From Planctomycetota bacterium (lineage in GTDB: Bacteria; Planctomycetota; UBA8108; SXIK01), in contig CBDCXR010000004.1 in assembly GCA_965223845.1 (NCBI GenBank), positions 2,592,001-2,656,000 on the forward strand: 64,000 nucleotides of DNA. Reading direction: 5' to 3'. The notes beneath the pieces are model-generated. The model worked only from the letters and a program-made list of their open reading frames with translations, did no database searches and had not been told where the DNA came from. Of this stretch, positions 1 through 64,000 are shown piece by piece; position 1 is the stretch's first letter, and every line of letters starts with the position of its first letter. Both the position numbers and the translations under genes were made by a program.

Positions 1-671
1 CCGACGACTCTCTCGTTCACATCCAAGGCGCGCAGACGAGCGCGCGTCGTCTCGAGACCGGTCGGAAATCGGAGCCCGGTGAGCATCCGCACGAACTGGA
101 CGGGTTCGACGAATCGAATCGACATCGGATCCGGGTTGCCGGGCTCGATGTCGTCGGAGCCCTCGAGAACTTGCGCCGCGCGCGGCCGCGACCACGTGAT
201 CGCGGTGACCGCGCGGACCGGAGGCGTCCGCAGCGGAAAGACGACGCCCTCGTTCTCGTACTGTCGCTCGATCGGAACGTTGTCGTCGAGCTCGTCGAAC
301 GTGATCAGTGTGCCCGGAAACACCGTCATGCGAGTTTCGGTCGTCTGATCTCCGAACGACGCCGTGACGACGACCTCCTCGGGGCGATCCACCTCCGCGA
401 CGGCGACGGTCTTCGCGATCGTCCGCTGCGACTCGCCGAGCGAAACGGAGTCCGGCACGGCGAGGATTTCCGGTCGACTGGAGGACAGGTCCACGGTGAG
501 CCGAGCGGACGGCAGCGGCCGCTCGACCGTGATGCGAACGACCTGAACCTGTCCGTGGACGAGGAATGCGGGAAGTGCGGGCGGGAGCAAGCGTGCGTTC
601 GGCGGCTCCTGCGCGCGGATCAAGGCCGACCCGAAAAGGACGGCCACGACGGCGAGAGATCGAAGCGTCAT
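1..671 (-). CDS. Secreted hypothetical protein, partial (runs off the left edge)
   Basis: Read by hand from ATG at 671 (not in the ORF track): MTLRSLAVVAVLFGSALIRAQEPP... has a signal peptide, and the frame stays open to the edge (...TLITFDELDDNVPIERQYENEGVVF...). Divergent from the ECF sigma gene. Confidence 0.7.
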   Translation of the reverse strand, partial: MTLRSLAVVAVLFGSALIRAQEPPNARLLPPALPAFLVHGQVQVVRITVERPLPSARLTVDLSSSRPEILAVPDSVSLGESQRTIAKTVAVAEVDRPEEVVVTASFGDQTTETRMTVFPGTLITFDELDDNVPIERQYENEGVVFPLRTPPVRAVTAITWSRPRAAQVLEGSDDIEPGNPDPMSIRFVEPVQFVRMLTGLRFPTGLETTRARLRALDVNERVV

Positions 672-922
672 TGGAACAGATCTCCGGGGCGCGACGACGA
701 ACGGGGCGGAGCTCCCCGCGGCGCCGCGTCGCTCGGGAGTCGCGCCGGACGCCGTCACGTGGCGTCCGACGCGGGAGGAAACCGAGCCGCCGTGCTCGAC
801 GTGGACCGAGAATCTCGAACTTTTTTTCCGCCGGGGCGATGGACCCCCGAGGGCGCGTTCGTCGCTCGGACCGGGGAGCGCCCCTCGACTGGCTTCCCGG
901 AGCGGCATACGATGCTCTCGCG

Positions 923-1561
923 ATGCAATCCGACTCCTCGCCCCAGACCGACGCCGCCGAACGCGAGGTCGTTCGGCGCGCGCTCGCCGGAGACCGCCGC
1001 GCGTTCGACGAGCTTCTCGAAAGCTACCGGCCGCGTCTCCGGCGCATGATCGAGCTCCGCATCAGCACGGAGCTGCGCGCCCGTGTGGACGCTTCCGATG
1101 TGATTCAGGAGACTTTTCTCGAGGCGTCCGAGCGGCTCGCGGATTACGCGACCCAGCCGAAGACGTCGTTCTTTCTTTGGGTGAGGTATCTCGCGCGCCA
1201 GCGCCTCGTGTCGCTCTATCGTCACCACGTCGACGTCAAGGCGCGGGACGCCAGGCGCGAGCTCTCGATCTACAATCGCCCCGGAGGATCGTCGGCCGGG
1301 ATCGCGAGTCGACTCGTGGGGAACTGGACGTCGCCCACGAAGGCGACGGAACGAGCCGAGATCACCCGCGTCGTCGAGGAGGCGCTCGAGGCGCTCGACC
1401 CGATCGATCGCGAGGTTCTCGTCCTCCGGCACTTCGAGCAGCTCTCCAATCGCGAGATCGCGGCGGAGCTCGATCTCGACGTCTCCGCTGCGAGCAAGCG
1501 ATACATCCGCGCCGTCGGTCGCCTTCGAACGGTGATCGAGCGTTTCGGCCTGCCGCAATGA
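923..1561 (+). CDS. ECF RNA polymerase sigma-70 factor, planctomycete type
   Basis: Region 2 (FDELLESYRPRLRRMI...VDASDVIQETFL...FFLWVRYLAR) and region 4 (LEALDPIDREVLVLRHFEQLSNREIAAELDL...SKRYIRA). Start trimmed to ATG 923; stop overlaps the kinase start (ATGA). Confidence 0.92.
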   Translation: MQSDSSPQTDAAEREVVRRALAGDRRAFDELLESYRPRLRRMIELRISTELRARVDASDVIQETFLEASERLADYATQPKTSFFLWVRYLARQRLVSLYRHHVDVKARDARRELSIYNRPGGSSAGIASRLVGNWTSPTKATERAEITRVVEEALEALDPIDREVLVLRHFEQLSNREIAAELDLDVSAASKRYIRAVGRLRTVIERFGLPQ

Positions 1562-4500
1562 ACCCGACCGACCACGCAGACGACCTCGACCCTTCGACGA
1601 TCGATCCCATCGACGCTCTCGCCGTCGAGTTTCTCGCGGCGGCTCGACGCGGTGAGGATCCATCGGTCGAAACCTACGCGGCCGCCCATCCGGGACTCGC
1701 GGAGCAGATTCACGAGCTCTTTCCGACTCTCCTCCTCCTCGAGGTGGCGGCGTCCGAATCGAAAGGTGAACCGCCGGCGGTGAGCGGACGAAGCGACTTT
1801 CCGGCGATCAGCGGATTCACGGTTCTGAGCGAAATCGGCCGCGGCGGCATGGGAGTCGTCTACGAAGCGGATGACCTCGCTCTCGACCGCCGCGTGGCGC
1901 TCAAGGTTCTGGAGGGCACGGGACGACTGTCGCCGGACCAAATTGAACGATTCCGCTCCGAAGCCCGCGCGGCCGCACGCCTCCACCACACGAACATCGT
2001 TCCCGTGTTCGAAGTGGGTGACGACGGCGGAGTGCTCTACTACTCGATGCAGCGGATCGGCGGACAGAGCCTCGACAAGATCATCGCGGAAGCGGCGAAG
2101 AACGCGGGCGAGCGAGACGGGGATCACCATCGCGCGCCTCGCAGCCCGGCGTACTTCGATGCGGTCGCGCGCATCGGGATCGACATCGCCTCGGCGCTCG
2201 CACACGCGCACAGCGCCGGAATTCTTCACCGCGACCTCAAGCCGTCGAACATCCTCGTCGATCAGCGCGCAAACGCCTGGTTGACGGATTTCGGTTTGGC
2301 GAAAGTCGCCGATGGCGCCGACCTCACGCGCTCGGGCGACGTGGTCGGGACACTTCGCTACCTGTCTCCCGAGCGACTCGACGGTAGGTCTTCTCCGGAA
2401 AGCGACATCTACGGACTCGGTCTCTCCCTCTACGAAATGCTCGCGCTACGACCGGCGTTCCCGTCGCGCGTGCGGATCGCACTGCTCGCCGAGATTTCCG
2501 AGTGCCGTCCCGCCCCGCTCGATCGGATCGAACCGCTCGTCCCGCGCGATCTCGCGACGATCGTTCACAAGTCGATCGCGCGGAATCCGAGGGATCGCTA
2601 TTCCTCCGGCGACGAATTCGCCGCCGATCTCCGCGCATTTCTCGAGCGCCGACCGATTCGCGCCCGACGCGTCGGTCTCGGCGAGCGTACGTGGCGCTGG
2701 TGCGAGCGGAATCCGGTGGTCGCAACGCTTTGCGCGTCGTCGGCGCTTCTTCTCGTCGCGCTCGCCGTCGTCGGATTCACGAGCGCCTCGCGGCTGCGCA
2801 GCTCTCTTCACGGGAGTCTCGTCAACGAGTCGCGCGCCTGGCGGCAGACCGGCGGCGCCGGTCACGCGATCCTCGCCCAAGCCGCGATCGTCGAGGCGGC
2901 GCAGATGGGATCTAGCGAAGGATTGCGGGACGAAGCGCTCTCGAGCGTATTCGCCGTCGACCTCCGACCGAGACGAGAGATCGCACGGCCGCCGCGTCTC
3001 GTCTCCACGTTCGACCGCGCGCTGTCGCGCTACTCGATTCCCGGCTCGCGCGCGATCGAGATTCGGGAGACGACACGAGACGAGGTCATCGACCGCTTCG
3101 AGCTCCCCGCGAGTCTGCGCACGTTCGATCTCGTGAAGCTGAGCGGAGGAGCGCGGTACACGGCCGTGCGCTCGGGGCTAGATGGTCCGCGCCGTCTGTG
3201 GATCTGGCACGCGGAGGCCAGCGACTGGCTCGGTCCGTGGCCCGTCGATCGCAGCTCCGACCCCATCGCCTTCTCCGCGGACGAGTCGCGGATCGCGGTG
3301 ATCGCATCGGACGGGACGATCGAAGTGCGGTCTCTGCCCGACGGGCGCGAGCTCACTCGGATCCGCCCGGGCACCCGTCCTCGAACGCTCGAGTTTTCGC
3401 CGGATGGAGCCGAGCTCGCATCCGCGGGACGACGCTCGCTCGCCGTCGAGATCCATCGCACCTCGTCGGGACAGCGCGTCGCTCGCCTTCACCACTCGGG
3501 GCGCCCCGCCGCGATGGCTTGGAATCCGCGTCGTCGAGAAATCGCGGTCGCGTGTTTCAACTTCGACGCTTTCATTTGGGACGTCGAGAGGAAGCGGCGG
3601 CGCTCGGTTCTGCGCGGACACCGGGCGGAGGTGCACTGTGTCGCCTACAGCGGAGACGGCGAGCTCCTCGCAACGTCGAGCTGGGACGGAACGACGCGCC
3701 TCTGGCGCGCGACGACGGGCGACCTTCTCGTGACTGCTCCCGGAACTCTCATCGCGTTCGCCGACGATGGCCGATCCCTAGCCGTCGAGGGCGCGCGCGC
3801 TCAGACAATCCTCTACGACGTGCACCGCGAGGATGGTGTCGAGCGCACCGCGTTCGAAATGGTCGACAAGGGGCCGGCGCAGGTCGCGTTCTCGCCGTGC
3901 GGCCGCTGGCTCGCCGCCGCCTGCGGCCGAGACCAGGCGTACGTCTGGCGTCACGGCGGGCGACCGCAGCTCCTTCCCGTCGGCCGCTGCGACCGGGTCG
4001 GATTCGGCCCCGCGGGCGACAGCCTCTACACCGCGGGATCGCGTCTCTATCGCTGGGCGATTCGCGAGGAGAAAAACTCGGCGGTGACGATCGGACCGCC
4101 CGAGCCCATAGCGTTCACCGGTCGCGATCTCGCCGTCGCGAGCGCCGGCGGCTGGATCGCCCGCCTCCAGGTCGATCGACTCGCCGTCGCGGACTGCCGG
4201 GACCCGGCGAGCCCACAAGTCGTCGGCGAGCACCCGGGAGCGTGGTTCCTCGCCGTTTCGCCGGACGGCCGCTGGGGCGCGACCGGAACGGGAACGGCGC
4301 GCGGAGTAAGGATCTGGGCGATCGCCCAGCGTGAACTCGCTCACGAAATCGAATCCACCCGCGCGGGAGTCACCTTCAGTCCGAGCGGACGCTGGCTCGT
4401 CGTCGGCGAGGGTGAGCTCTACTCGCTCGTCGAGACGGAGAGCGGAGAGAAGCTCTGGACGTTCGCGCGCACGACGGCGAACGATCGTCCCGGCCCGGCG

Positions 4501-5064
4501 GCCTTCGATCCGGGCGAACGAATCGTCGCGCTCGTCGAATCGCATCGCGACGTCGTCCTCATCGATCGCTCGTCCGGCGCGGTGCTCGCCCGACCCCAGC
4601 GAACCGATTCTGGCGATGTCACGTCACTCGAGTTCTCGAGCTCGGGGGATCGACTCGCGCTCTCGACCGAGGATCACGTCGTCGAGATCTGGGATCTCCG
4701 TCGCTTCGCCGACCGACTCTCCACTCTCGGTGTCGAGTGGCGCATCGAGTTCGCCGAGCCGCGCTCGAACGTCGAGGAACTGAGATCGCTGATCGTCTTG
4801 GCCGGCGCGCTCGCCGACAAACCCGCGGATTCGCCGATCGCCCGCACGGCCGAGACTCTGGCCGTCATCGACGCGCTGAGCGTCGCCCTCACGGCGAATC
4901 CCGCCGACGAGGCGCTCCTCGGACGCCGAGCGGCCGCGCTCGAGTCCTTGGGCTACCTCGACGACGCGCTCGTCGACGCGGAGAGGGCGCTCGAGCTCTC
5001 TCCCAACCGGGACAGCCTCACCGAGCTCCGGAGTCGAATTCTTCAGCGGATCGACGCGCGCTGA
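1558..5064 (+). CDS. Hanks-type Ser/Thr protein kinase with a TM helix, WD40 repeats and C-terminal TPR
   Basis: IGRGGMGVVY, VALKVL, HRDLKPSNIL, DFGLAK, GTLRYLSPE. Hydrophobic helix followed by WD40 repeats (LRGHRAEVHCVAYSGDGELLATSSWDGTTRLW) and a terminal TPR-like helix pair. Confidence 0.93.
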   Translation: MNPTDHADDLDPSTIDPIDALAVEFLAAARRGEDPSVETYAAAHPGLAEQIHELFPTLLLLEVAASESKGEPPAVSGRSDFPAISGFTVLSEIGRGGMGVVYEADDLALDRRVALKVLEGTGRLSPDQIERFRSEARAAARLHHTNIVPVFEVGDDGGVLYYSMQRIGGQSLDKIIAEAAKNAGERDGDHHRAPRSPAYFDAVARIGIDIASALAHAHSAGILHRDLKPSNILVDQRANAWLTDFGLAKVADGADLTRSGDVVGTLRYLSPERLDGRSSPESDIYGLGLSLYEMLALRPAFPSRVRIALLAEISECRPAPLDRIEPLVPRDLATIVHKSIARNPRDRYSSGDEFAADLRAFLERRPIRARRVGLGERTWRWCERNPVVATLCASSALLLVALAVVGFTSASRLRSSLHGSLVNESRAWRQTGGAGHAILAQAAIVEAAQMGSSEGLRDEALSSVFAVDLRPRREIARPPRLVSTFDRALSRYSIPGSRAIEIRETTRDEVIDRFELPASLRTFDLVKLSGGARYTAVRSGLDGPRRLWIWHAEASDWLGPWPVDRSSDPIAFSADESRIAVIASDGTIEVRSLPDGRELTRIRPGTRPRTLEFSPDGAELASAGRRSLAVEIHRTSSGQRVARLHHSGRPAAMAWNPRRREIAVACFNFDAFIWDVERKRRRSVLRGHRAEVHCVAYSGDGELLATSSWDGTTRLWRATTGDLLVTAPGTLIAFADDGRSLAVEGARAQTILYDVHREDGVERTAFEMVDKGPAQVAFSPCGRWLAAACGRDQAYVWRHGGRPQLLPVGRCDRVGFGPAGDSLYTAGSRLYRWAIREEKNSAVTIGPPEPIAFTGRDLAVASAGGWIARLQVDRLAVADCRDPASPQVVGEHPGAWFLAVSPDGRWGATGTGTARGVRIWAIAQRELAHEIESTRAGVTFSPSGRWLVVGEGELYSLVETESGEKLWTFARTTANDRPGPAAFDPGERIVALVESHRDVVLIDRSSGAVLARPQRTDSGDVTSLEFSSSGDRLALSTEDHVVEIWDLRRFADRLSTLGVEWRIEFAEPRSNVEELRSLIVLAGALADKPADSPIARTAETLAVIDALSVALTANPADEALLGRRAAALESLGYLDDALVDAERALELSPNRDSLTELRSRILQRIDAR

Positions 5065-5082
5065 TCGCGACGCAACCGCGAA

Positions 5083-6159
5083 TCAGCTCCCGGGACGCCG
5101 GCGGGTCGCGCTCCCCTCGGTCTTCTTCGGCGCGTCGTCTTCGACCGGCTTCTGCTCGAGGAGCTTCCCGGGATCGATCAGGACCGGCTTCTGACCGGGC
5201 CCGGGACTCTCCACCTTCGGTCCGGGGAGTCCCTCCGGGCGCTCGAAGAGCTCGTCCTCGAGACCGGCGTTGAACTGAACGCTCCGGTACCGTCGCTCGG
5301 TGTCGAGATCGCCGTCGCCGTAGATCTCCTGCAGCATCGAGAAGTTGATGGCGAGGCCGGAGTCATCCATGAAGGGGATCTTCTTGTAGCGCTTGAAGTA
5401 CTGCTCCCGCTTGATCGGCTTCGACGGATTGCGCGTCGTGTCGCGCCATTCTTTCTTGAGCAGCAGCCCGGTTTCGCGCGAGAAGAAGTAACGCTCGATC
5501 TGTCGCCCCGAGAAGTCGACGATCTTCACGATATCCGCGGACTCGATCTCCTCGCCGGTGTCGATCTCCGCTTCGCCTCCGAGCGTAGCGACGTAGCCGT
5601 CGTCCGCCCAGTGGCAGAAGAAGTCATCCATGTATTTCCCGTGGACGAAGACGAGGAGCGTGTTGCCATCGAGGCGATCCACTCGCCCCATCACTTGAAC
5701 CCATCCTTCTTCCGTCTCGTCGCTGTAGACCTGAACGAATGCGAGCTTCTGCCCCTCCTTGATCTCGTAATTGAGCTCCCACTCTTCGCGCAGGTTGTAG
5801 TCCCCCTTGATCATGAGCGTGATGTCCGCTCGCGCTTCGCTCGTCGGTTGGAAAATCGTGTTCGTATACGAAACCTTTCGGTCCGCGATCTTGTCGAGAA
5901 CCGGTCGACCGCCGATGGCGGTGAGATAGCGATCGATGACGGCGATCGCCTTCGGATCGCTCACGGGACTCGGCTTCCCGTCTTGACCGAAGATCAGAGT
6001 TCCGCCCGCGTCCGCGCCGCTCGCGGTGTCTTGAGCCGTTGCGGTCGGCGCCTGCTCCTGCGCCCCGATGAATCCGCCGGCGACCACCAGCGCCAGTCCG
6101 AACGCTCCGATCAACAGCCGCGCGTAAGCCGGCCCGAAGGGCACTTGCCGCATCTTCAT
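5083..6159 (-). CDS. Exported hypothetical protein, possibly LolA-like/lipoprotein-sorting fold
   Basis: N-terminal signal/TM segment; AVIDRYLTAIGG start and VQFNAGLEDELFERP end resemble LolA-like exported proteins. Start uncertain (6153/6159). Confidence 0.6.
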   Translation of the reverse strand: MKMRQVPFGPAYARLLIGAFGLALVVAGGFIGAQEQAPTATAQDTASGADAGGTLIFGQDGKPSPVSDPKAIAVIDRYLTAIGGRPVLDKIADRKVSYTNTIFQPTSEARADITLMIKGDYNLREEWELNYEIKEGQKLAFVQVYSDETEEGWVQVMGRVDRLDGNTLLVFVHGKYMDDFFCHWADDGYVATLGGEAEIDTGEEIESADIVKIVDFSGRQIERYFFSRETGLLLKKEWRDTTRNPSKPIKREQYFKRYKKIPFMDDSGLAINFSMLQEIYGDGDLDTERRYRSVQFNAGLEDELFERPEGLPGPKVESPGPGQKPVLIDPGKLLEQKPVEDDAPKKTEGSATRRRPGS

Positions 6160-6529
6160 CCTGCTCGAACTCCACTGCATGGTTGGAACGTCTACTGCGA
6201 TCCGGGCCCGAAGGGCCGGAATGGGAGATCACCGCGGAAGCCGACGCGCGTGACACGCGGATTCGGTTCGCTGCGGCAAGTCGCTTCTGGAGTACCCGGG
6301 TACGAAATCTTCTCGGGAACGATCCCGTTTTCGTCGTCGCGCGCGCCGCTCATCCCGAGGGCGACGCCGGTCCCGCGCCGCTTCGGGCTTCGGCTCACCG
6401 GACGGTGCGCTCACATCACCCGAATCCGTGCCTTTTATCACTCGAACGTCGCCCGCGCAAGCGGCAATCGCTCCCCAACCGGCGGACACGTACGGAGTTA
6501 CCGCAGCCGGAGCGCTCGGTCGGATCGGC

Positions 6530-7723
6530 TCAAAGTCCGGCTTCGCCGGATGGCGACGCAGTCTCGGAGACGGCGGGTACGGTTTCCGACGACCGCTCGG
6601 AGTAGACGAGACTCGACACCTTCGCGGCCGGGATCGGGCGGCGCGTGTGGAGAAACGAGAAGCCCTCGTCGTCGAGCCAAAGCCTGACCGTACTCGCTGG
6701 GACGAAGAGGCCCATGTGAGGAACGACGGTCGGCTGCCGCTTTCCATACGTGTAGATCATGCTCGATACGCCGATCAACTCGCTCCGCTCGGCGCAGAAG
6801 ACTCCGCCGCCCGAGTTTCCGAAGAACGTCGGTGCGTTCAGCATCCAGAAGTTCTGCGATCCGACGCGCTTCGTGCGGGACGAGATCTCGCCGAGAGTGG
6901 GAAGGGGGTGGTTCCCGAGCGGACAGCCGACGGCGTACGCCGGAGAGAAGACGTCGATCTCGCGCATGCGGTCGGGGTCGATCCAGCTCGCGACGAACGG
7001 GAATCGCTCGGTGGAGTTCAGCCGAAGCAGGGCGAGATCGCGCGCCTGATCGAAGAGCACCATGTCCGCGGACTCGGTGCGGAGGATGTCGCTTTCGGGA
7101 CGCGAGGCGATGTGGACCTCGTCGACGGTGCGGGCGTCAGCGCGGTCGCCGGTGACCTCGAGGACGACATGGTGCGCGGTGAGAATAAACGTCGTGTACG
7201 CCGGGATATCGCCCGGTCGCGAAATCGGCTGGAGCTCGCTGTAGACGATGACTCCGCTCCCGACCGTCCCGTTCCCGCGGAGCTGAACCGTCGGGAGAAT
7301 CATCCGCTCGCGCATCTCGCGCGCGTCACGGTCGAGCCGCGCGGACATGCGCTGGATCGCCGACGCCGCGCCGGCGAGGCGCTCGCACTCGGTCTCGAGT
7401 CCCTCGGAGATCGTCCGGTCGTAGCTTGCGAGTCGGTTCTCGATGAAGGTCGCCGTCGAGCGCTGGTTCGCGTCGAGGCGCGCAACCGTCTCGAGGATGG
7501 AATCCCGCTCGCCCCGAAGCTCACTCGCCGAGCGCTCGACGAGACCGCGGAGCTCGCGGTGCGTGTCGAGAGAATGCGCGTGAACGCGGGCGAGGTCGGA
7601 CTCGACCGACGCGCGCGGGCGAAGATCGAAGACGCCGTTCTGAAGCGCGAAGATCAGTGCCACAAGGACGATCAATTTGAGTGTCTCGACCGCACTTGCT
7701 CGGAGCCAGCGCTTCACTTTCAT
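6530..7723 (-). CDS. Membrane-anchored trypsin-like (S1) serine protease with coiled-coil stalk, no PDZ
   Basis: Triad motifs ILTAHHVV, DLALLRL, GNSGGGV; N-terminal TM; purine-rich RBS upstream. Confidence 0.88.
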   Translation of the reverse strand: MKVKRWLRASAVETLKLIVLVALIFALQNGVFDLRPRASVESDLARVHAHSLDTHRELRGLVERSASELRGERDSILETVARLDANQRSTATFIENRLASYDRTISEGLETECERLAGAASAIQRMSARLDRDAREMRERMILPTVQLRGNGTVGSGVIVYSELQPISRPGDIPAYTTFILTAHHVVLEVTGDRADARTVDEVHIASRPESDILRTESADMVLFDQARDLALLRLNSTERFPFVASWIDPDRMREIDVFSPAYAVGCPLGNHPLPTLGEISSRTKRVGSQNFWMLNAPTFFGNSGGGVFCAERSELIGVSSMIYTYGKRQPTVVPHMGLFVPASTVRLWLDDEGFSFLHTRRPIPAAKVSSLVYSERSSETVPAVSETASPSGEAGL

Positions 7724-8056
7724 CTCTACTTCCCTCGTCTGAGTCAGAGTGCGGTTCGACCGAAAACACCACCGTCGCTACCGCCCCTCACCTCTCCGAG
7801 CGAGCGGCAAGGTCGGGCTGAGAATACGATGCGCCGATGGCGCGTCGCAAACGGCGCCACCGAGAGCCGAAACGCGGTCGACCCTATAACGGTCGGCTCG
7901 CCGGGCCCGAGAGTCTCACTCGATTCCCGGGCGAAAGCGGTCGTTCCGAGAACTCGATGAGTCTTCGGAATGGTTTCCTCAGGAGATCGAGGCCGCGGAA
8001 CGGTGCTCGGGAGCTCTGCTCTAGCCGATGTCCGCGCCCCGGAGCGGCGTCGCTGC

Positions 8057-10933
8057 TTAGCTCTCGCCGGATGGGCGGTCGTCCGCCGGTCCGTCCGACT
8101 CGAGGACGATGTTGACGAGCCGCTGCGGAACGGCCACCACCTTGCGGATCCGGCGGGGCCCCACGATCTCGCGGATGATGTCTCGCTGGAGTGCGCTCGC
8201 TTCGAGCTTCTCCGCCTTCCAGTCGGCGGAGGTTTCCATGCGATCGCGGATCTTACCGTTCACCAACACCGGGACGACGACGTCGTCGGGTTGGACGAGC
8301 TCTTCGCTCGCCTGGGGCCACTCTTCATCCTCGACGCTCGACTCTTCCCCGAGCTTCTTCCACATCTCCTCGGCGAAATCGGGAACGAGCGGAGTGAGGA
8401 GGATGACGAGAGTCCGGAGCGCGGCGGAGTCCATCTCTTCGATCGTGGTCTCTTTCTGGCCGAGGAATCGGACGAAGTGACACACCGCCGCGATCGCCGT
8501 GTGGATCTGCAGCCGATCGAGACGACGACTCACGGAATCGATGAGTCGGTGCTTCGCGACGAGCATCCGCTGCGAGACGAACTTCCCGTGCTCGTGCCGC
8601 CGGAGGATCTCGCGCCGGACGCGATCGAGAAGCTTCCGCTTGTGGAAGACGCCATGCTCGTCGGCCGTTACGGGGCGGTGGAGTGCGCCGAGCGACAAGA
8701 CGTGCAGGCGAACCGCGTCCGCGCCGTACTTCCGGATCCACTCCATCCAGTCCGGCTCCTCTCCGGACGTGGAACGGACGCGAGCGATGCGCTGGTAGCG
8801 ATGGAACGGCTCGTACACGGGGCATTCGCCGAGGTCGTAGAGGATCTTCGCGATGAGTCGCACGGCGAGCAAATCGCGTGCGGTGAGCGAATCGGGGCCG
8901 AACGTCATGCTGATCGGAAGCGGCGCGAAGCCGTGCTCTTCGCTGAGAAAGGGATGGAGCTTCTTCGGTTCGTCCGCCGAGGGCGCGCGACGCCGATTCG
9001 CCCGGCGACGTCGATCCCGTCGCTCGCTGGCCGGCTCGTTCTCGGGCGCCGCGACCGACGTAGCGGTCTCGCTTCGTTCGGGTTCGACCTCCGCGCCATC
9101 GCCAGACCCCGGAGACTCCACCCGCGAAGGCTCGTCGCCATCGTCCGGTGGAGGCGGATCGTCCGGTGGCGACGGATCGTCCGGCCCTCTCGCGCCGCTC
9201 TCCGTCTCGCGCGAGGCATCGCCATCGTCGGGATTCTCGCGGTCTTCGCTCGAACGAGGTTCGCCCGGATCGTCCGCGTCTCCCACCGCGCCGTTCTCGT
9301 CACCGGGCGGCGATGCGGGTTCGGGGGCGGAGGTCGGATCCTTCGCCTCTTCGAGTTCCTCCGCGGCCTCGGGATGACTCTCCTCCTCCACCGCGCGCAG
9401 TTCGGGTTCACCTCCCGGTTCTCGACTCTCGGCAGAACCGTCCGTCTCGGCTTCGTCGTCGCACTGAAGGTCGGACTCGCCGCCGTCCGGCTCGCCCGAG
9501 AGGCGCGCGAACCCTTCGAGCTCGCCGTCGAGATGCGGCGACACCGCGCGCAGGAAGCTCCACGCGCGTCCGAGCCAAGGGAGGATCACTTGCCCGTCGA
9601 GCTCGGACGCCTCGCCGCACTGGGGACAAGGCGCGTGCGTGTCGGCGTCGGGGTCGGCCCGCCGAGGCAAGGCCGCGGTCGGCACCGGTACGGCACCACA
9701 GCGATCGCAGTGGATCACCGGGATCGGTGCACCGCGCGAAAACCTTCCCGACAGCGGTAGTCGACGAAAGCGAAAACGGGTGACGCGGCGGCAGATCCCG
9801 CGGCGACCGAGGAAGGCGATGATCCGATCGCGCCCCACTTTGACGGCGAGGCTCGTGAACGGTCCGGAGTTCGTCAGAACACCGTCGCCCGTCCAGGCTT
9901 CCGTGAGGCGGCTCGCGGAGTCGAACTTGGCGGCATCGTTGTGAATCACCTCGCGAATCGGGAGCCGCATCTCCTTCGCGAGACGGAAGAGCTCGGGATC
10001 GTGACCCGGAACACCCATCACGACCCCGTCGCTGTACGCGTTGTCCGCGAGCGGGCTCAATAGGATCGGGATGCGCTTGAGCGTCGCCGGATTGATCGCG
10101 AATCCGCCCGTGTGGGTCGCCGATCGTCGCGGGGCGTCGTGACGACGAAGGCGATCGCGATACTTCTCGACCTCGTCGGTGTACGCCCAATCGATGAGCT
10201 CGTCGGCGAGCGGGTTGAACGGACTGACGAGGAGAAACGTCGCCCCGTAGATCGCTTCGCACTGCGTCGTGAAAACGCGCAGCTCCGAGTATTCCGTCTC
10301 AAAGGGACGCGACACCGCAAACGTGATCTCGACGCCGCGCCGCCGCGTGAGGAACTGTCGCTGCCGCGTGCGAAGCTGCGGCGTCCAGCGCGCCTTGTCG
10401 ATGTCGCCGAGAAGGCGCTCGCCGAACGGCTCCGACCAGAGGTACCACCGGGACACGACGCGATCTTCGAACGTGCCGCCGCAGTGGGGACAGTCGAGGT
10501 AGCGGCCCGTGGGCGCCTCGAGCGCGCAGCTCGTACACACGCTTCGGTTCTGCGTGACGTAGCGCGCGAGTCCACGCTCGAGGAGCTGGATGAAGACCCA
10601 CTGCGAAAGCCGGTAGTACGGGGGCGCCGAGGTATCGAAGATGTCGCTCGGTGGCGTGAGTCGAAGCGAAGCGATGAGTTCGGTGAGAAAGCGACGGCCA
10701 CCGTCTTCGTCACCCCCGCTCTCGGCGCCGCCTTCCGCCTCGCGCCCGTCGGCGAACCCGTCGCTCGCCTGGACTAGGAACACCTCGCGCCCGCGGAGAC
10801 GCTGGAAGCGGACCCAGACGTCGGTCGCGAACCAGCGGCGGATGAGATCGCCGTCGAGTTTCCCCGCCCCTTCGCTCCGGGGAACGGGCCAGGCGAAAAC
10901 GGAATGTCTCCCCTTCGGTGAACTGCTCGGCAT
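8057..10933 (-). CDS. Leucyl-tRNA synthetase-like protein with degenerate catalytic and editing motifs (probable pseudoenzyme)
   Basis: Colinear with bacterial LeuRS along its length (YYRLSQWVFIQL, VFTT..YGATF, AINP, GAPIPVIHC, KILYDLG, KYGADAVRL, LLTPLVPDFAEEMW, VLVNGKIRD, KVVAVPQRLVNIV), but no HIGH or KMSKS. GAGGAG RBS; uninterrupted 958 aa. Confidence 0.88.
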   Translation of the reverse strand: MPSSSPKGRHSVFAWPVPRSEGAGKLDGDLIRRWFATDVWVRFQRLRGREVFLVQASDGFADGREAEGGAESGGDEDGGRRFLTELIASLRLTPPSDIFDTSAPPYYRLSQWVFIQLLERGLARYVTQNRSVCTSCALEAPTGRYLDCPHCGGTFEDRVVSRWYLWSEPFGERLLGDIDKARWTPQLRTRQRQFLTRRRGVEITFAVSRPFETEYSELRVFTTQCEAIYGATFLLVSPFNPLADELIDWAYTDEVEKYRDRLRRHDAPRRSATHTGGFAINPATLKRIPILLSPLADNAYSDGVVMGVPGHDPELFRLAKEMRLPIREVIHNDAAKFDSASRLTEAWTGDGVLTNSGPFTSLAVKVGRDRIIAFLGRRGICRRVTRFRFRRLPLSGRFSRGAPIPVIHCDRCGAVPVPTAALPRRADPDADTHAPCPQCGEASELDGQVILPWLGRAWSFLRAVSPHLDGELEGFARLSGEPDGGESDLQCDDEAETDGSAESREPGGEPELRAVEEESHPEAAEELEEAKDPTSAPEPASPPGDENGAVGDADDPGEPRSSEDRENPDDGDASRETESGARGPDDPSPPDDPPPPDDGDEPSRVESPGSGDGAEVEPERSETATSVAAPENEPASERRDRRRRANRRRAPSADEPKKLHPFLSEEHGFAPLPISMTFGPDSLTARDLLAVRLIAKILYDLGECPVYEPFHRYQRIARVRSTSGEEPDWMEWIRKYGADAVRLHVLSLGALHRPVTADEHGVFHKRKLLDRVRREILRRHEHGKFVSQRMLVAKHRLIDSVSRRLDRLQIHTAIAAVCHFVRFLGQKETTIEEMDSAALRTLVILLTPLVPDFAEEMWKKLGEESSVEDEEWPQASEELVQPDDVVVPVLVNGKIRDRMETSADWKAEKLEASALQRDIIREIVGPRRIRKVVAVPQRLVNIVLESDGPADDRPSGES

Positions 10934-11097
10934 CGCTCCTCGAAATCCGGGGCCCGGCGATCGCCCGACCGGCTTGAAACGCGGCGGGGAATGCGTGTAG
11001 GGCCTTGCCCCATCGGCACTTCCACCTAGTCGGCGGCGCGGGAATGGAAGGGGCGAAGATATAGCGGAAGGAGAGGGTGTTCAATGCAAAAACAACC

Positions 11098-11125
11098 TTG
11101 ACAGCTAGACGGCGTCCTCTATGAT
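11098..11125 (+). promoter_or_regulatory. Sigma70-type promoter of tRNA-Ala
   Basis: TTGACA-N16-TATGAT about 70 nt upstream of the tRNA. Confidence 0.7.
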
Positions 11126-11195
11126 TCCTATCCCTAAAGCCGGACGCAGAACGCCTTTACCGCGTCTCGCCCCGCCCGGATCACCGGCCCGATGA

Positions 11196-11271
<76 letters not shown>

Positions 11272-11285
11272 CCGACGGACGAACG

Positions 11286-11314
11286 AGAGCGAGCCTCGAG
11301 CTCGCTCTTTTTTT
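11286..11314 (+). terminator. Intrinsic terminator after tRNA-Ala
   Basis: AGAGCGAGC-ctcga-GCTCGCTCT followed by a T-tract. Confidence 0.85.
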
Positions 11315-11405
11315 GTTCGATCGGTCGCGTTGGTGGCGATTCGAATTGCGACGCCGCACGCCACCGTCCCTCACCGTACGTGCGGCTGGATCTGGGGAGT
11401 TCCCG

Positions 11406-13667
11406 ATGGTTCTAAAGTTCTCGCTGCACGCCGCGCTGGTCTCGCTCGTCTGGGCGCTGAGCTCGCTCGGCGCGCTCGCTTCGCCACCCGGAGACGGTCC
11501 GGACATTTCCTTTCTCCCCGTTCTCGATTCCTCCTCGTCGGCGCCGGCCGCGGTCGATTACCTCGTCGCGAAGCCGGCGCGACGCGCCGAGGTGTTTCGG
11601 AGCGAAGACGGCCGCGAACTCATCCTGACGAACGGACTCGTCCGGAGAGTCTGGCGCGTACGCCCGGCGGTCGCCTGCGTCGCTTTCGACGAGCTCCGAT
11701 CGAGCCGATCGATTCTCCGCGCGGTCCGACCGGAGGCGCGCCTCATCATCGACGGTGAAACGGCGACGATCGGCGGACTGGCGGGGCAAGTCAACCACGC
11801 CTATCTCACGCCGGAGGGACTCGACGCCCTCAAACTCGACCCGAGCGCGTACCGCTGCGTTCGCATCTCGGTTGGTGAGCCTCGGCCGCGATTCCCGTGG
11901 CGACGCGTCCGTCACCACGCACCGAACGCGGCCTGGCCTCCGCCGGGAGCCTCGCTTCGCTTCGATTTCGTTCCCCCCGAAGACAACACGGCGCTCGCCG
12001 GTGTCGTGGTCTCGGTCCACTACGAGCTCTACGACGGCGTGCCCGTTCTCAGCAAATGGCTCCGCGTATCCAACGGCACGGAACATGCGATCGATGTCGA
12101 TCGGTTCACCCTCGAGATTCTGGCCGTCGTCGAACACGACAATCCGGTCGAGCTCCGCGCAGGAGTGGATCCGCTCCCGCCGGATTCACTCCACGTCGAG
12201 ACGGACTACGCGTTCGGCGGGTTCACCCACCGGAACGCGGCGCGCTTCAGCGTGAGCTGGCGTGCGGATCCGGCGTATCACACGCAGGTCAACTGGGCGA
12301 AGCAGACGCCCTGCCTCCTCGTCGTCGAGCCGACGCGCGGACCGGATCAAACGGTGCCGCCCGGCGAGGTGTTCGAATCGTTCCGCGCCTTCGAGCTCGT
12401 GCACGACTCAAGCGAGCGGGAACGCCGCGGCCTCGCGTTGCGCCGCATGTACCGCACGATCGCGCCGTGGGTCACCGAGAACCCGCTGATTCTCCACGTC
12501 GTGAGCACGGACCCAGACATCGTGCGGCGCGCGATCGACCAAGCGGCGGAGTGCGGGTTCGAGATGGTGAGCCTGAGCTTCGGAAGCGGGCTCAACATGG
12601 AAGACGGATCGGACGAGAACCTCGAGAAGTTTCGCGCTCTCTCCGCGTACGCGGCGGAGCGCGGAATCCATCTCGGAGGGTATTCCCTCCTGTCGAGTCG
12701 ACGCGTGAAGCCCGACGGTGACAACTGCATCCATCCCGAGACCGGAAAGCCCGGCGGACAGACACACGGCTACTGTCCCGCACTCGCCTCGGCCTGGGGA
12801 CAGAGCTACCTGAAGAAGCTCCGCGCGTTTTACGAACGGACCGGGTTTCTTCAGTTCACACACGACGGATCGTACCCCGGCGACTTCGACGCCGCGGCGC
12901 GGCCACCGCTTCAGAAGGGCCTCGACGACTCCCAGTGGGTTCAGTGGCGCGAGATCACGAGCTTCTATCGCTGGCTTCGGTCTCGAGGAGTGTATCTCCG
13001 CGTCCCCGATTACTATTTTCTGAGTGGAAGCAACGAATGCGGTATGGGCTACCGCGAAGTGAACTGGTCCCTCCCGCGCGATCAGCAAGTCATCCACACA
13101 AGGCAGAACATCTTCGACGGAACCTGGGAGAAAACGCCGTCGATGGGCTGGATGTTCGTTCCGCTCACGCAGTACCACGGCGGCGGCGCGGCGGCGACGA
13201 TCGAGCCTCTCGATCAACACATCGAGCACTACGAGCGAATGCTCACGAGCAACCTCGGACTCGGTGTGCAGGCGGTCTACCGCGGGCACCGTCTGTACGA
13301 CACTGATCGCGTGCGCGATCTCGTGACGCGCTGGGTCGCTTGGTACAAGGAGCACCGGTCGATCCTCGAGTCCGATCTCGTCCACGGGCGGCGCGCTGAC
13401 GGTCGTGACCTCGACTGGATGCTCCACGTCGGGCCCGATCTCGAGACGAAGGGGATGCTCGTCGTCTACAACCCGCTGCCGAAGCCACGTCGGCGGACGA
13501 TTTCCGTGCCGCTCTACTACACCGGGATCGCGGAGAAAGCGCGCATCACATCGGATCTCGGCGACGAGACCGATCACGCGCTCGACCGCACGCACCGCGT
13601 CGCACTCGACGTCGAAGTTCCCGCGCGCGCCATGCGCTGGTTCGCCATCCGGAGCGCCGACGAGTGA
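11406..13667 (+). CDS. Secreted putative glycoside hydrolase (alpha-galactosidase-like TIM barrel)
   Basis: Signal peptide; motifs APWVTENP, GFEMVSLSFGSG, HDGSYPGD, MGYREVNWSLPR, QYHGGG match a family I recall being annotated alpha-galactosidase in PVC/Bacteroidota. Substrate unverified. Confidence 0.65.
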   Translation: MVLKFSLHAALVSLVWALSSLGALASPPGDGPDISFLPVLDSSSSAPAAVDYLVAKPARRAEVFRSEDGRELILTNGLVRRVWRVRPAVACVAFDELRSSRSILRAVRPEARLIIDGETATIGGLAGQVNHAYLTPEGLDALKLDPSAYRCVRISVGEPRPRFPWRRVRHHAPNAAWPPPGASLRFDFVPPEDNTALAGVVVSVHYELYDGVPVLSKWLRVSNGTEHAIDVDRFTLEILAVVEHDNPVELRAGVDPLPPDSLHVETDYAFGGFTHRNAARFSVSWRADPAYHTQVNWAKQTPCLLVVEPTRGPDQTVPPGEVFESFRAFELVHDSSERERRGLALRRMYRTIAPWVTENPLILHVVSTDPDIVRRAIDQAAECGFEMVSLSFGSGLNMEDGSDENLEKFRALSAYAAERGIHLGGYSLLSSRRVKPDGDNCIHPETGKPGGQTHGYCPALASAWGQSYLKKLRAFYERTGFLQFTHDGSYPGDFDAAARPPLQKGLDDSQWVQWREITSFYRWLRSRGVYLRVPDYYFLSGSNECGMGYREVNWSLPRDQQVIHTRQNIFDGTWEKTPSMGWMFVPLTQYHGGGAAATIEPLDQHIEHYERMLTSNLGLGVQAVYRGHRLYDTDRVRDLVTRWVAWYKEHRSILESDLVHGRRADGRDLDWMLHVGPDLETKGMLVVYNPLPKPRRRTISVPLYYTGIAEKARITSDLGDETDHALDRTHRVALDVEVPARAMRWFAIRSADE

Positions 13668-13808
13668 TCCACGAAAAAACGGAGGTGCGTTGAAACACGC
13701 CCCAAATCCCCGCGTCTGATTTTAAAGACCGTGACACTCCGCGCGGGCAGCCTGTTCCTCGGTTCCTCCGATTCGAGCCGCTGACGGTTCAAAAGGAAAT
13801 CGCCTCAG

Positions 13809-14240
13809 ATGGTCGACCCGGGAACGATCGGAGCCATGACCGCAGCGAACGCAGCGGCAGCGGCTCACGCAGCAGCGGAGCGAGCCCAGGAGGAGGAAGA
13901 ACTGTTGACCCCGTACGACGATGATCCCTCCGCGAGAGATTGGGAGTACAAGATCCTGCGCGCGAACACGGGTGTGTTCAGGAACCCACAAGAACTGAGG
14001 CGGCACCTCGACGAAGAGTCCCAAGCCGGTTGGGAGCTCGTCGAGAAATTCGACGACGCGCGCATCCGTCTCCGGCGCCTCCGGAGCGCCGGGGCCGATG
14101 ACCATCTCCTCTCGTTCGACGCGTACCGAAGTCGTCTCGGGTTTTCCCAGACGAAGCTCGCGCTCTTCACCGTCTTCGGAATCCTCGCCATCGTCTTGAT
14201 CGCCGCGATCGCGATCGCGATCGTGGCCGCAGGCGGCTGA
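13809..14240 (+). CDS. Small membrane protein, DUF4177-like domain
   Basis: WEYKIL...LDEESQAGWELV motif plus a C-terminal TM helix. Confidence 0.7.
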   Translation: MVDPGTIGAMTAANAAAAAHAAAERAQEEEELLTPYDDDPSARDWEYKILRANTGVFRNPQELRRHLDEESQAGWELVEKFDDARIRLRRLRSAGADDHLLSFDAYRSRLGFSQTKLALFTVFGILAIVLIAAIAIAIVAAGG

Positions 14241-14308
14241 TTCAGACCATTCAGACGACGCGTGGCGAGCGAGACCGGCACGCCGACCGGCGTGCACTAC
14301 GCCCGCTT

Positions 14309-15787
14309 CTACGCGAGAATCGATTCGATCACGCTCCCGTGTACGTCGGTGAGTCGGCGGTCGATCCCGTTGTGGCGCACGGAGAGTCGAGTGTGATCGA
14401 TTCCGAGAAGGTGGAGCACGGTCGCGTGGAGGTCGTAACTCCAAATCGGCTCGCGCGCCTTCCACCCCCACTCGTCGCTCTCCCCGTGCGCGACGCCACC
14501 GCGAACTCCACCGCCGGCGAGCCAAGTGACAAACGTTCCCGCGTTGTGGTCGCGTCCGGCTTGCCCCTGGCTGAACGGCATCCGGCCGAACTCGGTCGTC
14601 CAGATGACGAGAGTATCGTCGAAGAGCCCGCGGCTCTTCAGGTCTTCTAGGAGCCCTGCGATCGGACGATCCGTCTGGGCCGCCATGCGCGGAAGCTCGC
14701 CCCGGATGTTCGCGTGATTGTCCCAGTTGTCCTTCGGACCACCCGCGCCGCTCCACACCTGGACGAAGCGGACTCCGCGCTCGACCATCCTTCGCGCAAG
14801 AAGGCAGCGAAGGCCGAAGTCGCGCGTGGGGTCCGAGTCGATGCCGTAAAGGCGGCGCGTCGCGCGTGTCTCGCGCGAGAGATCGAAGAGCTCCGGTGCG
14901 GCGAGCTGCATTCGCGCGGCGAGCTCGTAGGACTCGAGGCGGGCAGCGAGTCCGGGATGATGCGGAGCGGCGTGCAAGCGTCGTTCGTCGAGCCAGCGAA
15001 GCAGCGCTCGACCGTCGCGCTCGCTCGCCGGGGTGATGAACTCCGCGCCGGGCGGCGGACGCAGGAAGGGAATCGGTTCCTTCTCCGCGTTCGAGATCAC
15101 CGTAGCTTGGTGCTCCGCACCCAGAAACGCGGCGGAGAAGTTGCCGCGATTGTTGTAGGGGAGACCGCGTGCGTCGGGGAGCGCGACGAACGCCGGCAGA
15201 TTCTCGTTCGGGTCACCGAGCGCGTAGGAAATCCAGGCTCCAACACAAGGGAATCCCGGCTCCGTGAAGCCGGTATTCTGCATGTAGCTCGCGAGGCCGT
15301 GGACGTTCGACTTCGACGCCATCGAAAGGAGAAACGCGATGTCGTCGACCTGCGTCGCGACGTGCGGGAACACTTCGCTCACCCACCGGCCACACTCGCC
15401 CCGGCGACGGAACTCAAAGGGACTCTTCAAGACCTTGAATCCCGGGGAGCCGGTCACCGACTCGAGCTGCGCGTTCGCGCCGGGATCGAACCGTCGGCCG
15501 TGGAGCTCCGCGAGGCGCGGCTTGTAGTCGAACGTGTCCATCGGACTCGCGCCGCCGTTCATGAAGAGCTGGATCACACGGCGGACGCGAGGGCGATGAT
15601 GGACCGTTCGTCCAGAGGCCTCCCCTGATCGCGCGACCGCGCGAGACGCTCCGATCGCCGGCGCGCGTCCAAAGAGCGCGGCGACGACGAGCTGCCCGAA
15701 CCCGCCGCCCGCTCCGAGCAGAATGTCTCGCCGCGCAACCGCTCGAGCGCGGCTTGTTTCGACTCTGGTTGGAGGGGCGATGGACAT
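14309..15787 (-). CDS. DUF1501 domain protein (Tat-like signal)
   Basis: RRDILL signal, VIQLFMNGGASPMDTFDYKP, LLARRMVERGVRFVQ, WDNH, EFGRMP, GRDHN, RLTDVHG. Confidence 0.92.
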   Translation of the reverse strand: MSIAPPTRVETSRARAVARRDILLGAGGGFGQLVVAALFGRAPAIGASRAVARSGEASGRTVHHRPRVRRVIQLFMNGGASPMDTFDYKPRLAELHGRRFDPGANAQLESVTGSPGFKVLKSPFEFRRRGECGRWVSEVFPHVATQVDDIAFLLSMASKSNVHGLASYMQNTGFTEPGFPCVGAWISYALGDPNENLPAFVALPDARGLPYNNRGNFSAAFLGAEHQATVISNAEKEPIPFLRPPPGAEFITPASERDGRALLRWLDERRLHAAPHHPGLAARLESYELAARMQLAAPELFDLSRETRATRRLYGIDSDPTRDFGLRCLLARRMVERGVRFVQVWSGAGGPKDNWDNHANIRGELPRMAAQTDRPIAGLLEDLKSRGLFDDTLVIWTTEFGRMPFSQGQAGRDHNAGTFVTWLAGGGVRGGVAHGESDEWGWKAREPIWSYDLHATVLHLLGIDHTRLSVRHNGIDRRLTDVHGSVIESILA

Positions 15788-15804
15788 AGCGCGCGGCTCG
15801 TGCG

Positions 15805-18504
15805 TTAGCGAACGAACAGGAACTCACTCGAGTTGAGCACGATGCGACAAGCGTTCGCGAGACCGTGCTTCGCGGCGAACGCCGCGACACGATCACACTC
15901 TTCTCCGTCCGGCCGGCGCCCGTACGCGAGGAGAAAGAGGCGCGCGATGCGCTCGTCGAGCCCGTCGACTTCTCGTTCGATCCTCGCCGCGAGATGTTCA
16001 CTCTGACGAACGAGAAAACGGTCGTGGAGAAGGGCGAGTGCTTGAAGCGGTGTGACGGTCGACTCACGAACCGGAGTGAGAAGCGACGCATCCGGACAGT
16101 CGAGTGCGGCAAAGAGCGGATCGGGCACGGTGCGAAAGACGAATCGATACACGGCGCGGCGACGGCTTGCGGCACTGTCGATGTCAAACGCGCCGTAGTC
16201 GACGACAGGGGTCACGTGTATCCCCGGCGATTCGACGAAGTGTCGCGCCGAGGGGCCGTGCATCCGAACGTCGATCGTCCCGCTCATCGCGAGGACCGCA
16301 TCGCGTACGCTCTCGGCGTCGAGTCGCCGTGGAGCCCGCCGCCAGAGCAGGCGATTCTCGGAATCCACGGCGAGCGCGGCCGGGTCGACGCGTCCCGATT
16401 GCCGGTAAACCGAGCTCGTCATGATCACTCGATGGAGAGCCTTCAAGGAACCGCCGCGATCTTGGAACCACGCCGCGAGCCAATCGAGAAGCTCGGGGTG
16501 AGACGGCCGGTCGCCGAGGCGACCGAAGTCGTTCGGAGTGGCGACGATTCCGCGGCCGAAGTGGTAATGCCATACGCGATTGACGATGGAACGCCACGTG
16601 AGGACGTTCTTACCGTGGGAAAGCCAGCGCGCGAGGGCCGCGCGGCGCGTTCCCTCGGGCGCGCCGGGGTCGATCTCGAACCTCGCGTCGAGACCGTCCA
16701 CGCAACGGAGCGCACCGGGTATCGCCGTACCGAGAGGCTGATCGATGTCGCCGCGGCGGAGGACGTGCACGGCACGCACACCGCGTGGAGGAACAAAGTT
16801 TCCCTGCGGCTCGAACTCACTCGCCACCGCGTAGACGCGCCGGGGTGCGGACAGGTTCGCGAGCTCCGCTTCCGCGGCCGAGAGCCCGACGAGACGCGCG
16901 AGCTCTGCCCTCTCCGCATCGGTTCGATCGGCCGGAGAGACCGCGAGCAGCGCGGCCAAAGGGGGCGGGACGACGTCCCCGGTCGGCCACGGTCCTTCAT
17001 CGCCGGTGACGGAGAGGCGCACGCGACCGATCAGGTGACCGCCGCCGTGGAGCTGATCTAGAACGACGACGAGCTCGCTTTCAGAAGACGCGCGGACCGG
17101 CTCGGCGAAGGCGAATACCGCAGAATGGGATGCGCCGACCGCCGGGTAAATCCCCCATGCCGTCTCCGGAAGTCCGTCGATCGCACGCTCGATCCCCCAG
17201 CCCGCCTGATTGAAGTCGGCGCTCGCCGAGCGAACGCGCACCACCTCGGGCTCGCCACGGGCGCGGGCGACAAAGAGTCGGATCTCGGAGAGATGGAGGT
17301 TCCCGTTGTCCTGTCGTCCCGGTCCGCCCTTCGGCAGCCGCGCATCCGCGAGAACCTCGAGGCGAACCGCTCGCACGCGAGCGGTCGGGATCGGGGACCG
17401 GACCGTGTACGAGTCCTTCTCCGGCCGCGGGCCGGAGGAGTAGATCGATCCGTCCTTCTCGCGCGAAAGCAGCGCACCTTCCTCCGAACGAAAGGCCCGC
17501 GGTACGAGCGGAATCCAGTTTCGCTCTCGGACGCGAATGCGCTCCTCCTCCTCGCGCGCCGCCCGTTGACGCCGCTCGGAAAGGAGCTCTTCCCTCGAGA
17601 TGGTGTTCTCGCGCAGGGCGTTTCGCTCCGCGAGGAGTCCTTGTCGTCGGGCGTGTACCTTCGGGTCCTCGTCGTATCCTCGCTCGACGCGATCGACTCC
17701 GGCGAACACCGCCTGAAGGCTGTAGTAGTCATCCTGTGTGATCGGGTCGACCTTGTGATCGTGACACCGCGCGCAATGCGCCGTCGCACTCACAAACGTC
17801 GACATGACGGTTTGGATCATGTCGTCGCGATCGAGATAGCGCGCGACCATCTTGTCCTTCGTTCCGTCCTGGATCCCCATCTGTGAGCTTTCGTCCCACG
17901 GCCCCGCCGCGAGGAACGCGGTCGCGACGAGCGCCTGAGGATCTCGAGGGAAGAGAACGTCACCGGCGACCTGCTCCTCAACGAATCGCGCGTACGGTTT
18001 GTCCTCGTTGAAGGATCGGATCAGATAATCGCGGTACGGCCAGGCGTTCGGCCGCGGACGATCTTGGTCGTGTCCGTGCGTCTCGGCGAAATGGACGACA
18101 TCCATCCAGTGGCGCGCCCAGCGTTCGCCGTAGCGAGGACTCGCGAGCAGTCGGTCGACGCGCCGCTCGTAGGCATCCGCCGCCGGATCCGCGACGAACG
18201 CCGCGATCTCCTCCGGCGTCGGCGGCAATCCGACGAGGTCGAACGAAACGCGGCGGAGCAACGTCGCGCGGTCGGCGGTCTCTTGCCGCCGAAGTCCGCG
18301 CTTCTCGAGCGCCGCGAGGATGAACGCGTCGATCGGCGTTCGCACCCACTCGGTATCGCGTACCTGAGGGACGCTCGGACTCGCGAGCGGTCGAAGCGCC
18401 CAGGCCGAGTCATCGGTCGACTCATCGCCACGCACTGCGCGTGGGAGCACCACGGCGAGCGCGAACGCCGAGAAGACGACCGCACGCGTCCTCGATCTCG
18501 ACAT
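15805..18504 (-). CDS. DUF1549/DUF1553 (PSCyt2/PSD1) protein with an internal carbohydrate-binding-like insert
   Basis: PIDAFILA, LLRRVSFDLVGLPPT, YGERWARHWMDVVHFAET, CARCHDHK, VNRVWHYHFGRGIV, PSHPELLDWLA. Start overlaps the upstream stop (TGATG). No N-terminal cytochrome domain. Confidence 0.92.
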   Translation of the reverse strand: MSRSRTRAVVFSAFALAVVLPRAVRGDESTDDSAWALRPLASPSVPQVRDTEWVRTPIDAFILAALEKRGLRRQETADRATLLRRVSFDLVGLPPTPEEIAAFVADPAADAYERRVDRLLASPRYGERWARHWMDVVHFAETHGHDQDRPRPNAWPYRDYLIRSFNEDKPYARFVEEQVAGDVLFPRDPQALVATAFLAAGPWDESSQMGIQDGTKDKMVARYLDRDDMIQTVMSTFVSATAHCARCHDHKVDPITQDDYYSLQAVFAGVDRVERGYDEDPKVHARRQGLLAERNALRENTISREELLSERRQRAAREEEERIRVRERNWIPLVPRAFRSEEGALLSREKDGSIYSSGPRPEKDSYTVRSPIPTARVRAVRLEVLADARLPKGGPGRQDNGNLHLSEIRLFVARARGEPEVVRVRSASADFNQAGWGIERAIDGLPETAWGIYPAVGASHSAVFAFAEPVRASSESELVVVLDQLHGGGHLIGRVRLSVTGDEGPWPTGDVVPPPLAALLAVSPADRTDAERAELARLVGLSAAEAELANLSAPRRVYAVASEFEPQGNFVPPRGVRAVHVLRRGDIDQPLGTAIPGALRCVDGLDARFEIDPGAPEGTRRAALARWLSHGKNVLTWRSIVNRVWHYHFGRGIVATPNDFGRLGDRPSHPELLDWLAAWFQDRGGSLKALHRVIMTSSVYRQSGRVDPAALAVDSENRLLWRRAPRRLDAESVRDAVLAMSGTIDVRMHGPSARHFVESPGIHVTPVVDYGAFDIDSAASRRRAVYRFVFRTVPDPLFAALDCPDASLLTPVRESTVTPLQALALLHDRFLVRQSEHLAARIEREVDGLDERIARLFLLAYGRRPDGEECDRVAAFAAKHGLANACRIVLNSSEFLFVR

Positions 18505-20855
18505 CACTCCGTCTCCGCCCGCGCCGCGGCGGGCCAGCGAAGATGCCGGTGAAGGAACTCGAACGTCCCCTTTCCGTTGATCTTGTGCGGCCCGTCGAAC
18601 CACTCGATCGCGCAGCGATCGCCGATCTTCAGTTGCGCCTGGTAGAGGAACCGCACCTTGGCGAACTCCCACGCGACCGTCCAATCATCGGCGACTCCGT
18701 CGTAGTGCCCGCGCTCGACCATGAACGGCCGCGGAGCGATGAGCGCCGCCATCTCGGCGTAATTGAACGTGCTGCCGAGATCGAACTCGAAGATCTCGTA
18801 CTCGCCCGTCCAGACATAGCTCCGTCCGTGATGCGTCGACGCGTTCTTGTCGACCCACTCGTTGAAATCGGCCGAGCAGATCGAGAGACAGTAATCGGAC
18901 ACGAGCGGAGGGATCCGCATCGCGCTCTTTCCGCCGTAGCTGAGACCGTAGAACGCGATGCGTTCCGGATCGACGATCGGGAGCGACTGGAGCCAGTCGA
19001 CGATCTGTTGGTGCTGCGGCACCATGATCGAGAAGAGCGTCTTTTTCAACGGATTCGCTTTCCGCTGAAGCGTGCGGAATCGATCGCCGAAAATGTAGAG
19101 ATTCTGAGGTGCGAAGGTGATGAACCCACGCTCGGCGAGCTTTGTTGCGAACCTCTCGTAGTACTGCTTGTCTTTCTCGCCGATCACACTCTGCGGCCGT
19201 CCCTCGAGACCGTGCTGGCACACGACGACGGGTCTCCTTTCCCCGGTCGCGATCCCCGACGGGACGAGGAGGAGCCCGTAGGCGATGACGTCGGGGAAAA
19301 CGTCGAGAACGACTTCATACGTCGTGTGGGTCGTGGCTTCACCGAATACACGGGTGCGCGGATTCGCGGGAAGAAGCGGATCGGAGAACGTTCCGATGAC
19401 CTCCTCCGCGAAGAACTCTCGGAGCGGCTCCGCGCTCTTCAGATAGGCCTCCTCGGAGGAAGTGTCGAGGCGATCGAACACGAAGGCCTTGCGCACGGCG
19501 GGGCTCGCGCGAAGGACTTCCTGCGTGTGCCGGTCGATCTCACGCATCGTGCGCTCGAGCCGGCGCAGCGGATCCTCGAGATCGCGGAGAACGCGCGGGG
19601 CGGGACCGCTCGGAGCCGGAGTCGCGCCGCGGCTGAGCTTACCGAGAAACGACTGAAGCGCTGATTCGGAGCCCGGAAGCCCTCGCCCATCGGCGCCGCT
19701 CACAGCGAGTGCGATCCCTCCCGAGGAGTCGAGCTCACTCACGAGCGCACGCGCCCGCGCGATCTCCGAACGGACGGAGTCGAGCGCCGGCGTCACGATT
19801 CGCGCCGGGCCGCCGCCACCGGTTCCGCCGTAGCTCAACTCTGGAGCCTGCGCGGCTTCGACGACGAGGGCGCGCGGGGCCACCAGACTTGCGAGCTCGG
19901 CGTCGCCGAAGCGCTCGAGAAGTGCGAACACGTTACGATCCAGCGGCTCTTCCCAAATGTGGTGACGCCGATCGAAGTACCCGCTCACGCCGGCCGCGTC
20001 GATCCGCGCATCGAGCGCCGCGGAATAGAGTGCGAGGAGACCGCCTTCGCCCCAGCCGTAGACTCCGACGGGTCGATCGGGCGCGTCTTTCTCGAGCCAG
20101 TCGACGACGGCGAGGACCTTTTGAATCTCGTAGCCGACCAGTCCGCGTCCGAGCTCGAACGCCGCGCGATAGAGAAACTCGCGGTGCGTCATCGTCGGCT
20201 TTCGCCCGGGTCCCCAGACAAACTTTCCGCGCGCGCGATCGACGAGCGTCGGAACGATCACCCGGCAGCCGCTCTCGGCGATCCGGCGCGCGAACTGCGC
20301 TTCGGGCGGAGTTCCCGCGACGAGCCCGGCGAGCTGCTCGGGTGTCTGGTCGGCGTCGGGGATCGCGACGACGTCCGCGATCGGTTCCCGCGCGCGCGGA
20401 ACGAGCAGCAATCCTTCGCCGCGCACGCCGGCGAACGCCGGCCAGCGCACGGCGTAGACGTCGAAGCTCGGTGTCGCGCCGACTTGCGCCGAGTGGTCCG
20501 TTGTCCAGACGAGCTCGAGTCCGCTCGGTTCCGGTCGCTCGTCGCGCACACCGAGAATCGAAGCGAGTCGCGCGCGCGAAGGCGCAACGGAACGCTCGTA
20601 CGCCTCGTGCGAGGAGAAGTCGCGGCGCCAGTGCAGTTCGCGAGCGGCCTCCGATTCCTCGATCTTTCGGAGCAGGAATCGATCGACGCCCTCGACGAGC
20701 TGCGACGCGATGTCTCCCTCCAGTCGAAGGAGCTCGGTCCCCGGATAGGGATCGCGATTCTCGTCGGACTGCGAGATCGATCGAGCCGGACTGAGCAGCG
20801 CCGCGACGAGCGCCGTCCCGGCGACGATTCGACGCGACGGCCTCGACGAACGCAT
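18504..20855 (-). CDS. Secreted tandem alpha/beta hydrolase (dienelactone hydrolase/acetyl esterase-like)
   Basis: Two hydrolase-like halves; the C-terminal one has VCQHGLEG, FYGLSYGGK and APRPFMVERG. Start uncertain (20855/20906). Confidence 0.8.
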   Translation of the reverse strand: MRSSRPSRRIVAGTALVAALLSPARSISQSDENRDPYPGTELLRLEGDIASQLVEGVDRFLLRKIEESEAARELHWRRDFSSHEAYERSVAPSRARLASILGVRDERPEPSGLELVWTTDHSAQVGATPSFDVYAVRWPAFAGVRGEGLLLVPRAREPIADVVAIPDADQTPEQLAGLVAGTPPEAQFARRIAESGCRVIVPTLVDRARGKFVWGPGRKPTMTHREFLYRAAFELGRGLVGYEIQKVLAVVDWLEKDAPDRPVGVYGWGEGGLLALYSAALDARIDAAGVSGYFDRRHHIWEEPLDRNVFALLERFGDAELASLVAPRALVVEAAQAPELSYGGTGGGGPARIVTPALDSVRSEIARARALVSELDSSGGIALAVSGADGRGLPGSESALQSFLGKLSRGATPAPSGPAPRVLRDLEDPLRRLERTMREIDRHTQEVLRASPAVRKAFVFDRLDTSSEEAYLKSAEPLREFFAEEVIGTFSDPLLPANPRTRVFGEATTHTTYEVVLDVFPDVIAYGLLLVPSGIATGERRPVVVCQHGLEGRPQSVIGEKDKQYYERFATKLAERGFITFAPQNLYIFGDRFRTLQRKANPLKKTLFSIMVPQHQQIVDWLQSLPIVDPERIAFYGLSYGGKSAMRIPPLVSDYCLSICSADFNEWVDKNASTHHGRSYVWTGEYEIFEFDLGSTFNYAEMAALIAPRPFMVERGHYDGVADDWTVAWEFAKVRFLYQAQLKIGDRCAIEWFDGPHKINGKGTFEFLHRHLRWPAAARAETE

Positions 20856-21140
20856 CGAAACCGCGCCGCGACACCGGCTTGCGTTCGCACATCGCGTGAG
20901 GCTCATGGACACGACTCCTTTCCGGGTCTGCGTCGCACGAAGGAGACGGATTCACGAACCTCCGCGCGTCACCGAGCGCCATCTTGTTCGAGCGGGGCGA
21001 GCAGAGCAAGCGAGAGGGCGGTCTCGATCGAGCTCGCGGCCGTTCTCACCCCGGAGTCGATGGATTGCGCCGCGCGGCGGCCGCTCCGTCGACTATCATC
21101 TCGAGACCTCACGTTCCGCGAACCCCACACTTCTCGCCTC

Positions 21141-23468
21141 ATGGAATCAGCGATGACGACTGCCCTTTCTCAATCGCCCCCCATTCGATTCGAACGCTTG
21201 GTGTGTCTCGTCGTTCTCTTCAGCGCCGTCGCCGCTACCGAATCGCACCGCGTCCGTGCCGACTGGAAACCCGCCGAAGGCCCACTCGCGACGCGATGGG
21301 CGAACGACGTTTCCCCGACGAATGCGCTCCCCGAGTACCCGCGGCCACAGCTCGTGAGGCCGGCGTGGTCGAATCTAAACGGACTCTGGGAGTACGCGAT
21401 TCGGCCGAAAGGCGAGTCGCAGCCAGACGAGTTCGACGGTGAAATCCTCGTCCCCTTCGCGATCGAATCGTCACTCTCGGGCGTGATGAAAACGGTCGGA
21501 CCGGAGAACGAACTCTGGTACCGCCGAAGCGCCATGCTGCCGAAGCTCGGCGAGGGCGATCGCCTGCTCCTTCACTTCGAGGCCGTCGACTGGGAAGCGA
21601 CGGTCTGGGTGAACGGGAAGGAGATCGGATCCCATCGCGGTGGTTACGACGGGTTCTCGCTCGACATCACCGGCGCCTTCGCTCGGAGCGCGGACGTCGC
21701 GGAGATCGTCGTTCGCGTCTGGGATCCGACCGATGCGGGCTACCAGCCGAGGGGGAAGCAAGTGGGGAATCCGCGCGGGATCTGGTACACGTCCGTCACC
21801 GGGATCTGGCAGACCGTCTGGCTCGAGCCCGTTCCGGCGGCGTCCATCGACGGTCTCTCGTTCTACCCCGATCTCGATCGCGGCGAGCTGCGCGTTGCCG
21901 CGTCCGGACGGGGAACGACTGCGGAGCATTCTCTCGCGCTCGTTGCGCGCGCCGGAAATCGCGTCGTCGGAACCGCGACGGGTGGCGTCGGCGACGTGAT
22001 CCGTCTCGCGGTTGCGGACGTGCGCGCGTGGTCGCCGGACGATCCGTTTCTCTACGATCTCACCGCGACGCTCCGGCGGGGCGACGAGGTCGTGGACGTC
22101 GTCCAAAGCTACTTTGCCCTCCGATCGATCGAGATGGCGAAGGACGCCGATGGCTTCAATCGTTTCTTTTTGAACGGCGAGCCGATCTTTCACTTCGGGC
22201 CGCTCGATCAAGGCTGGTGGCCCGACGGACTGTACACCGCTCCGACCGACGCCGCTCTCCGCTACGATGTCGAAGTCACGCACCGCATGGGTTTCAACAT
22301 GGCGCGAAAGCACGTCAAGATCGAGCCGCGGCGATGGTACTACCACTGCGACCAACTCGGCTTGATGGTCTGGCAGGATCTGCCGAACGGAGATCGCCAC
22401 ATCCGGCCGGATGAGCCGGATATCGAGCGTTCGCCCGAGTCCGCGGCGAACTTCGCCCGCGAGCTGCGTGCGATGATCGATCGGCTGCAGGCGCACCCGT
22501 CGATCGTCGTCTGGGTTCCGTTCAACGAAGGCTGGGGACAGTTCGACACTCACGGCGTGCTCGGCTGGGTCGAAGATTACGATCCCACGCGCCTCGTCGA
22601 CGGCCCGAGCGGATGGACCGATCGGGGGACGGGGCACATTCATGACATCCATCGCTATCCCGGACCGGCGATGCCGGAACCAGAATCCAACCGAATCGCA
22701 GCTCTCGGCGAATTCGGCGGACTCGGACTCCCGCTCGAAGGTCACCTCTGGTGGAACAAGCGAAACTGGGGCTACCGCACCTACCGCACGAAAGCCGAGC
22801 TGCTTGCGAACTATCGCCGCCTCTTGCGCAAGCTCCACCCGATGGTGGGGCGAGGTCTCGCCGCGGCGATCTACACGCAGACGTCCGACGTCGAAGGCGA
22901 GGTCAACGGACTTCTCACGTACGACCGCGACGAGGTGAAGCTCGGGGTCGAGATCCTCGCCAAGCTGAACCGAGCGCTCTACGGACCGCCGCCGATCATT
23001 CACCGCACGCCGATTCTGGCAACGAGCGAGACGGACCCCGCCGAGTGGCGCTATACGCTCGAAGAGCCGCGAGATGGGTGGGAAACGGGCGAGTTCGACG
23101 ACTCCGCGTGGACCGCCGGACCCGGCGGCTTCGGCCAGGCCGACACTCCAGGTGCCCGAGTCCGAACGGAGTGGACGAGCGAGAGAATTTGGCTCAGACG
23201 GAAGTTCAGCGTTCGCGAGATCCCGTCTCAGCCTCTCTTCTTACGCATCCACCACGATGAGGACGCCGACGTCTACCTGAACGGACGTCACCTCGCGTCG
23301 CTCACGGGGTACACGACCGAATACGAGGACGTGCCGATCGGAGTGGACGTTCGCTCCGTGCTGCGTGCGGGCGAGAACACGCTCGCCGTCCGCTGCCGGC
23401 AGACGGGCGGCGGTCAGTATATCGACGTAGGCCTCGTTGCGATCGTCGAGGAGAGTGCGGAGCGCTGA
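21141..23468 (+). CDS. Glycoside hydrolase family 2 (beta-galactosidase-like) with C-terminal beta-sandwich
   Basis: LPEYPRPQ, NLNGLWEY, LHFEAVDW, SVTGIWQTVWLE, GPLDQGWWPDGLYT, WVPFNEGWGQ, GEFGG, YTQTSDVEGEVNG; signal peptide. Confidence 0.92.
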   Translation: MESAMTTALSQSPPIRFERLVCLVVLFSAVAATESHRVRADWKPAEGPLATRWANDVSPTNALPEYPRPQLVRPAWSNLNGLWEYAIRPKGESQPDEFDGEILVPFAIESSLSGVMKTVGPENELWYRRSAMLPKLGEGDRLLLHFEAVDWEATVWVNGKEIGSHRGGYDGFSLDITGAFARSADVAEIVVRVWDPTDAGYQPRGKQVGNPRGIWYTSVTGIWQTVWLEPVPAASIDGLSFYPDLDRGELRVAASGRGTTAEHSLALVARAGNRVVGTATGGVGDVIRLAVADVRAWSPDDPFLYDLTATLRRGDEVVDVVQSYFALRSIEMAKDADGFNRFFLNGEPIFHFGPLDQGWWPDGLYTAPTDAALRYDVEVTHRMGFNMARKHVKIEPRRWYYHCDQLGLMVWQDLPNGDRHIRPDEPDIERSPESAANFARELRAMIDRLQAHPSIVVWVPFNEGWGQFDTHGVLGWVEDYDPTRLVDGPSGWTDRGTGHIHDIHRYPGPAMPEPESNRIAALGEFGGLGLPLEGHLWWNKRNWGYRTYRTKAELLANYRRLLRKLHPMVGRGLAAAIYTQTSDVEGEVNGLLTYDRDEVKLGVEILAKLNRALYGPPPIIHRTPILATSETDPAEWRYTLEEPRDGWETGEFDDSAWTAGPGGFGQADTPGARVRTEWTSERIWLRRKFSVREIPSQPLFLRIHHDEDADVYLNGRHLASLTGYTTEYEDVPIGVDVRSVLRAGENTLAVRCRQTGGGQYIDVGLVAIVEESAER

Positions 23469-23524
23469 AGCAATCGGGCGCGGGCGGCTTGCGCTGAGAT
23501 TTGTCGGCGAAGCACACCTCCCTC

Positions 23525-24256
23525 TCACTTGATCTCACGAAAGCGGACGTCTTTGAATTCGACCCACATCGGCCTGCCGGCGTGCAGCTGAAACGCGAGA
23601 ACGCCATCCTTGAGCGCCTTGGGGTGACTGTCGGTGAAGTCGAGAATCAGGCGTCCGTTCAGGTAATGCTGAATGTGGTTTCCCCGGGCGATGATGATCA
23701 CGTCGTTCCACTCGTCGAGCTTGAACAGCTTCTTGAACTCTTCGGGCGTGATTAGTTTCTCGACGACCTTCTTCTTGCCGTCTTTGTCCGTCACCGCCTT
23801 CTCGCCGACCAAGCAGATTCGCCCCCGCCTGCCGGCCAAGCCGCCTTCGTCGTAGATGAAGCCGGCGATGTTGGGGAACTTGATCTCGTTTCGGATCTCG
23901 TGCTGATACCCGCGGACACGCCACTTGTTTTTCTTGTCCGGCGTAGAGCGGTACTGAATCCCGGAGTTGTTCGTCGCGTTACAGCGGAAAGACACACGCA
24001 GCTCGAAGTCGGTCGTCTTCCCTTCCTTCCAAACGAGAAACGTGTTGCCCTTGGCCTTCTTTTCCGGGGTCGTCTCGCCGCGGATCGCGCCGTCCTTGAC
24101 GGACCACAACCTCGGGTCGCCGTCCCAGCCCGTTAGGTCCTTTCCGTTGAAAATCCTCTTCATGCCCTTTGGCTCGGGCGGAGCGTTCACGGCATCGTCG
24201 GCCGAGGCGGTGACGGGTAGGCAGAGCAAGGAACTGACGAGGACGCTGCGAATCAT
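23525..24256 (-). CDS. DUF1080 (3-keto-disaccharide hydrolase family) secreted protein
   Basis: IFNGKDLTGW, NSGIQYRS, EWN, G.LAFQLH, VEFKDVR; signal peptide. Confidence 0.9.
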   Translation of the reverse strand: MIRSVLVSSLLCLPVTASADDAVNAPPEPKGMKRIFNGKDLTGWDGDPRLWSVKDGAIRGETTPEKKAKGNTFLVWKEGKTTDFELRVSFRCNATNNSGIQYRSTPDKKNKWRVRGYQHEIRNEIKFPNIAGFIYDEGGLAGRRGRICLVGEKAVTDKDGKKKVVEKLITPEEFKKLFKLDEWNDVIIIARGNHIQHYLNGRLILDFTDSHPKALKDGVLAFQLHAGRPMWVEFKDVRFREIK

Positions 24257-24618
24257 GGGAAATCTCTCCGATCGAATTGGCTGTTGAAACCCGTGCCGAG
24301 ATCGTATCACGGCGGACTCGGACGCCGCGTTGATTCACCCCGAGGTCGTGAAAAGGGAAAGCAAAAAGCCCGCTCGGCCGGCGCACGGCCCGTCCCTGGT
24401 TGAAGCCGCTCGTCGAGCGCTCGGCCGGATCGGCATCAGCGCTGAAACGAACTAGGGACGAGAACGTTTGAGCAGAGGAAGCGCCTCTTCGGCTGAAGTC
24501 GAAAGCGCAGCCCGGTCGAAATCGATGCTGCTGATTTGACATTCTACGTGCCCGCGAGATCACGATTCCTCGCGAATCACCGGGGAAACTCGGCACCGAT
24601 CGCACCTTCGAATCGGAA

Positions 24619-24647
24619 TTGACAAGACCCAAAACCCGACCCACAAT
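24619..24647 (+). promoter_or_regulatory. Putative sigma70 promoter of the nfeD-floA operon
   Basis: TTGACA-N17-CACAAT about 30 nt before the ATG, in an AT-richer patch. Confidence 0.55.
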
Positions 24648-24678
24648 ACCCAAAGTTTTTCCTTATCTGTTTGAGTCA

Positions 24679-26385
24679 ATGGGCTTTATGGAATCGACGC
24701 CCAGCGCCCGCACCACCCGTGAACCACGTGTGACTCGCTTCGCGGGATCGTTTATCGGAATACGGTCGTTTCCGACGGGATTCGCGGCGATCGGAGGTGC
24801 GCTGTCGCTCCTTCTTGCGATCTTCGGGCCGTCGTTTTCGAGCGCGCAGGAGCAAGACCCGTTCGAGCCGGAACGCGCCGCCGAGAACGCCGCGGCGATC
24901 CTGTTCGTGCCTCTCGACGGCGAGATCACCCGCGACGGCACCGTCGAGCTCATGCGCCGAATCGGGTGGTGGCTGGAGCGTGAGCCCGCGATCCGCTACG
25001 TCGTCCTCGAGATCGACTCGCCCGGCGGCGACGTCGAGGCGGCGAAGGATCTCGCCGACTTTCTCCAGTCCGGGATCGGAGAGGCACGCGCGATCACACT
25101 CGTCCGCCCGCGAGGGCTCGCGCTCTCGGCGGCCGCGCTCGTCGCGATGTCGACGCGAGACATCCTCATGGGCGTGGGGAGCGTCATCGGCGCGCGAGAG
25201 GCGCGGAAGGATGCGCCCGCGATCGAGGCGCCCGATTTTTCCGCACTGAGCGAGGTCGCGCGCGACGATCTCCGTCAGTACCTGCGGAACTTCGCGCGCG
25301 ACCGCGGCAGCCCGACCGCGCTCGCCGACGCGATCGTCGAGCCGGTGCGCGCGGACATCCTCCGGGGAACGCCGATTCGGTGGCGCGACGGCCAGGAGGT
25401 CGAAGACGAGTACGTCTTCGGCACGAAGGAGGACGTCGAGAGCCTGAAGCGCGACCAAAAGATCCGCATCGAGAACATCGAAGTCGTTCTCCGCACGGGA
25501 GAGCGTCTACTCCTCAGTGCGGACGACGCACTCGAGTACCGATTCGCGTCGCACATCGCGAATGATCGCGGTGAGCTGAAGGAGATGCTGCAGCTCTCCG
25601 TCCCCCCGCAGCTCACGTTCGATTTGAGCGCGGGGGCGGAGCGTCGCGATGGCTCCGCCCAGCCGTTCATCGATTTTCTCAACCATCCGTTCACGCGCGG
25701 AGTGCTCATTCTCGGCGGCTGCCTCGGCCTCCTGCTCGAGCTCAAGCTCCTCGGAACGATGATTCCCGGCGCGATCGGGCTCGTCTGTTTTCTCGTCTTC
25801 TTCATCGCCGCGTCGCAGCCGATCACGGGCCACGTGCACGGCACGGCGAGTCTCGGGGAAATCATGCTCGGGCTCATCGGCCTCGGCCTCGTCGCCGTCG
25901 AGTTGATCTTCCCCGGATTCGCGATCTTTGCGATCTCGGGGATCGCCCTCTGCGGCGTGAGCGTGGTGATGGCGATGGTGCCGGGTGAAGCGACGGACGT
26001 CAGTACGGAGGACGCGATTCAGAGCGCGATCTCCGTTTTCCTCTTTTCGCTCGCGGCTGGACTCGCAGTGTTCTTTCTCCTCCTTCGCTATCTTCCGAAG
26101 CTCAAGATCGGGCGAAGGCGTCCGGGGATTCTCTCGGAGGCAACAATCGTCGGAGTTCCGACTGCGGACAGCGCCGAGGAAGCTCGCAGCCGCGCCGACG
26201 CTCTCGTCGGGCGAGTCGGGCGTGCCGTAACGACGCTTCGACCGTCGGGCAAGATAGAGCTCGACGGCGGAGAGCTCGTCGATGTCGTCACCGAGGGACG
26301 CTTTGTCGAATCGGGTTCCCGCGTCCGCATCGTCGAGGTGACCGGCGCGCGTGTCGTCGTCACCGAAGAAGAGACATCAGACTGA
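24679..26385 (+). CDS. Long-form NfeD: ClpP-like periplasmic domain, TM region and C-terminal OB fold
   Basis: LEIDSPGG, ALSAAALVAMS, multi-TM segment, LVGRVGRAVTTLRPSGKI...DVVTEGRFVESG. Confidence 0.88.
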   Translation: MGFMESTPSARTTREPRVTRFAGSFIGIRSFPTGFAAIGGALSLLLAIFGPSFSSAQEQDPFEPERAAENAAAILFVPLDGEITRDGTVELMRRIGWWLEREPAIRYVVLEIDSPGGDVEAAKDLADFLQSGIGEARAITLVRPRGLALSAAALVAMSTRDILMGVGSVIGAREARKDAPAIEAPDFSALSEVARDDLRQYLRNFARDRGSPTALADAIVEPVRADILRGTPIRWRDGQEVEDEYVFGTKEDVESLKRDQKIRIENIEVVLRTGERLLLSADDALEYRFASHIANDRGELKEMLQLSVPPQLTFDLSAGAERRDGSAQPFIDFLNHPFTRGVLILGGCLGLLLELKLLGTMIPGAIGLVCFLVFFIAASQPITGHVHGTASLGEIMLGLIGLGLVAVELIFPGFAIFAISGIALCGVSVVMAMVPGEATDVSTEDAIQSAISVFLFSLAAGLAVFFLLLRYLPKLKIGRRRPGILSEATIVGVPTADSAEEARSRADALVGRVGRAVTTLRPSGKIELDGGELVDVVTEGRFVESGSRVRIVEVTGARVVVTEEETSD

Positions 26386-26394
26386 AACGCACCG

Positions 26395-26898
26395 ATGGAA
26401 GTGCTTCTCAATAGTCCTCTGTTTTGCGTGCTCGTCATCGTTTGCGGACTGGCGTGCCTCTTCCTCGAGCTCTTTATCCCCTCGGGAGGAATTCTCGGCA
26501 TCGTCGGCTGCGCCGGCGCGGTGATCGGGATCTACGGGTTCTTTCACCAGGGCCTCATCCTCGTCGGCGTCGGTGCGATCGCCGCCACGGTGGTGTTCGT
26601 CGTCTTCGCCGTGAAGTTTTGGCTCGGGAGAGTGTCCTTCAAAGCGGCCTTGACTCCCGAGACATCGACTGGAGCCGATCTTTCGAAAAGCGAGCACCTC
26701 GGGAAGCGAGGAGTCGCACAGACTCAGCTTCGCCCGGCGGGGACGGCTCTGATCAACGGTCGCAAAGTGGATGTAGTCAGCCGGGGAAGCTTCATCCCGC
26801 AGGGGACTCCGATCGAAGTCATCGACGTCTCCGGGAACCGCGTCGTCGTACGCGCAGCGGAGGATGCGGCTGAAACTGAGGCGGACGTCGCCTCTTGA
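26395..26898 (+). CDS. Short NfeD family protein
   Basis: LELFIPSGGILG, three TM helices, GVAQTQLRPAG...VDVVSRGSFI. Confidence 0.9.
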   Translation: MEVLLNSPLFCVLVIVCGLACLFLELFIPSGGILGIVGCAGAVIGIYGFFHQGLILVGVGAIAATVVFVVFAVKFWLGRVSFKAALTPETSTGADLSKSEHLGKRGVAQTQLRPAGTALINGRKVDVVSRGSFIPQGTPIEVIDVSGNRVVVRAAEDAAETEADVAS

Positions 26899-26976
26899 GC
26901 GAAAACAGACCAACGAGAATTCGAACTCGCCGCGGCCGACGACTGCCGCCGGGGATTCGCCAACAAGGAGTGAAAC

Positions 26977-28056
26977 ATGACTGAGACGTGGGAAACGATG
27001 CTGTCCGGAGTCGGTGTGCTCGGACAGGTCGAGTTCGGCGACATTCTGCAGTGGATCGGTCTCGGCCTGCTCGCGATCTTCATCGTCGTCGCGATCTTCT
27101 TCATTCTCGCGTTCGGGAAGCTGTGGATTCAGGCCTATTCGTCGGGCTGCCCGATCTCGGTCTCGCAGTTCGTCGGGATGTTCTTTCGGAAGGTGAACCC
27201 GCAGGTCATCACCGACGTGCTCGTCATGAGCACGAAAGCGGGCGTCCCGGTTGACCTGGATAAGCTGCAGTCACACGTCCTCGCGCGCGGAAACGTCCGC
27301 CAAGTCGTCCAGGCGCTCGTCGCTGCGTCGCGCGCGAATATCGATCTCTCGTTCGAGCGCGCCGCGGCGATCGACCTCGCCGGGCGCGACGTTCTCGACG
27401 CGGTCCGGACCAGCGTCCACCCGAAGGTGATCGATTGTCCGAGCCCGGGGCGCGGCCGGAACACGATGGACGCCGTCGCAAAGGACGGAATCCAGCTCAA
27501 GTGCCGCGCTCGCGTCACGGTGCGTACGAACCTGAGCACTCTCGTCGGTGGTGCGACCGAGGAAACCGTCATCGCGCGCGTCGGTGAGGGAATCGTCGCC
27601 GCGATCGGTCAGGCGGAGACCCACAAGGATGTCCTCGCCAATCCGCGCAAGATCTCGCAGGAAGTGCTCGACGCGGGCCTCGACGCGCAAACCGCCTACG
27701 AAATCGTGTCGATCGACATCGCCGACGTCGACGTCGGGGACAACATCGGGGCGCGCCTCCTCGTCGACAAGGCGGAAGCGGAGAAGAAGCGAGCGCAGGC
27801 CGAAGCCGAAGCGCGCCGCGCCATGGCCGTCGCGGAAGCCCAGGAGATGGAAGCGCGAACGATCGAGAACCGCGCGCTGGTGATCCTCGCCGAAGCGGAG
27901 GTGCCGAAGGCGATCGCGAAGGCGTTCGAGAGTGGGAATCTCGGCGTCATGGATTACTACAACCTCCGAAATCTGCAGGCCGACACGAAGATGCGCGGGG
28001 AACTCGCGCGCAGTATGGAACCCGAGGACGAGGAAGGTGCGGCGGGCCCGGAATGA
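26977..28056 (+). CDS. floA: Flotillin-like protein FloA (YqfA family)
   Basis: [66 protein letters not shown]; AAGGAG RBS. Confidence 0.95.
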
Positions 28057-28108
28057 TGGTTTCCACGACGAGCGTGCCGATCGTCCCAGCGTCTCCTGAG
28101 AGCCACCT

Positions 28109-28804
28109 ATGACGTTCCTCGCCCAAGCTTTCGACGATCCGCGGAATTGGATTCAGATCGTCATTTTCGCGATCATCATCCTCGGTTGGATCGTCCGAGC
28201 CATCGTTTCCGCCGCGCGCGGGCGCGGTGGAGCGCGAGGCGCGGAGGGCGGCCCGCGGAAGGGTCTTCGCGACTTTCTCGAAGAGGTTCGCAAGGCCGCC
28301 GAGGAAGAGTCTCAGCGAAAGATCGCGCCCAAGGAGCCGGCGCCCGAGGAAGCTCCCCGGCCCGTCGCGACGAGTCCCGCCGACGAGCGACTCGCCGAGC
28401 GTCGGCGGGCATCGGAAGCCCGACGGCGGGCTCTAGCCGAGCGCCGCGCGCGCGTCGAGGCCGAACGCGCGGAGCGGGAGGCGGCCGAACGCGAGGCGGC
28501 GATGGCGGAGCAGCGTGACCCCGACGGCGAGTGGTCGACCGTCGCCGACCGAAAGCTCGAGTCCTCCGTCGCGGGTCGATCCCTCCACTCGACTCTCGAG
28601 CAGCGAGAGCTAGCGAGCCAGCTCGAGCAGCGAACGATCGTTCGCGCGATCGGGCATTTCCGAAGCGCCTCGAAAAAGGCGTCGGGCCGTCCGCGCCGCG
28701 CGCTCGTCGGCGGCCTCGCCGGATTGACCATGCGCGAGCTGATTCTCGCGCAAACAATTCTCGGCCCCCCGCGTTGCCAGCGCGAAGGCCACCGCGAGAT
28801 GTAA
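28109..28804 (+). CDS. Membrane-anchored hypothetical protein (YqfB-like position downstream of floA)
   Basis: N-terminal TM, charged coiled coil, C-terminal LILAQTILGPP motif. Confidence 0.75.
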   Translation: MTFLAQAFDDPRNWIQIVIFAIIILGWIVRAIVSAARGRGGARGAEGGPRKGLRDFLEEVRKAAEEESQRKIAPKEPAPEEAPRPVATSPADERLAERRRASEARRRALAERRARVEAERAEREAAEREAAMAEQRDPDGEWSTVADRKLESSVAGRSLHSTLEQRELASQLEQRTIVRAIGHFRSASKKASGRPRRALVGGLAGLTMRELILAQTILGPPRCQREGHREM

Positions 28805-28862
28805 GACGCGCCCGCCGGACGGCGATGCCGCCGCTCTTCGACGCCTGCTAAGACCACGGATC

Positions 28863-28946
28863 TGCCTCGGGTGGGAATCGAACCCACACTCCCGTAAGGG
28901 AACGAGATTTTGAATCTCGCGCGTCTGCCAATTCCGCCACCGAGGC
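28863..28946 (-). tRNA. tRNA-Leu(CAA)
   Basis: Reverse complement GCCTCGGTGGCGGAATTGGCAGACGCGCGAGATTCAAAATCTCG...GGTTCGATTCCCACCCGAGGCA; long variable arm, A73, CCA not encoded. TAGAAT -10 box at 28971-28976. Confidence 0.96.
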
Positions 28947-29278
28947 CGAGTGCGCGTCTGAAGGCCGCGCATTCTACCTGAACGCGCGGCCGGCGTGCGG
29001 CGAAACTAGCGTCTCCTCCGCTCGGCTCTCGGCGGCGTGCGCCTGAGCCGAAAGCCCGGACGATGGCTTCGCGTCGAAGCCCCCTCGCGCGAGTCTCGCG
29101 GGCTCCCGCGTGTCCGCTGTCGTCGAAGGGCGCGCCTCGTCGAATCCGTCCGTCGCTCTCCCCGTCAAACCGGAGATTCCGAGGGATTTGACATCGGCGG
29201 GCGCTGAGGTTCAGCCACCGTAAGCTACTATGTTGAAACTGCTTAAAGGATTGGTCGCGGAGTGCCTCGACATCGCTC

Positions 29279-29295
29279 ACTTTGCCGTGTAAAGT
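29279..29295. promoter_or_regulatory. Palindromic operator, copy 1 (ACTTTGCCGTGTAAAGT)
   Basis: AT-rich imperfect inverted repeat 60 nt upstream of the membrane protein/regulator genes; similar copy at 30499. Confidence 0.6.
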
Positions 29296-29354
29296 AACGT
29301 CCGTCGCACACGAGCCCCGCGCAGCCTGGGCCACGAAGGCCAGCAGAACGACCG

Positions 29355-30032
29355 ATGCAAATCGACGACGCGATCGATCAAATCTCCGAGATCCACCACC
29401 ACCTCGCGCGGACGGAAGTCTACCGCGGCTACCGCGCGCTTCCGATCGCGGCGACCGGCGTTCTCGCGCTCGCGGGAGGATTTGCTCAGCCGGCGATCTT
29501 GGGCGCGGTCGATCCCGCGGAGTTCGGGGGCGCGTTCGTCCTCTACTGGTCGTCGCTCGCGGTCGCGTGCGTCGCGCTCGCTAGCACGGGCATCATCGCG
29601 CGCTACCGTCGAGACTGCGCGCGCGGCCGGCGGCACGCGCGTCTCGTGATCGCGCAGTTCGTTCCGTCGCTCGCGGCCGGTGCGATCGCGACGGTCGCCG
29701 CCTCGGTCTGGCTGCACGAGCTTCGTGCTGGACTCCCCGGCGTCTGGTCGATCCTGTTTGCGCTCGGCGTTTTTTCGTCTCGCCCGTACCTCCCGCAAGC
29801 GACCGGCTGGGTCGGGCTGTTCTACTTCGCCGCGGGAGTGGCGCTTCTGTGGGCGTCGTCGCAGTTCGGCCCGGCCGGACCGCTGAGCCTCTCGCCGTGG
29901 GCGATGGGCTGGACGTTCGGGTTCGGCCAGCTCGCTGCGGCCGCAGTTCTCTACTGGAAAGTCGAGCGCCCCCAGCCGCAGGCGCGGGACGGATTTCGTG
30001 CCGTGGAGTCCAAAGCGGAGACATCGCGATGA
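29355..30032 (+). CDS. Integral membrane protein (about 6 TM), coupled to a wHTH regulator
   Basis: DAIDQISEIHHHLAR N-terminus followed by multiple hydrophobic helices; stop overlaps the next ATG. Confidence 0.8.
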   Translation: MQIDDAIDQISEIHHHLARTEVYRGYRALPIAATGVLALAGGFAQPAILGAVDPAEFGGAFVLYWSSLAVACVALASTGIIARYRRDCARGRRHARLVIAQFVPSLAAGAIATVAASVWLHELRAGLPGVWSILFALGVFSSRPYLPQATGWVGLFYFAAGVALLWASSQFGPAGPLSLSPWAMGWTFGFGQLAAAAVLYWKVERPQPQARDGFRAVESKAETSR

Positions 30033-30478
30033 CGTTGCGACGGACGAAGTCGAGCGCCGGTCAAGCGGATTCGTGCTCGAGTCCCGGCGAGCGAACGAGC
30101 GAGCGGCGCGCGAGCGACTCGGGTCGGTTCGCCTACGGTCTCGATCGACTCTTTCATGAGCGTGCGCGTCTCAGCATCCTCACGTCCCTCTACACCCACG
30201 CGCAGGGTCTCCTCTTCGGCGAGATCAAGACTCTGTGCTCGCTCACCGACGGCAACTTGAGCCGTCATCTCCAAACGCTCTCCGACGCGAACCTCGTCGA
30301 GCTGTGGAAGAACACCGACGGTCCGCGACCACAGACGCTCTGCCGGTTAAGCGGACAAGGTCGAAAGCGGTTCGGCGAGTACCTCCACACACTCGAGCGT
30401 GTCGTCCGCGATGCCGCAGAGACGACACCGGACGCGGAAACTCGAGAAACGCTGCCGCCCGGCTGGATTCCCGCCTGA
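30029..30478 (+). CDS. Winged-helix transcriptional regulator (ArsR/MarR-like, HTH_34 type)
   Basis: LDRLFHERARLSILTSL...LTDGNLSRHLQTL...GRKRFGEYLHTLE. Confidence 0.9.
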   Translation: MTLRRTKSSAGQADSCSSPGERTSERRASDSGRFAYGLDRLFHERARLSILTSLYTHAQGLLFGEIKTLCSLTDGNLSRHLQTLSDANLVELWKNTDGPRPQTLCRLSGQGRKRFGEYLHTLERVVRDAAETTPDAETRETLPPGWIPA

Positions 30479-30498
30479 GTCTCTTTTTTTGCCGCGGA

Positions 30499-30515
30499 GC
30501 TTTGCGATGCAAAGG
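30499..30515. promoter_or_regulatory. Palindromic operator, copy 2 (GCTTTGCGATGCAAAGG), overlapping the ispH start
   Basis: CTTTGC-N3-GCAAAG inverted repeat matching copy 1. Confidence 0.55.
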
Positions 30516-31409
30516 AACGACCACCCGTCCCGCCCGCTCACGATCGTTCGCTCGCGGGTCATGGGGATGTGCTTCGGGGTGCGCGAGGCCCTTCGCATCG
30601 CGGAACGAACCGCTCGCCCCGAAGACGTGACCATCCACGGGGAGCTCGTTCACAACGACGGCGTTCAGGCGGCGCTCGCGAGACGCGGTTTTCGGACGAC
30701 TCCCGAGTCCGGTGAACGCGCGGTGCCGGCGACGAAGCAAGTCCTCGTGACAGCTCACGGAATCAGTGAGCGCGAACGCGCACGCCTCTCACGTGCGGGA
30801 AAAGAGCTCGTCGATACCACCTGCCCGCTCGTACGCGTCGTCCACGCCGCCGCCCAGCGATTCGCCGCGGAGGGATGTTTCGTGGTCGTCATTGGGAAGC
30901 CCGGTCACGTCGAGGTGCGCGGGATCACCGAGGACCTCGCGGAGTTCGCCGTCGTGTCGACTCCGGCCGAGGTGCGTCGCTGGGACGCAGCGAAGATCGG
31001 TATCGTCTGCCAGTCGACGGCTCGTCCGTCCGAGAGCGCTCGCATCGCCGCGGAAATCCGTCGACTCCACCCGGAGAGCGATGTCCGTTTCGCGGACACG
31101 ATTTGCCAGCCGACGCGAGACCGGCAAGCTGCGATCGGAGAGCTACTCGAGCGAGTCGAGGCGGTCGTCGTCGTCGGGGGGCGGAACTCGAACAACACCC
31201 GAGCGCTCGCGCGAGAGGCCGAGCGACGCGGACGCCCTGCGCTCCACGTCACCGGCCCCGACGGAGTCGACGCCGATTGGCTCGCGCCGTTCACACGGGT
31301 GGGATTGACCGCGGGCACCTCAACGCCGGATGCCGTCATAGATTCGGTTCATGCGCGCATGAGATCGCTTCGGCCATGCGAAGAGCCGGGGCTCCCGGCG
31401 AGCGCTTGA
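30507..31409 (+). CDS. ispH: 4-hydroxy-3-methylbut-2-enyl diphosphate reductase
   Basis: Three Fe-S cysteines (GMCFGV, DTTCPLV, DTICQPT), ELVHN, TAHG, GHVEV, GGRNSNNT, TAGTSTP. Confidence 0.95.
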   Translation: MQRNDHPSRPLTIVRSRVMGMCFGVREALRIAERTARPEDVTIHGELVHNDGVQAALARRGFRTTPESGERAVPATKQVLVTAHGISERERARLSRAGKELVDTTCPLVRVVHAAAQRFAAEGCFVVVIGKPGHVEVRGITEDLAEFAVVSTPAEVRRWDAAKIGIVCQSTARPSESARIAAEIRRLHPESDVRFADTICQPTRDRQAAIGELLERVEAVVVVGGRNSNNTRALAREAERRGRPALHVTGPDGVDADWLAPFTRVGLTAGTSTPDAVIDSVHARMRSLRPCEEPGLPASA

Positions 31410-31606
31410 TCGACCGGCGGGGCGGTTGGGAATCGATCGGGAATCCGCGACGCAGCGGGGGTCCGAAAAGCCCGCTTTCCGGCGGAACCCGCCGCATCCG
31501 ATCGCCCGCTCTCGCTCTCCGGCCCGCGCTGCGTCCGTGGCGCGACTCTTCGCGCCGTCCTCGCGCCGAATTGGGGTACAATCGGGCGGTTTACAGAACT
31601 GTAGCC

Positions 31607-34018
31607 ATGCCCTCGTCCCTCTCGCCCCAAGAACCTCGACCGGCTCGCTCGATGTTCCCTCGCGCCCTCGTCGCGACGGCCACCGTCTGCGCGGTCGTTC
31701 TCGTCGATGTACGCGCCGATGATCGCGCTCCCCCGGCGTCGCCGGAGCGTTCACCCTCGGTACGGTTCGCGCACGATGTCCGTCCGATCCTTTCGAACAA
31801 CTGCTTTCAGTGTCATGGGCCGGACGAGAACGATCGGGCGGCGGGTCTTCGCCTCGATGTCGAGGAGGATGCGAAGCGCCGCCTGAAGAGCGGCGTGACG
31901 GCGATCGTGCCGGGAGACCCGGGCGCGAGCGCGATCCTGCGGCGCGTCGCGCATCCTTCGGCGGACGAACGGATGCCGCCGCCGGAGACTCAGAAACGAC
32001 TCTCGACGCGCGAGATCGAAATCCTGCGCGAGTGGATTCTCGCGGGCGCCCCCTGGGAGGGTCACTGGGCGTTTACCCCCCCGCGGCGTCCGCCCCTCCC
32101 CGCGATCCGCGTGCGCGACTGGCCGCGCGGTCCGATCGACACCTTTGTCCTCGCCCGACTCGAGGAGCGCGGACTCAGGCCGTCGCCCGAAGCCGACCGC
32201 TACACTCTCATTCGACGAGTCTCGCTCGACCTCACGGGGATCCTCCCCTCTCCGGAACGCGCCGCTAGGTTCGCGAGCGACAACGCGCCAGACGCGTACG
32301 AGCGTCTCGTCGACGAGCTCCTCGCGAGCGCGCACTACGGTGAGCGCTGGGGTAAGCACTGGCTCGATCAAGCGCGCTACGCGGACTCGAACGGATACTC
32401 TCACGACAGCCCTCGACGCGCGTGGCCCTACCGCGACTGGGTGATCGCCGCGGTGAACGCGGATCTCCCGTTCGACGAGTTCACGATCGAGCAGCTCGCC
32501 GGCGACTTGCTTCCCGATCCGTCCGTCGAGCAGCTCGTCGCGACGGGATTCCACCGCAACACGCTCATCAGCACCGAAGGGGGATCCGATCCCGAACAGT
32601 TCCGCGTCGAATCGGTCATCGATCGCGTGAACACGACCGGAGCCGTCTGGCTCGGTCTCACGCTCGGGTGTGCGCAGTGTCACTCGCACAAGTTCGATCC
32701 GATCGCCCAGCGCGAGTACTACGAGCTCTTCGCGTTCTTCAACAACACCGAAGACCGAAACCACGCGCGCCCGGAAATCCAGGTGCCGCTCCCCGGCTAC
32801 CGGGAACGGCGGGAGGCGATCGCCGTCGCGAAGGCTTCGCTCGCGACGCTCGGAGAGACGGCGACGCCGGGGACCGCCGACGAGGAGCGAGCTCGCCTAA
32901 CGAAGGCCATCGGCAAGCTCGAGGCCGAAGCGAAGAAGCTCAGGGTCGGCGCGATGGTGATGCGGGAGCGCAATGAGCTGCGGCCGACTCACCGCTTCGT
33001 CCGCGGCGACTTCCTCCGTCCGGCCGAACAGGTCGAGCCCGGAGTGCCGAAAGCGCTAGGCGCGCTCACCCCGGCGGACTCGCGCCCGACGCGACTCGAC
33101 CTAGCCCGCTGGCTCGTCTCCCGCGAGAATCCGCTCACCGCGCGCGTGATGGTCAATCGCGTTTGGATGCACTTCTTCGGCCGCGGAATCGTCGAGACGG
33201 AGAACGACTTCGGCACGCAGGGTACGCTGCCGACACATCCCGACCTGCTCGACTGGCTCGCCGTCGAGTGGGTGGAGCGCGGCTGGTCGATGAAGGAGCT
33301 CCACCGGTGGATCGTCACTTCGGCGACGTACCGGCAGTCCTCGCGCGCGCGACCCGAGCTCGATGCGGTCGACCGCCGCGGGATCTGGCTCGGACGGCAG
33401 CAGCGGCTCCGTGTCGACGCGGAGGTCGTCCGCGACATCGCGCTCTCGGCGAGCGGACTCCTCCACCGAGCTATGGGCGGCGCGCCGATCTATCCGCCGC
33501 AGCCCGACGGCGTGTACGCATTCACCCAGGTGAAGCATCCCTGGCCGACCACCCGCGGACAGGATCGATTCCGCCGCGGGCTCTACATTCAGTACTTTCG
33601 AAACACCCCGTACCCGCTTCTCTCGACGTTCGACGCACCGAACTTCAGCCAGACCTGTACGCGGCGCTTTCGATCGAATACGCCGCTCCAGTCGCTCACG
33701 CTCGCGAACGACGAAGCGCTCTTCGAAATCGCGCGGGCTCTCGCGGCTCGCGTCTCGGAGTCGAGCTCGGACCGCATCGAGGATCGGCTCGAGTTCCTCT
33801 TCCGTCGCGTCGTCGTCCGGCCTCCCACCGGCGACGAGCTCTCCGTACTCGCGCGGTTTTATGCGCTCCAGGTCGAGCGGTTCCGCGCGGACCCAAAGGG
33901 CGCCGAGGCAGCCGCGTCCGCAGCGCTCGCGGAGGCGCTCGGTGCAGCGGAGGCCGCCGCGTGGGTTGCGGTCGCGCGCGTGCTGCTCAATCTCGACGAA
34001 GCGATCACGCGAGAGTAG
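31607..34018 (+). CDS. Planctomycete cytochrome c (PSCyt1) + DUF1549 + DUF1553 protein
   Basis: VRPILSNNCFQCHGPD, RMPP, HWAF, YGERWGKHWLDQARYADSNG, CAQCHSHK, PTHPDLLDWLA, SNTPLQSL. Confidence 0.93.
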   Translation: MPSSLSPQEPRPARSMFPRALVATATVCAVVLVDVRADDRAPPASPERSPSVRFAHDVRPILSNNCFQCHGPDENDRAAGLRLDVEEDAKRRLKSGVTAIVPGDPGASAILRRVAHPSADERMPPPETQKRLSTREIEILREWILAGAPWEGHWAFTPPRRPPLPAIRVRDWPRGPIDTFVLARLEERGLRPSPEADRYTLIRRVSLDLTGILPSPERAARFASDNAPDAYERLVDELLASAHYGERWGKHWLDQARYADSNGYSHDSPRRAWPYRDWVIAAVNADLPFDEFTIEQLAGDLLPDPSVEQLVATGFHRNTLISTEGGSDPEQFRVESVIDRVNTTGAVWLGLTLGCAQCHSHKFDPIAQREYYELFAFFNNTEDRNHARPEIQVPLPGYRERREAIAVAKASLATLGETATPGTADEERARLTKAIGKLEAEAKKLRVGAMVMRERNELRPTHRFVRGDFLRPAEQVEPGVPKALGALTPADSRPTRLDLARWLVSRENPLTARVMVNRVWMHFFGRGIVETENDFGTQGTLPTHPDLLDWLAVEWVERGWSMKELHRWIVTSATYRQSSRARPELDAVDRRGIWLGRQQRLRVDAEVVRDIALSASGLLHRAMGGAPIYPPQPDGVYAFTQVKHPWPTTRGQDRFRRGLYIQYFRNTPYPLLSTFDAPNFSQTCTRRFRSNTPLQSLTLANDEALFEIARALAARVSESSSDRIEDRLEFLFRRVVVRPPTGDELSVLARFYALQVERFRADPKGAEAAASAALAEALGAAEAAAWVAVARVLLNLDEAITRE

Positions 34019-34032
34019 ATGAGCGATTCCTC

Positions 34033-35493
34033 ATGACGTCTCCACGGTCCGAATTTCAGCGCTTCGAGGATGACCAAGTCCTCGCCGACACGCGCCGCCA
34101 CTTCTTCCGCCGCTGCGGAGTCGGCGTCGGAACCATGGCCCTCACATCGCTCCTCGCGCGCGAAGGCGCACTTCGGGCCGACGACGAGTCGGCGAAGGGC
34201 GCGCAGGCCTTCCCCGGCTTCGCTCCGCGCGCCCGCCGCGTGATCTATCTCTTCATGGCGGGTGGTCCGAGTCAGCTCGAGCTCTTCGATCACAAGCCGG
34301 AGCTCACTCGCCTGAGCGGCGAAGCTCCCCCTGAGAGCTTCATGAAAGGGAAGCGCTTCGCGTTCATCAAGAAGGGCGCGCGGCTCCTCGGAGGACTCCG
34401 CACCTTCGGACGCTACGGCGAATCGGGAGCCGAGCTGAGCGATCTCTTGCCCCACCACCGAGCGATTGTCGACGACGTCTGTTTTGTGAAGGGGATGCAG
34501 ACCGACGTCTTCAACCACGGCCCGGCGAAGCTGTTCACGAACACGGGGGCCCCACAGCCCGGCCGCCCGAGCATGGGCTCGTGGGTGACCTACGGACTCG
34601 GAAGCGAATCGGACTCGCTTCCCGGATTCGTGGTGCTTCAGTCCGGACCGCGCGGGCCGCGGGCCGGCGCGTCGCTTTGGGCAAGCGGCTTTCTCCCGAC
34701 GACGTTTCAGGGCGTCCCGTTCCGATCGGTCGGATCGCCCATCCTCCATCTCGAGAGCCCGCCCGGCTTCGATCGACGGCGACAACGAGACTTCTTCGAT
34801 GCCGTCCACGCGCTCAACTCGAAGCGTCTCGCGGTGACCGGCGACCCGGAGATCGACACCCGCATCCGCGCCTACGAGATGGCCTACCGCATGCAGACGA
34901 GCGCACCCGAGCTCATGGACACGTCGGACGAGCCGAGGTCGGTGTTCGATCTCTACGGTCCCGACGCGGAGAAGCCTTCGTTCGCGCGGAATTGCATCTT
35001 GGCGCGTCGCCTCATCGAGCGCGGCGTGCGTTTCGTTCAGCTCTACCACACGAACTGGGATCACCACGGAGGGCCGGGCGAGCGGCTCGACACTGACCTC
35101 GAACGGACTGCCCATCAGGTCGACCAGGCCTCGGCGGCCCTCATCGTAGACCTCAAGAATCGCGGGCTCCTCGACGACACACTCGTGATTTGGGGCGGAG
35201 AGTTCGGCCGGACGCCGATGGGTGAAGTGCGGAAGACGACCGGCCGCGACCACCACATCGACGCGTATACGCTCTGGCTCGCGGGTGGCGGAATCCGTCC
35301 CGGAATCACCTACGGCGCCACCGACGCGCTCGGAATCGCACCCGTCGAAGGCCGCGTGCACGTCCACGATCTCCAGGCGACGGTTCTGCATCTTCTCGGC
35401 ATCGACCACAAACGCCTGACGTACCGGTTTCAGGGTCGGGATTTCCGACTCACGGACGTCCACGGCGAGGTGATCCAGTCGATTCTTGCGTAA
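34033..35493 (+). CDS. DUF1501 domain protein (Tat signal)
   Basis: TRRHFF, VIYLFMAGGPSQLELFDHKP, LARRLIERGVRFVQLY, WDHH, GEFGRTP, RLTDVHG. Confidence 0.93.
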   Translation: MTSPRSEFQRFEDDQVLADTRRHFFRRCGVGVGTMALTSLLAREGALRADDESAKGAQAFPGFAPRARRVIYLFMAGGPSQLELFDHKPELTRLSGEAPPESFMKGKRFAFIKKGARLLGGLRTFGRYGESGAELSDLLPHHRAIVDDVCFVKGMQTDVFNHGPAKLFTNTGAPQPGRPSMGSWVTYGLGSESDSLPGFVVLQSGPRGPRAGASLWASGFLPTTFQGVPFRSVGSPILHLESPPGFDRRRQRDFFDAVHALNSKRLAVTGDPEIDTRIRAYEMAYRMQTSAPELMDTSDEPRSVFDLYGPDAEKPSFARNCILARRLIERGVRFVQLYHTNWDHHGGPGERLDTDLERTAHQVDQASAALIVDLKNRGLLDDTLVIWGGEFGRTPMGEVRKTTGRDHHIDAYTLWLAGGGIRPGITYGATDALGIAPVEGRVHVHDLQATVLHLLGIDHKRLTYRFQGRDFRLTDVHGEVIQSILA

Positions 35494-35650
35494 CGTGCGA
35501 ATCCCCGAGCAATCGTTGTCCCGCGGGGTTTGGGTCCGTACGATTCGCGGCTTCGTGGGATAGACTGGGACGAGGAGCGGGGCTGGACGATTTTCCGCCG
35601 GTGGATCGACCCCGGGTCGATCCGTCCGCGGGGCACATCGAGGAACATTC

Positions 35651-38600
35651 ATGTCGCAGCGATTCTGGCTGTATTTCCTTTGCGTGACGTTTGCCGCGGC
35701 GACGACTACGAGGGCGCTCTCGGGTCAGAGCATCGTCATCAACGAGATCTTCGCCGCCGGCGAAAACCCCCTCACCGACGAGGACGGGGACGATAGCGAC
35801 TGGTTCGAGTGTCACAACTCGACGCCAGACGACATCGCGCTCGGGGGTTGGTTCGCAACCGACGATCCGCTCACGCCCCAGAAGTGGCAGTTCCCGAACG
35901 TAACTCTCCCGGCGGGCGGCTATCTCGTCGTCTTCGCATCGGGGAAGGACCGAGACGATCCGAACGGCGAGATCCACACGAGCTTCAAGCTCGCGAGCGA
36001 GGGCGAGCACCTGGCGATCCTTCGCCCGAACGGCGACGTCGAGCACATGTACGATCCGTTCCCCGCGCTTCCCGACGGCGTTTCGTTCGGTCTTTCGGGC
36101 GAGGTCGCGACGCTCATCCCGATCGGCGCCGCGGCCGACATCGTCGTTCCGACGAGCGGTGTGCTCGGACTCACCTGGACCGAAGTCGGGTTTGCGCCCG
36201 ATGCATCGTGGGCGACGGGACCCACCGGAATCGGCTACCACACCGGCGGCGAGAGCCTCCTCCCCGCGCCTCTGAGTAGCTGGACGCTCGATGGCACAGT
36301 CGCCGATGTCGTCGGTCCGAACGACGGTACGTTTGTCGGAGGTGCGGCGAACTACGTCGAGGGTTTTGACGGCTCGAGTGGAACCGCGCTAGACTTCGAC
36401 GGGAGCGATGACTACATCGACGTCTCGACCGCAAGCGGCCTTCCGATCTACGATTCGCCGGCGTTCACGATCGCGATGTGGGTGAAGGGCGGACCGCAGA
36501 ACGACAAGCGAGTCTTCTCCGAAGGCTCGTCGTCGAACAACACGCCTCTCTTTACGATCGGCACCGACGCCTCCGGGAACACCGGCAAGGTCGATATTTT
36601 CGTACGATCGAACGGAAGCACAGTCGTCCCTCACCGACTGTCGCAAGGGATCGCGTTCGACAACACATGGCACCACATCGCGTGGGTGGACGAAGACGGC
36701 GACGCCGCGCTCTACATCGACGGCGAGCTCGACGGGCAGAATTTTTCCTACTCGAAGCCGGCACTCGATCTAGACATCACCTCGATCGGAAGCGTTCTCC
36801 GCGCGTCGGCGTGCTGCTTCTTCAACGGCCAAATCGACGACGTCGGCATCTGGGATCTCGCGCTCACCGCCGAAGAGATCGCCGCGCTCGCCAGCGGTGC
36901 ACCGCCCGATTCGGGGAGCCTCTACGCGCCTCTCGTCGCGACGGACGTCGAATCCGAGCTCCGCGGCAACGGGACGTCGCTCTACGCGCGGATCCCGTTC
37001 GATGTCGCCGATGCCGGCGCGATCACGTCGCTCTCACTGGGAATTCAGTACGACGACGGATTCGCCGCTTACCTAAACGGCACGGAGGTGGTGCGTCGCA
37101 ACGCTCCCGGCGCGCTCGCTTGGGACTCCGCGGCGACCGCGGAACGGAGCGATGCCGCCGCGACTGTCGTCGACGAGATCAACCTCACTCCGTTCGCCGC
37201 CTCCCTTCGCGACGGAGCGAACGTTCTCGCGATCCACGCTCTCAACCGGACGAGCGACGACCCGAGCTTTCTTCTCCGCCCGCGTCTCGTCGCCTCCGGG
37301 GCGTCGGCCACGGCGACCCGCTTCTTCGGCGAGCCGAGCCCGGGCGCCGCCAACACCGGTGGTGCGGTCGACTTCGTCCAAGACACGAAATTCACCGTCG
37401 ACCGCGGCTTTTTTGACGCACCGTTTAACGTCGAGATCACGACGGCGACACCGGACGCGACGATTCGCTACACCACGGACGGCACGGCGCCGACGGCGAC
37501 GCACGGGGACATCTACGACGGACCGATCGCGGTTACGACCACGACCACGCTCCGAGCGGCCGGATTCAAGGACGGCTTCGAGCCCACAAACGTCGACACG
37601 CACACGTACATTTTTCTCGACGACGTCCTCGCGCAGCCGAATCAGCGTCCCGGGTACCCGTCGACGTGGCAGGGCTTCCCGGCCGACTACGGCATGGACC
37701 CCGAGGTCACGACGGACGTCGACTCGCCGAACTACCATCCGGGCGTCAAGGATGCGCTCGCGTCGCTCCCCACGATGTCTCTCGTTCTCGCGCCGAACGA
37801 CCTCATGGGCGGCAGCGGGATCTACACGAATTCGCTTTCGCGCGGTTCGGGCTGGGAGCGGTCGGCGTCGATCGAGCTCATTCTTCCCGAGGGAATGCTC
37901 GGACCCGAGGGCAACGGGCGCGAGTTCCAGGTCAACTGCGGAGTCCGCATGCAGGGCGGCTCGAGCGCCCGCCCGGGCGAAGGAAAGCACTCGTTTCGCC
38001 TTCTCTTCAAGGACGAGCACGGACCGACGAAGCTTCGCTTCGGCCTCTTTCCCGATTCGCGCGTGGATCGATTCGACACGGTCATTCTCCGCTGCTTCTC
38101 CACCGATAGCTGGCATTTCAAAGACGGCGGCGCGCGCTACCGGCGATGGGATTCACAGTTCATCCGCGACCTCTGGATGAAAGACACGCAACTCGCGATG
38201 GGCCACCTCTCGGGTCACAACAGCTACGTCCACCTCTACGTGAACGGATTCTACTGGGGCGTTTACAACCCGTCGGAACGCCCGGACGACTCGTTCCTCT
38301 ACCAGCACGACCAGAGGGAAGAGGTTCCCCAGAGCACTCGGAAGGAGGACTGGGACGTCGTCAAAGACTTCAACGAGCTCTTCCGCGGAAACCGCCAGGC
38401 GTGGGACCAGCTCATGAGCCTCGCCAACTCCGGCCTCTCCTCGGTGACCTCGTACCAGCGGCTCCAGGGCAACAACCCCGACGGCACGCGCAATCCCGCC
38501 TATCCCGTCCTCCTCGACGTCGACAACCTCATCGACTACATGATGCTCCATCTGTACGGGTGTGCGGAGGACTGGCCGCATCACAACTGGTACGCGGGGC

Positions 38601-40645
38601 GCAGCCGAACGGCGGACTCGCGGGGATGGCGCTTCTTCGTCTGGGACCAGGAGATCGTTCTCGACTTCGTCTTCCGCGATCGGCTCGACGTCTCGAACTC
38701 GAACTCTCCTGCGTTCGTATACTCGCGCCTGCGCGCGAACGAGGAGTTTCGCGTGCGCTTCGGTGATCGAATTCAGCGGCACCTCTTTCACGAAGGCGTG
38801 CTCACCAACGATGTCGCGCGCGCACGCTGGAACGCTCGCGCCGATCAGATCGACTCGGCGGTGATCGCCGAGTCGGCGCGCTGGGGCGACTACCGAATGG
38901 ATGTCGCGGATCCGCGAAACAGCCCGGCGGAACTCTACACGCGCGAGGATCATTGGCTCGTCGAGAAGGAGAAGGTTCTCAACACTTACCTCCCCGAGTC
39001 GCATCGCCGCGCGATGACTCGCTTCCGCCGCGAGAACCTCTACCCCGCCGTCGATCCCCCGATCCTCTCGCAGCACGGAGGCGTGGTTGCGCGCGACTTT
39101 CCGCTCGGGATCGCCGCACCGCTCGGAACTGCCTACTACACGCTAGACGGATCGGATCCGCGCCTCGAAGGGGGCGAGGTTTCGCCCACGGCGATCGCGG
39201 CGGGCGTCGGAGCGACCGAGACGATTCTTGGCTCTCCTGCACCCGCGCGCTATCTCGTCCCTTCCGACGACTCGGTCGACTCGACGTGGACCGCGGTCGA
39301 TTTCCCCGACGACGACTGGACGGCGGGAGAGTCCGCGATCGGATACGAGCGCTCGAGCGGTTACGAGGACGACTACGTGGTCGACCTCGAAGGCGAGATG
39401 TACGGTCTCAGCCCGACGGTCTATCTGCGCATCCCGTTCGACGTCGCGGATCCTTCTCAGTACGCGTTCCTTCGCCTCGAGATTCAGTACGACGACGGAT
39501 TCGTCGCGTACCTAAACGGCGAAGAAATCGCGCAGCAAAACGCTCCGGCAGATCTCTCGTATGCAGCGCGAGCGGACGACTCCCATCCCGACGCCGACGC
39601 GCAGGAGTTCCTCGGCTTCGACCTGACCGGCGCCGCCTCTCTGCGCGCGGGGCGCAATGTCCTCGCGATTCATGGGCTGAACGCGAGCGCAACAAGCAGT
39701 GACTTCCTCATCGCGCCGCGGCTCGTCGGCGGAAGTCTCGCCGAATCGGCGATTCCGATCGAGTCGACTTCGGTCGTCAAGGCGCGCTCGCTCCAGGGCG
39801 GGGAGTGGAGCGCTCTCGTCTCGGCCACGTTCTACCTCGATGAGCCGCTTGATCTCCGCATCACCGAGGTCCACTATCACCCGCGCTCGGAACCGGGAAG
39901 CCCGTTCAACGGGGACGACTTCGAGTTCGTCGAGATGCAGAACGTCGGTCCGGAGACGATCGCGCTCACCGGCGTTCGGCTGAGCGGAGCGATCGAGTTT
40001 CAGTTCCCGACCGACGAAGTCTGGGAGCTCGCCCCTGGTGAGACCGTGCTCGTCGTCGAGAACTTTCCGGCGTTCACCGAGCGTTACGACACGAATGGCA
40101 TGTTCATCGCCGGCGAGTACCGCGGCAACCTCTCGAACGGAGGAGAGTGGATCACGCTCGAAAGCGCAACCGGCGAGCTGATCCTCGAGTTCGCCTACGA
40201 CGACGAATGGTATCCATCGACGGACGGAGCGGGGAGCTCGCTCGAAATCGTCAACGCACTCGGTCCGGCTTCCGATTGGCTGTTTTCGGCCGCGTGGGCA
40301 CCGAGCGCCGTGACGGACGGCACTCCCGGCGAGCACCCGCTCGGGCCGCCGCCGGACGGCGGGCTCCAGCTCATCGGCGACGGCAACCAGGACGGAAACA
40401 GCGACATCTCCGACGCCGTCGCAACGCTTCTCCTCCTCTTTGGCGGCGGCGATCTCATCGCGCCGTGCGATGGCGACTCTCCGTTCGAGGGCGGGAATCT
40501 CGTTCTTCTCGATATCAACGCGGACGGCGGATTCAACGTCGCCGACGCGGTCCACCTCCTCAACTATCTCTTCGGCGACGGCGACCCGCCGCCGCTCGGA
40601 TCGGGGTGCGTCCGGATCCCCGGTTGTCCCAACGTCTGTCGTTGA
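35651..40645 (+). CDS. Secreted CotH-family kinase with lamin-tail, LamG, beta-sandwich, FN3-associated and dockerin-like domains
   Basis: Signal peptide; IVINEIFA (LTD); LamG; IRYTTDGTAP; CotH motifs RMQGGSS..KHSFRL, YVNGFYWGVY..ERPD, EDWPHHNWY, VWDQE; LRITEVHYHP; GDGNQDGNSDISD...DINADGGFNVAD. Confidence 0.88.
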   Translation: MSQRFWLYFLCVTFAAATTTRALSGQSIVINEIFAAGENPLTDEDGDDSDWFECHNSTPDDIALGGWFATDDPLTPQKWQFPNVTLPAGGYLVVFASGKDRDDPNGEIHTSFKLASEGEHLAILRPNGDVEHMYDPFPALPDGVSFGLSGEVATLIPIGAAADIVVPTSGVLGLTWTEVGFAPDASWATGPTGIGYHTGGESLLPAPLSSWTLDGTVADVVGPNDGTFVGGAANYVEGFDGSSGTALDFDGSDDYIDVSTASGLPIYDSPAFTIAMWVKGGPQNDKRVFSEGSSSNNTPLFTIGTDASGNTGKVDIFVRSNGSTVVPHRLSQGIAFDNTWHHIAWVDEDGDAALYIDGELDGQNFSYSKPALDLDITSIGSVLRASACCFFNGQIDDVGIWDLALTAEEIAALASGAPPDSGSLYAPLVATDVESELRGNGTSLYARIPFDVADAGAITSLSLGIQYDDGFAAYLNGTEVVRRNAPGALAWDSAATAERSDAAATVVDEINLTPFAASLRDGANVLAIHALNRTSDDPSFLLRPRLVASGASATATRFFGEPSPGAANTGGAVDFVQDTKFTVDRGFFDAPFNVEITTATPDATIRYTTDGTAPTATHGDIYDGPIAVTTTTTLRAAGFKDGFEPTNVDTHTYIFLDDVLAQPNQRPGYPSTWQGFPADYGMDPEVTTDVDSPNYHPGVKDALASLPTMSLVLAPNDLMGGSGIYTNSLSRGSGWERSASIELILPEGMLGPEGNGREFQVNCGVRMQGGSSARPGEGKHSFRLLFKDEHGPTKLRFGLFPDSRVDRFDTVILRCFSTDSWHFKDGGARYRRWDSQFIRDLWMKDTQLAMGHLSGHNSYVHLYVNGFYWGVYNPSERPDDSFLYQHDQREEVPQSTRKEDWDVVKDFNELFRGNRQAWDQLMSLANSGLSSVTSYQRLQGNNPDGTRNPAYPVLLDVDNLIDYMMLHLYGCAEDWPHHNWYAGRSRTADSRGWRFFVWDQEIVLDFVFRDRLDVSNSNSPAFVYSRLRANEEFRVRFGDRIQRHLFHEGVLTNDVARARWNARADQIDSAVIAESARWGDYRMDVADPRNSPAELYTREDHWLVEKEKVLNTYLPESHRRAMTRFRRENLYPAVDPPILSQHGGVVARDFPLGIAAPLGTAYYTLDGSDPRLEGGEVSPTAIAAGVGATETILGSPAPARYLVPSDDSVDSTWTAVDFPDDDWTAGESAIGYERSSGYEDDYVVDLEGEMYGLSPTVYLRIPFDVADPSQYAFLRLEIQYDDGFVAYLNGEEIAQQNAPADLSYAARADDSHPDADAQEFLGFDLTGAASLRAGRNVLAIHGLNASATSSDFLIAPRLVGGSLAESAIPIESTSVVKARSLQGGEWSALVSATFYLDEPLDLRITEVHYHPRSEPGSPFNGDDFEFVEMQNVGPETIALTGVRLSGAIEFQFPTDEVWELAPGETVLVVENFPAFTERYDTNGMFIAGEYRGNLSNGGEWITLESATGELILEFAYDDEWYPSTDGAGSSLEIVNALGPASDWLFSAAWAPSAVTDGTPGEHPLGPPPDGGLQLIGDGNQDGNSDISDAVATLLLLFGGGDLIAPCDGDSPFEGGNLVLLDINADGGFNVADAVHLLNYLFGDGDPPPLGSGCVRIPGCPNVCR

Positions 40646-40660
40646 CGAGGGCGAGTCTCG

Positions 40661-43600
40661 ATGCGAAGTCGCGTGGCGATCTACGGCTTCTTGGCGTTCG
40701 CCGCGACGACGGTGATCGTCGCGCCGCGCGCGCTCGCGCAGGTCGTCATCAACGAATTCGTCGCGGCGAGTGACGGCAGTTTCCTCGACGAGAACGGAGA
40801 GCCGAACGACTGGATCGAGCTCCTCGCGACGGCCGATGCGCCCGTCGACCTCTCCGGTTGGTCACTCACCGACTCGGCGGACGACGACGGGTGGGCACTC
40901 CCGTCCCTCGTCCTCGCTCCCGGCGAGACACTCGTCATCTTCGCTTCGGGCAAGGATCGACGGGACCCCGAAGGCGAGCTGCACGCGAGCTTTCGCCTCG
41001 CGGCGGACGGCGAGTACCTGGCTCTGCGCTCCCCAATCGGCGTCGTTCACGAGTACGCGCCCTATCCGCCACAGCGGGAAGGACTCTCCTACGGTCTCGC
41101 AAACGAGAGTCGCGTGCTCGTCGGCGCGGGCGACGAGGCGGACATCCTCGCTCCGGCCACAGACGACGCCGGCGACTGGACGGCGCGCAACTACAATCCG
41201 GGCGCGTCCTGGCTCCGCGGATCGACGGGGATCGGCTACGCCGACGCGAACGCTCCGCCGCTCGAGGACGACGCCCTCGCGGGGTTCTGGCCGTTCGCCG
41301 GTGATCTCGCCGACGTCGCACAAGGAAACGACGGCGTGTTCGCCGGAGGCGCCGTTCGATTCGCGGCGGGCCCGAACGCGGAGCTCGGTGCGGTCCTTTT
41401 CGATGGCGTCGACGATGTCGTCGAGGTCTCCCCAGCGCCGCTCTTTCCCGTGTCGAACCACGAGCGGTTCTCGGTGGCGATGTGGGTGAACGGACTGCCG
41501 CAATCCGACCGGCGAGTGTTCTCCGAGGGTTCGCGGAGCAACTCGCGGCCGGTGTTCAACATCGGAACCGATCACACGGGGTCGACCGGAGCGGTCGACA
41601 TCTTCATTCGCGACGATCAAGGTCAGGTGCTCGTCGGGCACGTCCATTCGCGGGCTCGAGCGTTCGACGGCTCGTGGCACCACCTAGCGTGGGTGGACGA
41701 CTCGGGACGCGCGAAACTCTATATCGATGGCGCGCTGGATCTCGAACTCGAGTACGCGAAGAAGGAGCTCGCGCTCGACCGAACGGCGTTCGGTGCGATT
41801 TTGCGCGACGGACTCAGCTTCCCGTTCGCGGGTAGCATCGCCGCTCCGGCGGTCTGGACGCGACTTCTCGCGCCGGACGAGATCGAGCGCTTGGCCAGCG
41901 GCTCCGACCCGCGCGCGATCGGGACCGCGTCGTTTGCGGATGCGATCGCAACCGACATCGGCTCCGAGCTCGGCGACATCAGCCCATCGGCGTACGTGCG
42001 CCTTCCGTTCACCTGGGAACCAGACGAACCGCCGCAGTCGCTCGTTCTTCGCTGTCGCTACGACGACGGATTCGCGGCCTACCTGAACGGTTCCGAGGTC
42101 GCGCGGCGCGGCGCACCCGCCGGAGCGCTGTCGGCGGGGTCGAGCGCCGCGGCGAATCGGCCGGACGAGCTCGCCGCGCGGTTCGAAGAGATCCCGCTCG
42201 ACGCGGCAGGGATCATCGTCTCTTCCGGCGAGAACGTTCTCGCCATCCACGCGCTCGACGCGGCGGAGCCCGATGCGGGGTTTCTCGTGCTTCCCGAGCT
42301 CCACGCCGTCGAACCGCCGCGCGAAACCGGCCTCTACTTCCGTGAACCGACACCGGGCGCTCTCAATCGCGGGGGATCGATCGACTTCGTCGCGGACACG
42401 AAATTCAGCCATCATCGCGGGTTCTACGCCGACGAGATCGAGCTTTCGATCACGAGCGAAACCCAGGGCGCGGAGATTCGCTACACACTGGACGGGACGG
42501 CGCCAGCTCCCGATCACGGCGAAGTGTACGCCGGCACGATTCGGATCTCGACGACGACGGTCGTTCGCGCCGCAGCGTTCAAGGACGGCTACGAGCCCAC
42601 GAACGTCGACACGCAGAGTTACTTCTTCCCGGCGGACATTCTTCGTCAGACCGCCCCGGCCGGGTATCCCTCGACGTGGAGCGGAACTCCGGCCGACTAC
42701 GCCATGGATCCGCGCATCGTCGGCGATCCCGAGTACGCGGCCGATTGGGAGACCGCGCTCTTCGACCTCGACACTCTCAGCGTCGTGCTCGATCCCGACG
42801 ACCTGTTCGGGCCCAACGGGATTTACGAAAACCCGACTCAGTCGGGCTCCGCGTGGGAACGTGCTGCTTCGCTCGAGATCCTGAGCGCGAGCGGTGAGCG
42901 CGATCTTCAGATCGATTGCGGCGCGCGAATCACCGGCAATCGCAGCCGTTCGCCCGCGAATTCACCGAAGCACGGAATTCGACTGATCTTCCGCGGGAGC
43001 TACGGCGCGACAAAGCTCGAGTATCCGCTCTTTCCCGGAAGTCCCGTCGAACGATTCGACACGATCGCGATCCGGCCGAACGCCTTCGACTCCTGGGTGT
43101 CCGACAACTCGAGTCAGCGGACCGGTGCGACCTACATCCGCGACGAGTGGGTGCGATCGGCCCAGCGAGACACGGGCTCGCCCACTCCCGGAAGCAGCTT
43201 CGTGCACCTCTACCTGAACGGCCTCTACTGGGGGCTCTACAACGCGACCGAACGCCCGGACGCGTCGTTCGCCGCGGAGCACGTCGGTGGGGACAAGGAC
43301 GATTTCGACGCGATCAAGAATCACGAGGAGGTCGTCGACGGGAACATCTTCGCCTACCGCACGCTCGATTCGCTTCGTGCGGCGGGCGTCCGCGACGCCG
43401 CGTCGTACGCCCGCATCGAGGAGTACGTCGATTTCTCGAGCATCTCCGACTACATGATCGTCAACATGTTTGCGCCCTCGACCGACTGGCCCGGGAACTA
43501 CTACATGGTGCGCGACCGGACCGGGGCGAGCGGCGGATTCAAGTTCGTCTCCTGGGACTCCGAGTACGCGTTCCTCGGATCGGTCGAGAACAATCGGACC

Positions 43601-45547
43601 CTCACTCACTGGCGCGACGCGGATTCTCCAACGAAGTTCTATCACGCTCTCCGCGAGAACGCCGAGTTTCGGCTCTTCTTCGCCGATCACGTCGAGCGCC
43701 ATTTCGGGACGGGCGGGATCCTCACGGTCGAAGCCGTACTCGAACGCTGGGAGACGCTCGCGGGTTCGATCCGGACGGCGCTCGTCGCCGAATCCGCGCG
43801 CTGGGGCGACTACCGGCGGTCGACGCCGTACCGACCGGACGTCGAGTGGGAGCGCGAGACGCAGCGACTCCTCACGGAATACCTCCCCCGGCGGCCGGCG
43901 ATCGTTCTCGAACAATTTCGCGCGCAGGGTATGTACCCCGAAATCGAACCGCCGACATTTGCCCCGGACGGCGGTGCGGTCGAGCTCGGCGCCCGCGTGA
44001 GCCTGAGCGCCGAGCGAGGCGCGACCTACTACACGCTCGACGGGAGCGACCCGCGCCTTCCGACCGGCGAAGTTTCCCCGGCGGCGCGCACGGTCGAGAT
44101 CCCGCGCGGAGATGTCATTCTCGCGCGCGGTGCACCGGGACGCGTGCACGTTCCGCTCGACGATTCCCTCGGCCTCGCTTGGACGGAACGCGGATTCGAC
44201 GACGCTGCGTGGACCGATCTCCCCTCGGCGATCGGTTATGAGCGGTCGAGCGGATACGAGGACGAGATCGAGGGCGATGTCGAATCGATCCTCTTCGGCG
44301 TGAACTCCTCGATCTTCGTGCGCATTCCGTTCGATGGCCGCGCGGCGGCGGATGCCGATGCGCTCACACTGTGGGTACAGTTCGACGACGGCTTCGTCGC
44401 GTATCTGAACGGCGAAGAGATCGCGCGTCGAAATGCGCCCGATGGCGCTCTCGAGTGGGACTCTCGAGCTTCGGATTCTCCGCCGGACGCAGCCGCCGTC
44501 GAGTTCCAGGCGATCGATGTTTCGTTCGCGCTCTCGCTCCTCAGCGGAACGGATGACGTCCTCGCACTCCACGGTTTGAATGCGAGCACGACGAGCAGCG
44601 ACTTTCTCCTCGCCGCCGAGCTCACCGCCGCGCAAGGAGCAACACCGGGGATCCAAATCGATTACGCGACGCGCGTCCGCGCGCGATCCTTCGACGGCGC
44701 CGAATGGAGTGCGCTCCGCGAGCGCACGTTCGTCGTCGATGAACCCCTGCCCGTACGCGTCACAGAGATCCACTACCACCCGGGAGGCGTGGCCGGAGAT
44801 CGCTTCCCCGCGGACGAGTTCGAGTTCATCGAAGTCCAAAACGTCAGCGAGCGCTCGGTATCCCTCCTCGGCGCGGCGCTCTCCGAAGGGGTCGAGTTTC
44901 GCTTCGACGACCCCGCTTTCGCGCCTCTGGCCCCGGGTGAGACGGCGATCGTCGTTCGCAACCTCGAGGCCTTCGCCGATCGGTATCCCGGCCCGGTCGC
45001 CGCGGATCGAGTCGCCGGCGAGTACGGCGGTCGGCTCGACAACGCTGGAGAGGTTCTTCGACTCTCGGACGCGCGGGGAGTTCTCGTCCAGGAGCTCGCC
45101 TACGACGATGCGTGGTATCCCTCGACGGATGGCGGCGGGGCGTCGCTCGAGATCGTGGACGCTAGAGGTCCTCTCGCGTCGTGGTCGACGAGGGACGGAT
45201 GGGCGCCGAGTTCGACGGCCGGCGGGACTCCCGGCGCCCACCCGTTCGGGAGCGAGCTCGAGGGTCACCGACGGATCGGCGACGCCAACCGCGACGGCAG
45301 CGTCAATATCGCCGACGCGCTCGCGATCCTCGGGTTCCTCTTCGGCGGTTCGCCCCTCGACGCTCTCTGCGAGCGTCCTGCGGGAGCGAATGTCGTCCTC
45401 GACGTGAACGGCGACGGCGGGGTCGACATCTCGGACCCGATCCGTCTGCTCCTCTACCTGTTCAGCGACGGGGATCCGCCTCCTCGAGGCGAAGGATGCG
45501 TGAAGATTCCGGGGTGCACTTCCGCGTGCCTCGGCGCCCCGGAATAG
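40661..45547 (+). CDS. Secreted CotH-family kinase, tandem paralogue with the same architecture
   Basis: VVINEFVA, LamG, RITGNRSR..KHGIRL, YLNGLYWGLY..ERPD, TDWPGNYY, SWDSE, VRVTEIHYHP, GDANRDGSVNIAD. Confidence 0.88.
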   Translation: MRSRVAIYGFLAFAATTVIVAPRALAQVVINEFVAASDGSFLDENGEPNDWIELLATADAPVDLSGWSLTDSADDDGWALPSLVLAPGETLVIFASGKDRRDPEGELHASFRLAADGEYLALRSPIGVVHEYAPYPPQREGLSYGLANESRVLVGAGDEADILAPATDDAGDWTARNYNPGASWLRGSTGIGYADANAPPLEDDALAGFWPFAGDLADVAQGNDGVFAGGAVRFAAGPNAELGAVLFDGVDDVVEVSPAPLFPVSNHERFSVAMWVNGLPQSDRRVFSEGSRSNSRPVFNIGTDHTGSTGAVDIFIRDDQGQVLVGHVHSRARAFDGSWHHLAWVDDSGRAKLYIDGALDLELEYAKKELALDRTAFGAILRDGLSFPFAGSIAAPAVWTRLLAPDEIERLASGSDPRAIGTASFADAIATDIGSELGDISPSAYVRLPFTWEPDEPPQSLVLRCRYDDGFAAYLNGSEVARRGAPAGALSAGSSAAANRPDELAARFEEIPLDAAGIIVSSGENVLAIHALDAAEPDAGFLVLPELHAVEPPRETGLYFREPTPGALNRGGSIDFVADTKFSHHRGFYADEIELSITSETQGAEIRYTLDGTAPAPDHGEVYAGTIRISTTTVVRAAAFKDGYEPTNVDTQSYFFPADILRQTAPAGYPSTWSGTPADYAMDPRIVGDPEYAADWETALFDLDTLSVVLDPDDLFGPNGIYENPTQSGSAWERAASLEILSASGERDLQIDCGARITGNRSRSPANSPKHGIRLIFRGSYGATKLEYPLFPGSPVERFDTIAIRPNAFDSWVSDNSSQRTGATYIRDEWVRSAQRDTGSPTPGSSFVHLYLNGLYWGLYNATERPDASFAAEHVGGDKDDFDAIKNHEEVVDGNIFAYRTLDSLRAAGVRDAASYARIEEYVDFSSISDYMIVNMFAPSTDWPGNYYMVRDRTGASGGFKFVSWDSEYAFLGSVENNRTLTHWRDADSPTKFYHALRENAEFRLFFADHVERHFGTGGILTVEAVLERWETLAGSIRTALVAESARWGDYRRSTPYRPDVEWERETQRLLTEYLPRRPAIVLEQFRAQGMYPEIEPPTFAPDGGAVELGARVSLSAERGATYYTLDGSDPRLPTGEVSPAARTVEIPRGDVILARGAPGRVHVPLDDSLGLAWTERGFDDAAWTDLPSAIGYERSSGYEDEIEGDVESILFGVNSSIFVRIPFDGRAAADADALTLWVQFDDGFVAYLNGEEIARRNAPDGALEWDSRASDSPPDAAAVEFQAIDVSFALSLLSGTDDVLALHGLNASTTSSDFLLAAELTAAQGATPGIQIDYATRVRARSFDGAEWSALRERTFVVDEPLPVRVTEIHYHPGGVAGDRFPADEFEFIEVQNVSERSVSLLGAALSEGVEFRFDDPAFAPLAPGETAIVVRNLEAFADRYPGPVAADRVAGEYGGRLDNAGEVLRLSDARGVLVQELAYDDAWYPSTDGGGASLEIVDARGPLASWSTRDGWAPSSTAGGTPGAHPFGSELEGHRRIGDANRDGSVNIADALAILGFLFGGSPLDALCERPAGANVVLDVNGDGGVDISDPIRLLLYLFSDGDPPPRGEGCVKIPGCTSACLGAPE

Positions 45548-45752
45548 CGGGCGACGCCGATTCGACGCCTCGGTTTGTCTCCTGTCGGGGAGCTTGCGGC
45601 GCGGTGGGGTCGATCTCCCTTCCGGATCGCGACATCGGACCGAGAATTGCCGGCGCGCGTTTGGTATCGTTGGAAGCGGGTGTATTCACTGTTTTCGCGA
45701 CTCGGCCATAGCGTCGAGTCTCGAGGTTGTTTCTTCCTGAGGGGGAAGGTCC

Positions 45753-48700
45753 ATGAGGACGCTAGCAGTCTGTAATCGTTTCCTCCGCCGGGCGGTGAGT
45801 TTGATGATCGTGCTCACGGTCACACCGGTTTCGGCGGACCTGGTGTCGCATTGGTCCTTCGACGCGACACTCGAAGACTCGGGCCCCGCCGGTAACGACG
45901 GTGAGTTTCAGGGCGGCGGCGGCGACCCCGTCTGGACCGAAGGGTTCGACGGCGAGGATGAAGGCGCGCTCCTCCTCGACGGCACGGGCTTCGTGCTCGT
46001 CGCGAACAACGACGGCCTCCCGCTCACGGACAACCCGTCCTACAGCGTGGCGATGTGGGTGAACGGCGGACCGCAGCCCGACTACCGCGTGTTCTCGGAG
46101 AGCTCCGACACCGACAACAGCCCCCTCTTCAACATCGGGACCGACAATACGGGCGCCACGGGTGAACTCGACATCTTCATCCGGCGAAACGGCGGCCAGG
46201 GCACCGCGGTCGGTCACTTCCACTCGCAAGACATTGCGTTCGTCGATGGCGAGTGGCACCACATCGCCGTCGTCGACGACAACGAGACGATTACCGTCTA
46301 CATCGACGGCGTCCCCGATCCGAATCAGATCACCTACACGCGAGAGCCGATGGACACGAATCTCACGACCATTGGCGGAATTCTCCGCGGGGGCGGTCCA
46401 TCGCACATGTTCATTGGTGCGATCGACGACGTACACGTCTACGACCACGCGCTCACTCCGGAAGAGATCGGCGCGCTTCTCGGTGCCGAAGAGTGTCCCG
46501 CTGAGGGCGACACGCACTGCTCGAACCTCGTGGTCGACGGGCCGGACGGCGAGCCGGGCATCTACGTTGCAACCGCGACCGGATCCGACGACACCGGCGA
46601 CGACGTGCGCTACGTGTTCCGCGCCGACAACGGCGCCGGCACGGAGCTTACCCCGGTTGAGCAGACCGGCAACGAGGCGCAGTTCGATCTTCCGCAGGGC
46701 ACGTGGACGATTTCGGTCACCGCCGACGATGATCCGCTCTGCGGAGACCTCGCGGACGATGCGACTTGCACGTCCGACCCGATCGTGATCGCGTGTCCCG
46801 CTGTCGGCGACACGCACTGCGACGACATCCAGATCACCGGACCCGTCGACGGCGGGCCGGGGCTCTACTCGGTCTCGATTCTCGGTGCGTCGGATGATTC
46901 CGACGACGAGATCCTATACCTCTTCACGGCGACGGAAGCTGGCGGGGCGAACCTGAGCATCGGCCCGATTCCCGACAGCTTCGCCGACTTCAATCTCACG
47001 CAGGGCGAGTGGACGATCTCCGTCACGGTCGACGACGATCCGAATTGCGACGACGTCGCAGGCGACGCGACGTGCACGGACATGATCGAGGTCGCGTGTC
47101 CCGAGGAAGGTGACACACACTGCGACGACTTCGTGGTCGAACGCACCGAAGACGACCTACCCGGAACACTCTTGGTCAGCGCGCTCGGCGCCACGGATGA
47201 TGGGGATGACTTCATCACGTATATCTTCCGCGCCGAAAGTGCGGCGGGGAAGGTCGTCGAGTTCGCGCAGGACACCGACACAGCGTTCCTCACCCTCGGT
47301 CCGGGAACGTGGCAGATCTCGGTGACGGTCGACGACGATCCCCTCTGCGACGACGTCGCCGACGATGCGACGTGCTCCGAGGAGGTGACGATCGTCGAGC
47401 CGGAACAGGGGATGATCTCCCACTGGAAGTTCGACGGCGACGTCACCGACGAGCTCGGGAACAACGACGGCATCTTCGAGGGTGACGTCGAGCCGAACTT
47501 CGTGGACGGCTTTGACGGGACCGCCGAGGGCGCGATTCTCTTCGACGGAATCGACGACATGGTCGTCGTTCCGCACGAGAGGAATCTTCCCCTCTACGCG
47601 AACGACGCGTACACGGTCGCGATGTGGGTGAAGGGTGGCCCCCAGCCCGACTACCGCGTGTGGTCAGAGGCGTCGACGCTCGAGCGGACGACGATCTTCA
47701 ACATCGGGACGCAATCCGCCGGCCAGACGGGGCAGGTCGATCTCTTCATCCGTCAGCGCAACGGTCAGACGCCGCACGGCCACACCTGGTCGGCCCGCGA
47801 TGCCTTCGACGACGAGTGGCACCATATCGCCTGGGTGGACGACGACGGCGAGGCCGTTCTCTACATCGACGGCGTCCGGGACGGGCAGAACTACGCGTAC
47901 ACGCGACCGCACCTCGGCATGAACACGACGACGATCGGCGGCATCCTCCGCGACACGCCGTCTCACTGGTTCATCGGCGCGATCGACGATGTCCGCATCT
48001 TCAACTACGCCCTCAGCCAGGAGGAGATCGAGGCGATCGTTCCCGAGCCGGATGATTGTCCTGGAGATGCCGACACGCACTGCGACGATCTCCAGGTGAG
48101 CGGCCCCGCGGGCAACTTTGAAGGTCCGTACACCGTGAGCGTCCTCGGCGCGACGGACGATACAGGCGACGACATCCTCTACACGTTCGCGGCCGTCCGC
48201 GAAGATGGCACGACCGTCTCCGCGGGTCCGGATCTCGCGAACTCCGCCGTCCTCAATCTCGGAGCCGGAACCTGGACGATCTCCGCGACCGTCGACGACG
48301 ACATCCTCTGCCGGGATGTCGCCGACGACGCGACGTGCAGTCAGGAGGTCACCGTCATTCAGGAGCCACAGATCCTCCTCTCTCACTGGACCTTTGACAG
48401 CACCCTCGAGGACCAGGAGCCGGCCGGAAACGACGGCGTCTTCGTCGGCGAGCCAGAGGCGCCGTTCGTCGAAGACCGCGACGGCAACGAGGGCGCTGCG
48501 CTCACGTTCGACGGCGTCGACGACTTCGTCAACGTCGCTCAGAACGAGGGTCTTCCCCTCTATCCGAGGGCTCGGTGGTCGGTCGCGATGTGGGTGCGCG
48601 GCGGTCCCCAGAACGACAAGCGGGTCTGGTCGGAGGGCTCGACGACGAACAACAACCCGCTCTTCAACATCGGGACGGAGCGGAGCGGCCAGACCGGTCA

Positions 48701-49313
48701 GGTCGATCTCTTCGTGCGAAACGCCGGTGGCGGCGTGATTCTCGGGCACGTTCTCTCGGAAGGAATCGCGTTCGACAACACCTGGCATCACATCGCCTGG
48801 ACCGACAACAACGGCGACGCCGTTCTCTACATCGACGGCGAGCCCGATCCGACGGACTTCAGCTACACGCGGCCCGACATGGATTTCGACACGACGACGA
48901 TCGGCGGGATCCTCCGCGGTGGGCCGTGCTGTCTCTTTAACGGCCAAATCGACGACGTCCAGATCTACAACTACGATCTGTCGGCCGCAGAGGTGAGGGC
49001 GATCGTCGAGGGCATGCCGCCGGAGCAGCAGTTCAAGCGAGGTGACGCCAACAACGACGGCGGCGTCAACATCGCCGACATGATCTATATGCTGAATCGC
49101 CTGTTCGGCGATGGAGCGGCGCCGACGTGCCTCGAGGCCGCGGAGCTGAACGGCGACAACGCGTTCAACATCGCCGACGCGATCTTCGGTCTCAATCGCC
49201 TCTTCGGCGACGGCCCCCCACCGATCGACGGCGCGGGAGCGGAAGGCATCGACTGCGGAGCGGATCCGAATCCGGATCAGTCGCTCGGCTGCCTCGAGTA
49301 CACACAGTGTTGA
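45753..49313 (+). CDS. Secreted acidic protein: 3 LamG domains, 4 Cys/Asp-rich repeats, dockerin-like C-terminus
   Basis: Signal peptide; three VAMWV.GGPQ.D.RV.SE domains; CP..(G/A)DTHC repeats; FKRGDANNDGGVNIAD. Confidence 0.88.
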   Translation: MRTLAVCNRFLRRAVSLMIVLTVTPVSADLVSHWSFDATLEDSGPAGNDGEFQGGGGDPVWTEGFDGEDEGALLLDGTGFVLVANNDGLPLTDNPSYSVAMWVNGGPQPDYRVFSESSDTDNSPLFNIGTDNTGATGELDIFIRRNGGQGTAVGHFHSQDIAFVDGEWHHIAVVDDNETITVYIDGVPDPNQITYTREPMDTNLTTIGGILRGGGPSHMFIGAIDDVHVYDHALTPEEIGALLGAEECPAEGDTHCSNLVVDGPDGEPGIYVATATGSDDTGDDVRYVFRADNGAGTELTPVEQTGNEAQFDLPQGTWTISVTADDDPLCGDLADDATCTSDPIVIACPAVGDTHCDDIQITGPVDGGPGLYSVSILGASDDSDDEILYLFTATEAGGANLSIGPIPDSFADFNLTQGEWTISVTVDDDPNCDDVAGDATCTDMIEVACPEEGDTHCDDFVVERTEDDLPGTLLVSALGATDDGDDFITYIFRAESAAGKVVEFAQDTDTAFLTLGPGTWQISVTVDDDPLCDDVADDATCSEEVTIVEPEQGMISHWKFDGDVTDELGNNDGIFEGDVEPNFVDGFDGTAEGAILFDGIDDMVVVPHERNLPLYANDAYTVAMWVKGGPQPDYRVWSEASTLERTTIFNIGTQSAGQTGQVDLFIRQRNGQTPHGHTWSARDAFDDEWHHIAWVDDDGEAVLYIDGVRDGQNYAYTRPHLGMNTTTIGGILRDTPSHWFIGAIDDVRIFNYALSQEEIEAIVPEPDDCPGDADTHCDDLQVSGPAGNFEGPYTVSVLGATDDTGDDILYTFAAVREDGTTVSAGPDLANSAVLNLGAGTWTISATVDDDILCRDVADDATCSQEVTVIQEPQILLSHWTFDSTLEDQEPAGNDGVFVGEPEAPFVEDRDGNEGAALTFDGVDDFVNVAQNEGLPLYPRARWSVAMWVRGGPQNDKRVWSEGSTTNNNPLFNIGTERSGQTGQVDLFVRNAGGGVILGHVLSEGIAFDNTWHHIAWTDNNGDAVLYIDGEPDPTDFSYTRPDMDFDTTTIGGILRGGPCCLFNGQIDDVQIYNYDLSAAEVRAIVEGMPPEQQFKRGDANNDGGVNIADMIYMLNRLFGDGAAPTCLEAAELNGDNAFNIADAIFGLNRLFGDGPPPIDGAGAEGIDCGADPNPDQSLGCLEYTQC
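46494..48360 (+). repeat. Intragenic ~300-nt (100-aa) Cys/Asp-rich repeat: 3 tandem copies plus 1 separated copy
   Basis: Units start at 46494, 46794, 47097 and 48057 (CPAEGDTHC, CPAVGDTHC, CPEEGDTHC, CPGDADTHC); each ends ...DDD..C.D.A.DATC. Confidence 0.85.
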
Positions 49314-49551
49314 GCCGCGGCGGCGGATCTGCCGCCCTCGGCTGAAGGAACGGTCGGTCTCGGGCCTCCCGGCCCGAGATCCAGTTGAAAACGAGGGACC
49401 CGCTCTCGGCGGGCAGCTCCCAAGGTTGCGAATGAAATTGCGCGCGAGCTCGGTGTTCGCGGGCATTGTTTCGCGACTTTGGGGCAGAGAATAGTAGGAG
49501 GTTCCGGGCCGAATGGGTCGATCCCGGAATCCCAGGACAAGGAGGGTACCC

Positions 49552-51549
49552 ATGAGGGTGAAATCACTGTCTTTGATCGCCGCTCTGGTGTTCGCCGCGG
49601 GTGTGGCGAGAGCGGATCTCGTGAGCTACTTCAGCATGGACGGGAATCTCCTCGACAGCACGTCCGGGAACGACGGGACCTACAACGGTGGCGCGGAGAC
49701 CTACGTCCCTGGCTTCGACGGCACCGCCGGTGGTGCGGTCAGCTTCGACGGCGCGAGCTACGTCGAGCTCGCTGCGACCGTCGGACTTCCGCTCACCGAC
49801 AACGCGGCCTTCTCGGTCGCGATGTGGGTGAAGGGTCCCGCCCAACCCGATCGGCGCGTCTTCTCCGAAGGCAGCGACACGAGCAACACACCTCTCTACA
49901 ACATCGGAACCGACAACACCGGTGAGACCGGCGCGCTCGATATCTTCATTCGCCGGGACCCGAATAACGGTACCGCGATCGGACACCTCAAGCGCGGCAA
50001 CGCGTTCGACGACGACTGGCACCACATCGCTGTGGTCGACGACAACGGCGCGATGACGCTCTACATCGACGGCGTCCAGCACGGGGGCGTGGTCAACTAC
50101 ACGCGCGAGCCTCTCACGACCAACATCACGACGATCGGCGGAATCCTTCGCGCCGCTCCATGCTGTCTCTACACCGGTGCGATCGACGAGGTGTACCTCT
50201 ACGATCATGCACTTTCGGCGGAAGAGGTCCTCGCGCTCGCCGTGGCTCCCGACACCTGTGCGGCGGAGGGGGACACGACGTGTGACGAGGTCACGGTCAC
50301 TCCGCCCGAAGGTGGCGGCGCCGGACAGTACACGATCGGTGCAGCGGCAACCGATGGCGACGGCGACACCGTCCTCTACACGTACATCGTGACTGGACCT
50401 GGTGGCGAAGAAATCGCCTACGTCGGCCCCACGACCGACGCCTCGATTCAAGTGTCCCTTGCGGATGAGGGAACCTACGATGTCGCGGTGATTACCGATG
50501 ACATCCTGATCTGTCGGGACGCTGCCGGGGTGTGCAACACGACGATCGACGTCGTCCTCGATCCCCCGCGGATGGTCTCCCACTGGACCTTCGACCGCAC
50601 GCTCGAAGACGCGACCGAAGCCGATAACGATGGCACCTACCTCGGCGCCGGCTCTGCGCCTTACGCTCCGGGTTGGAACTGCGCCGATGGCCAGTCGGTC
50701 CGCTTCAATGGCTCTGACGGAATGGTCCGTGCGGCGACGAATGATTCGCTCCCGATCTACAACAACCCGAATTACTCGGTCGCGATGTGGGTCAAGGGCC
50801 CGACGAACCAGCGGGACATGCGCGTTTTCTCCGAGAGCAACACGCAGGGAAACAACAACCCGCTCCTCAATATCGGGACCGACTCCGCTCCCACCCCGAC
50901 GGGCGTCGTCGACATCTTCATTCGGAACGACAGCGGCGCCCAGTCGGTCGCGCACGTGAAGTCGACGGGCGTCGCGTTCGACGACACCTGGCATCACATC
51001 GCGTGGGTCGACGAGAACGGAAACGCACGTCTGTACATTGACGGTGTCCAGGATGCGACCGATTTCACCTACACGCGCGGGGCGCTCACGATCGACTCGA
51101 CGACGATCGGCGGAATCCTCCGCGGTGGACCGTCGCACTGGTTCACCGGGCGGATCGACGACGTTCGCGTCTACAACTACGGGCTCTCGACGGAGGAAGT
51201 CGAAGCGCTGGCGGCGACTCCTCCGGACTGTCCCGAGGTCAGCCAGATCGCGGGCGACTGCAATGGCGACGGCGATGTCAACGTCGCGGATGCCCTCTGC
51301 TACGTGAAGGTCCTCTTCCCCGGCTTCCTGATCCTCTCCTCGTCGCAGGCGGCGCCCTGCGACGGTGACGCGGGATCCGCCGGGAACGTCGCCGTTCTCG
51401 ACGTCGATGGCAACGGCGGAGTCGGCATTCCCGACGTTATCGCGCTGGTTCGCTACCTCTTCGACGGCGGCGCTCCGCCGGCCCAGGGCACGGGTTGCTT
51501 CCCGGTGCTGGAGTCGGCGGGATGCCAGAGCTCGGCTTCCTGCATGTAG
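49552..51549 (+). CDS. Secreted protein: 2 LamG domains, 1 Cys/Asp-rich repeat, dockerin-like C-terminus
   Basis: AAGGAGGG RBS, signal peptide, two LamG copies, CAAEGDTTC unit, GDCNGDGDVNVAD...DVDGNGGVGIPD. Confidence 0.88.
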   Translation: MRVKSLSLIAALVFAAGVARADLVSYFSMDGNLLDSTSGNDGTYNGGAETYVPGFDGTAGGAVSFDGASYVELAATVGLPLTDNAAFSVAMWVKGPAQPDRRVFSEGSDTSNTPLYNIGTDNTGETGALDIFIRRDPNNGTAIGHLKRGNAFDDDWHHIAVVDDNGAMTLYIDGVQHGGVVNYTREPLTTNITTIGGILRAAPCCLYTGAIDEVYLYDHALSAEEVLALAVAPDTCAAEGDTTCDEVTVTPPEGGGAGQYTIGAAATDGDGDTVLYTYIVTGPGGEEIAYVGPTTDASIQVSLADEGTYDVAVITDDILICRDAAGVCNTTIDVVLDPPRMVSHWTFDRTLEDATEADNDGTYLGAGSAPYAPGWNCADGQSVRFNGSDGMVRAATNDSLPIYNNPNYSVAMWVKGPTNQRDMRVFSESNTQGNNNPLLNIGTDSAPTPTGVVDIFIRNDSGAQSVAHVKSTGVAFDDTWHHIAWVDENGNARLYIDGVQDATDFTYTRGALTIDSTTIGGILRGGPSHWFTGRIDDVRVYNYGLSTEEVEALAATPPDCPEVSQIAGDCNGDGDVNVADALCYVKVLFPGFLILSSSQAAPCDGDAGSAGNVAVLDVDGNGGVGIPDVIALVRYLFDGGAPPAQGTGCFPVLESAGCQSSASCM

Positions 51550-51580
51550 AGAGCCGATCGCACGGATCAGCTCCGGCTTG

Positions 51581-51618
51581 AAGGAGGGGTGGACCCGCCC
51601 GGGTCCACCCCTCCTTTT
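51581..51618. terminator. Intrinsic terminator between convergent operons, probably bidirectional
   Basis: Perfect 16-bp stem AAGGAGGGGTGGACCC-gccc-GGGTCCACCCCTCCTT followed by TTATTT. Confidence 0.9.
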
Positions 51619-51667
51619 ATTTCGCGCGGACCGAAATGGCGGGCGAACCCGGCGCCTCAGACGGCCA

Positions 51668-53551
51668 TCATCGCTCCGACTGTCTCAGCTCGTGGAGTTT
51701 CCCGAGCTCGAGCGCACCGAAGCCTTGAGGCTCCTTCTCTCCCGGCCAGATCACGCGAACCTCGTCCACCGCGGTCGCACTTCCGAGACCGAAGGTGAGC
51801 GTCAGCTCGACTTGAGCGAGATAACTCCGAGTCGGCATGACGACGAGTCTCTGCGTCACTCCGCCGGCATCGACTTCGACCCGCGCGCCGATCGCGTCGC
51901 GATTCGGCGCGCGTCCGAGGAGCCGAATTCGAAGCCATGCGTTGTCGTCGCTTCGATCATTTCGGAGAAGAAGCGGACGCCCTCGCGTCTGTGTGATCAC
52001 GAGGTCGAGATCGCCATCCGCGTCGAAATCGCCGTACGCGGCGGCTCGACCGACGACGGGCACTCCGAGATCGCCCGCCGACGCAAGATCGACGGGAACG
52101 AATGCGCTCGGGAACTCCGGCCCGCAATTCCAGAAGAGCTGCGACGGCTGCCGGTACTGCTGACTCGGTTGCACCTTGTTGATCTCGTCCTCGAGGTGGC
52201 CGTTCGTTTGAAAGAGGTCCTGGCGCCCGTCCAGGTCGTAGTCGAAAAAGAAGAGCCCGAAGCTCAGCATCTTCCGGCTCACCGGACCAATTCCCTCCGC
52301 GATGGCTTCGTCGCTGAACAGCAGCTCCCCCCCCTCGGAGACGTAGAGGGAGCTCATCTCCGTCGCGAAGTTGCCGACGCCGATTCCGATCGTGTGGTCG
52401 CCTCGATAGTAGGCTGCGTCGATGCCCATCGCCCCCGTGGCCGCTCCGGCGGCGTCGTACGCCACTCCGACGACCCCTCCGATCTCCTCGAAGGATCCGT
52501 CGCCGCGATTGTGAAAGAGGAAGTTCCTCACCGTGTCGTTCGCGACCATCACGTCGACAGCGCCGTCGCCGTCGAAATCGAAGGGAAGAATCGCGAGAGC
52601 TTTGGCCACCGGGGCTCCGGTCGCGGAGTTTTTTTGATGAAAGCCCGACTCGGCCGCTGCCTCCTCGAATGTTCCGTCGCCTCGGTTTCGGTAGTAGTAC
52701 GGCTGAGTTCCCGCGAAATGCGTCGGCGGACCGTAGGCGCGACCGATCCCGGTGAGCTGAAAACCGATTTCCGCGTCGAGCTCCGGCGACCATTCGACGT
52801 AATTGCACACAAAGAGATCGAGATCACCGTCGCCGTCGCCGTCGAAGAATCCCGCGCTCGTGCTCCACGTGCCGGAGTCGCCCGCTACGCCCGCCGTTGC
52901 GGTCGCGTTTTCAAATCGCCCGCCTTCATTGCGAAAGAGAACGTTGGCGAACACCGAGGTCACAAAAACATCCGGGTCGCCGTCGGCGTCGTAGTCCCCT
53001 ACCGCGGCGCCCATGCCGTAGAGGGAGTACGAGAGACCGGATTCGCGCGTCACGTCGGTGAATTGTCCCTTTCCGTCGCCGCGGTAGAGTCGGAGGGAAG
53101 ACCGAGCGCCGGAGCCGGGATCCGCGGGCACGAGCCCGTCGGATTCCGACCAACGCCGCGCGTTTACGAAGAGGATGTCGAGCGCGCGGTCACCATCAAA
53201 ATCAAATACCGCGCAGCCGGGTCCCATCGTCTCGGGAAGGAGTTTCTCCCCCGTCGCGCCGTTTTCGTGAACGAAGTCGATCCCGGCGCTCGCGGTCACA
53301 TCGGTGAATCGGACGGTCGGCGGTTCGGACGCGCGGACCTGGCCTCGAGGAAGCACGGTCACCGAAGGGTCGATCGGCTCGGGTTCGGGTTCGTAGAGGA
53401 CGATCCCGACAACGACCGCGGCGATCGCGGCGAGAATCAATACGGCGATGAAGCTCACCTTGAGGGCGCGTGCGATCGCCTCGTCATCCCGGCGCGGGGG
53501 GCTCTCACCCGGCGCCGACGCGTCGGGGATCGAAGAGTCGTTCTCGGTCAG
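51668..53551 (-). CDS. CRTAC1/ASPIC-UnbV family FG-GAP repeat protein
   Basis: FTDVTASAGIDFVH, LPETMGPG, repeated DxDGDGDxD motifs, NRDAIGARV, SYLAQ..LTFGLG. Start placed at CTG 53551, overlapping the upstream stop (alternative GTG 53458). Confidence 0.88.
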   Translation of the reverse strand: MTENDSSIPDASAPGESPPRRDDEAIARALKVSFIAVLILAAIAAVVVGIVLYEPEPEPIDPSVTVLPRGQVRASEPPTVRFTDVTASAGIDFVHENGATGEKLLPETMGPGCAVFDFDGDRALDILFVNARRWSESDGLVPADPGSGARSSLRLYRGDGKGQFTDVTRESGLSYSLYGMGAAVGDYDADGDPDVFVTSVFANVLFRNEGGRFENATATAGVAGDSGTWSTSAGFFDGDGDGDLDLFVCNYVEWSPELDAEIGFQLTGIGRAYGPPTHFAGTQPYYYRNRGDGTFEEAAAESGFHQKNSATGAPVAKALAILPFDFDGDGAVDVMVANDTVRNFLFHNRGDGSFEEIGGVVGVAYDAAGAATGAMGIDAAYYRGDHTIGIGVGNFATEMSSLYVSEGGELLFSDEAIAEGIGPVSRKMLSFGLFFFDYDLDGRQDLFQTNGHLEDEINKVQPSQQYRQPSQLFWNCGPEFPSAFVPVDLASAGDLGVPVVGRAAAYGDFDADGDLDLVITQTRGRPLLLRNDRSDDNAWLRIRLLGRAPNRDAIGARVEVDAGGVTQRLVVMPTRSYLAQVELTLTFGLGSATAVDEVRVIWPGEKEPQGFGALELGKLHELRQSER

Positions 53552-56370
53552 GGTTCCTCTCCTTCCGCTAGCGGGAGCTCGTATGCGCCGTCGCGCTGCA
53601 GATCGTAGATGACGACCGACTCCGCCGCGTGATCCGCCGCGGGGTTGGCCGCGCGGTGCCGAGCGACCGCCCGGTCGCGCGCGTTGTCGTCGGGTTTGTA
53701 CTTCGCGTGGAGAGTACGGTGACGTGCGGCACCGTCGGCGTCGCCCATTCGGGCCAAGATGAGCGACAGATTGTAATGCGCGGCGACGTTCTCTGGGTCT
53801 AGCGCGAGCGTTCGCTCGAAAAGATCCACCGCGCGCTGCAAATACGCGTCACGCCTTTCCCGCGCGGCCTCACCTCGCTCGCGCTTCGAGCGCTCGAAGA
53901 GCGTCTGGCCGAGCTCGTTGAGCGCGCGATAGTCTTCGCCGAAGTCGAACCCACGTCGGCGCGCCTCGGGATAGCGAGTTCCGATGACGGCCGAAAAGTT
54001 TTCGATCGCATCGTCCAGGTGTCCGTTTTGCTTGTTCACGATGCCCGTGAACCAATCGACCGACCACGGATAGGCCGGCGGATCGTGGTCGGCGGCCCGC
54101 CGGAGCGCAGCTACCGCGTCGTCGAGCCGCCCTTCCTTGATGTAGACGCGAGCGAGGTTGAGCGGTCCCTCGGGTCGACCGAGTGCTTCGACGCGCTGGA
54201 AGGCCACCTCGGCTTGCCTGAGCTCGCCCTTTTGCGAACCCTTGCTCCCTTTTCGAAGGAGTCCGATCCCGTAGTCGTTCCACCTCGTCCAAATCGGAAG
54301 CGACGGAGGCTGTCCTTCGAGAGCCGACGCCTCGGCGCCGCCGACTCCAAACGTCACCGTGTCGGTCGCGAGAGTCACGATCGGGAGCTCATTCACGAAC
54401 TCCGGACCGTAGATGTGCTGGAGGAGCGCGGTGTCGAACTTTCGGTATTGGAGCGCAACGTCGACCGTGATTCGCTCCGAAGCCGCTTCGGGCACCGTAA
54501 ACGCGAAATGGACGACGTCCGACGCACCCGGCGGAATCTGGTGGTTGTAAAGCGCGACGGCGATGTCTTCGGGGTTTCGGCGATCGATTCGATTTCCCTC
54601 GAGGTCGAGGACGTACGAGTTTACGAAGTGAGACCACGGATCGACCGCGCCGTCGTCAGCGCGACCGCCACTTCGTCCGATGACTCGAGCGCCTTCGCGA
54701 ACGACGACGTCGAGCCAAACCTCGTTCGAGTCGGCGGTCCCTTCCGTAAAGAGGTGGCCCATCGTGAGCGTCCGAAGGACCGTCTCGACGAGGTAGCGGC
54801 GACCCGGAACGAGCGCCGGCGACTCGGGCCGCACTGGTGCGACGAGCGCTCCGTCGATCGTTCCGCCCTCCTTGATGCCGAAGATGTCGACGCTCATGAC
54901 GCCCTCGAGGAACTCGCGGTGGCGTTCGTTGACCGAGTCGGGGAGCCCCAAGAGATGGGGTACGCCCGTATTCGCCGACGGAAACTGATGTTCGTGGATC
55001 TTGAGAACGCCCGAGTCGTCGAAAAAACTCGCTCCGAATTCGTCGGCTTCACGGAGCGGCATGTGGCATCCGTTACAGTTCGCTTCGGCTTCCGGCGGAT
55101 AGTAAAAGCTCTGCGCGCCGTGCCCCGACACGCCGCTCAAGTGGTAGGAGTCGTAGTGATTCTGCCCGCGCAGCCACTTGTACTGATTGAGCTCCTCCGG
55201 GAGGTGCACCTTGTGACAGGTTCCGCAGAATTCCGGCGAGCGATGGAACGGCTTGAGGAACGTCTTCTTGTGGAACGCGGGCTTCGCCTTGATGAGCTGA
55301 TGGTTGATCCACTTGAGAAACGCGTTGTCACTGAAAGCGAACGGGTACTGCGCCGGATTCTCGATCGTGTAGTCGCCGTTCCCGCGCACGCTGTTGAGAT
55401 GCGTAATCGCGTGGCAGCTCGAGCAGGTGATCCCAGCGTGTGCGGTCGGATGCGATTCGTCGTCGAAGTTGGGGTCGTCGAACGCGCCGCTGAAGAAAGG
55501 CACCGGGTCGTGGCAACCCGCGCAGAAGCGCGACGCCTGAACGTTGCCGTCGCGCTCGAGCATCGCCTTTCGCGTATTCCGGACGGAGAAGAGATACACC
55601 GGATTGTTGAACGAGCTGAACCGGTGAACGCTGTTCGACCATCCGGCGTGGACTTCCGGGTGGCAATCGAGACAGTACCGGTCCCGCATCAATGCCTCGG
55701 CGGGGATGAAGTTCCCGTCGGAGGTCCGCGCGAGCGAAGGAAAGAAGTACTCCTTCGACGATTCGGGTCCCTCGATATTCCACTGGCGAGGATCCTGCGA
55801 GTGAAGAAGGACCATGAGGAGCGCGAAGATCGCGGTGGCTCCGGCGAGCAGCGCCCCGACGCGCCACCGAATCGGTGGGCCCGCGAGGCGGTGGAGGATG
55901 AAGAGCCACGCGACGGCGATCGGACTGAGGACGTGCGCCCAGTACGCCGCGCTCCGCACCGTCGGGTTCTTCACTTCGAGAACGCCTTCGATGCGGGTGA
56001 GTACGATGCCGCTCGCGACGAGGACGAGCGACGCGGCGAAGAGCGCGTAGCCGACTCGGACCGCGAGCCGGTTCGGCCGATGGCGCGCGCAGCGAATGTG
56101 GATCACGCCGAAGACGACGACCGGAACCACCAGCAGGAACCCGAGTGCGAGGTGCGCGAGAAACATGTACTGGTAGAAGTAGTTCTGGATCGTCTCGCCC
56201 GAAATCCACTCCGCGAGAGTCACGCCGACGAGGTAGACGCCGTTCATCGCGAGGAGCGAGAAGAGCGTGAGGACGACGTAGAGGAGCACCCGGAGCCGCG
56301 GCCCGACTGCCGGCACGTACGCCGGCATCTCGAACGGCGTGGGGCGATCGGTTGGGGATGGCTCGGGCAT
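53548..56370 (-). CDS. Membrane-anchored multiheme cytochrome c with C-terminal TPRs
   Basis: About 5 N-terminal TM helices; five CxxCH motifs (CLDCH, CAGCH, CSSCH, CGTCH, CNGCH); RWNDYGIGLL followed by TPRs. Confidence 0.88.
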   Translation of the reverse strand: MPEPSPTDRPTPFEMPAYVPAVGPRLRVLLYVVLTLFSLLAMNGVYLVGVTLAEWISGETIQNYFYQYMFLAHLALGFLLVVPVVVFGVIHIRCARHRPNRLAVRVGYALFAASLVLVASGIVLTRIEGVLEVKNPTVRSAAYWAHVLSPIAVAWLFILHRLAGPPIRWRVGALLAGATAIFALLMVLLHSQDPRQWNIEGPESSKEYFFPSLARTSDGNFIPAEALMRDRYCLDCHPEVHAGWSNSVHRFSSFNNPVYLFSVRNTRKAMLERDGNVQASRFCAGCHDPVPFFSGAFDDPNFDDESHPTAHAGITCSSCHAITHLNSVRGNGDYTIENPAQYPFAFSDNAFLKWINHQLIKAKPAFHKKTFLKPFHRSPEFCGTCHKVHLPEELNQYKWLRGQNHYDSYHLSGVSGHGAQSFYYPPEAEANCNGCHMPLREADEFGASFFDDSGVLKIHEHQFPSANTGVPHLLGLPDSVNERHREFLEGVMSVDIFGIKEGGTIDGALVAPVRPESPALVPGRRYLVETVLRTLTMGHLFTEGTADSNEVWLDVVVREGARVIGRSGGRADDGAVDPWSHFVNSYVLDLEGNRIDRRNPEDIAVALYNHQIPPGASDVVHFAFTVPEAASERITVDVALQYRKFDTALLQHIYGPEFVNELPIVTLATDTVTFGVGGAEASALEGQPPSLPIWTRWNDYGIGLLRKGSKGSQKGELRQAEVAFQRVEALGRPEGPLNLARVYIKEGRLDDAVAALRRAADHDPPAYPWSVDWFTGIVNKQNGHLDDAIENFSAVIGTRYPEARRRGFDFGEDYRALNELGQTLFERSKRERGEAARERRDAYLQRAVDLFERTLALDPENVAAHYNLSLILARMGDADGAARHRTLHAKYKPDDNARDRAVARHRAANPAADHAAESVVIYDLQRDGAYELPLAEGEEP

Positions 56371-56711
56371 GCTGGGTCGACGAGTTCCAGGAACTACGAA
56401 GAGCTCGGAGCCCCGGTCGCGCGCGGGGTGCTTCGAGATCGGCGGATAGTCTACACGCAACCGTCATGCCGAGAATCAGCGCCCGGTCGCGCGATCGAAG
56501 CGGACGAGTGTAGCCCGCCCCCGCCACTCGATTCTACTGCCCGCGGCGCCATGCGAACTCGATCGGGTCGGCGCTCGATCGAGGATCACGGTCGAAACGC
56601 GCTCGCTCTCGAGTATCGGAGACCCGATCGACCATCCACGATCTGGCCACCGGCTCGCGGTTGCAAAGGGTGACCCCCGCGCGCAGACTGCGCCGGAAAG
56701 GAGAGCGAGCG

Positions 56712-57383
56712 ATGCGAATCACTTGGTACGGGCATGCGGCCTTCTCGGTCGAGGGACAGAACCGCGCGGGCAGAGGGATCAAGATCATCCTCGATCCGTA
56801 CAATTACCCCGAGTGCGGCGGATACCTCCCGATCGACGAAGCCGCGGATATCGTCTCCGTGAGTCACGACAACCCTCGATACCACTCGGACACGTCGTCG
56901 ATCCGCGGCGAGTTCGATCTCTCCGAAGCGCTCGCGTTCGCGGGGAACAGACGGACCCTACGCGGAGTCGAGTTCGAGTCGATCGAGGTCTACGAAGACG
57001 CGGAGACCTCGGGGCCGAATGCGATGGTGAAGTTCGAGCTCGACGGAATCACCGTCGCGCACCAAGGGGATCTCGGGCACGCGCTCGACGGAGATGCGCT
57101 CGAGTTTCTGCGCGGCGTTGACGTTCTCCTCGCACTCGCCGGAGGTTCGCCGACGATCGGGCTCGATGACTTGCGGAACGCCATCGCCGCGACCAAGCCG
57201 CCGATCGTGATCCCGATGCACTACCGAACGCCGAAGGTGAATCTCGACCTGCTTCCCGTCGAAGCCTTCCTCGAAGCCTGCGTCGGACTCGAGATCGTAC
57301 GCGCGAATTCGACCTCGCTCGAAGTCTCGCGCGCAACATTGCCCGAATCGACGCGCGTCGTAGTTCTCGATCACGCCCGCTAG
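56712..57383 (+). CDS. MBL-fold metallo-hydrolase (Lactamase_B_3-like)
   Basis: MRITWYGHAAF, IILDPY, AHQGDLGH, VDVLL, VIPMHY; the HxHxDH motif is altered. Confidence 0.85.
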   Translation: MRITWYGHAAFSVEGQNRAGRGIKIILDPYNYPECGGYLPIDEAADIVSVSHDNPRYHSDTSSIRGEFDLSEALAFAGNRRTLRGVEFESIEVYEDAETSGPNAMVKFELDGITVAHQGDLGHALDGDALEFLRGVDVLLALAGGSPTIGLDDLRNAIAATKPPIVIPMHYRTPKVNLDLLPVEAFLEACVGLEIVRANSTSLEVSRATLPESTRVVVLDHAR

Positions 57384-57452
57384 CGCTGCGGTTCGCTCCC
57401 GTTCCTCGTTCCCACTCCGCTTCCCGATACGGCAGCGGGTGATCGATCGAGC

Positions 57453-59111
57453 CTACCCGAGGGCGAACACGACCACGTGCCCGGCCATCGTGACGAGCAC
57501 GCTCGCGATCGCGTACGCCGTCGCGTAGCTCACCGCCGGTGCGTCGCTGTCCGTCGCGCGACGGAGCGCCAGCAGAGCGGCGCTCGAAGTCGTTCCTCCC
57601 GCTACCGAACCCCAGGTGTCGACCGCGGGAAGGCGAAACATCCACCGCCCTGCGATGACGGAGAGGGCGATCGGAACGACCGTGACGAAAGCGCCGGCGG
57701 CGACGGTCTTCCATACGCCGATTCCCAAAGCCGTCTCGAGGTGATTGCCAGCGCGGATGCCCGTTTCGCTTACGAAGAGAAGAATCCCGAAGTCGCGTAC
57801 GAGCTGTCTCGCCGGGAGCGGTACGTACACGCGAAACGGCCCGATCCGCGATGAACGCCCGAGGAGAAGCCCCGCAACGAGGAGCCCACCGGCGGTGCCC
57901 AGCCCGAGCTCCACCCCCCCGACGGTCATGCCGAGGTTTCCGACGAGGAGCCCGAACAGAATGCCCGCGGCGTAGATCGCGATGTCGGTTTCGGTGGCCG
58001 AAGGCTCGAATCGGCCGAGGGACGCAGCGACGGCCGCGACGGACTTTCGCGGCCCGACGACGTCGACCACGTCGTGACGCTGGAGCGTCAGCTCCGCGGT
58101 CGGCTCGAGCGTCTCCTCGCCACGGTGCACCGCGGCGATTAGACAGTGGAAGCGGCGGACCAGATCGAGCTCCGCGAGCGATCGACCGACCGCGTCGGAG
58201 GACTCGACATGGACCCGGCGCGGGTCCGCGAGGGACTGACGGAGGTCCTCGTCGTAGACTTCGGGCCCGACCCAGTCCTCGAATTGGTGCAGCTCATCGA
58301 CGTGGCCGCGAGCGAGGACGTGGTCACCGGCCTCGAGAATCGTCGTGCCTTCGGGGACGAGGATCGCGTCGCCGCGATGGATCCGCGTGATCATGCAGCC
58401 GGTGCGATGCGTGAGATCGAGCTCGGCGAGTGTTCGCTCTAGCGCTTGCGCCCGGGTGACTCGAAACGCGCGCTCGACTTCCGGTTCGCGGAAACGGTGA
58501 CGGCTCGTCGCGCTCACACTCGAGTCATCGTCGACTTCGGCGGCGAGATTCTGTCCGAAGACGATCGGAAGAGCCTGGATCATCAACACGAGGCCGACGA
58601 GGCCGAACGGATACGTGACAGCGAACGCGATCGACAGCGCGGCCGCGTCGTCGCAAACTTCAGATACCGCGGCGAACGTCGGCGCGCTCGTCAACGCTCC
58701 GGCGAGAAGCCCGGCCGCGGTCGAAGCATCCAGCGAGAATGCTCGAGCGCAGCCGATCGCGGCAGCGATCGCGATCACGTTCACGAGAGTTCCGATCGCA
58801 ACCATGCGCCAGCCGCGCGGCGACCGGAGAGTGGCGAAGAACCGCGCCCCTGCCTCGAATCCCACCGAGTAGATAAAGAGCGCGAATCCGATCGACCCCG
58901 CCGTTACGGTCGCGTCGCCGTCGCCGTCGCCGTAGAAGTGATCGACGGCGAGACCGGCGTTGCCGAGAAAAAGCGCGATCGCCACCGTTCCGCCCGCAGG
59001 CCCGAGCGACAATCCGCGCCATTGGAGACGTCCGATGAGGAACCCGGCGGCGACGACGAGCATCACGCCAGCGAGCGGGATACCGTTGAGCGCCTGAAGG
59101 ACACGCTCCAT
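57453..59111 (-). CDS. AspT/YidE/YbjL family transporter with two TrkA-C domains
   Basis: GFALFIYSVGFEAG, GLLAGALTSAP, AVTYPFG, two RCK-C domains, GGLLVAGLLLG, YATAYA. Confidence 0.9.
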   Translation of the reverse strand: MERVLQALNGIPLAGVMLVVAAGFLIGRLQWRGLSLGPAGGTVAIALFLGNAGLAVDHFYGDGDGDATVTAGSIGFALFIYSVGFEAGARFFATLRSPRGWRMVAIGTLVNVIAIAAAIGCARAFSLDASTAAGLLAGALTSAPTFAAVSEVCDDAAALSIAFAVTYPFGLVGLVLMIQALPIVFGQNLAAEVDDDSSVSATSRHRFREPEVERAFRVTRAQALERTLAELDLTHRTGCMITRIHRGDAILVPEGTTILEAGDHVLARGHVDELHQFEDWVGPEVYDEDLRQSLADPRRVHVESSDAVGRSLAELDLVRRFHCLIAAVHRGEETLEPTAELTLQRHDVVDVVGPRKSVAAVAASLGRFEPSATETDIAIYAAGILFGLLVGNLGMTVGGVELGLGTAGGLLVAGLLLGRSSRIGPFRVYVPLPARQLVRDFGILLFVSETGIRAGNHLETALGIGVWKTVAAGAFVTVVPIALSVIAGRWMFRLPAVDTWGSVAGGTTSSAALLALRRATDSDAPAVSYATAYAIASVLVTMAGHVVVFALG

Positions 59112-59176
59112 CGCGGCCGATCCTCCTCCTTCACTTCGATTCTGTTCCGAGACCGAATCGGGTTGCGCTCCGATCG

Positions 59177-62100
59177 CTACGGGACGCAGGCGTCCTCACA
59201 ACCCGCGACCGATCGGCACTCCCGGCCGGCCACGTGGGCCGGCCCCCGCATAAAGAGGTACCTGAGAAGCGCGATGGCATCCGTCACATTGATGCTCCCG
59301 CCGCCATCGAAGTCGAGCAGCGTGAGATTCGTGCCCGAATTCGGATCGTCTCCGGCGCAGGGGAGCTCGATCGGAACATCGACAAAGAGGATTCTCAGGA
59401 GCGCGATCGCGTCCGTCGTATTCAGCGATCCGTCCGCGTTCACGTCGCCCGGTCGCAGGTGACCGTCGCCCACGGGGCCGTCGACAGCGCCCGGCGTCCC
59501 GTGCTCGATCGCGCTCGGACGCCAAGCCTCCGCGGTTCCCCACGCCTCCGTCGGCCCGTCGACGTCGACGATCGTGAGCGACGCTCCACCACCGTCGGTT
59601 TCCGGGTACCACACGTCGTCGTAGACGAAATCGAGAATCGGGAAGCTCTTCCCGAAGGCGAGCTTCAACTGCTCTCCCCCGTTCGCGAGGCGCGACGAAA
59701 ACTCGCCGGCGATCGCGACCGCGTCGGCGCCGTAGCGCGATTCGAACGCCGAGCGATCGCGGACGATGACGACGATCTCTCCCGGTCCGAGCTCGGGGAC
59801 ATCGCCTTCCGCAAAGTCGAACTCGACGCCGTCGACGAAACGCGTTCGCGTCAGATCGAGCGTCGCTGCGCCCTTGTTCTGAAGCTCGATGAACTCGTAG
59901 TCGGAGCCACCGATCGGGTTGTACATGATTTCGGTGATCCGGAGGTCGTCGATCTCGAGAATCGGACTCGACGGCGCTCCGGCAACGAACTCGACCGGCG
60001 CCGACCAATGACTCCACAAGTTCGTGTCATCCTTCATTCGCACGCGGACGCGGTAGTGGCTTCCGACATCGACGACGTCGAAGGGGAACTGAAAACGCGC
60101 CTCGAATCTATCGAGCTCGGAGCTTTCCCACGTCGGCTCGAGTTCGAACCGAATCGGCGCGGACGTCCACACCGGGTCATCGAGCGGAACGCTCCCCGCG
60201 TCGGGGATCGACGTGACCTCGGCGATCCGCCACCTCATCGCCGCGAACGTTTCCACACCCTGCGGATCCGCGAACTCCGTCGTAGCGAAGCTGAGGTCGT
60301 CCATCGGAAAGCCCTCGGAGCCGACGAACTCGACGACCGGCGTCTCGGGCAAGTTACGTCGATCGCGGCCGTCGGCGAATTGATCGAGAAACGCGGCTCG
60401 CCCGCCGCGGCCGACGCTTCCGCCCGGCCAGCTTCCGCCGTCGAACGCAAAACGAAGCATGTCGGCGACCTTGCCCTCCAGGGAGCGCTGACTCGCCGCG
60501 CCGAAGTACTGGCGTCCGGCCGCCGGAGGTCCGTTCCGCCAGCGATCGATGTCCGCTTCCTCTAGAGGATCCATGAACGCGGCGACGTGCCGGATGATGA
60601 GCTCGAGCTGATCGCGCTGCCAGAGAAGGTCGCGGACCTCTCGGACGTGATTGCGATAATCCTTCTGAAACTCCGGCTTCGACGTGATCGCGTCGAAGGG
60701 TCGATCCCGGCCTTCGTTCCAGTTCGGCCCCCAGGTCGCATCGGTGTCGAAGGGGAGCGTCCACATGCGCCCGCGGAATCCGTTCGCCTCGTTGTAGTCC
60801 GGCTCGAAGTACCAGGCCGCGTTCTTATTCGCCTCCGGCCAGTAGTCGTAGTGACGAATCGCCTGCACGACCGCGTGGTAGCGATACCAGCGCTCGTAAT
60901 TCACGTGCGCGAGAAGCCATTCGTCGGACGCGTTCGATCGCAATCGACTCTCGATGTTGTTGTGGTCGCTGCCGTCGTCGACCGCGTCGGCGGCCTGATA
61001 ACGCTGCTGCTCGAGCCCGACGCGAGTCTGGTTGACGAGCTTGTAGAGATTCCCCTTCGGAAGATCGTGCGCCTCGAGGAATCGAACGTCGTAGTTCTCG
61101 AACGCGCGCGCGATCCCGAAGAAGTCGCCGAGATACTGTCCACCGTCTCCGGCTGGAGCCTCTTCCTCGCCGCGGACGACACGCCAGTGGAAAACGTGCC
61201 CTTCCGCCGCGGGGACTCCGTAGGCGTTCCAGATGATGTCGTTCACCTGATCCCCGAGACCCCAGTTCCCGTCGATGCGATTGCCGAACATGCGGCCCGT
61301 GTTGAGCACGCGCCAACGGGTCGGATACCGGCGACCGAAGCGGTCGCGAGCGCGGAGGAAGTTTCCTTTGTGGAATCTAAACCGCCAGTGCCGCTTCCCG
61401 GCCGTGTTGGCGGGATTCCCCGACGGCACCTGATAGCGTCCGTTCGCGCCGCGGAGTCGGTAGCGAATGTGATCGTAGACGTAACCGTCGTGAACGAATG
61501 CGCCCTCCCAGTTGAATGAGAATCGCGCCGGACGACCCTGGGGAATCTGCTGACCCGAGCTCGCCGCGATGCACGTGCGGAGATCCTCGTCACGCGTGAT
61601 GAGCGTGTAGACCGGAACGGAGGCGAGCTTCTCCGCCGCATGCGTTGTCGGCTCGCGGAGTATCGACGTCTCCGCGTGGTAGTCGGGAACGCCGTCGTAG
61701 ACGAAGTAGGCGAAATTGAGCGACGGATCATCTCGGTACGGGACGCGGACGGACTCTCCCGCCGAGTCGGCGACCGTAATGCGGTAGCGAACGAGCGTGC
61801 GATTCGGCTGCCCCGGGAGCGGAGCGGAATAGACGTCGTCTCCGGCGACTTCGTCGCCGCCGGCGCCATTGTCCACCATGCGAACACTCGTCCAGTTCGC
61901 GGGATCCTCGAAGGCCGGATTCGGTTCGCGGGGAGTCTCCGCGTTCGAGATCAGCGCGCTCACCGGAACTGGGAGCTCGGCGGGAATATAGCTCCCGGGC
62001 GGAACGATTTGGAAGTGGAGCTCGACCGACGCGACTCCGTCCGGATCGGTGACCTTGGCCGTGACGACGTTGCTTTCGCCTGCGACCGGCTGACGAACAC

Positions 62101-63238
62101 GGGTGTCGACCTGGCGCACCTGCGGCGGCGCATTCTCGGCGCGGACGGTGTTTTCTACGCCGGGGGTCGGCGGCGAGATGATCTGCCCTTCGAAGTCCTC
62201 GCTCCCCGGAACGAAGAGCCGCGCGTCGATCGAAAAATCGTTCGAGCCGAGAGTGACGTTCAGCGCGTGGACGGCGATGAGGTTCTCGCCGACGCGAAGA
62301 AGATCCCCCGCTCCGTTGAGAACGACATCCTCGAACTCCCGAGCCTCGTGACTGCGCGACGCGGTCGCGTCGAACGGCGGCGGTTCGCCCTCGGGAGCGC
62401 GGATGCGCGCGACCTCGCGCCCGTTGATCCACGCGACGACTCCATCGTCGAAGTAGAGCGAGAGCTTGATCTGTTGGGGGATTTCGTCGCCTTCTGCGAT
62501 CGAAAACGAGCGGCGAAGATAGACCCCTGAGTACGCGTTCTGCATGTCGTCGAGGACGGTCGCATCATCGTCGTCACCAAACCCGACGGGAGTCTCGACG
62601 GTCGTCCAGGTGTCGTCCTCCGTAAAACCGAGCTGCATCCAATCGGGAGGCGGCTCGGACGTCGCCTTGCGCATCCGCCAGCTCGCATCGCCACCTTCGA
62701 CGAAAAACTCCCGCTCCTTGAACGGACGATGGACAAGGCCGCTCGGGCGCCAGCTTCCGCCGAGGTCGTTGTCGAGCGACGGATGGATCAGCTCCATCGA
62801 GCTACCCTCCCCGTTCGCCGAGTACGGCCAGGGAAAGCCGGCATCGAACTCGACTTCGTCGACGACGGCCCCCTCGGCGTCGAGAAGGACGATTTGCTCA
62901 CCGTCGTTCGACAGTCGCCCCGCGTACGGCCCCAACGCACGCGCGAAGCCGAGAGTTTCCGCGAGGGTCTCGGGGTTTTCTGCGACGACGACGTATCCCC
63001 CCGGCTCGAGTCGTGCCCCTGCTTCGAACGTGTACTCGACGGCGTCGGCGAGCCGCCAACCGGCGAGTTCGACCACCGCCTCCCCCGCGTTGTGAAGCTC
63101 GATGAACTCTTCGCGGACGGTGTTCTTTTCTGAGTCGTAGTGAATCTCGTTGATGACGACGTCGCCGCCGCGCGCGCTCCCGAGCAGCGACGCGACCAAC
63201 GCAGCGAGTCCAAGGCATCGAAACAGTCGCGGGGTCAT
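59177..63238 (-). CDS. Secreted CotH-family kinase with lamin-tail, beta-sandwich and dockerin-like domains
   Basis: VVINEIHYD; [18 protein letters not shown]; [11 protein letters not shown]; LPFDTD; [10 protein letters not shown]; [15 protein letters not shown]...[12 protein letters not shown]. Confidence 0.85.
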
Positions 63239-63468
63239 GGCAGCGAAGGCTCCTGATCCGCGGCCAGTATAGCCGGACGCCACACTCGAAAGCGCGCGAA
63301 GAAAGAAAGTCAGAGCGCTGCGAATACACCGCCCACCGGGGCGTCGATTTCCGACCGAACCTGCCGCGAACGAGAGAGTCCCCCGGCGTGACTCGACGCG
63401 TCCCGACCCAGTACAATCACGGCTTCTTGCCGCGCTCCGACTTCACCCGAGAAATGGACGAGAACTCG

Positions 63469-64000
63469 ATGACCCGCGCAATCTCCGTGTCGTGGCGGTC
63501 TCCCTTCCCCGCAGTCGCCGTCGTCTTCTCCGCTCTCTCGATCTCGATTCCGGCCGCCGGGACGGCTGAACCGGAGGTCGTCTCGCTTTGGCCCGACGGC
63601 GCACCCGGTGCGGTCGGCGCGGAGCCGAGCGACCAGCCGTCGCTCACGATCTACCGCGCGCCACCGAACAACGCGTCGGGCGCCGCGATCGTCATTTGCC
63701 CGGGCGGCGGCTACGGCGGGCTCGCCATGGATCACGAGGGGCACGAGGTCGCGCGCTTTCTCAACTCGCACGGCGTGACCGGCGTCATTCTCAAGTACCG
63801 ACTCGGTCCGCGTTACCGTCACCCCGCGCCGCGCCAGGACGTCCGCCGCGCGATCCAGTACGTTCGGTCGAATGCGAGCGCCCTCGCCGTCGATCCGGCG
63901 CGCATCGGCGTCCTCGGCTTCTCTGCGGGCGGCCACCTCGCGGCGACGGCGGCGACGCAGTTCACGGCGGGCGATCCGAGTGTGCGCGGACCAGCGTCCG
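63469..64000 (+). CDS. Alpha/beta hydrolase (acetylxylan esterase/BD-FAE-like), partial
   Basis: Read by hand: [55 protein letters not shown]; runs off the right edge. Confidence 0.9.

What the first reader, a model, noticed from the sequence alone, without database searches (positions are those of the whole stretch)
8057..10933. Full-length, apparently catalytically dead LeuRS paralogue: candidate tRNA-binding pseudoenzyme
Seen: an intact 958-aa ORF with a strong RBS follows LeuRS end to end, yet each aminoacylation motif is eroded. PYPSG-LHxGH reads PVPRSEGAGKLDGDL (10844-10855); GWDAFG reads ASDGFA; RDWxxSRQRYWG reads RRLPLSGRFSRG; YIGGxEHA reads TFGPDSLT; the KMSKS loop is missing (RIARVRSTSGEEPD, ~8745-8790). 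Both Zn-knuckle pairs (CTSC/CPHC, CDRC/CPQC), the anticodon helical domain and the C-terminal VNGKxR domain are well kept. Known: HIGH and KMSKS are required for adenylate formation in class I synthetases, and aminoacylation-deficient LeuRS paralogues are described in archaea (e.g. Sulfolobales LeuRS-I). Inference: loss confined to catalytic residues, without frameshifts, suggests selection for a non-canonical tRNA/RNA-binding or scaffold role. I do not know of such a bacterial family.
Basis: partly seen in the sequence, partly recalled or inferred. Interest (0 to 1): 0.88.

Follow-up and report, generated by a model that had tools for sequence, protein, structure and literature searches.

The report
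Conserved dead leucyl-tRNA synthetase paralogue
This is an intact second copy of the leucine tRNA-charging enzyme that has lost its catalytic motifs yet is kept, beside a normal copy, in nearly every genome searched of one class of Planctomycetota, so it probably does a different, still unknown job.

Summary
Window 8057-10933 (-) is an intact 958-aa bacterial-type LeuRS paralogue. HIGH, GWDAFG, RDW..RQRYWG and GGxEHA are eroded. The KMSKS loop and leucine-specific domain are deleted.

The conserved editing Asp and T252 are also replaced. A 176-aa acidic disordered insert sits in the Rossmann fold.

A canonical leuS with all motifs lies 1.1 Mb away. The paralogue is not decaying:
- Paralogue-type hits occur in 40 of 41 genomes of its class and in none of 143 other genomes sampled from the phylum.
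- No copy has an internal stop.
- dN/dS is 0.19-0.30 overall and 0.06-0.22 in the CP1 domain.
- The model matches LeuRS-tRNA structures.
- The locus is conserved in 13 of 13 relatives with enough flank: tRNA-Ala(GGC), paralogue, membrane-anchored trypsin-like protease, LolA-like exported protein.

Families f4 and f6 carry a less eroded form, which suggests stepwise loss.

A pseudo-synthetase under selection is well supported. A tRNA-binding mechanism is only inferred. Six literature searches found no bacterial equivalent. The nearest parallels are archaeal LeuRS-I and LeuRS2. I rate it a new variant of a known kind.

The parts
8057..10933 (-). Pseudo-LeuRS gene (958 aa, P0001), a full-length bacterial-type LeuRS paralogue
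   Evidence: ORF and translation. Pfam and NCBIfam. PDB sequence match to 1h3n at 8e-71. AF2 model and Foldseek hits to LeuRS.
10844..10855 (-). Position of the HIGH motif, which reads DGDL (residues 27-30)
   Evidence: Alignment to T. thermophilus LeuRS and to the own canonical LeuRS. Lost in all paralogues aligned there that cover this region.
9794..10351 (-). CP1 (editing-type) domain, residues 195-380. T-rich region TTRPDT reads TTQCEA (residues 222-227). Editing Asp reads L315.
   Evidence: PF13603 at 194-374. Motif columns. Numbering. 186 aa without indels in 18 of 18 family members. Lowest dN/dS of all parts.
8966..9493 (-). Acidic intrinsically disordered insert, residues 481-656 (E/P/D-rich, net charge -39)
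   Evidence: pLDDT below 50 for 481-656. Composition and charge. Same position, 128-203 aa and net charge -24 to -54 in 18 of 18 members.
8738..8803 (-). Site where the KMSKS loop and leucine-specific domain are deleted (residues 711-732)
   Evidence: query 711 to 732 spans T. thermophilus 569 to 651; the KMSKS columns are gaps or unrelated residues in the order-level paralogues.
8096..8653 (-). Anticodon-binding-type helical domain and C-terminal (VNGKxR) domain, residues 761-946
   Evidence: PF08264 at 791-909. pLDDT 85-97. 119-120 aa and 66 aa in 18 of 18 members.
11196..11271 (+). tRNA-Ala(GGC) gene, divergent from the paralogue, with its own sigma70-like promoter and terminator
   Evidence: ARAGORN. 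Rfam tRNA at 66.9 bits. Promoter at 11098-11125 and terminator at 11285-11309. Adjacent to the paralogue in 13 of 13 testable relatives.
6530..7723 (-). Membrane-anchored trypsin-like serine protease (397 aa, P0122), first conserved downstream gene
   Evidence: Trypsin_2 at 1e-14. An N-terminal hydrophobic helix and His/Asp/Ser motifs are visible. Syntenic in 13 of 13 relatives.
5083..6180 (-). Exported protein with no Pfam family (365 aa, P0121), a LolA-like lead; second conserved downstream gene
   Evidence: No Pfam match. Atlas features 0.95 to 'outer membrane lipoprotein-sorting protein family' clusters, a lead only. Syntenic in 13 of 13 relatives. Same phyletic pattern as the paralogue.
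7821..7831 (-). Short motif CATCGTATTCT about 100 nt upstream of the protease start
   Evidence: Seen in 5 of 6 aligned intergenic regions. One exact copy in the window and 5 in the 7.9-Mb genome.

Best explanation
The gene encodes a pseudo-synthetase. It is a bacterial-type LeuRS paralogue that keeps the whole LeuRS architecture: both Rossmann halves, CP1, the helical domain and the C-terminal domain. By its motifs it should no longer make leucyl-adenylate, charge tRNA, or carry out canonical post-transfer editing. A separate canonical LeuRS with all motifs serves translation.

The paralogue belongs to an old family found throughout one class of Planctomycetota. It is held under purifying selection and sits in a fixed locus: tRNA-Ala(GGC), paralogue, membrane-anchored trypsin-like protease, LolA-like exported protein.

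The most likely mode of action is non-catalytic binding of tRNA, most plausibly a tRNA-Leu-like L-shape and its CCA end. Binding would use the retained tRNA-embracing modules, with the remodelled CP1 pocket as the main functional surface. The conserved polyanionic disordered insert would act as a modulator or mimic.

Shown: the motif losses, fold retention, presence of a canonical copy, family distribution, selection and synteny.
Inferred: loss of the three activities, the tRNA binding, the role of CP1 and the role of the acidic insert.

I put about 0.9 on 'conserved, selected, catalytically dead paralogue' and about 0.4 on 'acts by binding tRNA'. The single confidence figure of 0.5 is for the whole statement.
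For: Dead synthetic site:
- HIGH, GWDAFG, RDW..RQRYWG and GGxEHA are replaced and KMSKS plus the leucine-specific domain are deleted in P0001 and in the order-level homologues aligned: 13 loci plus 17 proteins, of which P0014 and P0015 do not cover the HIGH region.
- There is no PF00133 match, and TIGR00396 scores 281 bits against a 548.4 cut-off.

Dead editing site: the conserved Asp aligns to L/F/Q and T252 is mostly replaced (A/R/M, T in a few) in the order-level homologues aligned; the class-level ones also lack the Asp.

Canonical copy: it lies at C4:1484398-1487475, scores 890.8 bits, and keeps HVGH, KMGKS, TTRPDT and AHDERD. It is only 23-27% identical to the paralogue.

Fold: AF2 pLDDT is 85-97 in the folded parts. 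The top 49 Foldseek PDB hits are bacterial LeuRS, many in tRNA complexes (2bte_A, 4aq7_A with TM 0.71 on the target).

Selection:
- No copy has an internal stop.
- NG86 dN/dS is 0.19-0.30 for 6 paralogue pairs, against 0.05-0.13 for 4 canonical pairs.
- By part: CP1 0.06-0.22, C-terminal half 0.10-0.16, N-terminal Rossmann 0.20-0.29, insert 0.28-0.36.
- CP1, the helical domain and the C-terminal domain have no or almost no length change in 18 of 18 members.

Distribution:
- Paralogue-type hits occur in 40 of 41 class genomes at least 85% complete.
- None occurs in 143 genomes from the rest of the phylum.
- There are 16 full-profile representatives at 859 bits or more among 1.84 billion cluster representatives.

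Locus:
- Paralogue, protease and LolA-like gene lie in the same order and strand in 13 of 13 relatives with enough flank.
- tRNA-Ala(GGC) lies directly upstream in 13 of 13 testable relatives.

Orthology of the forms: all paralogues lie on one side of a 100* branch from all canonical LeuRS, and they share the same synteny.
Against: - No binding, expression or activity data exist. No RNA run was listed.
- The folded domains are near neutral in net charge (-1 to +4), so there is no compositional sign of a strongly basic RNA-binding surface.
- The KMSKS loop, the leucine-specific domain and, in family f2, both Zn modules are missing. To my recollection these contact the tRNA acceptor end in real LeuRS.
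- The conserved neighbours look like envelope proteins (N-terminal hydrophobic anchors). A cytoplasmic tRNA binder does not explain that link.
- All domain-wise dN/dS pairs come from one genus and share sequences, so they are not independent. Pairs across families are saturated.
- Both trees are quick searches. The long paralogue branches could be grouped by long-branch attraction.
Confidence: 0.5

Rival explanations
1. The CP1 domain has a new function. The remodelled editing pocket is an active enzyme or a ligand sensor for a substrate that needs no free alpha-amino group, for example an N-blocked or non-amino acyl group on a tRNA 3' end, or a small molecule. The rest of the LeuRS body only positions the substrate.
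For: CP1 is the most constrained part, with dN/dS 0.06-0.10 in 4 of 5 pairs and 0.22 in the fifth. It has no indel in 18 of 18 members. Several pocket-region residues are invariant in the family (T222, E226 in place of D251, P309, H311), and new invariant stretches such as IREVIH..AKFD appear. The Asp that binds the alpha-amino group is consistently a hydrophobic residue or Gln.
Against: No catalytic residue set can be named. The invariant residues may be structural. The class-level forms have a different T-rich sequence (TRxLES), so the pocket is not uniform across the family. No ligand or substrate is suggested by the neighbours.
Confidence: 0.2
2. The protein is a scaffold or regulator unrelated to RNA. 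The LeuRS fold and the acidic disordered insert serve as protein-binding surfaces in a class-specific module with the neighbouring protease and LolA-like protein, or with other partners.
For: Gene order with the protease and the LolA-like gene is fixed in 13 of 13 relatives. P0121 homologues were found only in genomes that also carry the paralogue (7 of 151 sampled, none of 143 outside the class). The insert carries short conserved motifs in subsets of the family: PEDxDxF in 14 of 39 and RRxPxDEP in 6 of 39.
Against: The neighbours carry N-terminal hydrophobic anchors and look extracytoplasmic, while the paralogue has no signal sequence. Direct contact is therefore unlikely. Intergenic gaps are 70-470 bp, with one predicted overlap, and a conserved motif upstream of the protease suggests a promoter of its own. 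The co-absence in G021 could be a single missing contig. The single-sequence search for P0121 may miss distant relatives.
Confidence: 0.15
3. It is still an active LeuRS, or another aminoacyl ligase, that uses non-canonical residues.
For: The Rossmann fold is modelled with confidence. Some class I enzymes tolerate variant HIGH motifs: HVGN occurs in the canonical-looking P0037 and P0059.
Against: The five synthetic-site motifs are all lost and the KMSKS loop is physically deleted. A canonical LeuRS is present in the same genome. TIGR00396 scores far below its cut-off.
Confidence: 0.03
4. It is a decaying duplicate with no function.
For: It evolves faster than the canonical gene (dN/dS 0.19-0.30 against 0.05-0.13). 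Erosion is progressive across families.
Against: The reading frame is intact in every copy examined, and the apparent splits in G010 and G019 are runs of N. Paralogue-type hits occur in 40 of 41 class genomes. dN/dS is well below 1, and three domains have no indels.
Confidence: 0.02

Closest known systems
Canonical bacterial leucyl-tRNA synthetase (TIGR00396; structures 1h3n, 2bte, 4aq7)
   Same: Domain order and fold match (Foldseek E 1e-49, target TM 0.61-0.75). Many structural motifs are kept, including TQWIFL, WG.P.P..HC, NSG and VNGKxR.
   Different: HIGH, KMSKS with the leucine-specific domain, three further synthetic-site motifs and the editing Asp are lost. A 176-aa acidic disordered insert is present. 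The score is below the family cut-off. Identity to the genome's own LeuRS is 23-27%.
LeuRS-I of Sulfolobaceae (Weitzel et al. 2020; seen only as described in passages of the review PMC9437257)
   Same: It is an extra LeuRS copy beside a functional one. It cannot aminoacylate, has a disrupted CP1 editing domain and an unusually acidic segment, and is proposed to act outside translation in a tRNA-dependent way.
   Different: LeuRS-I is archaeal-type and, by that review, still makes leucyl-adenylate and binds tRNA-Leu. Here the adenylation motifs are gone, the enzyme is bacterial-type, the acidic part is an internal disordered insert and not the C-terminal domain, and no biochemistry exists.
LeuRS2 of Halobacteria (Natrialba magadii NmLeuRS2; PMC4005665 abstract; review passage)
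   Same: It is a second LeuRS of unclear role that coexists with a main enzyme.
   Different: NmLeuRS2 is active, though weaker, and keeps its catalytic function. The planctomycete protein has lost the motifs.
HisZ, the HisRS paralogue that works with ATP phosphoribosyltransferase in histidine biosynthesis (listed in Table 1 of PMC9437257; its regulatory, non-charging role is recalled)
   Same: It is the best-known bacterial case of an aaRS paralogue that has lost aminoacylation and is kept for another role.
   Different: HisZ is class II, has a known partner (HisG) and sits in a histidine biosynthesis context. No partner or pathway is known here.

Membership tests
Bacterial leucine--tRNA ligase (TIGR00396, EC 6.1.1.4) | Whole-protein score over the curated cut-off of the equivalog model | tested here: not met
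   281.1 bits against a 548.4 cut-off. The canonical copy in the same genome reaches 890.8 bits.
Bacterial leucine--tRNA ligase (TIGR00396, EC 6.1.1.4) | Class I signature motifs HIGH and KMSKS | tested here: not met
   HIGH aligns to DGDL. The KMSKS loop is deleted.
Bacterial leucine--tRNA ligase (TIGR00396, EC 6.1.1.4) | LeuRS fold with CP1 inserted in the bacterial position, a helical anticodon-binding-type domain and a C-terminal domain | tested here: met
   Pfam PF13603 and PF08264. AF2 model. The top 49 Foldseek PDB hits are bacterial LeuRS.
Bacterial leucine--tRNA ligase (TIGR00396, EC 6.1.1.4) | CP1 editing site with the T-rich region including T252 and the conserved Asp (E. coli D345, T. 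thermophilus D347; residue names recalled, numbering consistent) | tested here: not met
   TTRPDT aligns to TTQCEA. The Asp aligns to L315.
Bacterial leucine--tRNA ligase (TIGR00396, EC 6.1.1.4) | Leucine activation and tRNA-Leu charging activity | not testable with these tools
   This needs ATP-PPi exchange and aminoacylation assays.
Sulfolobaceae-type LeuRS-I | Archaeal-type LeuRS that still forms leucyl-adenylate but cannot transfer it (as described in PMC9437257) | tested here: not met
   The protein scores far better on the bacterial model (TIGR00396 1.8e-83) than on the archaeal one (TIGR00395 1.7e-19). The adenylation motifs are lost.
Free-standing or trans-acting editing factors derived from aaRS editing domains | Intact hydrolytic editing site | tested here: not met
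   The editing Asp and T252 are replaced. The protein is full length and not a free-standing domain.
Anti-phage defence systems (PADLOC-DB) | Match to a defence protein model | tested here: not met
   No match for P0001 or P0121. P0122 gives only weak matches that cover its trypsin-like region.
Planctomycete pseudo-LeuRS family defined here (P0001-P0018, P0123-P0132 and orthologues) | Loss of HIGH and KMSKS, loss of the editing Asp, an acidic disordered insert, and the locus tRNA-Ala(GGC) / paralogue / protease / LolA-like gene | tested here: met

The most novel reading that the evidence does not exclude
The dead LeuRS is the cytoplasmic reader of a class-specific system that couples tRNA to the cell envelope. 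Its remodelled CP1 pocket no longer needs a free alpha-amino group. It would sense or act on the state of a tRNA 3' end (Leu- or Ala-accepting). Through this it would control the adjacent membrane-anchored protease and LolA-like pair, with which it shares locus and phyletic distribution.
Probability: 0.1. Interest if true: 0.85.

Novelty: new variant of a known kind. Interest (0 to 1): 0.64.

Why it matters
Paralogues of tRNA synthetases that have given up charging are a known route to new functions, as with HisZ and LeuRS-I. A 2022 review of duplicated synthetases lists only two archaeal cases for LeuRS and no LeuRS-derived paralogue function (PMC9437257, passages).

This family would be a bacterial example with several useful properties:
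- It is old and nearly universal in one class.
- It has lost the motifs of both active sites.
- It shows stepwise erosion across families, so the order of losses can be studied.
- It has a fixed genomic context that offers testable partners.
- Two genomes that carry it are nearly closed assemblies of 4 contigs and 1 contig. If these derive from cultured strains, which no call tested, binding assays and knock-outs would be feasible.

Tried and rejected
Positional-orthologue idea. I asked whether the paralogue sits at the ancestral leuS locus and a second LeuRS took over. No protease or LolA-like homologue lies within about 8 kb of the canonical leuS in 14 of 14 loci, 10 outside the class and 4 inside. 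The class's canonical LeuRS groups with that of other Planctomycetota families at 100*. Not supported.

Split-gene idea (Aquifex-like alpha/beta LeuRS). The two-ORF appearance in G010 and G019 is caused by runs of N in the low-complexity insert. Rejected.

Group I intron splicing cofactor (as recalled for yeast mitochondrial LeuRS). RF00028 gives no match in the genome, which is 91.7% complete. No support.

tRNA-like or known RNA leader that the protein might bind. The Rfam E-value scan of 4800-11400 found only the tRNA-Ala and two weak chance-level hits beside it. The intergenic alignment shows only the short CATCGTATYCT motif.

Defence system. No PADLOC match for P0001.

Subfunctionalisation. 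The canonical LeuRS keeps the editing motifs and the C-terminal domain, so nothing obvious is left for the paralogue to supply.

Expression. No RNA holder was listed.

Short linear motifs in the insert occur only in subsets: 14 of 39 and 6 of 39.

dN/dS for class-level pairs could not be computed because of saturation.

The origin of the paralogue, ancient duplication or transfer, could not be resolved. No AU test was run.

Complex prediction was not used. I claim no specific protein pair, and the neighbours look extracytoplasmic.

Supplementary files of papers were not consulted. Tables in the supplements of PMC5388404 could list LeuRS paralogues by genome.
Full report
1. The observation.

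Window 8057-10933 (-) is one open frame of 958 codons. ATG 10933 is the first possible start in the frame, and no N-terminal extension is encoded upstream. A GAGGAG lies 2 nt before it.

Pfam recognises only the LeuRS editing domain (PF13603, residues 194-374, 1.2e-29) and the class I anticodon-binding domain (PF08264, 2.6e-13). It does not recognise the catalytic family PF00133. The bacterial LeuRS equivalog model scores 281 bits against a cut-off of 548.4. The best solved relative by sequence is T. thermophilus LeuRS (1h3n, 8e-71).

Residue by residue, against that enzyme and against the genome's own canonical LeuRS:
- HMGH aligns to DGDL (residues 27-30, nt 10844-10855).
- GWDAFG aligns to SDGFA.
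- RDWLFSRQRYWG aligns to RRLPLSGRFSRG.
- GGAEHA aligns to GPDSLT.
- About 80 residues holding the leucine-specific domain and the KMSKS loop are replaced by about 20 residues (711-732).

First, the CP1 editing site is eroded. TTRPDT reads TTQCEA, and the Asp in HDxRD reads L315. By the numbering that Asp is T. thermophilus D347, which I recall as the universally conserved editing Asp. Second, residues 481-656 are an E/P/D-rich segment of net charge -39, which the structure model leaves disordered.

2. A canonical LeuRS is present.

The same genome has 7.93 Mb in 4 contigs and is 91.7% complete. It holds a LeuRS at C4:1484398-1487475 that scores 890.8 bits and carries HVGH, GFDAFG, RDWLFSRQRYWG, GGAEHA, KMGKS, TTRPDT and AHDERD. 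It is 23-27% identical to the paralogue.

3. It is a family, not an accident.

A search of 5.8 billion clusters returns 17 proteins at 483-796 bits. All lack PF00133, and some are annotated only as 'class I tRNA ligase family protein' from Planctomycetota. Scores then drop sharply to 305 bits, where ordinary LeuRS begins.

A profile of these 18 sequences, run against 1.84 billion representatives, gives 16 full-profile members at 859 bits or more.

In whole genomes, paralogue-type hits occur in 40 of the 41 genomes of the window's class that are at least 85% complete. Only G021 has the canonical gene alone. I judged this by score pattern. Motif columns were checked for the window plus 18 other genomes.

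In a sample of 143 genomes from the rest of the phylum, no paralogue-type hit appeared. The best C-terminal-half score listed there is 211 bits, against 263-301 bits for class-level paralogues. Nearly all of these genomes show one or two matches, as a single locus would give. I did not inspect each of them, and 152 low-scoring matches were not listed.

No copy has an internal stop. The two apparent splits, in G010 and G019, are runs of N inside the low-complexity insert.

4. Stepwise erosion.

In the window's order (families f1-f3) the synthetic-site motifs and the editing Asp are gone in every homologue aligned, and T252 is replaced in most.

In families f4 and f6 of the same class the orthologue has lost HIGH (it reads STHGFSVNQ), KMSKS and the editing Asp. 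It still has GWDSFG, RDWxFxRQRYWG and GGIEHA. Its acidic low-complexity insert sits near the N-terminus instead.

In family f5 the copy is the most diverged.

These forms are orthologous by position, since they share the same flanking genes (section 6). In two quick maximum-likelihood trees all paralogues lie on one side of a 100* branch from every canonical LeuRS. That canonical set includes this class, other Planctomycetota and other phyla. Long-branch attraction cannot be excluded. Whether the origin was duplication or transfer is unresolved.

5. Selection and structure.

NG86 dN/dS is 0.19-0.30 for six paralogue pairs with unsaturated or moderately saturated dS. It is 0.05-0.13 for four canonical pairs.

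Split by part, in five pairs that all come from one genus and share sequences:
- CP1: 0.06-0.10 in four pairs and 0.22 in one.
- C-terminal half: 0.10-0.16.
- N-terminal Rossmann part: 0.20-0.29.
- Insert: 0.28-0.36.

Across 18 family members, CP1 is 186 aa in all, the helical domain is 119-120 aa and the C-terminal domain is 66 aa. The insert varies from 128 to 203 aa but is always strongly acidic, at -24 to -54.

The AF2 model, built from an 18-sequence alignment, has pLDDT 85-97 in the folded parts. Its first 49 Foldseek PDB matches are bacterial LeuRS at about 20% identity, and many are tRNA complexes.

6. Context.

The paralogue is followed on the same strand by two genes.
- The first is a 397-aa protein with an N-terminal hydrophobic helix, a long helical region and a trypsin-like domain. 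His, Asp and Ser motifs are visible.
- The second is a 365-aa protein with an N-terminal hydrophobic segment and no Pfam family. Language-model features point to 'outer membrane lipoprotein-sorting protein' clusters, which is a lead only.

Order and strand are the same in 13 of 13 relatives with enough flank, covering families f1-f6. Gaps are 70-470 bp, with one predicted overlap.

Directly upstream lies a tRNA-Ala(GGC) gene. It has its own sigma70-like promoter and terminator and a normal G3:U70 pair, read. The same tRNA gene is adjacent in 13 of 13 testable relatives, divergent in most of them and co-directional in at least one, L052.

Homologues of the 365-aa protein were found in 7 of 151 sampled genomes. 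These are exactly the sampled genomes that carry the paralogue. They were not found in G021 or in the 143 genomes outside the class. The genes are adjacent, so the G021 co-absence could be a single missing contig. A single-sequence search may also miss distant relatives.

7. What it most likely does.

Well supported is a conserved, selected LeuRS paralogue that lacks the motifs needed to activate leucine, charge tRNA or edit in the canonical way. How it works is inferred.

The parts that are kept and most constrained are the CP1 domain, the helical domain and the C-terminal domain. By my recollection of the LeuRS-tRNA complexes that top the fold search, these are the parts that hold the tRNA body, elbow and CCA end.

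The pocket change removes the residue that anchors the alpha-amino group. It keeps T222/T223, an acidic residue at the D251 position, and the P..H of the AHD motif. That fits a reader of a tRNA 3' end better than a hydrolase.

The conserved polyanionic insert could mimic nucleic acid or recruit basic partners.

I therefore favour non-catalytic tRNA binding. Rivals are a new CP1-centred activity, a protein scaffold tied to the envelope genes, a residual enzyme and a relic.

Against the favoured reading:
- The folded domains are not basic overall.
- By my recollection, several elements that contact the acceptor end are deleted.
- The link to extracytoplasmic-looking neighbours is unexplained.

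8. Comparison with what is known.

Six full-text searches found no paper describing a bacterial LeuRS-derived pseudoenzyme or a planctomycete LeuRS paralogue. What I saw of each paper:
- A survey of more than 2500 prokaryotic genomes calls LeuRS one of the most stable families (PMC5388404, passages).
- A 2022 review lists only Sulfolobaceae LeuRS-I and halobacterial LeuRS2 as LeuRS duplicates, with no LeuRS-derived paralogue function (PMC9437257, passages).
- The AARS Online paper lists only LeuRS-A and LeuRS-B (PMC11580382, passages).
- For NmLeuRS2 I read the abstract (PMC4005665).
- The primary LeuRS-I paper (Weitzel et al. 2020) was not seen.

The family works like an aaRS-derived pseudoenzyme, with LeuRS-I the nearest parallel. 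It fails the membership tests for LeuRS proper and for LeuRS-I.

9. Verdict.

I rate it a new variant of a known kind, with interest 0.64.

Noticed in passing
window 11196-11271 (+), with 11098-11125 and 11285-11309: A normal tRNA-Ala(GGC) gene with a near-consensus sigma70-type promoter (TTGACA-16-TATGAT) and an intrinsic terminator. Its adjacency to the dead LeuRS is conserved across the whole class. The listed 818-aa ORF at 11211-13667 (+) overlaps it, so its start is probably spurious.
   Followed up: partly
window 7821-7831 (-): The motif CATCGTATTCT lies about 100 nt upstream of the protease start. It is present in 5 of 6 aligned relatives and only 5 times in the 7.9-Mb genome. It may be a locus-specific promoter or operator; the CGTA core recalls ECF-sigma -10 elements (from memory).
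   Followed up: partly
L051, L052, L054, L080, L081; window 28863-28946 (-) (converted from C4:2620863-2620946): A tRNA-Leu(CAA) gene lies about 4 kb beyond the tRNA-Ala in 5 relatives. In the window it is about 18 kb away, so other genes appear to have been inserted between them.
   Followed up: no
genome C4:1643846-1643919 (-), C4:6791124-6791203 (+), C4:7438635-7438732 (-), C4:467861-467950 (+): ARAGORN calls two tRNAs with a CUA anticodon (labelled Pyl), one tRNA-SeC, and an unusually long 90-nt tRNA-Ala(GGC) elsewhere in the genome.
   Followed up: no
proteins P0133, P0198, P0205: Three other LeuRS-like proteins of about 800-830 aa from metagenomes have lost the KMSKS motif. P0133 and P0198 have also lost HIGH, while P0205 carries an HLGN variant. 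All three keep most other motifs, and P0133 and P0198 keep the editing Asp. They have no acidic insert. Partially eroded LeuRS paralogues may have arisen more than once.
   Followed up: partly
window 1177-5064 (+): A 1295-aa Ser/Thr protein kinase fused to WD40 repeats lies convergent with the conserved cluster. It found no match in the 10 relatives' flanks compared.
   Followed up: no
window 14309-15787 (-) and 15805-18684 (-): A DUF1501 gene next to a PSCyt2/PSD1 (DUF1549/DUF1553) gene, a pairing I recall as common in Planctomycetota.
   Followed up: no
L001/L067 (G000:C4:1484398-1487475) and L042-L046: The canonical LeuRS of this order is unusually long, about 1000-1025 aa against about 800-850 in most bacteria, and carries extra inserts. 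In family f5 the canonical LeuRS (L038) groups with a different LeuRS type found in other phyla.
   Followed up: partly
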